From contig JAAOMT010000599.1 in the NCBI GenBank assembly GCA_016748015.1, forward strand, positions 393,099-457,098: DNA of 64,000 nt. Reading direction: 5' to 3'. Origin of the DNA: Geosiphon pyriformis uo1 (lineage: Eukaryota; Fungi; Glomeromycota). The position numbers and the translations under genes were made by a program. The notes beneath the pieces are model-generated. The model was not told the origin of the DNA. It did no database searches and worked only from the letters and a program-made list of their open reading frames with translations. Position 1 is the first letter of the stretch, and the number at the start of each line of letters is the position of its first letter. This document shows positions 1-64,000 of this stretch, piece after piece.

Positions 1-2241
1 AATGTGGTTCTGAGAAAAGCCATTACTGAGAAACAATTTTTGTATTTAGTTTCTGCTGTTTTGCAGCCTATTATTTGCTACAGACTTCAATTTAGCTTTG
101 CATCCAAGAATATTTGTGAAAAATGAAACAGATTGCTGAGAAGAAGACTTAAGCTCAAAGCAAATTTACCTAAAGACTTTTCTAGTGTGGTATTGTATCA
201 TCTCGAGTTGTATGGCCTGAAGTCTTTTGAACAGGTGCTCACTGAAAATTTGATGGCCAACCTGGTCAACTTTAGTAATATGGGTGGAACTCTTGGCAGA
301 TTTTTTGATCACAGAATGATGAACTTACAAGCAGCCAGCTAGATGCCCTAGCACCTTCTCTGTTTTCTGATTATGTTACCTATTAGTCCTTTGAATTGTT
401 TTTTAGCTGGTACTACACATGTTCTCACTTTGTGCAACACTTTCTTAGATGGTGCTTTTCATAATGTTTTTAGAGCTGGATTTGGTGTGCTAATCCTGAA
501 CATGTTAGGTGTGAGTGATTATCTGGGTGCAAGAAAATCTCTTAGAAAATATGGCCTCATTTTTGCCAACCAACTGTTAGATCATTATGGCAAATGTTTC
601 ACTTGGAACACTTTTTGCAAATGGAAAAGGCTTAATTCCAGAGGTCTTATTTCTACCTGATTTGTCTCCATTTCTGATTTTATCAAGTGTAGTGGTTTGG
701 ACAATAACATGGTTATGGCATTTTGTCCTGCTTCTTCTGATGTTGTTTGTGATATTGATTTTGTTTTTGAATAGTTGCTTGCCACCAAGTGTGGCTCTAT
801 TGATGTATATACGGATGGTTTTGTCAAGAGTTTGGGGTTTATTGATGCCTGTAGTGATGCTACAGCTTATTTTCCAAAAGCCAATGCAAATATTGGTGTA
901 AAGATTCTTGGTTTGTTGTCTTCTATGCTGGTGGAGCTACAAGTCATTGCTTTGGCATTGGAATGTGTTCTTGATTTTAGTACAGTTACTTTGTTTACGG
1001 GCAGTTAGACTTTGCTAGATATATGCAAGTTCGAAGTGGATGGTTTTGGTTCTGATTTTTGACACAAATGCTGGATTGAGAAAGAGCATATTCATCAAGC
1101 TATTTCAAATAAGAATTTATCAGTCACATGGAGAAAGGTCAAAAGACATTCAGATGTAATCGAGAACAAACATGTGGATTTTTTTGCAAACATGGTGACT
1201 TTGTCCAAGTCTGTGTTGTTCTTGAGCATACCATGTTGCTTTCTTAGTGTTGAGAACAGATCTGTTTCTGGAAATACACGTTATTTCTTTAGGAATTTGT
1301 TTAAAGCCATCAATTTTGTCAGTTGGGAGTTTAAATTTGGTGCTGACATTGTTGATATTGGTTTTGCTGGCAATATTAACTCTTCCAAATCTTTCAGTGT
1401 TTGGCACCTTGATGGTGGGATTTGCTCTGGTTATATTGGCTTATTTTCTGCTTTTCTGCGATTTTACCTTATGAAATTTCTGCATTGTCATCTGCCGGTT
1501 GCTGTAAGAAAAAGATTATATGATCTTAAATATCCTAACATGGTATGCATTAAATGTGGTATGATTGAAAACTCTGATCACTTGTTTTTGTGTAAGCATG
1601 ACAATGTTGCCAGGCTGAATATATTGTTAAATATTAGCATGAAGTGGTGTAAGATGGCTGGTGAATTTGCTGAAAGAAGTAAAATAATGCAATTCTTGAG
1701 TGAGACTGAGTTTTCTAATGGCCTGTACATATTGTTGGCCAAAGGGTTTGTACTGAAAAGCTGGGTATCAAATGCTATCCTGTGCCTTGGTTTAGTTTCT
1801 GGCAGTGGCTTAATAGTCAAGTTGGTTTGTAATCTTGCTGAGAGTCACAGATCAGATATCTGGTTGCCTGCTGCTAAATTGAGAGCTTTTTATGAAAAGC
1901 ACAATCTTCTGCCATGTGATGGATTTGCTGTGCCATTGATTAATAGTTTGTCGAATTTGTGGGATACTAGTGTCATCTATGGCTTTGGTTTCAGGTTGGG
2001 TGTTTATTTGTGTTTTGGTTTATGTTCTTGCTTCACTAAGCTGGGCTTTGGTTTCTTGAATAGTATACCTTTAACAGATCCTGCATATGTGTAGTGCTGC
2101 TTTGACTGGGCCAAGTATCTGGTCATGTGTAGAAAAGGCATAAGCCACATTTAATTTGAAATTTTTTTTTGATTTTATGTATTTAGGTAGTGGTTAGACT
2201 GTACTTGTTAAACTTACAATAAATAAATAAATAAAAAATAA
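1..2241 (+). mobile_element. LINE (non-LTR retrotransposon), 3' part of ORF2 (RT C-terminus, RNase H, Cys/His motif), 3' UTR and (TAAA)n tail; decayed, runs off window start
   Basis: RNase H motifs DVYTDG...ELQVIALAL...WRKVKRH; CIKCGMIENSDHLFLC motif; ORF2 stop at 2092-2094; taaa-rich tail about 2217-2241; homologous to the other LINE copies in the window. Confidence 0.9.
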
Positions 2242-2816
2242 ATGCATAGTTTTTTTTCTTTTTAAATTTTATAATTACAATTAAAACAAAAAATAAAAAA
2301 GTTTTAAATATTATTTTTTTTATAATAATTAATAAAATTTCAACAAAAAAAAATTTCTTTGTTATTAAAACAATTAAGCAAAATATTTTAACAATATTTT
2401 TTTTAAGTATTAATAATAAAAAACTGTTTTTAATAACTTCTATAATATTTTTTTATTTTTGGCTGGTAGTTTTTTTTTAATCAAAGTTTTTTCAAAAAAC
2501 ATATTAAAATTAATCTTAATATTGTATTTATTTTTTTAAAAATTTTAAAGTTTTTAATAATAGATTATTTAATAAGCTAGTTTTCTTTGCTTTTATTACT
2601 AGTATTACTATTACTATTTTATAAATAACCCAAAACTTAAAAACTTAAAAAAACAATAATAATTACTTATATCTGTTATTGATATATCAAATTTTTTTAT
2701 AATTTTAAATAAAATCTTGAAAAAAATTTTTTTAACAGCAATTAGTTTTTTTTCTAATATAAACAACAATAATAACAACATATTTTTTAAAATAAACCAA
2801 GATTAACTATTAATTA

Positions 2817-3745
2817 TATTATCAAATATAATGTTTTTTAGCAGATTATTGTCAGTTTTTGAAACAAAACAACTTATTAAATTACTTAATCTTAAAGATT
2901 AAATTAATTAAATAAAAACAAAATCAATATTTTTTTCATTGTTTTTTGATACTGTTTCTAATAGTGTTTAAAAAACAATTTTTAGTTGTTAAAAATTTTT
3001 TAAATAAATAATTTTTATTTTAGTATTTGGTATTAGAATCTGATATTGTCTTTTTACTCTTTTTATAAATTAATAAGATAAAGTTAATTAATACTTAAAG
3101 AAAGCTTCTTCTTTTTATTAGACTATTATAAAATTTAATCTTAAGACAGTTAATTTTTAATATTATTATTCTACAAGAAAAAAAATAAAAATAAAAATTA
3201 GTATTTTATTAATTGCTATAATCAAAAACAATTAGTTTAAGTTATTAAAGTTTTAAAAACATTTATGCTAATTATATTTGATTTAAAATAAAAGTAAAAG
3301 AGACAATCAATTAAATTTTGATAATTAAAGAATTAAAATTATGTACTTGTAAATTGAATAATAGTATTTTATTTAATTAATAAAAAATAAAAATCAAAGT
3401 TAAAAGATTATTAAGCTAAAGATAAAATATTAAAAGAAAGTTAATTTTTGTCTGTTTTTTTTTATCTGCTAAAACTATTTGTTTTTATACATATTTTCTA
3501 GTTCTATAAAATTGTTTTTAATTGCTTGTTATTATTAGTTATTATTTACTATTTTAGTTATTATTTACTATTTTAGTTATTGCTTTAATTTTTATATTAT
3601 TATTAATTATTTTATATTATTATTAGTTATTTTGTGCTATTTTATATTATTTTGTGTTATTTTATATTATTTTATATTATTTTGTGTTTTTATGTGATAT
3701 CACGTTTTTTAATAATTTTTAATCAGTTTTTTTACTTGAGTAATA
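2817..3745 (-). mobile_element. Hypermutated solo LTR, family C (left boundary approximate)
   Basis: Reverse complement of 3580-3745 (tattactcaagtaaaaaaactgattaaaaattattaaaaaacgtgat plus 10-mer repeats) matches 44116-44300; 3030-3190 matches the reverse complement of 54320-54490. Confidence 0.6.
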
Positions 3746-6299
3746 TTGTTTTTATTTAACTGGTTATTTTTATCATCTTGAATATTTGTTTTTTTTGTAT
3801 AGTACAACCAATAAAAGTATCAAAAAATATACATTACAAATAAAATAACAGATATAAATATAATTATTTGTAATTAAAAAACAATCTATATTATATTTAA
3901 ATATTTTTATTTTATTACAATACTTTAATATATGAAGCAAATTTAAATAATAACTATCTTTTTATATTATTTAAATAAACAACAGAAAGTATTTTTATAT
4001 TTTTTAATATTAAATAAATATTAACATATTTTGATATAATTTTTTAGTTATTGCTAAGACACAAATTTATTGGTATTTTTTTTATTATATTTTAAAAATA
4101 TAATATCAGCAAAAAAAAGTTTTTTTATCAATATATTGTATTATAATTGTCTTTTTAAAAATAAAATTTTATTTTTAAAGAGTAAATAAGATCTTTTTAG
4201 CATAATAAAAGTTTTTTATTACAAGCTTTAAATCAATTACTTGGCTTTAAGAATTAAGATAAAATCATATTTTTTAATTAATAATATTATTTTAACAATT
4301 TTTTGAAAAAGTATTGTTATACTATATTCAACTGAATTATATATTAATTAATTTAAAGCATATATTCTAACTGAAAAATAATTAAAATTAAATACATAAA
4401 ACATTTTATAATATTCAAAAAAAAAATTTATATGGCGAAAATTTTTATTTAGGCTTTTATTAATTAAAAAAATTCAGATAAATTTAATTTAATTATTAAT
4501 TTTTAATATTTTATCAAAGTAAATATTTTGTGTTAATAAATTTAAGTTATTTATATAAATAACAAAGCTTGTATTAACTTTATATTATGAATGAATAAAA
4601 ATTAATAGTTGACTATTATGAAAAATATTATTGGTATTATTTGAGTTTATTGGTAAATAAACTGATAAAATTAACTTTTATTGTATGTCAATTGAAAAAT
4701 TATAATCTAATAATATAATTGGCTCTTTATAATTTGAAAAGTTTTTTCAATTGTAAAAATACTAAAAAGAATCTTAATTTTATTATTTTATAAAATAATT
4801 ACAAATTAGATAAAAAATAAGACTGCAAATTGTTTAGCTTTTTTTATTAAAACAAAACAATAGTGTCTATTAAAGTATTTTATTTTATTTTATAAAACAA
4901 AAGCAATTGCAATATTGACTGGATGATAATGAGTTTTTGCTAATATTATAATTAATTAATATAGTAATAAATAATTATTCAAAGTAGTATAAAAAAAATA
5001 TTTAATATATTTTGAATTTAGAATTTTATAAAAATAATTAATAGTTCTAATTTTAATAACTTTTTTTTTTCTTTTTTTGTTTATAGCTCTAAACTTAATA
5101 TATTTGTAAATATGTTTATGTAATTTTGAATATTAAATTAAAAGAAATAAATAATTAGATAAATTATATTTTATAATTTCTTAATACTTTTTTAATATAT
5201 TTGCTTTTTTTGTTTAACTTTTACTTTAATATCTTGTATAATGCTTTAATTTTTTTATTTTTTAATCTTATTATGTAAAATTTCCTTAAAATTTGTAATA
5301 TAAATTAGAAAACTATGCTGAATTTCTAAGTTAATAGTAAAATTATAGATTTGTTAAAGCTCAAAAAGTTTTTTATTACTTATATTAATGATTTTTACAG
5401 CTTTTTTCTGTGTTAAAACATTAGAAAAAATTATATTATTTACAACAATCTTTTTAATTGCTTTTAAAATAATTGAAATTAAAGTGGTTTAAATGGGTAA
5501 AAGTTTTAAAATAATAGTTTTAGTTGTAAAAAATACAAAAAATTTTGAATTAAAATCGAAATTGTCAAGTATTTTTTATTTTTTATTTTAATTTCTTGTA
5601 AAAATTTATGCCAAATTTTTTTTTATGTATTAATATATTTGGTACATAAATTAAACTTTAGTATACTGAATTTTCTGTGTTTACTATACGACTATATTTT
5701 AATATTTTACAAAATTTTTAATGTTAATTTATGAAAATTTTATAAATATAAAACTTATTATATCATAATATAGTTAAAAAAACTTATATATTAAAAAAGT
5801 TTAACAATAAATATAATTAAAAATACAATATTAAAAATGTGATAAATTAAAAAATAAAAAATACACTAAATCAAAAAATAAATGTATTAAATTAGAAAAT
5901 AAAAAACATATTAGATTAGAAAATAAAAAACACAAATTTATAATTATTTTTATATAAATAAAACAATATAATAAGTTAAAATATTTAAGTTAATATATTT
6001 TTATAATAATAATATATTATAATTATATATTATAAATAACATATTATTATAATATAAAATAATATTATTATAAAATATCTAATTATATTTTTTATTAGAA
6101 AGAAAAAAAATAGTTTTATAATAATTAATAATAATGTAATATATGTTTGTTCTTTAAGCTTATAACTAAATTAATTAATTTAATATATATACTTAAAGTA
6201 ATTATAATATAGTATATAAACTTTATATAATTTAGCTATATATAGTCTTTTTATAAGTTAAAAAAAATATTTGTTTTATATTAATCCAATTTTTTTTAT

Positions 6300-7400
6300 A
6301 ATTTTATAGTAAATAGTTAGTTATTTTTTTTAAAGCTCTAAATACTTTTATTAATATTTAAAATATATTATGTATTTATTATTAGTTTTCCAAATTTTTT
6401 ATTATTTTTAGTTCTTTAAACACATATTATTAATATTTTATATTATGTTTTATTTTATTAAATAAATTGTTAATTTTATTATCTAATTTTGTTTTTATTA
6501 TAGTGTTAATTAAGTAATAAAAAGTGTTATGTTATTAGAAACATAATTTTAACAATAGTGTTTAATTAATTAATTATTTTAGTTATGTTTTTTTTAAAAA
6601 ACTTTTTTATAATTTCTTTATTTTTGCTTTTAAAACTAAATTTTTAAATCTTAATAAAAACTTATATTAAATTAATTCTTACCAAAAATAAATAGTAATA
6701 ACAATATTTCTTTACTTTAATAATTTGTTTAATACTTTTTTTACTTTCTTAAAGCTAAAATAATTTATACAGTTATATATATATTATTCAGAAAAAGCAT
6801 TATTATTATTAAGAAGATTCTAAATCTGTGCTTTTTTGTCAATAATAATATTTATAAGTAATATAAATACAAATATATAATCAATTATTTTAACAATTTT
6901 TTTTAAATTATTATTTTAATTATAAAGCTATTTAATAAAAAGTTAACTAAATTAAAATCAGAGTAGTTTTTAAAACTAGTACTTTTTTTAATTCTATTTT
7001 TAAAAAGTTGATAATATTAACTTAAATAAGTTTTTTTTAAAAAAAAACATTTAAAACTAAAACAAAAAGCTTATTTTTAAATAGCAATTTAATTAACAGA
7101 AATTATTTAGTTATTTTAATAATTTAAGATTTAAATTAAACATAAAAATTTTTATATTTTCAAATTTGTCTTTAATTTATAATCTAACTTAATTTTTTAA
7201 TTTTGTTTTAATAATAATAAATATAAAATTATTAAATTCTTTGTGTTATTTTATAATGTTTTTTTGCTTAGTAAAATTGTTTATTTTTTTATATTACATA
7301 TAATAATTTTTTAAACTAAATTAATTATTAAAAAATAATCAAATTTAATTTATTCTTAAAAATTATTTTATTTAATTTTAATATTATTCTAACAACAAAA
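6300..7400 (-). pseudogene. Hypermutated LINE relic (APE endonuclease region), boundaries approximate
   Basis: Minus strand 7320-7130 reads tta gtt taa aaa att att ata tgt aat ata aaa aaa ata aac ... aag caa aaa aac att ata aaa taa cac, i.e. LVWKIATCNVRGMN..KQEDIVRWH after reverting G>A/C>T; IDYIFV at about 6870-6885. Confidence 0.7.
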
Positions 7401-8110
7401 CCCAAAATCTTAAACATTTTGTTTTAAAACTATTTAATTAAAAAAAAAAATATTTAGAAGTATCAATATTCACAAAAAATATATTAATAATTATTTTAAA
7501 AAAATTATTTAAAATTATGTCAAATTCAAATATTGGTTTTACAAAAAAAATAATTTGATTTAATAATTTAATAAAAATTATAAAATTATATAAAAATATT
7601 TAATCATAATATAACATAATAATAATCTTAAAAATATACTAATTAATATAATAATAATTACTAAATAGTATTAGCAATAAGCATTATCTTATAATAATAG
7701 CAGATATTATAATATAATAATAGCAGATATTATAATATAATAATAATAAACATATTAAAATATTAAAAATAAAGTATTACAATATTTTTTTTTAGAATTA
7801 TATATATATATATATAATAGTTTTAATATTAAGAAAAATTATTATTTATCTTTTATATAAATTATTTTTTAGTAATTTTTTTAAAAAATATCTAAATAAA
7901 CTTTTTTAATTAAAAAAAATCAAAAATAATATTAAATACTAAATTATAAATAGTAAAATATTAAAATATTATTTATTTATTTTTTTTATTAAAGATTTTA
8001 CAAGTGCAGCCCAACCACTACCTAAGTACATAGAATACACAGAATCTAAATTAAGCATGGTTCATGCTTTTTCTACATGTGACTAGCCACTTGGGCCAAC
8101 CAAGGCAGCA

Positions 8111-11100
8111 CTACGCATCCAGAATTCCCGCTACAGGAAAACCACTCAAGAAACTAAAGTCGAATTTTATAAGACACGGGTGCAACCTGAAGCACATGTG
8201 AACACCCAACCTGAAACTAAAATCTTGGATTGACCCAACAGACCACAAAAAAAACAGACCAGACACCGAAGAAAAGAAGGAGCCATCTTATAGCAAAAAG
8301 TTATGCTTTTTATAATAAGATCTCAACTTAGCCACTGGTATCCAAATGGCTGACCTGTAACTCTTAGCAAAACAACAAACAAAATCAACAACCAATGTGT
8401 CCTCACCAAAACCAGCACCCAAACAGCTTATCATGTCAGCCACCCAGTTTTTCAACACAAAACCTTTAGCCAGTACTATGAATAGGTTGATAGAAGATTC
8501 AGTCTTATGCAGTAACTTAGCAATTGCATTTCCATTGGCAGAAATTTTCAGTGCTACATTCCACTCCATAGAAGCATCAGACAACAAAGTTTCCCAAACA
8601 TTGGCATTATGAGCACAAGAAAACACGTAATCAAAGTCCTCCACCAATTCACACCTAATGTAAGCAATACTTGGATATCTCAGATTGTACAATCTTTTTT
8701 TTTGGCCACTGATAAGTGGTGGTGGAGCACTTTCATGAGATATAACTGAAGTGTCGCTGATGCACTACTGGTGTAGCCAGATTTGATCTTGTCATCAGGA
8801 TGCCAAACACAAAAGGTTTTGGCCTTATCAAAATGGTTACAGAGACCTGCACTAATGAAGCTACCAATACATTTGGCTTCCCAACTAACAGAGTGAACAG
8901 CATTAAACAATTTTTTGGCAATGTGACGAGCATTTCCAGAGACAAGCCTGTCTTCAACCCTGAGAAAGTGATAAAAAACCACAAGAGGCAGAAAGAACTT
9001 AGAAGCAACAGTGGCATCAGCATAAAAATTAGCACATTCATTTCTAACAACACCAGAATGACTCTTGACTTTGTTCCAAGTAATTGACAAGCCTTTTTTA
9101 GAGATGACATGACGAATATGTTCCTTTTTAATCCAGCATTTGTCATGAAAATCAGGACTAAACACACCATTGCCAGATTTGCACAAGTTTAGCAAAGCCT
9201 GGTTGTCAGTAAACAAATTAACAGACCAAGAAGTGGGCACACACTCTAAAGCAAATGCAATGGCTTACAGCTCCACCAGAATTGAGGACAACAACCCATC
9301 TATCTTGACCCTAATACTAACATTTGCATCCGGAAAGTAGACGGCAGCACCACCACAAACACCCAATGAACCCAAATCTTTGACAGAACCATCTGTATAG
9401 ACAGTTACAGAACTCAAATCAGAATCCAGTAAATGCTTATTAACATAACCAAAGTCACAAAGAGAGTCAGCAAGAGCTGAACAATAAGACAATGCCACAC
9501 GATTTAACAAACCACCCCCATTGATAAATTCAACCAATAAGACAAACCAGACAGGAACTGGGCCTCTAGGGTCCAGCTTCTTCCACCTGCAAAAAGTGTT
9601 CCACTCAAAACATACACCTTGGCAGTCCAAAAGCTGATGAACAAACACTATGCCGTACCTTCTAAGAGACTTTGCCATATGCAAATAAGACTCTAAACTG
9701 AGCACATCCAAAACTGCAATATTATTTTTGGCCCGAAAAACATCAGACAGATCACCACCCAATGAGAGGTTGCACAATTTGAGAGCACGTGTTGCACCAG
9801 CCAAAAAACAATTTGTGGGATCAATCAGCAAATTGATCGGAACTTTTAGAGGATGCCAGAGCATCCAGTTAGTGGCCTGCAACTTCATGGCTCTGTGCTC
9901 AAATAGCTTACTGAGGATTCCATCAGCATTTGCGAACACAACCAAGCCAGCCAATATATTCTCAGTCAGCATCTGTTCAAAAGTCCTTAAACCATATAAT
10001 TCTGGATGATACAAAGCCTTATTTGAAAAATCTTTGGGTAGATTGGCCTTGAGCTTTAACCCCTTCCTCAACATTTTGTTTCACTTTTCACAAACACTCT
10101 TAGAGATACAACTAAACTGTAGCCTGTAACTAATTATGGGCTGCAGAACAGCAGAGACCAAATACAAAAATTGCTTCTCAGTAATAACTTTCCTTAACAC
10201 TACATTTGAAAAGAACCTGATATCCGAATAGGCTTTGGCCAAACTTGGCTTAGATAGGCCATCTGTAGAAAGAAAGATCCCTAAGTATTGGTAAGACACA
10301 TTCTTCTTGGCAATAGAAATCTTAGAGCCACTGATTGACAAAAAAATCTCTCTGGCCTCTCAATTGATAGAAATGACAACTGTCTTATCTGTGTTGATAG
10401 CAATATTATTAATTAAAAAAATTCACTCATAATGTCCAAAATGTATTGTGTGGTTACCAGACAATTCCCAACCCAAATAGTGTCATCTACAAAGGCACCA
10501 ACTGCAAAAAAAGAGGTTCTGCCACCCTTAGGGTTAGCTCTACTTGTTCTGGTAAAAAATTTAAAATCCAACCTATAGCCGCATAATTGTTCATGCCTTT
10601 TGACCTCACAAAGCAGAGGGTTGTAAAAAATTTTTCACAACAATGGTGAAAAAACTTTCCCTTGATCCAACCCATTATGAACAGCATATCCATCAGTTAG
10701 ACCAAAGTCTGTCATTATCTGATTGGTTCAATTATTGTGTATATTTCCAAAAAATTCAATAAAATGGGGGCACATTTTGATCCTAGTTAGACTATTCCAC
10801 AGATGGGGCCACTTGACTGAGTCATAAGCTTTTCACATATCTTAAAGCACCAGCCACAGCTTCCTGTTCTTTTCAAGTGCATCTTCAACAATAGAACCAA
10901 TAGTGAAAATAGAAGTTTAAATAGATGTATTCTTTAACACTAAAAAATTGTCTCCACAAAGAACATCAGAAACACTACAAGCCAGAGATATTCTGTCAGA
11001 CAGAACCTTAGACAGTATCTTCCTGGCTGTCTCAATCAAAGCTATTGGCCTGGTATTGGTAAGTGTCTCTTTCCAATCATAGGGCTTTGGTATCATGGAA

Positions 11101-12796
11101 ACCCAGGCTTGCCTCCACTGTGAAGGAACTGCCTCAACTTTAAGCACACATTAAGAATGTCAAGCAGACCATCCAGAACCTGAGCATCTCCATGCTTTCA
11201 AAGCTCATTAGAAATACCAGACATGCCAGCAGCTTTTCCATCAGGCAGTCTTTTGACCACTAAGAGAAACTTATCCAATTTAATCATATTCATGACCTTT
11301 AAGAATGCATTATTACTGACATGGTCCAAGGGAGCATATTGATTAGACCAACGAACAGGCAAAGAGACAGGAGCAATCTGTTTTCTCATTCATTCCTCCA
11401 TGATTTCATTAACAGCAGACTTAACTTTCTTGGACTCCAAAATTAACTCATTGTCCAATATTAGATGGTCCAACACAACTTTTTTAAATGGCTGATCCAA
11501 AACACTCTTGATCATAAGTTCCTTATCAGAGCTAAAGTTTTCCATTTATTTGTCTATTGCTCTCCTGATTGAAATATCTCTGGTCACCCTAGACTCATAG
11601 TATTTAGACTTTCAGTACAATTTTCTGACTCTTGATAGGTGTTGAAGAATGCTTACCCTGCTCTCATTATCATCAAACATTGTGCACGCTTTGGAGGCTC
11701 CTTTACTATCAAGATTAGACCATACCTTAAAGAGACAAACAGCATCTGATTCTTGATTCAAGCTCAAACATTTTACCAACTTGGCCACCAACAATTCCAA
11801 CTTGAAAAACTTCAAAGACAGCTTATTTCTTGAACAGTCAAACTCACTAAACCAATGTCTAGAAAACACCTTATCTGCTAAGTTTAAGACCACATCCTTA
11901 AGGATCCTTCACATGACATCCAAATTTCCATTAACTTTTATATCATTGAATAAAACCATGTTTTCCAAGAACTTGTCTAAAGAACATTCCCTAAAGTGTG
12001 ACTACTTATTAGCATCCACATCCTTAATCTTGAATTTCCACTTATCTTTATTGGCCTGTTTACGCTCACTATTGAGACGGAAATCTAAGAGACCATCCAA
12101 ACCAATAGAAACCAGAACAGTATTATAATCAGTGTCAAAAAAATCAGAGACAGAAGTGACTTCATGACCAGCCAAAGCAGATGACAGACTCTTGCTCACA
12201 AAAATGTAGTCAATAATCTTCACGACACCCTGAAAATTGCCCCAAGTGAAAGCTTTGACCAGAGAATGTCCACTAAAGGAATTGACCAACCCCAAATTCA
12301 AGCAAAACTTAAGACTAGCACTCTTCCTAAATCCATCTTCATTGAAGTCACCACCCAGAACCATAAATGTAGAAGAATTAGCAGCCTTGGCAATAAGAGA
12401 GTTAATTTCGCAAGCTTAGCCAAATCTAGTCTTGGCAGAAGCACCTACATATAGGCCCAAAATCACTACTGACAACCTGCTCTTAAAAAGGAGCTGAACA
12501 GAGAAAAGATGACCAGGTACCTCTTCAACCTTAGAAACATGACGAGTAAGAGAATTGTTTACAATAATCATCACTCTAGCACCAAGAAACCCATTGTCCA
12601 AACCAGAAGAGAATATTCTCACTCCATCGAACTTGTTTATAATCCAAGGCCTAACATTAGACCTCAACTTTGTTTCTGTAACAATAGAAACCATATTCCC
12701 AGAATCAATGTGCCAACAAACAACATCTTCCTGCTTGGCAGGGACATTGATATCACGAGCATTGCATGTTGCAATTTTTCAAACCAGCTCTATTAT
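8111..12796 (-). pseudogene. LINE ORF2: APE endonuclease, reverse transcriptase, RNase H, C-terminal Cys motif
   Basis: IATCN...VTETKL, LGGDFN, IDYIFVS, FFDTD (EN); NTRPIALIE and GAFVDDTIW at about 10480-10500 (RT); VYTDGS, WNKVKSH..NECA (RNase H); many in-frame stops. Confidence 0.9.
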
Positions 12797-13571
12797 TGAG
12801 AAGAAAGAACATTGGGAACCAAATCAGCATTGTTAACTTTGGCCAAGAGGCCCATAACTGTAACTGAAAGATTGCGTAGAGTTTCCTCCATTTTAGAGAC
12901 AATTGAAGAGTCAAAAACTGCCACTCCTGTAATAGCCTCACCACCAGTGACTACACCCAAACCCTCACTCATCACTATATCTGCCTCTTAATTCTGTGAT
13001 GAAGGGGTCACCAATAGCTGACATCCAGAGCTAGGCTGAGAAACCATTGGCCCAAGTAAGTCCAATCTCTTAGCCAACTTGTCCATGTGTTCCACGAGGC
13101 TGGCAAGACTATGCTTAAGAGCAGCAAATCTATCATTTAATTCCACAGACACCAATGGAGTAAGTTTCATCTCCAAAGAAGAGCCAAAAGAAACTGAGTT
13201 ATCACATACAGAGAGAGGAGAAAAAAAAGACCCACCAACAATATTGGCCCATGAAATACCACCAAAAAACACAAGATAAGAGATTTGAGCAGAGCACCTT
13301 GTATAAATAGAAGCCAGTCTGCTTTTATCATCCTCAGACAATATTCTGCGAGCTAGTCCACCAGGGGAAGTTTTCTCACCCACAAAACAACCCAGAGATA
13401 TATGACCCAAATTCTCACACTTAGCACACTTAGCAGAACCCAGGTGAGCCCAACACAGATTAGCACCTTTTAAGACAGGTGTAGTTTCCATAACTGCATT
13501 AATTAAAGCAGCAGAGTTAAAACAAACAATAGCACATTTGGTCTGAGCATATATAACAGGGTGTTAATCAA
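12793..13571 (-). pseudogene. LINE ORF1, C-terminal half (CCHC zinc knuckle, coiled coil)
   Basis: CAKCENLGHISLGC (CX2CX4HX4C); stop at 12793-12795 overlaps the inferred ORF2 start. Confidence 0.8.
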
Positions 13572-14444
13572 TGTTACTTATAGAAATATAGGAAATATAT
13601 TAGCATAATTATTAGCCAATCAGAAGTAAGCATAGTAAATGTGGAATTCCAGGATTCCTCTCAGGAATTGCAGGATTCCAGGAATTTCAGGATTCCCCAA
13701 CGAGAAATTACAAGATTCCAGAATTCCAGGATTCCTCTCAAAGGAATCACAGAATTCCAGGAATTCCAGGATTCTTGTCATAAAGAATCAAGGAATTGAA
13801 GAATCTCAATTATCAGTAGTATTAAAAACAGAAAAGACAGAATTGATACTACAGAATCCTTAGCAAAGAAACTATTCATCAAATAAATAATTATTCCATT
13901 TTTCAATTCACTCTCCACTATCAACACTTCATGTTGATAGTAATTGATACTTAACCACGCTGGAACAATAGCTTTTGATCACGGCTATTGATGAGATACT
14001 AACTGACCACATTGCCTTGGCTTATTTTATTTAATTTCTTTATTTTTCCTTTATTTTATTTTCTTTCTTTTTTTGATTTTGTTGTTGTGTACTAATTGAT
14101 TAAAGGATTAAGCACTAAAGTTATTGACGTCAAGGATAGCCTGGTAAAAGACCCAGAAATAAGGGTAGGATTTATATATTATCGGATAGCTTACCAGAAG
14201 GGCATGACTGCCAGACTAAATCCGGCCACCACATTAAGAAAGAAATTGGAAAAACTATTTGAAAGATACACCTACTATTGACACTATTGAATCTCTGTCT
14301 ATTATACAAAGAACTCCATCAAACCCTTCAGATACAAAACTTTCAGATACCATACCTTCCACACATTATCCACGAAAGTAGCTTTTGAGTACCAAGTTAC
14401 GGGTTTGTTATTCAATACAACAGCAGAAATAATCATCTGTAACA
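13572..14444 (+). repeat. 5' LTR of A1 (873 bp)
   Basis: Direct repeat of 22844-23701; followed by the PBS. Confidence 0.95.
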
Positions 14445-14446
14445 TT

Positions 14447-14463
14447 TGGTGCTCCCTGTGAGA
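14447..14463 (+). promoter_or_regulatory. Primer binding site TGGTGCTCCCTGTGAG (tRNA identity not determined; Thr or Ile plausible)
   Basis: Starts with TGG 2 nt after the LTR end; the same motif follows the LTR at 60964. Confidence 0.85.
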
Positions 14464-14506
14464 TATAATCTTACAGAGAACCAGCACCAACAACACCAAA
14501 CCAAAA

Positions 14507-17500
14507 GTGGCAGAATCAGAAATTATAGGAGCAAACCATTTAGGATTCACAAAATCTTTATTTTAACACTATTGTCAATACTTGGGATTAAACCACAATC
14601 ATATATCTGCCGAATCAGTCTTCAATTTCTACATCAACAAAAAGATTTTCTCTTTATTAGAAACACCAGTGAATACTGAATCAGCAAGAAAAATTTTCTA
14701 TAAGGAATTAATTCAAAACACCAACCTACCAACAAACCATAATTTTGCATCCATTATCACTGAGATCAACAAAGAAATTGAACACCACACTCAACAAAGA
14801 TATCCAATTACATACGCTAGTAAAGGCAAGGGGAAATTACAAACCCCAGCAGTAACACCCTGAAAAATACAGCCACCTGCTTGGAAGAAAAACAGAGTTG
14901 AATCCTCAAGCAACCCATCATACCACTATACATCTGGAAGCGCCATCAACATATCATCAACTAACGCGTTTCCATCAACTGTGACATCAGCATTTGGATG
15001 ATTCCCATTCTAAAATAGACAAAGGAAAACAGAATTGTTAGAACCATATGGTGAATACTTTGAAGAATTTAATTCGCAATCATCAACCCCATTAGAACTT
15101 TGATCACCACTACCTTCACTAGATTTCGGAATCTCTAATCCATGGAAAGCAGCAGAATCAGAAAAGGAGGAAGAAGAATCAGAGGATCAAAAATTCACTT
15201 ACCTGCACCCGATCACTGAAAACCCGGAAGTTGAAACCCCGAACATTCAAACTCAGCAACAGTTAGAAAATCTGGAAATCAAAACTCCAAATATTTGAAC
15301 ACCGCCAAATCAAAAAAATCAAAACCCCAAATTAATTAATCAGCAAAACTTACCTCCGGTAATTGTCATTAATCAACTGCCAATTAATCCCATAGCCAAA
15401 CCCATACAGCAGCCACTTCAGCTACCACTCCAACAGCCAGGACAATAACAACTGCTTCAACAGCCACCACAACCACCTAACTTAGATCCAATGGCCTATG
15501 CACCAATCGCAAAACTTGACAACTTTACGGGCGAAGAAAATGACACTCAAATATGGCTGAATGATGTAGAAAAAGCCATCGCAGCCAACGGATGAAATGA
15601 CGCTTGAGCAATGCAAGCCATTCCCTACTTTCTCAAGAATACTGCCAATTCATGGTACTAGAGCTTGATTAATAAACCACAAGATTTTAATGCCTTCAAA
15701 ACAGAATTCCTAAGATACTTCAGCAACAATAACAGCATCAATTGCCTAGTCAATGCATTTACTACCATGAAACAAGAAGAAACTGAAACAGTCACCACTT
15801 ACCTGGGATGCTTCCATTGAAACCTATGCCAAATTCAAGCAATTAACGCCAACTATTTCACAGCACCACAGATACTCAATCAGTTTATCCATGGCCTGCG
15901 CAGCAGTATCTTACAACATGTATGTCCATTGCATTCAGGCACCCTTTAAAATGCAGTCACATGCACCAGAGATTTTGAATCCGCTGAGTCAGAGGCTAAC
16001 CACGCCCAAGCCGTTAATCTAGTAATGAACAGATCATCTGAATTGGATTCCAAATTGGAGAAGTTCAGTGAATCAATCAATAAGAGATTGGAAGAATACT
16101 TAGCTGACAATTATGCCATATATCAGCCTCCACAACGATGCAATAATCAAAGAAACTTTAATTGTGCTTAAAATCAATCACATCCATCTTCATCAACCAA
16201 TCAACAGTGGCAACAGGAAACGCGTATTTGCCACTATTGTGGTAAACAAGGACATATCCAAATTGACTGTCACCAGCAGTTAAATAACCAACAATTAGGA
16301 AATCTATATTGAAACCTCGATTGCTGGTTCCAAACTCTGAATCAGTACCCAAATCAAAACCCACCTGCTTACCTACTAGTGATACAGTCATCAGTCTATC
16401 AGTCTCCAGTATATCAACCTCCAATTTATCAGCTGCAGCCACAAGTAATATATCAACCGCAGCCACAAATAATCTATCAACCCTAACAGATCCAAACACC
16501 ACCCCAAAGCTTACCACCCAATGGAACCCAAAGACCGAGAATGACTCAACAGAGCTGGAGATCGGCAATGGTAGTCCATCAACCAATCCCCAGTTCTTTA
16601 CAGCAACCATCTGGATTACGCCAGTGGAATTTGGGTACCAGTCAACTCCAAAACCTGAATTCCCAGAACTATTTAAGTCTCTTGGTCACCCCAGAAGACA
16701 CTTCAACCAATAACCCAGCATTTACCCAAAAACAACTACTCACCAGTAATATCTCACCTGCTACCATTACCAAAGACAAGTCATTGGCCGCTATCTTCCC
16801 ATTTGAATTTGAAAAAACAGCTGCAATGCCATTATTTAGTGGAGCCGCTATTGAAGCCAAACCAATTACCGTGATATACACTGACACCAAAGTAGAAAGA
16901 CAATCCATCAAATTGATTCTGAACAGTGGTTCCGCAGGCAGCATAATCACAAGACAACTCATGGATCAATTAGGTCGCCGAGTTGATCGAGCTGCCAGCG
17001 CCAGAATCATCACAGCTGATGGAGCAACCAAAACTCCAATTGGCAAAATTGATAACTTTTCTTTTAAAGTCAATGGTATTATGACTCCTATTAAAGTTCT
17101 AGTGATGGAAGCCACTCAATACCAAGCTCTCGTTGGTAATAACTGGCTATCCAAAGTCAATGCAACATTAGACTGGAACACCCAGGAACTCCAGCTAACA
17201 TATCAAGGCCAATATATACATGTTCTGGCCATGTGTGGCCACTTCAAAACTCCTCCAAAAAAGAAACTATTGATCGAACTGGAGGAAGAGAAAAAAAAGC
17301 CTACCTGGGAAGTCTACCAAGTGTCATGGACGGACGAAGAGCACAACAAACTACCACCAATACTCTCCTGGGATGACAGCAACAAGAGAAAAGGGAAACA
17401 AACAGAAGAACTTACCTGGGAAACTGATGACCTGACATGGACTGACAACAACGAGAGTGAACCGACTTCAAGCTGGGAATAGGAAGAGGACAAAGAAAAT

Positions 17501-20500
17501 AAAGGAAAAGGGAAAGAAGAAGAGACCACCCAAACCACCATTATTTATAATACCTACACTATACCACAATAATCTACCTATCGTTGACCTAAGCTTATAT
17601 GTGTTGATTGTGGCAAAAAATTGTCGTCAATGGGCGCATGCTGTGGGGACGATGAGGAATATTCAATGGCAACTAGGTTCTATTGCCACTTATGTGTCCT
17701 TGAACGCTTTGGAAAATCCAAACAAGTAGGGAAATAGGACAATCAGCCATGCTTAGCTTGTGGAGAGACTCTCTTGGACGAAGGAATGTGGCATGACATT
17801 CCTGGACGTGGAGGAACGTGTGACGTAGAGTGTCAATACACGATTCTGATCAGCGACTGAGTTAAAAAGGAGACACCAATCGAAGCCACCTGGCAAAGAG
17901 CAGTGCGACAATTAGACAGTTGTCCACATGATGACGACAAAATTTGGAGAATGGCAACTGCCAAAATTAAAGGCGCATTGCCAGAAGAAATCCGGACAAT
18001 CAAAAACAACCCACCAGAACCTATTGAGCTTGACTGGGATGCAAAGCCAGTTATAAATTTTCTAGAACCAGAAGAGTTCCATGAACACTACCAAAACTTG
18101 GCACCCACTAGAGAAGAGCAAGAACAACGGCTAGTACAGTTAAATACAAAACTGTGTCGTCATTGTTTAATTCCCAGTGACTTTGAATATTGTGACGATT
18201 GTGACCTCATTTACAATCCACCACCATGCATGATTTACTCAATCCCTGAAGAAGAAGAACCAATCAGCAGCTGTGCATCGGAATCAGAATTGCTGATTAA
18301 TCGCGATCCAGACTCCGACGATGACAATGAAAACACTGGTTCCAGCTCCATTCAAAATGGCAATGATGACGAAAACAATTCAGACTCAGATTCAAAACCC
18401 AATTTAAACTATGAACAATACATTGCACTACCAGATCTCTCTAAGGAACAAGAGTTAAAATAGTATAGTGACAATGGGGAAGGTATTATGCCAGAATTTG
18501 TGCATAATACGGATGTAGAGTTTGATCTAAGATATTCAAAAAAAGATGCCATCAAATTAGAACCGCATTCACGCACCTGCATTGATCTGAAAATAGCACT
18601 AGAGATTCTAGCAACAACAATGGTTCAATTAGCATCTAGGAGTAGTTTAGTGAAAAGAGGGATCAATATAAGAGGAGGAATAATTGATGCAGGATATGTA
18701 GAAAATATTATCGCCATGCTACAAAATAACTCAGAAAAGGCCTATATAATAGAGCCCAATGAAAAGATAGCACAGACAATATTCCTGCCTCTGATTAGAG
18801 TAGCTCAGTTAGTGTCAGTGGGAAAGAGGGAGGAATTAGGAATAACAGCGAGAGGAATACAAGGATTTGGATCAACGGGTAGAATAGATATATCAGTTAA
18901 TATGGCAGAGGAAAAAATTGTTGGCCAAGGAGAAATTATCTCAACCGGTCAAGCTATTTCCATTCCACCATATAGCCAGTACATGTTAGCAATAAAAAGG
19001 AAGGAAAAAGAGCAAAAACAGATTTTTGAAGTGGAAACAACCCTTTGTGAATTAGGAGAAATTGGGTTGATCAATCTCCACATACCAGCCAAAAGCTATA
19101 GAAGCATAAAAATTCCCATCTACAACAACACTGACAATATCATCAACATACCAGAAGGAACCACTATCAGATATTTAACCACAGAAATAGAAAACCAACC
19201 ACCAAACTCCATTCCAGACTTTCCACAACTTTGTGGATATGTTGACATCACATCACAAACAATCTATGAATGAGACAAATGTTATTTGCTCCAACCAGAA
19301 CAATTGGAACAAATGAACATGGGAAACTTAAATCCACTCCAATGTATGCAGCTCAAGATGTTACTCAACAATTTCAATGACATCTTTGTCAGCGAAAATG
19401 AGTTTGGCCGAACTGATATCATCCAGCATCAAATCAAGACTGAAGATACAATGCCAATCAAACAAAGAGCATACAGAGTGCCACCAGCCAGCCACAAGAT
19501 TATTCGTCAAAAGATAAACAGAATGCTTGACAATGGGCTAATTCAATCATTAATGAGTTTATGGTCATTACCAGTGGTACTCGTCTGTAAGAAAAATGGA
19601 AAAATCCAGTTTTGTGTAGACTACAGGAAACTTAATGATGTAATTTGTGGAGACAGTTATCCAACTCCACAAATACAGAAATTATTCGATGCTTTCGGTG
19701 AGAACAAATGGTTCTCCACATTAGATTTGAACAGTGGTTACAGGGAAATAGCCATGAATCCAGCTGACAAAAAGAAGACAGCATTTATTACTAGAGAAGA
19801 GAATTTTGAATTTGAAGTAATGCCATTTGGGTTAACCAATACCCTTGCAACTTTTCAATAGCTAATGGAAATTGTTTATATTGGTTTATTGTGGAAATCA
19901 GTAGTTGTATACTTGGACAACACCAATGTATTCTCAAAGACATTTGATGATTATTTTCATCATCTTCAACAAGTGTTCGAAAGACTAAGAAGAGTAGGAC
20001 TAAAGTTAAATGTGACAAAGTGCTTTTTTGGCAAGACAAAACTCAAATTTTTGGAACACATAGTCAGCAAAGACGGCATCAAAATGGATCCAGAGAAAAT
20101 AGAGATAGTAAAGAACTTTCCAGTGCTGACTAATATAACAGAACTGAAATCATTCTTAGGATTTGCCAGTTACTATCGTCGTTTTATCAAGAACTTTTTC
20201 AAGATAGCACAGCCACTTAATCAATTGCAAAACAAAAATGCAAAATATAAATGGACAGAAAGTTAACAAGAAGCTTTTGATATTCTAAGAAAAAAGCTTA
20301 TCCAAGCTCCAGTACTGATCTATCCAAATTACAGCAAACCATTCATCATCACCACTGATGCATCCGGCCAAGCATTGGGAGCAATATTATCTTAGAGAGG
20401 ACCAGACGGCAGAGAACATCCAGTAGCATATGCCAGTAGAGGTTTAACACCAGCCGAAAAGAACTATAGAACACCAGAACAAGAACACTTAGCAATATAC

Positions 20501-20710
20501 TACATTATGAAATGGAAAGAATACTTGAGCCAGAAGTTTGAAGTATACACAGATCACAAGGAATTAACATCACTTCAAAAACAAGAATTTGGAGATGGAA
20601 GACAGTCAAGATGGAAAATAGCACTTGCACCATACAATTATACTATACATTACAAAAAGGGAAAAGACAACAGAAATGCTGACAGTTTATCGTGAATAAG
20701 ACAAATCTAA
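14507..20710 (+). pseudogene. Single-frame Gag-PR-Cys-rich-dUTPase-RT-RNase H polyprotein of A1
   Basis: Track ORFs starting at 14582, 16541, 17903, 18488, 19286, 19865 and 20507 all share one frame; capsid-like MAYAPIAKLDNFTGE at 15491; CHYCGKQGHIQIDC knuckle; IL(D>N)SGSAGS protease; FCVDYRKLN, YLD(D>N), TDASG, VYTDH, NADSLS. Confidence 0.9.
18488..18890 (+). pseudogene. dUTPase domain inside Gypsy pol
   Basis: Trimeric dUTPase motifs: EFDL, SRSSL, GGIIDAGY, EKIAQ, RGIQGFGSTG. Confidence 0.9.
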
Positions 20711-20773
20711 GAACATTTCAACCCAAAAATATAATAAAACCAGAACAATACCAATGGAAAAATACAACAAAAG

Positions 20774-22146
20774 ATGAACATACAAAAATATCAACAATTG
20801 CAACACTATCTAAACACTCAACAGTTCAAGGAGAATTTATCTCATATGGAATGAAGGAGTATCAAACAATAATCAAAATATTATATTACTTACCAAAATA
20901 TACTTTATTGGAAAAATAAAAAGGATCCAGATCAACCAACCAGAGTAATTACGGAGCCAGAAAAAGAGACAATATTATTCAACATGCACTCAAATCCAAC
21001 AGCAGGACATTTTCACAAAGAAGCAACCATGAAAAGAACTAGAAAAAGATACTATTGGCCATCAATATACCCAGACATCATTCAATATGTTCAAAATTGT
21101 GATGCTTGTCAGTGAAGAAGAGGAACAAGATTCAGTGAATCATTAAGACCAATCAAAGTGGGACAACTATTTGACTGTATGGAAATTGATTTAGTTGGAC
21201 CATTAACAATTACCAGCAGAGGAAACAGATACATAGCAGTAGCTATGGACTATCTCACTAAATGGCCAGAGACGAAAGCAATTCAAAGAGTGGATACAGA
21301 ATCCATTGCCAAATTTGTTCATTAGGATTTGATTTGTCGACATGGATGTCCAAAAGAATTATTATCAGACCAAGGAACTCATTTTGTGAACAGAACATTA
21401 ACAGAATTGAGCCAAAGATTCAGAATCAAGAGACCATTATCATCACCATATCATCCACAAACCAACAGATTAGTAGAAAAATTCAACAGAACATTGTGTG
21501 AAACAATAGCCAAGCTCAGCCAAAAAAACCAGAACAATTGGAATTTGTTCATACCATCAGTACTATTTGCTTATCGGACAACGAAACAGGATACTACACA
21601 AGCAAATTAGTATATGAGAGAATAGCAATGTTACCAGTAGAGAGAGAAATTAATACATATCCAGCTGAACCAATAACAGAAAAAAATTTTCAAGAAACAT
21701 TGTTGAGAAAAACATATGACTTAATAAAAACATTGGAAAACAAATGAAGAAGAGCAGCTGATAATATCTAAAAGTCATAAGAAACACAGAAAAAAAGACA
21801 CGATAGTCAACTACCAGACAAACCAGTTAAATTCAAGATCGGAGACAAAGTATTATTACATCGTACCAAAGTGGAAAAACAATGGAGTAGAAAATTTGAT
21901 CCCAAATGGGATGGACCATTTCACATAGAAGAAATTCTAGGAAATGGAGCTTACAAATTAAGATTGGATAACAAAATTTTAACCAAAGCAGCACATGGAG
22001 ATTGACTGAAATCATATCACAACATCACACTACCATCTACCAGTAATATTTCACAATTAGGAGTACAGAGAATACTAGTCTAACCAGATGAGATTCTTCA
22101 AGATCTGGAACCAATCATTATTATCAACAACAACATGTTAAATTGA
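20774..22146 (+). pseudogene. Integrase of A1, encoded as a separate ORF
   Basis: ATG at 20774; HHCC (MHSNPTAGH...CDAC), DDE core (GIDL, LLSDQG, LVEKFN), KWDGPF motif; one frameshift near 21600. Confidence 0.85.
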
Positions 22147-22200
22147 TTCATCAAAAGAATATATAAAGACATGATAGACATGACAGGAAATATCAGAAAA

Positions 22201-22830
22201 ATGGAAATTACAAACAACATTCACGCATTAGCACAACAACTCTTTTAATTAATCCAACACCAGGAAATGGAGATTACAATCAATCAACAAACCATTCAAT
22301 ATCAAGATACTAGAAAGACATTTCAACTCAGAACACAGAAGAAAACTGAAAATACTGTAGACAAAATCATGGCAAAAGTAAAATTAGCAATAAAAAAATC
22401 GACAAAAGAATCACTATATCAAGAGTTGACTAAAAAAACTTGGAATTGGTGGATACAACAATTTCCATGAAACTATTGTTATTTTTACTTGGGACAACAC
22501 ATAAATATCCAGAATCTATATACAGATAAAACAAAGTAATTATTTGACAAAAGAATACTACAACAATTAGAACATTTTGTGGGAAAGAACAACTTATTCA
22601 TACAAGCCTGAGCCATATACCGAATACACACAGTATTTTAGAATAAACCAGAAATATTGCTCAACAGAGCAATGGATATGATTACCAGTAATCAATTGGG
22701 AAAAATCACAAATGCTCAATTTGAAGAATTACAGACCCAAATAACACAAGTAATTCTTGAAAACAAAATCCAGGAAATACTTCAAAAGGGGGAATTACAT
22801 AAGTTAGATTTCGACGGAGCTCAATATTAA
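22201..22830 (+). pseudogene. Extra ORF (ORF3) in the env position, about 210 aa, unknown function
   Basis: One frame MEITNNIH...DFDGAQY* ending at the PPT; homologs at 56238-56873 and about 45320-46030. Confidence 0.75.
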
Positions 22831-22840
22831 AAGGAGGGAA
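22829..22840 (+). promoter_or_regulatory. Polypurine tract
   Basis: aaaaggagggaa, 3 nt before the 3' LTR. Confidence 0.85.
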
Positions 22841-22843
22841 TAA

Positions 22844-23701
22844 TGTTACTCATAGAAATATAGGAAATATATTAGCATAATTATTAGCCAATCAGAAGTA
22901 AGTGTAGTAAATGTGGAATTCCAGAATTTCTCTCAGGAATTGCAGAATTCCAGGAATTTCAGAATTCCCCAACGAGAAATTGCAGGATTCCAGAATTCCA
23001 AGATTCCTGTCGTAAAGAATCAAGGAATTGAGGGATCCCAATTATGTATATATAGCAGTAGTGTTAGAAACAGAAAAGACAGAATCGATACTACAGAATC
23101 CTTAGCAAAGAAACCAATCATCAAATAAATAATTATTCCATTTCTCAATCCACTCTCCACTATCAACACTTCATGTTGATAGTAATTGATACTTAACCAC
23201 GTTGGAACAATAGCTTTTGATCATGGCTATTGATGAGATACTAACCGACCACATTGTCTTGGCTTATTTTATTTAATTTCTTTATTTTTTCTTTATTTTA
23301 TTTTCTTTTTTTCTTTGATTTTGTTGTTGTGTACTAATTGATTAAAGGATTAAGCACTGAAGTTATTGACATCAAGGATAATCTGGTAAAAGACCCAAAA
23401 ATAAGGGTAGGATTTATATATTATCGGATAGCTTACCAGAAGGGCACAACTGCCAAACTAAATTTGGCCACCATGTTGAGAAAGAAATTGGGAAAACTAT
23501 TTGAAAAATATATCTACTATTGACACTATTGAATCTCTGTCTATTATACAAAGGACTCTATTAAACTCTTCAGATACAAAACCTTCAGATACAAAATTTT
23601 CAGATATCATACCTTCCGCATATTATCCACGAAAGTAGCTTTTGAGCACCAAGTTATGGGTTTGTTATTCAATACAACAGCAGAAATAATTACCTGTAAC
23701 A
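22844..23701 (+). repeat. 3' LTR of A1 (858 bp) with TATA box at about 23047-23055
   Basis: Direct repeat of the 5' LTR; tgtatatatagcagt motif. Confidence 0.95.
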
Positions 23702-24720
23702 TTGATAACACATGTTTTTCTACCTACAGAACCAATAAAGTCTCAGATATCATGTGCATTAGTGCCCATCAGCAGTGTGTAGAGCAAAGCCCTATGCTGA
23801 TCTTTTGTGTCCTATGATTCCTTGTCCAAATTAGCCTTAGCCACTCTCACAGCATCTTTTCCGATCAAGATGGACCATCTAGCTGCGACCAAATTAGCCT
23901 AATCTGATTGGGCAAATTCAACCACAGCCTTTTGCCATAGCCCTACCAATTGCATTTTGATTGACACAACAGAACCAAATTCAGAAAGTGCAACATGCAC
24001 AGCTTCAACTGATGTTCCAACTGGAATTTCCTTTACCACCACAGCCCAATCTGAATGATCAGTTGGTTTCTTGAGATCGGTGTTAACCAAGATTTTTGCA
24101 TCTCCAGCCTTTTTTGAAGCCTGCACCAAGTTCAATTCAGAAGTGAACGTTGCTCTGATGATCCCAGCAAATTTTGAGGAAGTAAAGGCTCTTCCAAAAC
24201 CATTGATTCCTGAAAATAATTTCCTGACTGCAGAAAGTTTCTCTTGAGAGAATTTCCCAATCACTTTTTTCAACCCAATATTTAGAGCAAATGACTTTCG
24301 AACAGAGACATTAACCAGATTTTTCAAAGGAGGAGGAAGTTCTAAATGACCACCTAATAAAACATTATCATCATCATTGTTGCCCAAAAAATTAATTTTG
24401 CCCAGAGATTTACCCAAAGCTTGCTTAGTAACCACTTTAGGCCCTTTGGGTGTTTGGTTAATGTCTTTTTCTTTCAAAAGATCACTTTCTCCATAATCTA
24501 CACTAGTTTCCTCGATCAAAAACTCCTTTTCCATGTCCACACTGTCGGATTTAGTAGTATTCCCAGCCTCAGACCCCCAAGAACCACTAACTGCTTTATC
24601 AGACACAACCATTTTTTGAGCAGCACCATTCTTTAGAACACCACCTTTTCTTTTTTTCCTAGAAGCAATGTCCTTACTAACAGTATTAACACTAAAGCCT
24701 TTGGTAGACTTTTTCATCAC
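23702..24720 (-). pseudogene. LINE ORF1, N-terminal half (RRM-like)
   Basis: 273-aa ORF containing AVVVKEIPVGTSVEAVHVALSEFGSVVSIKMQ...AVVEF; continues in frame on the other side of the Gypsy insertion. Confidence 0.8.
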
Positions 24721-25152
24721 AACAACACTGAAACCAACAATGGCCTCATAATCAAGCAGAAACAGTTTGGATTTATCGTACTGAATTGTAAAAAACTTCT
24801 TTTTAAAAAAAACTTATGACTCTTTTTCAGGAATTTGGGACAAAGGAAAGAAAGAAGTTTTTTTTTATTATTTAAATTATCTATTAAATAAAATTATTAT
24901 TTAGCAGTTGAATTTTTTAAAAGAATAATTTTTAATTAAAATTATTTATATTATTACTAATTAATAAAAGCTTTATTATTAAAATTAGAAAAAATACTAT
25001 AAAATTATTAATATTTTATGTTTTTAGATTAGAAAAACACTTTAAATAATTACAAAAATAACTTTAATTAGCTTTTGGAAAAAAATACATAAAAATACAC
25101 AACAATTAAAAATTAAAAAATAATTTATATTATGATATTAACAAGAAAAGCT

Positions 25153-25441
25153 TTTGTTATTTTTTTATTTATTATTGTTTTATAAGTGAGGTCCAAATAC
25201 TGCCTATAACTATACATTAAAAAAATAATCTAAAATAGGTGTGAATTATGCACTTTCTATACGTGACCAGTTACTCAGGCCAATCAGAACAACACTATGC
25301 AGTTATATAAACTAAAACTAAGCCACCAACACCCAAAAAAAATAAACAAGATTTGCAAAAACCAAAACACATGCCAAAAACCTCAGTAATACCAAACAAT
25401 TTGACCACATTAGCAGAAAATTCTGAAGCCAAACCAGACAC
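25153..25441 (-). mobile_element. LINE 3' end fragment
   Basis: T-rich tail, conserved 3' UTR hairpin motif, ORF2 C-terminus (VSGLASEFS...FGFCKSCLFF). Confidence 0.75.
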
Positions 25442-26269
25442 TGTTACAAGTGATTATTTAGGGTCTTAAATCAAATAACAAATCCATAACTTGGTGCTAA
25501 TTTGCTTGATATTAGTAATATTTAAAGGTTTTGATATCTGAAAGTTTTGGGTTGAGTTTTTTATGTAATAGACAAATATTTAATTGTTGTAATCTATAGC
25601 TTTCTGGAATCACAATTCCATCAAATTTCTTTTTTAATGTGATGGCTAGTAATCCTTCTGGTAAGCTATCCTCAATTGAGTATTTTATCCTTATTTCTGA
25701 ATTTTTTACCAGTCACTTTAATGTCAATACTCTGCACATTAATCCCTAATTCAATTAGTAAACAACCAAAAAATACAAACAAAAGAAAAAAAAAGAAATA
25801 AAGAAAATGAAGAAATTAAGCCAAGATAATTAAGTTAGTATCTCATTAATAGCTGTAATTAAGAGCTATTGTTTCAGTAAGATCAAGTATTCATTACTAT
25901 TAACACTTTATATTGATAATAAAAAGTGAATTAAGATAGCAAATAATTATTTATTGATATTTGTGATTTTAGAAAAATTGTTTAGATAAAATCTAAACTA
26001 AGAAGTCTGTTTTTTTTGCTTTTAATACTACTGCTATATATACATAATTAAGATTTTTCAATTTTTTAATTCTTTACATTAAGAATTCTGGAATTTCTGG
26101 AATTCTGCAATTTCTTTGAGAGGAATCTTGAAATTCTGGAATCTTGTAATTTCTCATATGAGAATCCTACAATTTCTTTAAGAAGAATTCTAGAATTCTA
26201 TATTTACTATGGCTACTTCTAATTGGCTAATTTATATGCTAATATACTATCTATATTCTAATAGTAACA
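25442..26269 (-). mobile_element. Solo LTR, family A, without a matching TSD
   Basis: tgttaca...gtaaca; homologous throughout to 13572-14444; flanks acac/tcag. Confidence 0.85.
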
Positions 26270-26900
26270 TCAGTATTTTTTTTGATTTTTAACAAATAAA
26301 GAAAAATTTCTTCACTTTTTGTTTTATTTTTAATCAAAAAAATTAATCCAATAAAATTACCAATATTTAATCTTGACCAAATTTGTATAAAACAATTAAA
26401 CTTGATGGTATTTTTTAAAAAAAAGTCTTAATAATCTTTAAAACTAAAATCTTTAATCTATAGAATCTAAAAAACTACTTATTTCTAAAATTACCAAAAT
26501 TTTTGAACCAAATCCTGGAAAAAACTTTGTCTGTTGATTTAATTATTACTATTTTTAAATAATTTCACATTATATTTAAATTATTTTGCCTTTTTACATC
26601 CTAAAACTTGCTAAATATACAAGATATTCTCTCTAATAAGCATTTTTTAAACCAAGTTTATTTTAAAATATTTGTATTTTTAAAATCAAATTTTCATTAA
26701 TTTTTATTAGCATATTTTCAAATAGCATTTAGATATTTATTAAAAAAACCACTCAAGCCAAAAAAACTACAACAGCTAAATAATTAGTATCAAAAAAATC
26801 AGAAATATTACTAATTTTTTATTTAATTACAGTCATCAAAAGATATTTACTAACAAAAATATAATCAATAGTTTTTTTTATATTTTTTGATTTAAGATTA
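26270..26900 (-). pseudogene. Heavily mutated LINE endonuclease/linker relic
   Basis: Minus strand gives TIDYIFVS...ISDFFDTNY at about 26780-26875. Confidence 0.65.
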
Positions 26901-27454
26901 CTTAGTCTAATTCTATATATTAAATAGTAATTAAATTGTATTTGTTAAAAAAAAATAACAATAATAATAATAATAATATAATTAACTAAATATATAATTA
27001 AACATGTTTTTTTGATTATTTTAATTTAATTATTATTAAAAATATGCAATTTTAATTTTTGTTATTTAAAAAATTCAAAATATTATTGTTATTAAAATTG
27101 AAAAATTGAAAAAAAATAATATTTAATAAAAAATATTTGGTTATTAATATTATTACTTCAAATTATTTAATTTTTATATATAAAACAAGTTTTTTAAAAT
27201 TTAATTAAATACTTTTATTCAAAAATACTATGTTAATTTAATTACTTAAATTTATTTTATATGTTTAAATTTGGTTAATTTGTTAATATTATTGTAAAAT
27301 TTAATAAAAAAAATTTTGAATTTTGAATTTATAGTTTAAATAATATTTATATTATTAATTATTATTAATTATTTTATTATTATTTTATATTTTAATAAAG
27401 TATAGTTTTTTAATAATTTATATATAAACAATTATAAAAATAAATTATAATACT

Positions 27455-28085
27455 AGGAAAAATTTGATCTTGATAACTGTTGAAGCTTGGTCTGAATTGC
27501 TGAATATTTATGCTATTAACAGTATAATAATAAAATCTTTACATGAAGCTGAATTCTCAGATTATTTATATATATTATTAGCCAAAGAGTTTGTAATAAA
27601 AAATTAAGTGGCTAATATAATATATTTACTAAGTGATGGCTTTGATAGTGTATCTCTAGTTATCAAGTTAGTCCAGAGTTTTACTGAAAATTACAAATCT
27701 ACCATATAATTGCTGATTGCCAAACTAAGAACACATTATAAAAAATATGACCTCTTACTGCATGATGAATCTATAATACTGGTTGTTTCTAATTTGGCAT
27801 CCTTATAGTTTTTTGGTATGATTTTTGATTTTAGTATTAGGCTAGATATTCATATTTGTTTTAGTTTACATTCTCATTTGTCTAATGTTCATTTCAGTTT
27901 TTTGCATGATTTTCCTGTTATAAGTAGTTTAGATGCTTAGTGTTATTTTAATTGGTCTAAATAACTGGTTATATATAGAAAATATATAAGTTATACTTAA
28001 TATAAGAGCTTATATAATTCTATAGTTTTAGATAGTAGTTGAATTACACTTATAAAACATGTAATAAAAAAAATAAAATAAAAAT
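27455..28085 (+). mobile_element. 5'-truncated, decayed LINE 3' end with A-rich tail
   Basis: LYILLAK(G>E)FV..AKLRTHYKKYDLL matches other ORF2 C-termini; 3' UTR motif; aaaaaaataaaata tail. Confidence 0.75.
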
Positions 28086-28164
28086 TATGTATTTTTAATA
28101 TATAAATAATTATTTAAACTTATGTTAAATTTTTATTTTTATTTTATTTAATTAATTTTTTAAT

Positions 28165-30645
28165 AATTGTTTATTTTTTTTTATTTTTTTAATAAGTGAG
28201 GTCCAAATGCAACCTAGTACTATACATTATACTAATGATCTAAACTAGGAGTAAATCATGCACTTTCTACACATGACCAGCCACTCAGACCAGTCAGGAC
28301 AACACTATACACTTATATGCACAGAGACCAAACCCCCAACATCTAAGAAAAATAAACAAAACTTACAAAACCCAAAATCAACTCCAAAAGCTTCAGCTAC
28401 ACCCAGCAATCTTACAATGCCAGCCGAGAATGCTATAGGCAAACCATAAATTAATGCAGAAATGGAGCTGTCACAAAGAATCAAACTATGCTTCTCTATA
28501 AAGGCCTAGTGTTTGGCACAGACCAACCAGATATCATCCCAAAATGTGAGGCACAAAGTCCACAATCTTTTTAGTCCCAACCTTAAAATCTTTAAAAACC
28601 AAGACAGACTCACAATACCAATCATTAAAAACAAAGCTCTTATACAGAGCAACATTAACTCCAACCTCGAAAACACAAGAAGCCAATAACTGTGAAACAC
28701 GTGAGAAGAATCAAAACAAAACAGAAAAAGCCTCCCAAGCTAAAGCATAAGTGTCCAACAACTGAGCACAATCAGCAGCATCATGGGGACAAGAAAAGAT
28801 ATGATCCAAGACCTCAATATTACTACAGTACAAACACACCACATTAGGATAATCTCTATCATACAAACGCTTATAAACAGCAACCAAAAGCCAATAATAG
28901 AGGGCTTTTATGAAGTATGTCTGACAACTAGCTGTATACACACTAGTGAAACCAGCAGCCAAGTGAAAATTGAGGTGCCAAACCAGAGAGAACTTAAACC
29001 AATTAATATCAACATGCAAACTATCCACCACGACCTGAGAACCAGACCCAACCTCCCACTGAGCATGATGAACAGAATGGAAAACATCACACATAAAGTG
29101 TCTAGAGTTACCAGAAACCATGGCCCTACCAGCACTAAGAAAACGTTCACTGACCAAGTGAGACAATTGCCAAGCAGAGAGGGCAGCATTCTTGGCAAGT
29201 GCATCCACATGCTTATTGCTTGAGATGCCTAAATAACCCTTGACTTTAATTCAATTCACATCCAAATTTTTACAACAAATGACGTTAGTAATGTGACAAT
29301 GCTCGATCCAACAATAGTTTCTAAAATCCAGACAAACCAGCAGAGACTCTGACCTGCATGCATCCAAAATGGCTTGACTGTTTGAAAACAAGTCAACCGA
29401 ACAAAAAGAAGGCACACACTTAAGAGCCAAAGTAATGGCTTGCAATTCTGTTAGAGTAGAAGAAATCAAACCAGATACTCCTACACCCAAACCTGAGTTA
29501 ATGTCCTCAAAAAAAATGATGGCGCCAGCCTTCATGTCAACAGTGCTCAAACTACACAGAGACCCATCCATATAAACAGAAAGGCAAGAGGCATCAATGG
29601 TCAGCAGAGTGTCACAAACTGCACCAAAATCATGAAAATGACAAACATCAGAATCAACATGCCTATCCAAAAAGGAAAAACAAATAGAAGAAGGAAAACC
29701 ACCACCAAGAAAGCAAATGGAGAGGTCAAACCAGAAAGGGACTGGACCATGAGGGTCCAACCTCTTCCAACACTTGAAGATACTCCAACTGAAGACATCA
29801 CCTTTATGGTCATGAAGCTGTTCCACAAAAGCAATCCCATATTGTCTGAGAGAAGAGACACATTTGAAAAAATAGGGTTTACCAAGAACCAGAGACATAG
29901 GAGTACCAATCTGACAGCAAAAAGCACAAGCCAAAGAGCCGCCCAAAGACAAATCATACTCGGAAAAAATACGAACCACACCAGCCAAAAAATTATTCGA
30001 GGAGCTGACACCAACATGAGCTGGAAACAGCAAAGGATGATGAGGATGCCAGCTGAGAACTTAAAGGTCATAAAACCTGTAAGAAAACAAGCGACCCAAA
30101 ACACCAGTGGAATTTGCAAAAACAACAATGAAAGCAAATTTGCCCTCAGCCTAAATCTGTTCAAAAGTTTTTAAACTGTACAAAGAGGGATGATGAAGTA
30201 CATTATTGGGGAAATCATATGGCAGCCCAGACTTAGACTTTAAAATCTGCATACCAGAGTGTTCCACTTATTACAAACACTAATAAGAACAAAACTAAAC
30301 TGAGTTCTATAGCTGATGATAGGAAAGAGAACTACAGATACCAAATAAGCACACTGTTTGTCTGATATTGCCTTTTTCAAAACCAGATTCACAAAAAACC
30401 ACATGTCAGATTAAGCCTTAGCCAAGCTAAACTTTGAAAGACTCTCAGAGAACAAAAAAATATCCAGATAATGATGAGATTCCTTCTTCTTGGCAATGGA
30501 AATAGGTGCACCACTAATAGTCAGACAAGAACTCACAATCCAACAGTTAATAGAGATGGCTACTGTCTTGTCATTATTTATCGAAATATCATTAAACCTG
30601 AAAAATTCACTAGCAACATCAAGAATGTGTTATGTAGCAGCTTAG
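28165..30645 (-). mobile_element. LINE 3' half (RT tail, RNase H, Cys motif), tail-to-tail with the previous copy
   Basis: VYMDGS, TELQAITLAL, VCLYCSNIEVLDHIFSC; 3' UTR and T-rich tail. Confidence 0.85.
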
Positions 30646-31988
30646 ATTGTTTATTTAAATTTAAATTTTTTAATATATTTTATTAAATCATAAATATTTA
30701 AAAAATAAACTTTGTGTTTATTTTTGAATTGATTAAAATTTTTAAATAAATTATTAATCAATATATAAAGTACATAAGCCATATCTTATTTAGAATACTT
30801 AATTATTGTATTATATTAAATAGTAATTAAACCTTACTTATTAATTAAATTAACAATATTTTTAATTTAAAGAAATTAAGTTTTTATATTTATAACAGAA
30901 TTAATATTGGTAATTAGTAAAAAAAAATTAAATTTACCAAAGATTTAATTTTTTTAATTACAAATTTTACCAAATTTGACAATTTTTATAACTTAAATTT
31001 TAGTAAACACAATTTTGTTTTATATATTTTATTAAAAACTTCAAATTAAAAAATATTACAATTTTAATATAAAATATTAAACCAATAAAATAATTTGTAA
31101 AAGCTTTAAATTTTATTAAAAACTTTAAAAAAATCTTTAATAAACCAAAAAAACATTTATAATTAATAGACATATAGTTTAAAATAATAATAATATTTAA
31201 AATTTTTTTATTAAATATAACTTTTTTCCAAAGTACTTATTTTAACAATTGCAATATTAAGAGTTTTTTAAAAACTAAAAAACAAAAATAATCATAAACT
31301 TAAACAAATATATTACTAATTTCAAAAATAATAGCCAAAAAAAATTTATTTAATATATTATGAAAAATAATTATCTTGTTCTTTTACTAAAACAAGTTAA
31401 TAAAGAAGAGCAGTTTTAAAAGTTTTAGAATTTTAATAATATATTGTTATTAACCAATAGACTTTATTAAAAATTTTAAAATTTATCTTTATTGATTATT
31501 TTAATAATAATTAATCTAGATTTTATTAGCAAAAAATTTTTTAATATCAAAAAATTTTAAATTTTTATATATTTTATTAAAAAATACTTTATTAAAATTA
31601 TTGTAAAAGATGAAAAACAATTGTATTAGTTTAAAATTATATAGCAATAAATTACCTAAAAATTAAAATTAACAATAATTATTTATTCAATTATTTTGAT
31701 TATCAACAAATTATTTTTATTTGTTTAAAGTTTATAATTTTGTTTGCAACTTTAAATTTCCTAGAACATTGTTTTTACGAATCATGTATCTGATGTAGAC
31801 ATGGCTGATACTTTATTGGGGTCAATGAATCTGAAGTTTTCAATAGTTCCAAAAAGACAGTAAACCACATTATCATAATTTGAAGACTAATGCATTCTAA
31901 TCGTCATTGCCCAAAAGATCTTAAGCACTGAGTAAATTTGGCAAGGTGATTATGCAGCTTTCAATATGTTTTTATTTACATCCCAGGC

Positions 31989-34460
31989 TTAAACAAGAAT
32001 TTTTGAAATTCTTCGATTTGAAATTGTCTTTTTTCCCGGCTCATTTGGCTGATTATTACTTGTGTTCGGATTGTCATTTGCTCGATTTTTTTTTGTTTTT
32101 GCGTTAACGCTATGTTGTGTTTTAATTTTTCTTTCCCTTATTCGATGCAAGGCAAAATAAACGTTTTTGGAAACTTCCTCAACGCCTGCGACATCAGAGA
32201 ATTTAATTGTCAAGCGTTGAACATCAATCAGGATTGCCCTTGCTTTTGCAAAATCGTCAAGTGAAGCAAAGAATTTTAAGATTTCATCATATAACCTCGC
32301 GGATAAATGATAACCAAGAGTTTTCATATCTTCATAAAGCATCCATAAGAGTTGAGGATCTTTTTCTGCCAAGGCTCCTCGTACGAGTATAAAGTAGGTA
32401 GGGGGTCCAAATTTCAGAAAATTGAATTTACGCTGTTCAAAAAAGAATTCAGCGGCTGTGCGGACATCAGCCTCTTGCACAAGATTTTCAAGAATCACGT
32501 TAAATATTTCAATATTTGATTTCATTCCTTTTTCTTTCATTTCAGTGAATAACTTAAAAACTTCGAGATGTTTGCCCGCTTTGAAAGAAGCGTTAATCAT
32601 TATTTGATAGGTGGTCACGTTCGGTACGACGTTGGATGAAGCCAAGCCTTGATATACAGTGAATAAGCGTTCATAGCCAGATATACTGTATCCTCTTAAC
32701 ATAATATTGTAATCTTCAATTGATGGTTTAAACCGATTTTCAAGCATGACTCGGAAAACATTGTTGGCACTTGCCATATCTCCAAGATCCGCGAATCCTT
32801 GCAAAAGGTGTCGGAAAGTCAAATGTTCAATTTTAAAACCGGTTTTTAAGAAATCAGAAAGCAAATTTCTAGCAGCTTTTTTATCCATTTCGGCTGAGGC
32901 CAATTTCAAAAAGGTATGATAAATTTCTTTGTTAGGCAGTTTGTTGGCTTTTTTTAAATCATCAATGATCATATTTCGGACTTCTTTGGCTGCATGATTT
33001 TTACAAATTTCCTCCAAAATAGCATTGTAAGTCCTTGTGCCAACTTCAATTTTGGTAAGTTTCGCGTATGAGTAAATTTGAAGTGCATCATCGATAAGAG
33101 ATTTGTCAATATATCCTATTATCAAGGTTGTATAGACCCTTCGAGGTAAATGAATACGCGTTTCCCTTCCTTGTATAAACATCTCCCGAGCTTCTCTAAG
33201 ATGATCATTTTTTACACAATGTTCAATAACTCTCGCATAAAAATGTCCACTGCTATGAGTACTCCTCGCTGTATAAAGCAACCGCTTGGCAAGATCAAAT
33301 TGGGAACTTTCGATGCACGCGTCAATCAGAATGTCCAGAAGCAAAATATTTGGTCGATTGCCAATCTTTTCTTGGTAAAATATATAAAATCTGCCAGCTC
33401 GTTGAATCTTGTCCCGTTGAATTAATGTTCTAATTAATAAATTATATATCGTTTCGATTAACGTCGTTGAGTCTTTATTGAGAATATCTGCTTTAGTCGG
33501 GGTGTATTGAAACTGAAGATCCCCAATAGCCTTCCCTTCACTAACCATTTGTTCACAGAACTTGCGGGCGAGATCATATTCACCTAATTCAACTAATTTG
33601 TGAATGATGTCACAATATAAGGGGAACCGAATTTCATGATTTTTAGATCGCATCTCTTCAAAATACTTGAGGATACGTTCCAGATCTCCTGATCTGAAAC
33701 GTTGAATTTTGACTCTAACTAAGTTATTATACTGTAATTGATTAAGTTCAATTCCACGAGATTTCAATTGTTCATATAATTTTTCTGCTTTATCACTATT
33801 GCGCGTTTTAAGGTATGAGATGAGCATTTGTGTATAACCTGTCCTTGAAAGTTCAATTCCTTCATTAACCAGTAATTCATAAAGTCCAAGCCTTGCCTTC
33901 ACTCCTACATGCATCATTATTTGCTCAACTTCCTCTGGATGAACCTTCCGAAATAAACGTGGAACACCCAGTATATCCAAAGCAATATTCATGACAAGGT
34001 CACCTTGTGGCTTTTCCCTAGGATTATTCAGAACTAACCGCAGCCTTAGAATATGAGGATGTGACCTATCAAATTGAACTACCTTGTCAGCTGAAATTGG
34101 CTCAATTTGAACGTTGGAAGTTGATTTAATGAAAACTGCTTGGTCAGTTGGGACTGATTCCGAGTAAACCTTAAAGTCTAAGTCATCAGAGTTTGCTTTT
34201 TCAGTTAGTACTGACTTCACTTGGGATTTAGAGTCAGATTCAATAGGCTCTGTTAGGTGAGAAAATAGACGTAATCGTGCTTTACATGAACCGTCTTTGA
34301 AACACGGAAAAAAGCCGAGGAAATGTGTAATTTGATGTCTTTCAGCTAACAAAGAGCCCGCGATTAGCGGTGAAGTAGAATTTGCGATAAGCCCCTTGTA
34401 TGATTTCTGCCGTGAAATCGAAAAACGCCTGTTAGATTGAACAAGAGTCTTAATAAACAT
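31989..34460 (-). CDS. Pentatricopeptide-repeat (PPR) protein, probably mitochondrial; intronless
   Basis: Uninterrupted ORF (first ATG at 34460; track start is GTG at 34532); repeats such as YTQMLISYLK..AEKLYEQLKSRGI and PNVTTYQIMINASFKAG..VFKLFTEMKEKGM; Arg/Ser-rich, acid-poor N-terminus. Confidence 0.9.
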   Translation of the reverse strand: MFIKTLVQSNRRFSISRQKSYKGLIANSTSPLIAGSLLAERHQITHFLGFFPCFKDGSCKARLRLFSHLTEPIESDSKSQVKSVLTEKANSDDLDFKVYSESVPTDQAVFIKSTSNVQIEPISADKVVQFDRSHPHILRLRLVLNNPREKPQGDLVMNIALDILGVPRLFRKVHPEEVEQIMMHVGVKARLGLYELLVNEGIELSRTGYTQMLISYLKTRNSDKAEKLYEQLKSRGIELNQLQYNNLVRVKIQRFRSGDLERILKYFEEMRSKNHEIRFPLYCDIIHKLVELGEYDLARKFCEQMVSEGKAIGDLQFQYTPTKADILNKDSTTLIETIYNLLIRTLIQRDKIQRAGRFYIFYQEKIGNRPNILLLDILIDACIESSQFDLAKRLLYTARSTHSSGHFYARVIEHCVKNDHLREAREMFIQGRETRIHLPRRVYTTLIIGYIDKSLIDDALQIYSYAKLTKIEVGTRTYNAILEEICKNHAAKEVRNMIIDDLKKANKLPNKEIYHTFLKLASAEMDKKAARNLLSDFLKTGFKIEHLTFRHLLQGFADLGDMASANNVFRVMLENRFKPSIEDYNIMLRGYSISGYERLFTVYQGLASSNVVPNVTTYQIMINASFKAGKHLEVFKLFTEMKEKGMKSNIEIFNVILENLVQEADVRTAAEFFFEQRKFNFLKFGPPTYFILVRGALAEKDPQLLWMLYEDMKTLGYHLSARLYDEILKFFASLDDFAKARAILIDVQRLTIKFSDVAGVEEVSKNVYFALHRIRERKIKTQHSVNAKTKKNRANDNPNTSNNQPNEPGKKTISNRRISKILV

Positions 34461-34846
34461 AATCCACTCTAGTAGGGGAAACGAAACTTTGTTTATAAAC
34501 TTACCAGGACACAATCTTTTCCGATCTACCACCTAACTGGCTAAGCTTAGATATCGGAAAATTAATGCTTATTATGATTCGTGGTGAGTCACACTTTTAA
34601 ATTCTGGATCTAAATGATAATTATATCCAAGAAATTTTTTTGGACGGGCGAATAAACCTCTTGGGATCAATCAAATCAAAACTTGTCGATCCGATTATAT
34701 AAAAATGCTTAAATATTTCATTGCGGACAACACATTGACTTTGGAAATCGTAGACTCGAATAAAACCACTTTAAGTGTTTGACGCTAAAAATTCCCGCGA
34801 ATATCACAATTCAGTCCTGAGGGTGAAACCATGATTTTTCTCTTAA

Positions 34847-36513
34847 TCATGTTAGCATAAACTTTGCGTTTTGATAGTACATTAACATAGGATTTTCTCC
34901 ACTCCTCGTCCGAGTTCTCATAATATCAGCATAAGTGGCTAGAAACTCCTTATGAGAAAAAATCCGGATTTCTTGGCCAGAGGTAGTTTTAATTTCCTCT
35001 TGTTCTTCTTCTTCTTCTTCTTCACAAGCCAATTGATAAATAGCTTTGAGCAAATCAAAATTTGTTGGAAAAAATATATCAAAGTAACCTGGTTGCACCA
35101 TATATGTTGAACAAGGCACCATTGAACGCTTGAATCTGGTTTGAACAACAGGGGCGTCAACTCCAGGTATTGTGTGGGGAAGTTCATAAAAATCTGATAT
35201 AATTAACCGATGTTGTGGAAAATATTTTTTGAGAACCTCTAGGAATAATAAACATTTGGTCGGTATAAATTCGGGCAAGGTTACAGTTGGGGGATAGGGT
35301 AATAATTGGCGTATTTTACGTAAGATTTGTCCTTTGTGCAATATCGGAGTTTTATAAGTGGTTTGACTACGCAAATATAAGTATCTTTGAACAAGAGGAT
35401 CGCTGATTGGTTCATAAACTTCTTCATATTCTCCTTTCTCATCAATTATTACAACAGCTTGTAATGGTTCCTTGGTCTCGTGATCATAACAAATGATATC
35501 ATGTGAAAAATTATCCTGTTGATAGGACAAGATTTTGTAATAGAGATTGAGTTGGGAACAATCAAACAGAAAAAATATTAAGACAACTTAAGAGCATTTA
35601 TACCAATACTTCAAATGCCAAAAAAAAGCAAGGATCTGGCACCACCTCATTCCACTCAAAAATACTTTTATTAATAATTTCCACGCAATCATGATCATGT
35701 TTTGCTTTTTGAATTTCCTTCCTTTTTGACTGTAATTCTGACAGTTTCTCGCTTATCTCGATCATCCGATAACTTGTCTGCCGGTATATTGAAGGTTCAT
35801 ATTTTTGTATATATTCAAGAATATTTAACATTAAAGTTCCGTTTCCAGCTCCAACTTCATAAACTATCAAATCTGTGTGCGGATAATTTTTTATTTTATA
35901 TTGTTCAACGATATATTTTGCAACCGCATATCCATACCAAGGCTGGAGCAAGATGAAAATAGAAATTAAGCAAGTAATTTAAAATAAATATTCCAATAAA
36001 ATGTGATAAATCTACCTTGAACAGTTCAGCAGGTGTATGCCAAACCTGCCGTGCAAATTTATTTGTCGCATCAAGCTCATCCTCGATTTTTTTGTATGCA
36101 TTACTCAAAATCTTCAAAAATTCTAAATTATCTTTCATTTCATTAAAATTAAAATCTGTCTTTGATGAAAATATCATAGCCTGTTTTGAAAAATAGCCAT
36201 AGTGGGGGTTGTAGAGTGAATTATCGATAAAATCTCGAGAAAGCATTACTGAACTTTTGGGTGTAGTCGACTCCTTGGCAGCATCTGCCGCTGTCAAAAC
36301 TGGGTAGTTAGCCGAATATTCAAGACTTCTTTCCTTGTCAAAAAAATCTTCGAAAACCTTTATGAAAGGAAGCACTTGAGTTGTAGAAAATTCTCGCTTT
36401 AAATGGGTTAAAGACGTTCTTTTCAAAACAACCATAAAAGGGACTTTAACAAATGTGTGTAGCATATTGAAAGGGAACGACGAACAACCTGAACAAAAAT
36501 TTGGGTCATACAT
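34847..36513 (-). CDS. NDUFAF7/MidA-family SAM-dependent methyltransferase; exons 36513(or 36465)-36016, 35942-35604, 35515-34847
   Basis: RDFIDNSLYNPHYGYFS, YEVGAGNGTL, FEVL/DNFSHD, FDIFFPTNF motifs; two phase-0 GT-AG introns (73 and 88 nt) join the frames; start codon uncertain. Confidence 0.88.
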
Positions 36514-36563
36514 AGATTGAAACAGCCAATCAATTTATCAGTAAAAAAATATAATCTGTAATA

Positions 36564-36610
36564 AGTTTTTTTATTGCTTAATAAAGTGTGGCCCAACCAC
36601 TATTTACAAA
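36564..36610 (-). mobile_element. Tiny LINE 3'-terminal remnant
   Basis: tttttttattg..aagtgtggcccaaccactat matches LINE ends at about 8000 (aagtgcagcccaaccactac) and 38590. Confidence 0.55.
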
Positions 36611-36620
36611 AATAAAACTA

Positions 36621-37460
36621 CAGTCAGACCTCCATAAAAGAACCCTCGATAAAAGAACAACCTCTTACAAAGAACATTTTTTTATAGAACCAATTGATTA
36701 ATTAACAATTTTCCCTTTATATAAGAACAATCCATAAAAGAACAAGAACATAATTTTATCAAACACTTATTTAAAATTTACCTTTATATAAGAACAAATA
36801 TTACGTGCTAGATGTTAATTGGTAATTGAGAAAAGAGTTAGAACATATTAAATTGATTTTATCCTAACTTTCTTTTAAATCAATTTACATTGGAATTACT
36901 CTTTTTGTTTTTACGTACAGTTATTTAATCTCTATTGTATTCCAATTCAGGCTTGTTAAAACCAAATTTAATATTATTATTATAGGCACATTTTCTAACA
37001 AACTTGCTAAATTATAACAATGTCAGAACTTTTATTTAAAAAACAAAAACAAAGCAGCAGTTAATAATACTCTTTATAAAAAAATTTATCAATATTCCAA
37101 AAATTACTATGATATGAAACATAATATTATTATAGTTTACTTTAATCATAAATATTTAAAACTTCATATTTTTTATCTAACTGTTTCCAAAATAATTAAA
37201 GAACATGCAAAATAGTTGAATATTAAAATTAATAAAATTTCAGAAAGATTTATTTGACACAAAAGTGTTAAATTCTTATTATTAGATCAAGTTTTAAGTT
37301 ATTAGATAGAACAAATAATTGCAGTTATTATTAAATTCAATAATTAATTAATTAAAAAAAAAAATTTGTTAAACTTCTTAATATGCATGAAAATAAAATA
37401 CAATTCTTAAATAAATGGGTTCAAAAATTCAAAAAATAAAATCAGTTACATATTTACTAA
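36621..37460 (+). mobile_element. Decayed pogo/Tigger-like (Tc1-mariner) DNA transposon: left TIR and CENP-B-type HTH region
   Basis: TA|CAGTCAGACCTC terminus; repeated ataa(a)gaac subterminal motifs; ATG at 37020 then ..TVSKIIKE..KF.LLDQ.L..(W)IEQ..N(G)WVQKFKK. Confidence 0.7.
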
Positions 37461-40400
37461 TTTTATAATATTATAAGTAAATTTTTAATGTCAATATTAG
37501 TAATTTTCATAACTTGATATTCAAATTTACTATTATAAATTTTAAAGATTTTTTGAAAAATTTAAATTAAAGTTTTTTGTATAATAAACAAAAATTTAGT
37601 TAATAACAATTAATTATTGATTTAATAATTTTTTTATTTAATAATCAGTTTATTTTGGTGTTTGTATTTTTTTGGTAAATAATCTTAGTTTTTTAATTAT
37701 ATCTATATTCTTTTTTGGTATTTTTTTATTAAGCAATTTTTAATGTTATAATCTCAATACTTTTTTTACAATTAATTAGTAATCCAAAATAAATATAACT
37801 AATAAAATAATAATATAATAATTAGTATTCTATTAATAACTATAATTAAAAATTATTGTTTTAGTATTATTAAGTAATTATTATAGATATTGATAATATT
37901 AATATTATAATAATATAAGTTTTAACATATTAACTTTAAATTTATTAATTAATAAATAAAATAGAGAGTTTTTTTATTAAATAGTTTAATTAATTAGTAA
38001 TGATTAATAAAGTAAAAATAATTAAATTAATTTCAAAGTAAGTTTGTTTTGTTGTTTTGTTTAAAAAATAATTATATATAAATCTTTATAATACAAGATT
38101 TTTAAAATTTTTAAAATTTTTTTATATTATTGTTAAAATTTTTGATATTTATGAAATTTTTAGTATTTTTGTCAGTTTTTCTGTAATTCTTGGAATTTTT
38201 ATTAATAATTTTAAATTTTTAATATTATATATCTTAATAATTTTTTATTTTATTATTGGCTATTTATATTATTATTGGCTATTTATATTATTATTATTTC
38301 TTTATGTTTTTTTTTTATAAATAATATTATTTTTTCTTTTTTTAATATTAAGCTTTTATAAAATTTTCTATGTTTTTTTTTTGAATTAGTTTACTTACTT
38401 TTTTTTTATTATAATTTTAAAAACTTTTGTTTTTAGCTTTTTAAATTATAAGTTAATTATTTTTTTTAATTGATTTATTATTTAGTTTTTTATAACTAAA
38501 TACAATAATATTTTATTGTATTTATAAAAAATTATATATAGTTAATAAATTATTTTTAAGTAGATTATTTTTTATTTATTTATTTATTTAATAAGCACAG
38601 TCTAACCACTATCTAGCATATAGAAACAAAGCAAAATAAATTGAACTAAATATGACTCATGCATTAATAACACATAACCAGCCACTCAGACCAATCAAGA
38701 CAACACTATACACTCATGACAATCCCTTCACCAATATCTAAACTTGAGAAAAACAAACACCACTTCCACATACCAAAACTAACAGCAAAAGATTCAATTA
38801 CACCAAGTATATAAACCATACTCTTAAAAAGCAAGGCAGGTAGGCTGCATATCAGACAAAAAAATCTATCTGTATTACAAATCAGACTGCATTTTTCCAT
38901 ATCAGACCTAAACTTAGATCTTAATAACCATATTCTATTTCAATAGTCCTCAGCCATGTGATAAACAAAATCAACAACTGATAACACAGCCTTCTTTTTA
39001 TTATGAAACATAGAAATTGCCTTTTTAATCCAACTCTTAAATACAAAGTCTTTGCATAAGGCAGTATACACACCAACATCAGTGGCTTTAGAAAGCATAT
39101 TTAATACTAGAGAAAAAACAGAGAGACAATTCCCTATTAGTGACTTCTACAATTCAACATAACAAAAAATAATATCAGAATGTACTAAGGCATCTGTAAG
39201 CAACAAAAAACATGATTAGACACTTTCATATTTTCACACATTAAACACAAAACATTCAGATAATTTTAGTCATATAACTGTTTTCATTTAGCTATAGGCA
39301 ATTTTCTGTGTATAGCTTTTATTAGGTATGTATGCAAAGAAGCAGACTTTTTATTAGTATATCCAGCTAATATATGAAAGTTCAGATGCCAAATTAAGAC
39401 AATACATTCCCAATTTATGGCTCCAATGACTAAACCAGCCAAAACATTCACACTAGGCCTAACCTTCCACATAGTACTACTTATAGTGTGGTAAACATCA
39501 TAGACAAAATGATGAGCATTATCTAAAACTAGTAGTCCATCAGCCAAAAAAAACCATTCACTAATTCCAATAAGGAGAAAAACTCCTAGCTGTAAAGCAG
39601 CACAAGCAAGAATGTCTGTTCAGTCATTGTTAGGAATGTCCGAGTGCTCTTTCATCTTTACTCATCTAACCAAAATGTTTTTAGATTTGATTAAATTAGC
39701 TATATAATGTCTCTCTACCTAAAACTTATTCTGAAAGTTAGGCTAGTTCTGCTCACTTTCTAATAAACATATGGCTAAGACTGTCTGGCTGTCAGTGTGC
39801 AAGATGACTGAACATGATAAAGAAATGCACTTCAGTGCTAGAGCAATTATTTGAATCTTAGATAATATAGATAATAAAAGACTTTGCACTTTAACACCAA
39901 TATTCAATTCAATTTCAGGAAAATAAGCAGCCACACATTTTTAGTATTCAGGCTCCTCAGAGAACCATCAGTGTAAATATTAATTTTTCCTGCCCAAATT
40001 TCATACAACTGTTCATGAACCTCCAAAAACTTGGTAGATTGGAGGAAATCAAATCTTTTCAGGTTAAGAGCCAACCTATTAGAACCCAAAAGCTAATAAT
40101 TCATGTACACAAAAGTCTTATCAAACCAAACTGGAATTGGGCCTCTAGAACTTAATCTTTTTCAATGCCAAAAAATTTTCCAATCCATAACAAATCCATA
40201 CTTGGACAGTAAACAATCACCAAAAGCAATGCCAGAACACTTCAAAGAATAAACTACTTTAAAATAGTAGGCATTACCCAAGATAACTGATATAAAAAAA
40301 CACCTCAAACCACAAAATACATTAGGTAAGTTATTGGCAAAAGATATTTTTGCATTCCGAAAAATTCTAACAACATCTGCAAGGAAATTATTTATAGAGT

Positions 40401-42653
40401 TGATTTTTAACTTAACCAGATAACATAATGAATTCAAAGATGTTTAACCCAAAACTTACAAATCCAAAGTCTGGTGTTCAAATAATTGGCCAAGAATTTC
40501 AGATGTATTAGAAAATCCAACCATTAAAGCAATCTTGGTCTCAGCCTGCACCTGCTCAAAAGACTTCAAATCATATAAACACAGATAATGTAAAGCTTCA
40601 CTAGAAAAATCTTTTGATAAGTAAGCTTTAGACCTAAGTCTCTTTCTTATTACAATGTCCTATTTTTGACACACACACTTAGCAATAAAATTGAACTGTA
40701 TACAATAACTGACAATAAGCTGGAGAACTACAAAAACCAGGTAACAAAATTGTTTGTTTAATACCACTTTCCTCAGAACCATACCCAAAAAAAACCTAAC
40801 ATTTACATGTGCTTTTACAAAACTTGGCTTAGAAAGATCTTCTGTTAATAAAAAAATGCTTAAGTATCTATAAGACTCACCTTTTCTTGCTATGGAAATA
40901 GGTTGACCACTAATATACAAGAAAACATTTACTACTTTTTGGTTAATAGGAATTACTACCATTTTGTTATTATTGATAGAAATGTTATTAATCCTAAAAA
41001 ACTTGCTGGTAATATTCAGGATATATTAAATTGAAGCCTGGCCATTGCCCACCTATATTATGTTATTAACAAAGACACCAGCAGCAAAAAATAAAGACAT
41101 ACCTCCACTAACCTCCAATATACTAGTTTTTGTCACAAAGTTAGAGTTGATCCTGTATCTGCACAATTGCTCTTGTCTTTTAATTTCACACAACAAAGAA
41201 TTATAAAAAATTCTCCAAAAGAGAGGAGAGAAAACTTCTCCCTTATTCAAACCATTACAGACTCTGTACTTATTTGAAAAACCGAAATCAGTCATAACTC
41301 TATTAACCCTGTTTTCATGAATGTTACCAAAAAACTTTATGAATCTACCACACATCTTGATATATTCCAGATTAGATCTCAAATGATGCCATCTAACTGA
41401 ATCATAAGCTTTGTGTATGTTCTACAACACCAACCATATTTCTTGATCCTTTTCTAAGACATTTTCAATAACCAATCCAACAGCAAACACAAGAAAATGA
41501 GTTAAAGTGCTTCTTAACACCGAAAAGTTGTCATCATGAAGAATATTTTGATTACTATATACACACAAAATTTGATCAGATAAAATTTTTGAGAGAATTT
41601 TTCTTGCAGTTTTGATCAATACAATAGGTCTGGTGTTTGTAAAAATGTCATCTCAATCATAAGACTTGGGAATTATAAAAACCCATGCTTTTTTTCAAAA
41701 AACTGAAATATCACTAAGTAACACACACAAATTCAACAACTCCAAAAAACAAGCCATTATGTTATTACTATTGTGTTTTCATAATTCATTAGATATATCA
41801 AAAAGACCAGCAGTTTTGCTATTAAGTAATTTATTAACAACCAAAGACAACTTACTCAAACTAATGTTATACATCATCTTTGAAAAAGCATCATCATTCA
41901 CATGATCTAATGGAACATATTGTTAGACCCATAAGTCAGACAAAGCTGTAAAAATTTTCTGCTTATGAGTTTAATTCACTATAATCTTATTCACCTTAAA
42001 CTTAACTTCATCTGGTTCCAAAATCAACTCATTATTAATTATCAAGTAATTAAGCACAACTTTGTGGAACAGATGCTCCAAAATGCTTCTAATTATACCA
42101 CCTTTATTTGAATTAAAATCACTCATCTTTTTTTCTATTGCATTCCTAATTGATTTACTTTTGGCTATCTCTAATTCATAGTACTTTGACTTACAATAAC
42201 TCTTCTTAATATTTGATAAATATTCAATTAAATCTGCTGATTTTGTATTGTCTAGAAGCATAACTACGACCTTAAAAGTCTTAACATTATCAAGTTTTAA
42301 CCAAATCTAAACAAGTCAATCAAACTCAGATTTTTTACTCAAGTTTAAACACTTTATAATCTTAGTAATCAGAACCTCTAATCTAAAAAATTTAGAAATC
42401 TGCTTGTTTTTTGAGCAGTTAAAATCACAGAACCAATGTCTAAAAAAAACTTTATCAGCTAAATTACACACCACACTCTTTAGCACATTCCATATTATTT
42501 TCAGATCTTTTTTTCCACTTGCCATCTTGAAAGATAACAGAGCTTTAAACAACAAAAATGAAAAATATTTTGAGAAATGTGTCCATTTAGTCTCATCTGT
42601 GTCTTTAAATCAAAACTTCTACTGATTATAATTAGCTTGTTTACAAATGCTGT

Positions 42654-43489
42654 TGTTACAGGTGATTATTTGGGGTCTCAAGTTAAATAACAAATCCGTA
42701 ACTTGGTGCTCAAATCTAATTGCAATGAATAGTGATCTGAAGGTTTGTATCTGAAGGTTTTTGGTTGAGTTTTTTGTATAATGAACAGAGATTCAATGGT
42801 GATAGTTTTATCTATAGCTTCCCGAAACTGCAGTTTTGTCAATTTCTTTCTCAGCTTGGTGGCCGGTATTCCTCCTGGTAAGCTATCCTCAATCAAATGT
42901 TCTACTCTTATTTCTAGGTCTTTTACCAATCACGTTTATCCTGACATTAGTGTCCCATGTGTTAATTCTCAATAGAGTTAGTAAACAACAATAAAATCAA
43001 AGCAAGAAAATAAAGAAAAGAAAAGAAAATAAAGAAAGAAAAGAAATAAACCAAGGTGATTTGCAAATTAGTATTCCATCAATAGCCATGATCAAGAGCT
43101 ATTGTTCCAGTATGGTTAAGTGTTGATTACTATCAACATGAAGTGTTGATAGTGAAAATGGATTTAAGATAACAGATAGTAATTTATTAGATGGTTGTAA
43201 TTTGGAGAGTTGCTTAGATTAAATCTAAACTGGAGAGGTTTTTTTTCTTAGCTTCTAATCTTACTGCTATATATACATAATTAAAATTCCTCAATTCCTC
43301 AATTTCTTGCAACAGGAATCCTGGAATTCCTAGAATTCTGCGATTTCTGATGAAAAGAATCTTGAAATTCCTGGAATCCTGCAATTCTTCTGAGAGGAAT
43401 TCTGGAATTCCACATTTACTATGTTTACATCTGATTGGCTAATATCTACTAACTAATAATACTATATTTCCTATATTTTATGAGTAACA
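42654..43489 (-). mobile_element. Solo LTR, family A, with perfect 4-bp TSD CTGT
   Basis: ctgt|tgttacagg...gagtaaca|ctgt. Confidence 0.92.
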
Positions 43490-45319
43490 CTGTTAAGACA
43501 CACATCCAACAAACCTCTCAGACCAACTAAAACCACAATTATATCATGATCTGTATCAAAAAATTCTGAAACTGAACCAATCTTACATCCAACTATAGCC
43601 AAAAAAAGATTTTCATTCACAAAAATAAAGTTTATAACCTTCTCAACATCTCTGGAATTTCTCTAAGTGGTTGATTTATTCAATAGATGGCTTCTCAACA
43701 AATTGATCAACCCTATATCTGAACATTTCATGAAACTTGCACTTTTCTTAGAACCATTCTTATTGAAATCACCACTCAGAATCATAAATGAACTAGTGTT
43801 AATGGCTTTAAAGAGAAATGAGTTAACACCAAAAGCTTAAGCAAATTGTGTCTTGGATAAAGCACCAGCATACAAATCCAGAAACATAACAGAAAGTTTG
43901 TTTTTAAACAACAACCAAACAGAAAAAACTCTACTAGAAATTTCATCAATCTTTGTTACATGTTGAGCCAGAGAACAGTTCATAATAATAGTCACACCTG
44001 TACCAAAATAATTCACACCCAAGCTAAAGATAAAAATACAAATACCTTCAAACTTATTTTTGATCTACAGACTATTGTTTGCTTTCAACTTAGTTTTAGT
44101 AAAAATTGAAACAATTGTTATCTGAGTAGAAAAAAACTGATCCAAAGTTATGAAAAAACATGACCAGAATGTAACATAACACAGAATAGCATGCAATAAT
44201 GTAGGATAATATGTTATAACTTAAGATAGTACAAGATAATATGTTATAATATAGAATAACACAGAATAATATAGAATAACATCAGATAATGTGTTATAAC
44301 ATAAGATAACTAGTAATAATGTTGTTACTGGAGGTTTTTGGTCTCTTCTTAGCTCTTGTATGTTTGTTGTAATGCTGTTAATTTACGACTATGGAAAGTG
44401 TTTGAACCTCCGATAACTGAATTTATTCTTTTGAATTATCTCCTATAATTCGAATTGCTGAGTTTATAGTGAAATGGCCAATTCCATGCCAGTTACTTGT
44501 ATAGTTATGTTGTAGTAAACGTCGACTTTTTTCCAGGAAATGCTCATCTGGAAGCTTACTAAAATTGTGTAGTTACTTTGCTGTGAAAGTCAACTCTTCT
44601 ACAGGAATCTTGTTTGCAGGCTACCCTTAATGATTATGATAAAAAAAAGAAAAAGAAAAGAAAGAAAATGTAAAAGAAAATGAAAGATGATTTAGGAAAG
44701 TCGTTTCAGATCCAGGCCTGAAAGTGTTTTTACAGTTTACTGAAATTGATAGCTAGTCAATTTCAAACTGTTAGTAGGAATTGGTTAATTTCAAGAGAAA
44801 TAATTAAGAATTTGGTTTTTCAAATTATTTTGATATTTATTTTGTTTTTGTGTGTATAGGAATGGTTTTTAAATTGATAAATCTAAAGTAAGATACATTT
44901 TCTCGAAGAGAGAAGCTCTTCTTTTATACAACTTGTCATAATACTATTCTATAAACTTGAATTTTGCTCTTTTTTACAATTTTGCTGAACTAAAGATACA
45001 TTTTGGTGAATTATAAGTTATTTCTGCGAACTATTAGATATTTTGGTGAACTATCAATTATTTTAGTAAATTTCTACAAATTTTGGCAAACTTTTGAATG
45101 TTACATAGTTCAGGGTATTGCATGATTGATTATCACAATTATGTTACATTTGTGTTATGTACAAATTAGGTTATTAATTAAATGATAATTTCGGATATTT
45201 TTCTAAATGTAATAAGTAATAATTGAAATGATAATATATGCTAATTAATAATAGGAATTATAAGAGTAATTTTATGCTAAATAATATCTCTAATTTTGTC
45301 TGATAATATAACCTCCTCC

Positions 45320-46030
45320 TCAAGACTGAGCTCCATCGAAGTTCAAGTACTGTCTGTAATTTCCAGATAGTAGTCCAAGATTATTGAAAAAATTTGGTCT
45401 GAAAATTGTTGAAATTTCAGTTCTGTGAGCTTTCTAATGTATTGAATCTTTAAGAGTTGTAAAATTGGGTTTTGTAAGACGTTTTCACAGATGTGAAATA
45501 GGTTGTAAAGTCTAAAGACAGCTCTGAGCTTGTAGCAACTGTTTGTTAGTCCAGCTGTTGTCTTGAATTTGTTGTGGAGTTGTTTCTGAATAGCTTCTTT
45601 TGTGAGGTTTGCTGTTGTAAGTTCCAGTTTTTGTTCGTAAAGTGTTTTTCCAATGTGAAAATATCTATAAATTGGAGGGTATTCGGTGCTTTCCTTATTG
45701 AGACACAGTTGAAGTCTTTGTTGAATTATAGCATTTGGTGGAATACTAATCAGAGTAAGCATTAAGTTTTCTCTTAAAGCAAGCTTTAAAAGTTCTGGCA
45801 GGTGAATTCCAGAATAACTTCTTGTGTTTTTTTTATAAGGGTGATATTTTTGTGAATTTAGGGCTAAATTTGTAACTACTTCTGTTTGGGTATAATTAAT
45901 GTGGTTTCCAGTAACAGTAATAGATAATTTGGGTATTGTTTTTAAAGCTAACATTAGTTTTTGAGATAATTGTTAATTGTTTTAAGAGATAGTTATTATA
46001 AGAGAATTGAATTAAAAGAAAAATAAATTG
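45320..46030 (-). pseudogene. ORF3 homolog of family B (start approximate)
   Basis: 203-aa track ORF with YRYFHIG...AVFRLYNLF...IRKLT, aligning by eye to ORF3 of A1 and A2; NFDGAQS* before the PPT. Confidence 0.65.
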
Positions 46031-49000
46031 AAATTATTTTTGGTGTGTGGGTTTTTATGTTTATTTTTGATTTTGTTTTCAGTGTTTTTGTTATGTTTTT
46101 GTGGAATTGTTTCTAAATTATAAGGGAATAACTATAGTAATATATATTATTTAGGTGTTCAAGTTGGGAGGTTGTTAATGACAACTATTGGTTCTAAATT
46201 TTGGGGAATATCTTTAGGATTAATTAAAAGGGAATGTGTACCAATTTGTGAAATTAATGATTCAAGATTGTTTCTGGAATGATAGTGTTTCAAACAATCT
46301 GCATGTGCAACTTTTGCTAGGATTTTGTTATCAAGTCTTAACTTGTATGATCTATTGCCTAGAATTTTATGGATAAAAAATGGTCTATCCCATTTATTTT
46401 CAAATTTTTCACTCCATTGTTTTTCAGCCTTAGTTCTATGTAAGAGAACTTTGTTTCCAACTTTAAATTTGTTGATGACTGATGGCAATTTGTTGTCATG
46501 CTATTCTTTTTGTTGAGCTTAGGAGTGTTCAATATGGGTTGCCGCTATTTGTCGTTTTCCTTCCAATGTGCTAAGCAGAGTGTAGGCTCTTCGCTGTAGT
46601 GTTTCCTGAAAGTTGTCTTCATTAATTGGTTGTACTAAGTATGTTTCCACTGTGAAACTAATTGGTAATGTTGCTGTTTTTCCATAGGTTAAATCAAATG
46701 GTATGTGTTTTGTGGTATCTTGTTTTAGTGTTCTATATGCTAGTAACACTGATGGAATAAAGATATCCCATTCTTGCTTAAAATCAGTTGAAACTTTGGC
46801 TAATGATTCACACAATGTTCTGTTGAAACATTCTACAAGTTTATTTGTTTGTGGATGGTAGGGCGAAGATAATGGTCTTTTGACATTGAATTGTTCACAA
46901 ATTTTTTGTATTAAGTTGTTTACAAAATGTGTTCCTTGGTCAGATAAAAGTTCAATTGGGTATCCATGTCTACAAATAATGTCTTCATAGATGAAGTTTG
47001 CTACTGATTTTGCATCTGCTCATTGAATAGCTCTGACTTTGGGCCATTTGGTGAAATAGTCTATAGCTACTGCAATATAACAGTTTCCTTGGTTGGTAAT
47101 AGGTAGCAGTTCTACTAAATCAATACCAACTCAGTCAAAAAGCTGTCCAACTTTAATTGGGTTTAAAGGTTCTGTAGGGCGAGTTCTTCCTTTTCTTTGA
47201 CAGCTATCACAAGATTTGACATATTCGTGGATGTCTCTTCTTATTCAGGGCCAAAAGTAGTGTTCTAATGTTCTTTGGGTGGTACTATCTTTTCCTAAAT
47301 GTGCTGATGAAAGGTCTGAGTGCATGTTGTATAAGATAGTTTCCTTTTTGTTTTCCTGTATTAATCTGATTGGTTTGTCTGGATTTTTGAAGTTTCAATA
47401 ATAAATAATATTGTTGTGTAGAAAATATTGTTTGGCTTGTTGTTGTAATTGGTGTTTTTCATCTGAAGACCAATCTGTTGGGATTGTTAATGTCTCCAAA
47501 TATTGTTTGAGTTTGTTGTAGTTTTCAGGGTTTATTGTTTGTGGGCTGTTTTTGTTGATTGGGTTAGGCGTTGGCTTGTGTTTTTCTAATCTTGTCTCAT
47601 TTTTAAGAGACAGTCAACATTGGTGTAGAGTTTTCCCAGTTTGTGGTGCACTATATATCAATAGTTTGCTAAGAATCTTATCTATCGGGTTTGTTTTGCA
47701 TTGAGTTGGGTATTTTTGTTTTGTAACTATTTGAGTCCAATATTATCAGTAATAATATCGAATTCTTTAGGTCTGAAATAAAGGTTAAAGTGGTGTAGGG
47801 CCCAAATTATGGCTGCTGTTTCTAGTTCTGTGGCAGGGTAGTTTTTCTTAGCTGGTTTTAATGTTCTGCTAGCATAAACAATTACTCGCTTATTTCCATT
47901 GTCATCTAATTATAATAAAATGGCACCAAAAGCAGTATATAAGGCATCTGTAGCTAGTCAAAATTGGTTGCTAAAATCAGAATAGGCGAGAATTGGAGCT
48001 GTTGTAAGCTTTTCCTTGAGAATTTCAAAGGCTTTTTGGTGTTCAATGGTCCATTTGTATTCAACGTTTTTGGTAGTAAGCTGGTTGAAAGGTTTTGTGA
48101 TTTCTGAGAATCCTTTGATGAATTTCCAATAATAAGAGGCTAATCCAATGAATTTTCTCAGTTCGGTAGTGTTTTGGGGAGTTTTAAAGTTTTTGACAGT
48201 GCTAATTTTTTCTGGATCAGGTTTGATTCCATCCTTGTTGACAATATGGCCAAGAAAGGCCAAACTTGTTTTTCCAAAATAGCATTTCTCAATGTTTAGT
48301 TTCAATTCTGCTTTCCATAATTATTGAAAAACTTTTTGCAGATGTTTTAAGTATAATTCAAAAGATGAAGAATAAACATTGGTATTATCGAGATAAACAA
48401 CTACTAATTTCCAAAGGAGTCCTTTGTATACAATATCCATAAGCCTTTGGAATGTTGCTGGTGCATTGCATAATTTAAAAGGCATTACGTTGAACTCGTA
48501 ATTTTTTCTTTGTGTAGTGAAAGCAGTTTTGGGGTGATCTTTGGGATCCATGACAACTTGCCAATATCTGCTTTCCAAATCTAGAGTTGAAAAGTATTTG
48601 GACTTTCCAAGGGCATCTAACATGTCATCAATTTGGGGAAGAGGGTAGGCATCTCCAATAGTAACACTGTTGAGTTGTCAGTAATCAACACAAAATCGTA
48701 TCTTTTTATTTTTTTTTTAATTAGGACCACAGGTGAGGCCCATGGACTCATTGACGGTTGAATAAGCTCATTGTTAAGCATCCATTGTACTTCTTCTCAG
48801 ATAAATTGGTGACTTTCTGAAGCAACTCAGTAGACTTGTTGTCGCCTTGGTTTGGCATCTCCTATATAGATTTGGTGTTAAACCAAATTGGTTCTCCCTA
48901 AGTTATTGTTGTTTTCAGCAAAGATGTCAGTGTATTCTGAAATTAGCTCTTTGAGCTGGTTCTGTTGTCATGATTCAAGTTGTCCCATGTTAATTCAAGA

Positions 49001-49542
49001 TAGTTTTTCCATAACAACATGGTAGTTTTCAGAGCTAGGGTTTGGGTTGATTTTTGGTAGTGAATGTCCAATAATTTCAGAGAAATTGAGGACTGTTTGG
49101 GATAATTCTTGTTGAAAGATATTACTGTGAATAACTCCAATTTCTAAGTTATTTAATAAAACTATGAGATAATTATTGGGATTGTAAAAAATAACTCAGA
49201 CTTTCTTTGTTCCTTCTGGGATGTAAATATTTGGGATCAAGATATTATGTTCCAAGCAGATTTGTTCATTGGACTCAAAAATTTGTTGTGTAGTTGTTGG
49301 CTTTAGACAGGTATAGATTTCAGGGTGTTCTCCAAAAGGTAAAATAGTGATTGGTTGGGGAAGGCATAAAATTTGATGAGACTTATTTTGTTTATTGAAA
49401 GCTATGTTTACTGGAACTGTAAATCATCCAGTTGAACCAAAACTTTGTGTTCCTCTTTCACTTTTTCCCAATTGTTCTCTTTTATTGACTAATTGTAAGC
49501 CCGAAATGTTGATTAAGAGTAAATAAATAACTTGAGCAATTT

Positions 49543-49914
49543 TCTTGGCATATTCAATTTTGAAAGGCTTATCAGTTTCATTTTGTAATATTATTGTAAT
49601 GTCTCCTGTATATCCGGCATCTATAATTCCTCTTCTAATGTTAATTCTTTTGTTTGCCAAGAATGATTGGAAAGTGATTTAAACCATTGCTCCTAGTAGA
49701 ATTTCGAGAGCAATTTTGAAGTTGATCTTGGCATATTCAATTTTGAAAGGCTTATCAGTTTCATTTTGTAATATTATTGTAATGTCTCCTGTATATCCGG
49801 CATCTATAATTCCTCTTCTAATGTTAATTCTTTTGTTTGCCAAGAATGATTGGAAAGTGATTTAAACCATTGCTCCTAGTAGAATTTCGAGAGCAATTTT
49901 GAAGTTGATCTTGG
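49543..49914. repeat. Perfect 183-bp tandem duplication inside the dUTPase of B1
   Basis: tcttgg at 49543, 49726 and 49909; the two units are identical by eye. Confidence 0.9.
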
Positions 49915-52900
49915 TAAGAGAATTTGGTAGAAGAACCAAAGTGTCTTTTTCTAGATATCATAGATCATATCCAGCATCAATTTTATGTGCTTTTTCAGGC
50001 TTTATTCTTTGTCTATTGTTGTTGAAGTATTTGAGCTGTAAAGTAGGCTGACTTTCAATAAGATAGACAGGTGTTATTTCAATTTTTTCTGTTGCTTTAG
50101 GCTCACCAAATTTGATTTCATATTTGTCACTTTCACTGGGTAATGGAATGCTAAGAGCATAGCATTCAGAACACCATTGTTCATCACAAGGCATTATGTA
50201 TTCCTCACATAATTTAATGTTCATTTGCTCTAACCATTGAGCTTGAGCTTCTTTGGTCAGGTAAGTGTGACTTGCGATTTGATGGTATACTTCTATTTCA
50301 TCTTCATAATCAAATCCAGCTAATTCCAAGGTATATTTGATATATTCAGCTTCTTTCATTTAAAGGACATCTTCTTTGGTTCCTTCGTTAATTAAAACTA
50401 TGGCAAGTTCATAAATCATTTCAGCATAATGGGAATAGTGATAGAGTTTGTTAAGGGCACTGTTGTATGCAGCATTGAAAGGTGTTCCACGTTTTACTTT
50501 TTCTGTAATAGAAAGAGCATATTGACAAGTTTGATTGCAGACTCCTCCTTTAAATGCAATATCGATCTAATCACATTCATTGGGAAGCTGCTTTCCACAA
50601 ATAAGACAGGGTGTTTTATCCCATTTTCCGCTTCTTTTGATCAAATGGTCTCATTATTCTCAATGGCAGGCATTGCAATAGTAGCAGGTGTAACTTTCAT
50701 ATTCTTCCTCAGGTAAAATACAAGCTTCCATTAACAATAGTTTCTTGTGGCAGTCCTTATATTTAAGGGGAATATAGGGGTGTTGTTTCCTTGGTTTAGG
50801 TTTTGAGTAAGAGATATTCCATCCTGGGGTTTTGAATTCAGAGTGTGCTGTAAAATATTCTTGTTTAGTTTCATCAGCCCAATTGGACGTTGATCCAAGA
50901 GCCATGAATGTTTCGATTATTGGTTTTTCTTCTTCTGTTTTGAATTCAAAAGCCGGGGCTTTTTTGGAGTGTTTGTCGAATGTACCACAAGTGGTAGGTA
51001 CTCGGGCATGTTGTCCTTGGTAAGAGATTTGTAGTTCTTGGGTTTTCCAGTCTAATTTTGCATTGGCTTTTTGAAGCCAGTTGTTTCCAACAAAGGCTTG
51101 ATACTGGGGAGCATTTATTACAAGAACTTTGACTGGAATAGTGATTCCATCAAGAGTGAACAAAAAATTGTTAATTTCTCCAACTGGAGTTTTTTTTCAT
51201 GCCATCAACAGTAACAATTACTGTTTAAGCTGGTCAGTCAACATTTTTCTTTAACTGGTGCATCAACTAGTAAGTAATAATACTCCCAGCAGATCCACTA
51301 TCTAAGATTAATTGAATTGGCTTTCCTTCTATTTCAGCTTCTGTGTACATTGCAGTGATGGCTTTTTGCTCATTAGCTGCTGCATTGCTAAGCAAAAATG
51401 GTGATTCATTTGCTTCAAATTCGAAAGGGAAAATATCAGAGAGATTGGCATTTTCGGTGATTCTGGCCAGTGAGATAGTGGTGTTGTTTTTAGAAGGGTT
51501 TTGTTGTTGTGCTGCAGCTCTACCTTCCAAAAGTGCAGTATAGTAAAAATTCTGTTCTTCCGGCATTTTTAAATAACTGGGTTGAGTGTGGTAGTGATTA
51601 GGTCTTGGCTGGACTGGATTTTGGGGAACCAATTGGTTATTTGGGTTGACTCTGTTGTTGTTTGTTGTGAATCAGTTTTGTGGTGCAAATTGGTTTTGTT
51701 GAACTAATTGTTGAGCAGATACTTGGTAATATTGAATGGGAGGTTGTTGATATGGTTGTTGCATTGGCTGTAGAGCAGGTTGATAGTAGTTGTTTTGATA
51801 TTGAGATCTTGGTAGATAGTAAGCTGGTGGTAGGAGTTGGTAATAAGATTGTTGTAGTGAAGAGTAACATTAATTACTCCTGTTTTGTTGGTCTCGTTGT
51901 AGTTTTCTGCAATCTCTTTTTCAGTAGCCAGGAATTCCACAGTAATGGCAATTCTGAGGCTGGTTATTAGAAGATGATGTGAAGCTATTTTGATTTCGTC
52001 TTTGGAGTGGTTAATATCTTTGGGGTTGCTGTTGATGTTGGTTGGTGAAGTAGTTTTCAACTTTCTTTGTGAGTTGGTTGATTTTTTCCTCAGCTGCTGA
52101 GCTGGTTTCTTCAATGGCTAAGTTCACAAGTTTTGTATGATTGGCTTCTTCCATGGCCATTTTATATCTCTTTGCATGCTAAATGGCAGAGTTTAAATCT
52201 TTTGGGGCATGTGGGCGAACTTTTTTAATCAATTTATCCTTTAAACCAGCAATAAATTGATCCAAAATTTGAGCATTGGAATAATAATCATTAGTTTCAA
52301 GTTGGCGAATTTGTCTGAGAAGTTTGTTGAATTTCCCAATATAAGTCATGACAGATTCAAATAGCTCTTGTTTGATATTTCAGAAGCAATTCCAGAGAGT
52401 GATAAAAGTGTTGTTGTCAGTAAACTGTTCTAAAAAGGCAGTTTTAAAGGCTGTTTAGTCATTAAAAGGGGTGGTCAAGTTTTCGAACCATTTGCCTACT
52501 GTTTCTTTAAGAAAGTAGAGAATTGTTCTGAACATTCTGGCAGCATTCCATCCATTTGCATCTCCAGCTTTAGTAACTTGGTCAAGCCATTCTTGGGGAC
52601 TGGTCTCAATGTCTTCTCCATTAAATTCAGGGATTTTTGTAATGTATGCTGTCATTTTGTCTTCTTCATTTTCACTGTTTATTGATTTTTCTTGTTCTGA
52701 TTCAGTTTCTTCACTTTCCAGACTTTCTGAATGATTACTTTCATTTTTTTGTAAGTAATCGATGATATTGGCACTTGTTAATATTGATTTCTGCTGTTAA
52801 GTAGGATTTGTTGACTGATAATCTTCTGGTCTGGAGAAACATTTAAGTGGTGAATTTGGTGTTTGTGGTTGAACAAGTGAAATTGGGAATGGTGTAATAG

Positions 52901-53759
52901 AAAGTGGTAATTTGACACTGGTTCTTTGTTCAGGTGTTTGCAAGTGTTTAGCAGTTGTTATTGGTAGTATTGGAGTATTTGGGGTGGTTCTTGAATATTG
53001 TTTCAATTTTTGTTTGCCTTTGTTGCTTGTTTCTGTCTCTGATTCAAAATCAATAGAGTATTGAGATTGCACTAGATATGTTTCTTCACAGTATTTGATA
53101 ATGTTAAAATTAAGTTCTTGAAAGTAAGTGGCAAGTGTTTCACTGTTAAGGTCTTCAGTTCCCAACTGTGAATAGTGCACTAAATTATTGTAAAGGTTGC
53201 TTCTAACTTCTGAGATGTTGTAATTTCCAAAAAGATAATTGTTGATGCAATTTTCAATATATTGGTATACTGATTTTTTGATAACTTTAATTCCGTCTGG
53301 AATGTTGAATCTTTGCTTGCAGTGAGTGTAAATTAACTGGTAATACTCTAGAGTTGTTGCATCTGGTGTGGTCACCACTTTGAAGTTGTTTTTGCTATGT
53401 TGTTTCCATAGGAGAGCACCAAATGTTACTGGAGGTTTTTGGTCTCTTCTTAGCTCTTGTATGTTTGTTGTAATGCTGTTAATTCATGACTATGGAAAGT
53501 GTTTAAACCTCCGATAACTGAATTTATTCTTTTGAATTATCTTCTATAATTTGAATTGCTGGGCTTATAGTGGAATGGCCAATTCTGTGCCAGTTACTTA
53601 TATAGTTACATTGTAGTAAACATTGACTTTTTTCCAGGAAATGCTCATTTGGAAGCTTACTAAAATTGTGTAGTTACTTTGCTGTGAAAGTCAACTCTTC
53701 TACAGGAATCTTGTCTGTAGGCTACCCTTAATGATTATGATAAAAAAAAAAAAAAAAAA

Positions 53760-54318
53760 NNNNNNNNNNNNNNNNNNNNNNNNNNNNNNNNNNNNNNNNN
53801 NNNNNNNNNNNNNNNNNNNNNNNNNNNNNNNNNNNNNNNNNNNNNNNNNNNNNNNNNNNNNNNNNNNNNNNNNNNNNNNNNNNNNNNNNNNNNNNNNNNN
53901 NNNNNNNNNNNNNNNNNNNNNNNNNNNNNNNNNNNNNNNNNNNNNNNNNNNNNNNNNNNNNNNNNNNNNNNNNNNNNNNNNNNNNNNNNNNNNNNNNNNN
54001 NNNNNNNNNNNNNNNNNNNNNNNNNNNNNNNNNNNNNNNNNNNNNNNNNNNNNNNNNNNNNNNNNNNNNNNNNNNNNNNNNNNNNNNNNNNNNNNNNNNN
54101 NNNNNNNNNNNNNNNNNNNNNNNNNNNNNNNNNNNNNNNNNNNNNNNNNNNNNNNNNNNNNNNNNNNNNNNNNNNNNNNNNNNNNNNNNNNNNNNNNNNN
54201 NNNNNNNNNNNNNNNNNNNNNNNNNNNNNNNNNNNNNNNNNNNNNNNNNNNNNNNNNNNNNNNNNNNNNNNNNNNNNNNNNNNNNNNNNNNNNNNNNNNN
54301 NNNNNNNNNNNNNNNNNN
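53760..54318. other. Assembly gap
   Basis: N run. Confidence 1.
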
Positions 54319-55345
54319 ATTTTTTTTATTCTTTTGTGGAGTGGCAACATAGTAAAATTGACTGTCTGAGAATAGACTTTGTGATAGTCTGGTAAAAAAA
54401 AAAAGCTTCTCCTAGGTTTTTGAATATTAACATTATCTTGATAGCTTACCAGAAGAGTGAAAAAACAATGCAAGATTCTAACAACTGCATTTGTTAGCTC
54501 GGAGAAGAAAGCTCACCTTTATAAGAAGTTGCAATCAGCAAAAACCAAAACTTTGTGTCTTATAACCAAAGAACTCAACGAATAAATTCACAACCAGTAG
54601 ATAAGATCTTCAGAGACTGATAATCAGAACTAAGCCAATAGAATTATGCAAAAAACACATTACCAATAATTGAAAGCACCAAACATTACCATTTCTCTAC
54701 TCTACCAAGTTTACTTATAACACTATATTGCCCAATTTCAAATGCCAACAAACAATGTCCTTTTGTTTTGCTAAATTTAACATACCTTTAACATTGCATG
54801 TTGTAATCTTCTAAACCAAATTTGTTATTGAGAAAAGACAGTATTTACACCTAAACTAGTATTGTCTATTTTGGCCAACAGATCTATAACTGTATTAAAC
54901 AAATTTTTCAGAGTTATTTCCATCTTTGAAACTACAAAGGAGTTGAAATTCATTACTCCCACAACAGTCCTACCACTAATGACCACACCCAAACCTTTAC
55001 TTATCACTATATTTGCCTCTTGATTTTATAATAAAAAAGTTACCAATAACTAACATCTAAAGCTAGACTGGAAAACCATTGGCCCAGGTGTGTCCAATCT
55101 TTTAGCCAACTTGTCAATACACTCCACAAGACTGGCAAAACTGTGCTCAAAAATGACTAATCTATCATTTAATTCTACCATAACTGTTAGAATAGGCTTA
55201 GCCTTCAAAAAGAAGCCAAAAAAAACCAAATTTTTCTGTCCAGATAGAGAGAGGAAAAAAGACTCATTGGCAATACTTGCCCATGAAACACCACCAAAAA
55301 CTACTGGTCAAGCAACAAGAGCTGAATGTTTGGCATAAATGGCAG

Positions 55346-58300
55346 TGTTACAGGTGATTATTTAGGATCTCAAAACAAATAACAAACTCGTAACTTGGTG
55401 CTTAATTGATATAAATAATATTGGTAATATTTGAAGGTTTTTTGTTAATCTAAAGGTTTGATTGTAAAGTTTTTTGTATAATGGACAGAGAATTAAGTAA
55501 TGGTTTTATCCGTAGCTTTCCGAAACTGCAGTTTTATCAAATTTCTTTCTCAGCATAATGGCTGGTAATTCTCCTGGTAAGCTATCCTCAAATCTATGAG
55601 TGTTTTATCCTTGTTTTACCAATTTTTTACCAGTCACTATGATGTCTGTATTTCAGTGCTTAATTCTTAATCAATTTAGTAAAACCAAAGAAATAACAAA
55701 AAGAAATAAAAGAAAATAAAAGAAATGAAGAAATAAATGAAAGCAATTGCAAGTTAATATCCTGTCAATAGCTGTGATCAAAAGCTATTGTTCCAGTATG
55801 GTTAAGTATCAATTACTATTAACATGAAGTGCTGATAGTGGAGAGTGAATTGAGATAATGAATAATTATTTATTGATATTTGTAATGTGGAGGGTTTCTA
55901 ACTGATAGATTCTGTCTTTCTATTTCTAATGCTACTGCTATATATACATAATTAATGTTCTACAAGATCGCTCATATTCTCGAGTGATGTGCTATAATTT
56001 CTCAAGCAATGCTCACATTGCTGAGCAATGTGTCATATTTTCTTGACATTGCTCCATATTGCTGAGCAATGTGACTTAATTTTTGACATTGCTCCATATT
56101 GCTGAGCAATATGCTATGATTTCTGATATTGCTCCACATTGCTAAGCAATGTGCTTATGTGCTAACTACTACTTGTTTATTGGTCTACTATTTTCTATAT
56201 CTGTTTTTTTTTTATGAGTAACATTATTTTCTCCTTTTTAATATTGAGCTCTATCGAAATCTTCATTTTAAATTAATTCTAATACTTCTTTTTCAAGTAT
56301 TGTTTGTTTAACTCTGTTCTTCATGTCTTCTACTTGTGTATTATTTATTCTTCCCCATTGGTTAATGGTTATGGTTTCCATGTCAGCATGTAACAGTATT
56401 TCTGGATAATTCTGAAATATGTTGTATAGTCAGTACATTGTTTTAACATGTAGTGTTAAATTTGTTTTCTTTCCAATGAATTTTTCAATTTGTTGTATTA
56501 TGTTTTGGTTAAATATTCTTTTGGATTTGTTGATATACAACTCCTGAATATTCAACTTTCGACTTAATTGGTAGTAGCAGTATGATATTGGAAGTTGTTC
56601 TGTTCATTGTTTCCAATTCTCTTTTGTAAGTTCTTCTGTTGATGCCATAATAGGTATTTTCCCAAAAGTGTTTTTTACTTTTTCTATTATGTTATCTGAC
56701 CAGTTTTTATCATTCTTTGGTAATTGCTGATATGATGTATTCTTTGTCTTTCTTTTGGTGTTTTGATAGCAAATTGTTTGGTTGTTAACAATAATTTCCA
56801 TGTCCAGAAGTTGTTGACTTAAGGCCTAGAATAATTGTTGAGCTATGGTGTGAATATGATCTGGTATTTCTATTTTATCTTGGTTGCTTTTGTTGCATAT
56901 ACTGTGTCTTTATATACTCTTTTGGTTGTTCAATTTGATGTGTTTGGTTCAATAACTATGATTGGTTCCAGATCTTGTGGAATCTTATCTGGTTGAACTA
57001 GTATTCTTTATACTCCTAATTGTGGAATATTATTGGTAGATGATAATGTTATCTGGTGATATGGTTTCAATCAATTACCATGTGCTGCTCTGGCTAAGAT
57101 TTTGTTGTCCCATCTTGGTTTATAAGCTCTATTTCCAAGAATTTTTTCTATGTAAAATGGTCCATTCCATTTGGGGTCAAATTTTTCACTCCATTGTTTT
57201 TCCGCTTTGGTACGATGTAATAGTATTTTGTCTCTAATCTTGAATTCAACTGGTTTATTTGGTAGTTGGTTATTATGTTGTTCTTTTTGTTTTTCTTGTG
57301 ACTTTTGTATGTTGTCAGCTGCTTTTTGTTGTCTGTTTTTTAGTGTTTCCATTAGGTCATATGTTCTTCTTAACAATGTTTCTTGTAAATTATCTTCTGT
57401 TATTGGTTCAGTTCAATATGTATTGACCTCTATCTCAACTGGTAATGTTGTTGTTCTATCATATACTAATTCAAATGGTGTTGTTTGTGTAGTATTTTGC
57501 TTTATTGTCCAATAAGCAAATAATACTAATAATATGAACAAATCCCATTTGTCTTGGTTTTCTTGACTGATTTTAATAATTACTTCACACAATATTCTAT
57601 TGAATCTTTCAACTAGTCCATTGGTTTGTGGATGATATGGTGATAATAATGATCTTTTGATTCCAAATCTCTGACTTAATTTTGCCAGTATTCTGTTCAC
57701 AAAGTGAGTTCCTTGATCTGATAATAGTTTTTTTGGACATTCATGTTGACAAATCAAATCTTGATGAACAAATTTGGCAATAGATTCTGCATCTGCTCTT
57801 TGAATAACTTTTGCTTCTGGCCATTTAGTGAGATAATCTATAACTACTGCAATATATCTGTTGCCTCTGCTGGTGATTATTAATGATCCGACTAAGTCAA
57901 TTCCAATGCAATCGAATGGTTGTCCTACTTTGATTGGTCTTAATAGTTTACTGGGTCTTATTCCTCCTTTTTTCTGACAAACATCACAATTTTGAACATA
58001 TTGAATGATGTCTGGATACATTGATGGCCAATAGTATCTTTTTCTGGTTCTTTCTATGGTTGCTTCTTTATGAAAATGTCCTGCTGTTGGGTCTGAGTAC
58101 ATGTTGAATAATATTGTCTCTTTCTCTGGTTCTGTAATTACTCTGGTTGGTTGATCTGAATTTCTTCTGTTCTTTTGGTAAAGTATATTTTGATAATTGA
58201 TAAAATATTTTGATTGTTGTTTTATGTTGTTTTGTTCTTTTTGAAATAATTTTTTCTTGAACAATTGAGTATTTATATAATGTTGAAGTTGTTGGTATTT

Positions 58301-60111
58301 TTGTGTATTCATGTTTTGTTATATTTTTGGGTTGAAATGTTTTTAGATTTGTCTCATTCACAACAATCCATTAGCATTTCCATTGTTTTTTCTTTTTTTA
58401 TAATGTACTGTATAATTAAATGGTGAAAGTTTTATTTTCCATCTGGCATGGTGATTGTCTGCAAATTTTTTGTTTCTGGATTGAAGTCAATCCCTTGTGA
58501 TCCATATATATTTTAAACTTTTGGCTCAAGTATTCTCTCCATTTCATAACTGCCCAATAGATTGCTAAATGTTCCAGTGCTGGTGTTCCATAGTTCTTTT
58601 CAGCTGGACTTAAGCTTCTACTGGTGTAAGCTATTGGATGTTCTCTTCCATTTGGTTCTTTCTGTGATAGTATTGCTTTCAATGCTTGACTTAATACATC
58701 CATAGTGATAATGAATGGTTTGTTGTGGTCTGGATACATCAACACTGGAGCTTGAATAAGCTTTTTTCTCAATGTGTCAAATGCTTTTTGTTGAGCTTCA
58801 GTCCATTCATACTTTATATTCTTGGTTTGTAGATGGTGAAACGGCTGGACTAGTTTAGAAAAGTCCTTAATAAAGTGGTGATAATAGCCTGCGAATCCCA
58901 AAAATGTTCTTAATTCTGGCAAGTTTGTTGGTACTGGAAAGTTTTTTACTATTGCAATCTTATCTGGATCTGTTTTGATGCCATCTTTGCTCACCATATG
59001 TCCCAAAAACTTGAGCTCAGTTTTGCCAAAGAAGCATTTGTTGGCATTTAGTTTCAATACTGCTCATCTGAATCTTTCAAATACTTGTTAGAGATAATGT
59101 AAATGGTCATCAAATGTCTTAGAAAATACATTTGTGTCATCTAAGTATACAACTACTGATTTCCATAGTAATTTAGTATAGACAATTTCCATAAGTCATT
59201 GAAATGTCACTGAAGCATTCATTAAGCCAAATAGCATGACTTCAAATTCGAAATTCTCTTCTCTTGTAGTAAATGCAGTCTTTTTTTTGTTGGCTGGGTT
59301 CATGGCTACTTGCCAGTAATCACTATCTAAATCTAGTGTTGAGAGCCATTTATTTCCTCCAAAAGCGTCAAATAATTCTTGGATCTTTGGAGTTGGATAG
59401 CTGTCTCCTTTGGTTACTTTATTCAATTTCCAGTAATCTATACAAAAGCAAATTTTTTCATTCTTCTTCCAGACTAGTACCACTGGTGACGACCATAAAC
59501 TCATTGATGGCTGAATTAGCCCATTGTTAAGCATCCGATTGATTTCTTGATGAATGATCTTATGGCTAGCTGGTAGTACTCTGTATGCTCTTTGCTTAAT
59601 TGGCATTGCATTTCTAGTCTTGATTTAATGCTAGATGATGTTGGTGTGGCCAAATTCATTTTTACTTGCAAAGATGTCGTTAAAATTGCTGAGTAACATC
59701 TTTAGTTGCATTTGTTGGAGTGGGTCTAGATTCTCCATGTTAATATGTTCTAATTGTTCTGGTTGAAATAGATAACATTTGCTTCGTCTGTATATAGGTT
59801 GTGATATAATGTCCACATATCCACAAAGTTGTGGAAAATCTGGAATGTGGTTTGGTGGTTGATCCTCAACTTGAGTGGTTAAATATTCAATGATAGTTTC
59901 TTTTGGTATTTCAATAACATTTCCAGTTGTATTGTAGATAAGAATTTTGATATTTTTGGGGCTTTTGGCTGATATGTAAAGATTAGTGAGTCCAATATCT
60001 TCTAATTCACAAATGCTGGTTTTTGTTTCAAACAATTGAGCTTGATCTTTCACTTTCCTTTTTATGGCTAACCTATACTGATCATATGGTGGAATAGAAA
60101 TTGATTGATGG
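55346..60111 (-). mobile_element. Gypsy family-A-related copy A2 (3' LTR 55346-56223, ORF3 56238-56873, IN about 56930-58312, RT/RH 58343-59620), interrupted at 60112
   Basis: tgttaca...gtaaca LTR; PPT aaaaaggagaaaa; YLDD intact at about 59137-59148; 299-aa integrase ORF with HHCC and DDE. Confidence 0.9.
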
Positions 60112-61568
60112 TGTTACTCATAGAATATAGAAAATATAGTACTATTAGTCAGTAGATATTAGCCAATCAGATGTAGACATAGTAAATGTGGAATTCCAGA
60201 ATTCCTTTTAGAGGAATTGCAGGATTTCAGAAATTTCAGGATTTCCCAATGAGGAATTGCAGGATTCCAGAATTCCAAGATTCCTCTCATCAGGAATCCC
60301 AGGATTCCTGTCACAAGGAATTGAGGAATTGAGGAATCTCAATTATGTATATATAGCAGTAGAATTAGAAGCTAAAAAAACAGATCTTTTAAGTTTAGAT
60401 TTAATCTAAGCAACTCTTCAAATCACAACCATCTAATAAATAATTATTTGTTATCTTAAATCTATTTCCACTATTAACACTTCATGTTGATAGTAATCAA
60501 CACTTAACCATACTAGAACAATAGCTCTTGATCATGGCTATTGACAGAATACCAACTTGCAAATCACCTTGGCTTATTTCTTTTCTTTTTTTATTTTATT
60601 TTCTTTATTTTCTTGCTTTGATTTTATTGTTGTTTACTAACTCTATTGAGGATTAATGCACAAGGCACTGACATCAGGATAAACGTGACTGGTAAAAAAC
60701 CCAGGAATAAGGGTAGAACACTTGATTGAGGATAGCTTACTAGGAGGAATACTGGTCATCAAGCTGAGAAAAAAATTGATGAAACTGTGGTTTCGAGAAG
60801 CTACAGATAAAACTATCACCATTGAATCTCTGTCCATTATACAAAAACTCAACCAAAACCTTCAGATAAAATACCTTCAGATTATCATTGTTACCAATAG
60901 CTTTGAGCACCAAGTTATGAGTTTGTTATTTAATCCAACAACCAAATAGCCACCTGTAACATTTGGTGCTCCCTGTGAGGTATAATCCTACAGAGAACCA
61001 GCATCAACAAGAACAAACCAAAAGTGGCAGAATTAGAAAATATAGGAGCAAACCATTTAGGATTTGCGAAATCCTTGTTTCAACAATACAGCCAACAATT
61101 AGGATTAAACAGTAATTATTACCCAGCCGAATCTGTTTTCAATTTCTACGTCAATAACAAAATTACTGAATGTTTAGAAGGAACAGTTAACATTGAAGCA
61201 GCAAGAGAAAACTTTTACACAGAATTATTTCAACACACCAACTTACCAAGGAACTATAGTTTTGCACCAATAATCAGAGAAATCAACCAAACTATTAAAA
61301 GGTACACTCAACAACAATTTTTTATCACCTACGCAGATAAAGGCAAAAGAAGGTTACAAACACCAGCAGTAATGCCTAAAAAGATACAACTACCAACCTG
61401 GAAAAAACAAAGAATTGAATCACCAACTGCTCCATCTTATTACTACACACCGAGAAGCACCATCAATATAATATTAGCAAGCGTGTTCACATCAAACGCA
61501 ATATCAACAGTTAGACAATTCCCATTCCAAAGTAAACAAAGGAAAGCAGAGTTATTAGGACTATACGG
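60112..61568 (+). mobile_element. Gypsy family A copy A3: 5' LTR 60112-60961, PBS and start of gag
   Basis: LTR homologous to A1; tggtgctccctgtgagg; VAELENIGANHLGF.. aligns to A1 from 14507. Confidence 0.9.
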
Positions 61569-64000
61569 TGTTACCAGTAGAATTTTAGCTATTAATTAGC
61601 ATGAAATTTCCTTTATAATTCCTATCATTAATTAGCATATATTATTATCGTTTCGAATTTCACTTATTATTTAATCAAATTAGCAATTATCATCATTTAA
61701 TCAATAACCCGATTTGGACCATAGAAATTGAGATGATCAATTTACACAATACCCTGAACCATATAACATAGCAAAAATTCGCCGAAATTAATGGAAATTG
61801 GCCGAAATAATTCATAGTTCGCCGAAATGTATCTTTAGTTCACCGAAATTCTAGAAAAGAGAAAAAGTGCAAGTTCAAAGACTAGTACTACAACAAGTTG
61901 TATAAAAGAAGAGCTTCTCTCTTCAAGAAAATGTATCTTCTCATATCTTACCATAGTATCTTACTTTAGGTATCTTAATTAGAACAAATCACTTTTTACA
62001 TATCTCAAATAAAAATTAAATATTCGAAAACCAAATCCTTTGATTATTACACTTGAAATTCTCTCAACACAACTAACATTTTGAAATTGATTAGCTACCA
62101 ATTTCAGTAATCTGTTAGTCACTCCAGGCCTGGATNNNNNNNNNNNNNNNNNNNNNNNNNNNNNNNNNNNNNNNNNNNNNNNNNNNNNNNNNNNNNNNNN
62201 NNNNNNNNNNNNNNNNNNNNNNNNNNNNNNNNNNNNNNNNNNNNNNNNNNNNNNNNNNNNNNNNNNNNNNNNNNNNNNNNNNNNNNNNNNNNNNNNNNNN
62301 NNNNNNNNNNNNNNNNNNNNNNNNNNNNNNNNNNNNNNNNNNNNNNNNNNNNNNNNNNNNNNNNNNNNNNNNNNNNNNNNNNNNNNNNNNNNNNNNNNNN
62401 NNNNNNNNNNNNNNNNNNNNNNNNNNNNNNNNNNNNNNNNNNNNNNNNNNNNNNNNNNNNNNNNNNNNNNNNNNNNNNNNNNNNNNNNNNNNNNNNNNNN
62501 NNNNNNNNNNNNNNNNNNNNNNNNNNNNNNNNNNNNNNNNNNNNNNNNNNNNNNNNNNNNNNNNNNNNNNNNNNNNNNNNNNNNNNNNNNNNNNNNNNNN
62601 NNNNNNNNNNNNNNNNNNNNNNNNNNNNNNNNNNNNNNNNNNNNNNNNNNNNNNNNNNNNNNNNNNNNNNNNNNNNNNNNNNNNNNNNNNNNNNNNNNNN
62701 NNNNNNNNNNNNNNNNNNNNNNNNNNNNNNNNNNNNNNNNNNNNNNNNNNNNNNNNNNNNNNNNNNNNNNNNNNNNNNNNNNNNNNNNNNNNNNNNNNNN
62801 NNNNNNNNNNNNNNNNTCAATCTCCACCACCACCAGCTTATTATTCACCAAGACCACAGTACCAGAACAACCATTATCAACCCGCTCCCCAACTAATGCA
62901 ACAGCCATACCAACAACCTCCACCAATTGCACAATATCAACAACCACCTCCGGTTCAACAATACCAAGTACCTGCTAGGAGAATCACTCAACAAAATCAA
63001 TTCACACCACAAAATCATTTTCAAAACAACAACAACAGAACTAGCTCCAACAATCAATTGGTACCCAGAAATCCGATTCAACAGAGACATAATCATTACC
63101 AAACACAACCAAGTTACTTAACAATGCCAGAGGAACAGAATTTTCAACAAACTGCACTTTTTGAAGGTGAAGTTGCAGCACCAAGACAAAACTCTTCTAC
63201 CAACAACCAAACAATCCCACCAGCAAAGATTGCCGAAAACGCCAACCTTTCAGATATATTCCCATTTGAATTTGAAGCAAATGAATCACCATTCTTGCTT
63301 AGCAATGCAGCTGTCAATGAACAAAAAGCAATTACAGCTATGTATACGGAGGCTGAAGTAGAAGGAAAACAAATCCGCTTAATCTTAGACAGTGGATCCG
63401 CCAGAAGCATCATCACTTACCAACTGATGCAACAGCTCCACCGGAATGTGGATAGACCTGCCCAAACAGTTATTGTCACTGCTGATGGTATGAAAAAGAC
63501 CCCAGTAGGAGAAATTGACAATTTCCCTTTCACAATTGATGGAATCACTATTCCAGTCAAAGTTCTGGTCATGGATGCACCTCAATATTAAGCTCTTGTT
63601 GGAAACGATTGGCTTCTCAAAGCCAATGCAAATCTAGATTGAGAGACCCAGGAACTCAAAATTTCATACCAGGGACAATACACCAGAGTACCTGCTACTT
63701 GTGGTACTTTCAACAAATGCTCAGAAAAAGCCCCAGTATTCGAATTTGAAAAGGAAGAAGAAAAACCAACTATTAAAACTTACATGGCTCTTGGATCAAC
63801 ATCCAATTGGGCTGATGAAATGGAACAACAATTCGTCAATAACCCAGAACCACAAGCAACTTGGTTGGAAACACCAGAACAAGAAACAGAACCAATTTCC
63901 AACGGATGGGAAATACAATCGTATTCAAAACAAAAACCCACCAAAAGAAGAGCTCACATCCCACTCAAATGTAAGGATTGCAACAAAAAGCTTTCATCCA
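61569..64000 (+). mobile_element. Gypsy family B copy B2 inserted in A3 gag: LTR start, gap, gag C-terminus and protease
   Basis: 61569-62135 aligns to the reverse complement of about 44710-45308; 62817-64000 (ILDSGSARS, PLKCKDC) aligns to B1 50750-51850. Confidence 0.8.
62136..62816. other. Assembly gap
   Basis: N run. Confidence 1.

Follow-up and report, generated by a model that had tools for sequence, protein, structure and literature searches.

LTR retroelements generally bring integrase (IN) into the particle inside the Pol polyprotein, which is then cut by the protease (PR). Fungal Gypsy elements have been published with either one Gag-Pol ORF or two ORFs (accessible text of PMC2864245), and their IN is the last part of pol (accessible text of PMC3248453). 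A dUTPase is also on record for such elements, namely PosPlaTy3-5 of Postia, elements of Phanerochaete, and Tmt1 of Tuber, and in PosPlaTy3-5 it lies between PR and reverse transcriptase (RT) (PMC2864245, same text). In Geosiphon pyriformis, 41.2% of the genome consists of LTR elements, as given in the accessible part of PMC11952901. We analyzed a 64,000-nt stretch of this genome (the window), in which the element A1 (13572–23701) is a decayed Ty3/Gypsy LTR element whose top-scoring matches are from the same species. We give a somewhat better than even chance to the reading that A1 is a decayed fungal Ty3/Gypsy element with a stop after RNase H (RH), in which IN and a third ORF (ORF3) have their own frames and AUGs and IN is probably translated by stop-restart.

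All A1 features are on the forward strand. The TG...CA LTRs (5′, 13572–14444; 3′, 22844–23701) are identical at 777 positions and differ by 54 transitions and 2 transversions. The primer-binding site (PBS) TGGTGCTCCCTGTGAG is 3′ of the 5′ LTR, with TGGTGCTCCCTGTGAGAT at 14447–14464, and the polypurine tract (PPT) AAAAGGAGGGAATAA (22829–22843) is directly 5′ of the 3′ LTR. No tRNA gene was found within the 64-kb window, and the primer tRNA of A1 thus has no candidate there. The flanking TCAA (13568–13571) and TTGA (23702–23705) likely represent one 4-bp target-site duplication (TSD) decayed at CpG. The interrupted ORF around A1 keeps its frame when 4 bases are removed, and equally when 1 or 7 are.

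ORF1 of A1 (14465–20710, decayed) is a single frame from 14465 to 20707 closed by a TAA at 20708–20710, and its first codon reads ATA. It measures 2081 codons, in agreement with the single Gag to RNase H frame of ~2070 codons in the preliminary description. Counted from 14429, its frame has 27 internal stops, and the other two have 135 and 137. Read with X, the frame gave Pfam matches in the order Retrotrans_gag, protease, dUTPase (E 7e-15), RVT_1, and RNase H, which place the capsid at about 15620–15901, PR at 16883–17152, dUTPase at 18488–18880, RT at 19589–20053, and RH at 20252–20635. A CCHC knuckle at about 16229–16270 was recognized by eye in the translation. A Cys-rich domain with several CxxC pairs (17588–18229) lies between PR and the dUTPase, so the positions of both domains between PR and RT agree with the original account. 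Beyond the stop, an A/C-rich spacer of 63 nt with more in-frame stops inside (20711–20773) leads to the IN ORF (20774–22146), which has its own ATG at 20774, an H2C2 motif, a D-D35-E core, an SH3/GPY-F tail, and one copy-specific frameshift near 21610. It is followed by ORF3 (22201–22830, 209 codons, decayed); a separate IN ORF and then a third ORF ending at the PPT, as first proposed, were thus seen in A1.

The window holds further copies of family A and of a second family, B. On the reverse strand, A2 (55346–60111) is a 3′ half with RT-RH, a stop at 58345–58343, a 30-nt spacer, the IN ATG at 58312, ORF3, and a 3′ LTR at 55346–56223; relative to its spacer, that of A1 has a 33-nt insertion. 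A2 is cut by A3 (60112–61569, forward strand; 5′ LTR, PBS, and gag start), which is itself broken at about 61570 by B2 (61570–64000, forward strand), of which the 5′ part (LTR, gag, and protease) runs off the window end. B1 (44323–53759, reverse strand; 3′ LTR at about 44323–45308, 5′ LTR running into an N gap) has the same gene order as A1, which bears out the earlier claim that the two families share one layout. Its RH stop (47588–47586) is followed by a 50-nt spacer and by IN from 47535 in a different frame, with a start codon that reads ATA. B1 also has frameshifts at A-runs in PR and RT, and its ORF3 continues across the PPT into the LTR. Two solo LTRs of family A lie on the reverse strand, one with the 4-bp TSD CTGT/CTGT (42654–43489) and one with unmatched flanks (25442–26269, ACAC/TCAG). 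The 4-bp TSDs claimed at first therefore held for two of the three testable insertions, A1 and the solo LTR at 42654–43489, and failed for the other solo LTR.

The RH stop follows R-Q-x in A1, A2, and B1 alike. A1 alone cannot prove that IN is split from Pol, because IN is in frame with RH in both A1 and A2, but the split is provable from B1, in which IN leaves the RH frame, and from relatives. Among related loci, which were picked by similarity to stand-alone integrases and include near-duplicates, IN was split from RH in all 39 with an RH end and an IN ATG, in frames 0, +1, and +2 relative to RH at 10, 15, and 14 loci, respectively. The 30 aligned intact homologues were all stand-alone integrases of 405–438 aa, whose start Met fell at the window's start column in 28, just before it in one, and later in one. 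The IN AUG had a Kozak-like context, with a purine at −3 in 63 and G at +4 in 57 of 71 loci. In run X1, where 1736 contigs were aligned to 20640–20840 and variants at ≥8% were considered, no alternative letter was found at the TAA at 20708–20710 or at the IN ATG, and a stop at 20693 varied in 76–80 contigs. The sharing of the stop after RNase H by A1, A2, and B1 and its constancy in run X1 show that it is ancestral and not a product of decay. A search of IMG/VR returned just three weak, unrelated integrase loci.

Split elements formed one branch against all fused ones in both the RT and IN trees. The RT branch had an SH-aLRT of 100 in a tree that included 41 fused Pols and was built under a simplified model without bootstrapping, and the IN branch had 100/100 with one change; outgroups in both trees were database hits only, with the named ones from a pearl oyster and a carp cluster. 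A1 has the Ty3/Gypsy features of TG...CA LTRs, PBS, PPT, and short TSD, the order PR-RT-RH-IN, and a Ty3-type RT, RNase H, and capsid; the location of IN within Pol, a usual trait and not a formal criterion of the group, is lacking. The IN tail of A1 matched only SH3_Tf2-1 in Pfam and had no chromodomain, and none was listed for 120 homologues. Our literature search found no description of a Gypsy clade with separate IN; GyDB, Repbase Reports, and subscription papers were outside its scope.

The search of relatives for the A1 domain order recovered the split IN and ORF3, but of 80 related loci only 2 had the dUTPase and none had the Cys-rich domain, which was confined to families A and B of the window and Geosiphon-type proteins. 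By this distribution, the two domains are additions on the Geosiphon side. The dUTPase scored 63 bits against a Pfam cut-off of 22 (trimeric dUTPase family), and its five motifs were recognizable by eye, though decayed in A1. By analogy, it would limit uracil in cDNA (accessible text of PMC2864245). The Cys-rich domain was 34% identical between A1 and B1, had no Pfam match, and reached Atlas scores of 0.79 at most. Gag and Pol are fused in some relatives and separate in others; because this fusion varies and both extra domains belong to the Geosiphon side, the full A1 layout is not clade-wide. In the loci compared, what the clade shares is a separate IN and an ORF3. The distinct multi-gene clade suggested at the outset thus stands on the RT and IN branches at 100 and on the recurrence of split IN and ORF3, and loses dUTPase and the Cys-rich domain as clade marks.

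ORF3 was present in 27 of 47 relatives, and the A1 copy is a member of this clade-wide family of all-helical proteins of 140–240 aa, placed before the PPT or across it. None of 30 members exceeded the Pfam cut-off, and ORF3 had no sequence match in PDB, no Atlas match, and no plasmid match. DUF1016_N, reached at E 0.037 by one of the 30 members with no support elsewhere, was rejected as an assignment. No Foldseek match in PDB or BFVD reached E ≤ 0.001, and a wide structural search had a top Z of 4.4, which is not proof of a new fold. No env match was found in Pfam, PDB, or BFVD, so the label retrovirus-like in the preliminary description applies to gene organization only. A likely role of ORF3 is to aid expression or to counter silencing, and at loci where it is more than 1 kb from IN it may be transcribed separately.

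IN is likely made by a route undescribed for Ty3/Gypsy in the literature covered by our search. Given the split, the junction sequences suggest stop-restart with about an even chance: ribosomes finishing the polyprotein would restart at the nearby IN AUG on full-length RNA, and free IN, not being fused, would have to be carried into the particle through binding to RNA, RT, or Gag. RH-IN junctions overlapped or were ≤2 nt apart at 12 of 39 loci, including three TAATG and one ATGA, and these overlaps count for restart because they serve fungal victoriviruses and a hypovirus (accessible text of PMC6631646). Among the 22 spacers of 24–192 nt, 17 were free of ATG (12 ATGs seen versus 24.3 expected) and 10 had no YAG acceptor. 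However, 27 of 39 spacers were ≥24 nt, and five of 365–943 nt held 7–27 ATGs; at least three of these five spacers look like decayed extensions. Reinitiation past a 2000-codon ORF normally requires a helper signal, which also counts against restart. Simple restart cannot yield ORF3 at the 3 of 28 loci where it is >1 kb beyond IN, because 12–27 ATGs lie between them.

Foamy virus Pol comes from a subgenomic mRNA. Production of IN and ORF3 from subgenomic mRNAs, through internal promoters or splicing, would leave the anatomy unchanged and is a rather unlikely alternative that nevertheless accounts for several observations. Spacer length and frame are unconstrained, the AUG context is strong, and the AUG-poor leaders equally suit a 5′ UTR. 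A TATA-like run was seen by eye 45–75 nt before the ORF3 ATG in L021, L022, and L028, where ORF3 is >1 kb from IN, and ORF3s typically come from spliced messages (accessible text of PMC5408684). Against it, the sequence before the IN AUG showed no enrichment of YAG (34 versus 36.9 expected, 48 de-replicated contexts) or TATA (18 versus 21.7 expected), A2 has no AG in its 30-nt spacer, and the recurrent stop/start overlaps are not predicted.

Internal ribosome entry, with structured or A-rich spacers drawing ribosomes to the IN AUG, appears improbable. A conserved stem-bulge-stem of ~40 nt ends within ~12 nt of the IN ATG at more than 20 loci, with an exact core at 20 of 80; in the RNAalifold structure, two-sided changes occurred at 8 of 13 pairs and 96% of cells pair. 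However, one subclade carries the hairpin, whereas the window families and the majority of other subclades lack it, and the shuffle test is inflated by the relatedness of its sequences. Rfam gave chance hits alone (7 loci) and no hairpin match. The hairpin would be equally consistent with internal entry or with a site for protein binding.

That readthrough or frameshifting joins IN to Pol, or that the stop marks decay in a pol of the ordinary fused kind, is in keeping with the shared RH-IN frame of A1 and A2 and with A1 stops each reachable by one transition, but is very improbable and already largely refuted by the three frames and the spacers from −20 to >100 nt, most with extra IN-frame stops just upstream, by an RH stop invariant in run X1 where a neighboring stop varies, by the IN start Met at one column in 61 of 71 loci, and by the absence of any of 41 fused Pols from the split clade.

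An old, diverse lineage that uncouples IN from Pol must solve translation, dosage, and packaging otherwise. The window copies would have been inactivated after the domain gain, likely by methylation-driven C>T decay; CpG observed/expected was 0.36 versus 1.0 in a host gene. The window families were abundant in run X1 (33,248 contigs aligned to 3 kb of sequence), and the integrase route is testable because Rhizophagus irregularis carries intact versions in multiple copies, for example at the loci of GET66802.1. We infer that the many stand-alone genes annotated in mycorrhizal fungi as 'DDE-type integrase/transposase' are retrotransposon parts. The caulimovirus TAV licenses downstream translation. 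By analogy, a large polycistronic Ty3/Gypsy clade of mycorrhizal fungi might make free IN by stop-restart or structured entry, with ORF3 as a trans-activator licensing downstream translation, possibly by binding the hairpin; we regard this as quite unlikely. If true, it would offer a model for the uncoupling of IN from Pol, a step implied by IN-less pararetroviruses.

Compared with canonical Ty3/Gypsy elements, such as yeast Ty3 and the animal Gypsy Pols, the latter being the nearest fused matches, the window lineage is alike in its LTRs, tRNA-type PBS, PPT, Ty3-type capsid with CCHC, and the order PR-RT-RH-IN, but differs in that IN occupies an ORF apart from Pol and starts at an AUG of its own, and in having a conserved ORF3. 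PosPlaTy3-5 of Postia shares the dUTPase between PR and RT, and a separate IN is not reported for the Postia, Phanerochaete, and Tuber elements in the accessible text of PMC2864245. In contrast to these dUTPase-bearing elements, the A1 IN has no chromodomain and the A1 Cys-rich domain is unmatched. LTR elements of bdelloid rotifers resemble A1 in a dUTPase in pol and a third ORF not recognized as env, but they keep IN within pol, and their ORF3s belong to env, GDSL, DEDDy, TM, or coiled-coil types (accessible text of PMC5408684). The ORF3 of the window lineage had no Pfam match to these types. The AUGA and UAAUG overlaps of victorivirus and hypovirus stop-restart (accessible text of PMC6631646) were found at 4 of 39 RH-IN junctions. 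Those viruses are unrelated RNA viruses, and most junctions here have spacers.

Caulimoviruses have a PR-RT-RH unit ending without IN, and in foamy viruses an enzyme gene is translated independently of Gag. The window lineage is like the former in its PR-RT-RH unit without IN and like the latter in an enzyme gene separate from Gag. Caulimoviruses lack IN (accessible text of PMC2774666). A1 itself retains both LTRs and IN. By search scores, the RT of A1 lies far nearer to Ty3, its best solved relative (E 1e-29), than to foamy virus and 8r0s (1e-11).

The LTR retroelement A1 (13572–23701, forward strand) was found to carry one Gag-to-RNase H frame of 2081 codons by frame count, running from 14465 to a TAA at 20708–20710 (+). 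Counted from 14429, the coding frame contained 27 internal stops vs. 135 and 137 in the other two, and its translation with X at stops read capsid, protease (PR), dUTPase, reverse transcriptase (RT), and RNase H (RH) in order, with a Cys-rich stretch before the dUTPase (34% identity with that of B1, a diverged family-B copy). The layout in the preliminary description, one long frame with the Cys-rich domain and dUTPase between PR and RT, was thus recovered in A1, as was the separate integrase (IN) ORF followed by a third ORF (ORF3) ending at the polypurine tract (PPT). The integrase ORF (ATG at 20774, end at 22146, +; one copy-specific frameshift) encodes H2C2, D-D35-E, and an SH3 tail and lacks a chromodomain, and the stop of ORF3 (22201–22830, +) overlaps the PPT. 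The TSDs, described earlier as 4 bp, had this length in two of the three testable insertions of the window and not in the third. The nearest named proteins were from Geosiphon pyriformis, both for the region before RT (77–90%) and for the B1 ORF3 (83%). About 120 amino acids between dUTPase and RT (18902–19270), conserved in the related family-A copy A2 and in Geosiphon proteins, had no Pfam match and are possibly, at a guess, a degenerate second dUTPase-like domain. A GGAGC(T/A)C-like DNA motif, often translated as AGA(R/Q) at the ORF3 end, recurred directly before the PPT at window 22810–22843 and at the ORF3 3′ ends of many related metagenome loci, and may be a cis signal.

AT-rich and eukaryotic, the window contains decayed, nested retroelements as well as one or more host genes. 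A PPR protein (31989–34532, −; frame of 847 aa) and a Methyltransf_28-type SAM-dependent methyltransferase are encoded at 31989–36534 (−). Methylation-driven decay has likely degraded the A1 copy: over 833 aligned bases, its two LTRs show 54 transitions and 2 transversions, and its CpG o/e was 0.36, vs. 1.0 in the PPR gene, where CpG is not depleted. Decayed copies of another, probably LINE-like, repeat family occupied 1–2300, 7900–13570 with 23702–25400, 28200–30700, 38800–42600, and 54500–55340; it gave a weak RNase H match at 8683–9264, and A1 is inserted inside one of its ORFs. The B1 dUTPase contains an exact 183-bp tandem duplication (49543–49908), either recent or an assembly artefact.

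Since the A1 integrase shares the RNase H frame, the RH stop could have been decay of an ordinary fused pol; four tests on the sequences indicate that it is not. In A2 (77% DNA identity), this stop is present together with another within the 30-nt spacer; in B1 (53% RT identity), the frame ends at the corresponding R-Q-x position and the integrase follows in another frame after 50 nt. When 1736 contigs of sequencing run X1, which may be the window's own source and thus represent other copies in the genome rather than another organism, were aligned on 20640–20840, neither 20708–20710 nor the integrase ATG showed an alternative letter at 8% or more, unlike the TGA at 20693, which was variable in 76–80 contigs. 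An integrase search, in which fused forms could not appear, returned 697 homologues of 164–524 aa; among 30 aligned, the start Met lay at the window's start column in 28, just before it in one, and later in one. Among the best 80 of 533 confirmed metagenome loci, some near-duplicates, IN was split from Pol in 39 of 39 with an RNase H end motif and a placed ATG (9 loci without a placed ATG, 5 of them cut by the contig start, and 32 without the motif being excluded), with 10, 15, and 14 integrases in frames 0, +1, and +2 relative to RNase H. Of the 71 loci with a placed ATG, 61 have it where the alignment predicts; position −3 is a purine in 63 of the 71, and position +4 is G in 57. The common A2/B1 stop, the X1 invariance, the Met column, and the 39 split loci in three frames argue against decay and bear out the proposed free-standing integrase.

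For integrase expression we favour stop-restart on full-length RNA, in which ribosomes would finish the polyprotein and restart at the integrase AUG. Twelve of 39 RH-IN junctions overlapped or were at most 2 nt apart (three TAATG, one ATGA), and overlaps of this type serve in fungal RNA viruses, according to the accessible text of PMC6631646. Among the 22 spacers of 24–192 nt, 17 had no ATG and 10 no YAG. Against restart, most spacers were at least 24 nt, and five were 365–943 nt with ATGs. A separate transcript is pointed to at least for ORF3 in three of 28 loci, where it lay >1 kb downstream, preceded by TATA-like runs; for the integrase, the lack of acceptor or TATA motif enrichment in 48 de-replicated upstream regions speaks against one. 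The varying frame and spacer lengths (−20 to +943) exclude a conserved frameshift or readthrough; integrase translation has to begin at its own AUG. We infer packaging of the free integrase and roles for ORF3 and the Cys-rich domain.

A conserved stem-bulge-stem lies just before the integrase AUG in a single subclade to which the window copies do not belong; 20 of 80 loci have its exact core, further variants occur, and it was absent from the window. The motif, G-TGAAAGC-NN-AAG-TG-N4-CA-NN-GTGA-N4'-CA-GC, ends within ~12 nt of the ATG (L011:1124–1172, L013:289–337, L015:580–629, and ~20 further loci). In an alignment of 20 copies, both sides had changed in 8 of the 13 pairs, and 96% of cells were paired, vs. 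21–50% in slid controls; Rfam gave no match.

The RT search, restricted to long proteins, returned both split and fused Pols, and the 33 closest by RT-RH identity all lacked integrase. The RT-RH tree (quick search, SH-aLRT without bootstrap) had 122 rows: the 93 of 120 hits and 26 of 80 loci with ≥300 aligned residues, and three window copies. One branch (SH-aLRT 100) divided 71 rows, namely the window copies, every one of the 26 split loci, 31 Pols that terminate with RNase H, and 11 others, from 51 that included all 41 fused Pols; P0156 was the sole RNase-H-terminating protein on the fused side. The same division, with one change, was obtained at 100/100 in a tree of 74 integrase rows, made up of 32 of the 41 fused Pols, the 39 split loci, and the three window copies. 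The suggested distinct lineage therefore held in both trees, whose root was not inferred and whose outgroups were database hits rather than curated reference clades; the split elements may still belong to a named home clade. Named hosts on the split side were Geosiphon, Rhizophagus irregularis, R. clarus, and Paraglomus brasilianum.

As a lineage mark, the full layout stood only in part: split integrase and ORF3 recur and mark the clade, and the complete Gag-PR-Cys-rich-dUTPase-RT-RH order is that of the Geosiphon families, because the other components vary. dUTPase occurred only in L074 and L078 among 80 loci (28–36% identity, different subtree), L074 being the one case among the 14 loci where PR and RT both gave matches; the Cys-rich domain occurred in 0 of 80. 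Gag and Pol form a single frame in L058, L074, P0134, and P0166 and occupy two frames in L007 and L022; in L062, L077, and L080, a stop interrupts Gag-Pol between PR and RT. In-frame stops upstream of RT (L062:2884, L080:3292, L066:872, L049:904, L077:3360), mostly in one subclade, suggest that RT-RH, too, may form a separate or readthrough unit in these loci. Long C-terminal extensions past RNase H characterized one subclade (L012, L021, L027, L031, L039, L043, L054, and L058, with 216–344 aa; L077:3394–6702; and P0200, with Cys/His motifs); those scanned had no Pfam match.

An ORF3-family ORF was present in 27 of 47 loci with sequence beyond the integrase; single-linkage BLAST clustering at E ≤ 1e-3 placed these ORFs and the Geosiphon ORF3s in a single family. 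The window type was joined to a short 140–160 aa type through L008, a weak link (13–18% identity to L013), and both types have a Y-x-x-G / R-x-Y-x-x-F pattern. The AlphaFold model of the L013 ORF3 was all-helical and confident (pLDDT 94), with no match by sequence or by fold. L014:1945–2889 holds a NUDIX-domain ORF (E 1e-10) in the usual ORF3 place, and L007:6546–6944 a different 132-aa ORF after the integrase, its C-terminus HTH-like by eye. Additional ORFs of charged or coiled-coil-like composition, most of them antisense and lying before ORF3 where it is visible, followed the integrase at L021:2780–3346 (−), L020:2520–3035 (−), L028:7089–7358 (−), L026:2272–2604 (−), and L022:7458–8258 (+).

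We consider the split-integrase organisation real. Our literature search, which covered the text of papers, found no description of it, nor was it found in the accessible text of PMC2774666, PMC5009743, or 10.1101/2023.09.13.557621. Papers on AMF transposons, as far as their text was accessible, treat Gypsy/LTR at superfamily level (10.1101/2021.03.30.436303; PMC11952901), the word "integrase" appearing once in the former and never in the latter. The dUTPase, described earlier as rare in Metaviridae, has a placement in A1 that is already published: the accessible part of PMC2864245 describes a dUTPase between PR and RT in a Postia Gypsy element, as in A1, and cites Phanerochaete and Tuber cases. 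Non-env ORF3s beside dUTPase-bearing Pols are likewise known, from rotifers (PMC5408684, accessible text). A1 works like a Ty3/Gypsy element by structure and RT, without the usual IN-in-Pol state and without a chromodomain. In the accessible survey texts on fungal Gypsy elements, pol ends with IN and the element has one or two ORFs (PMC2864245; PMC3248453), whereas the A1 clade has IN in a separate ORF.
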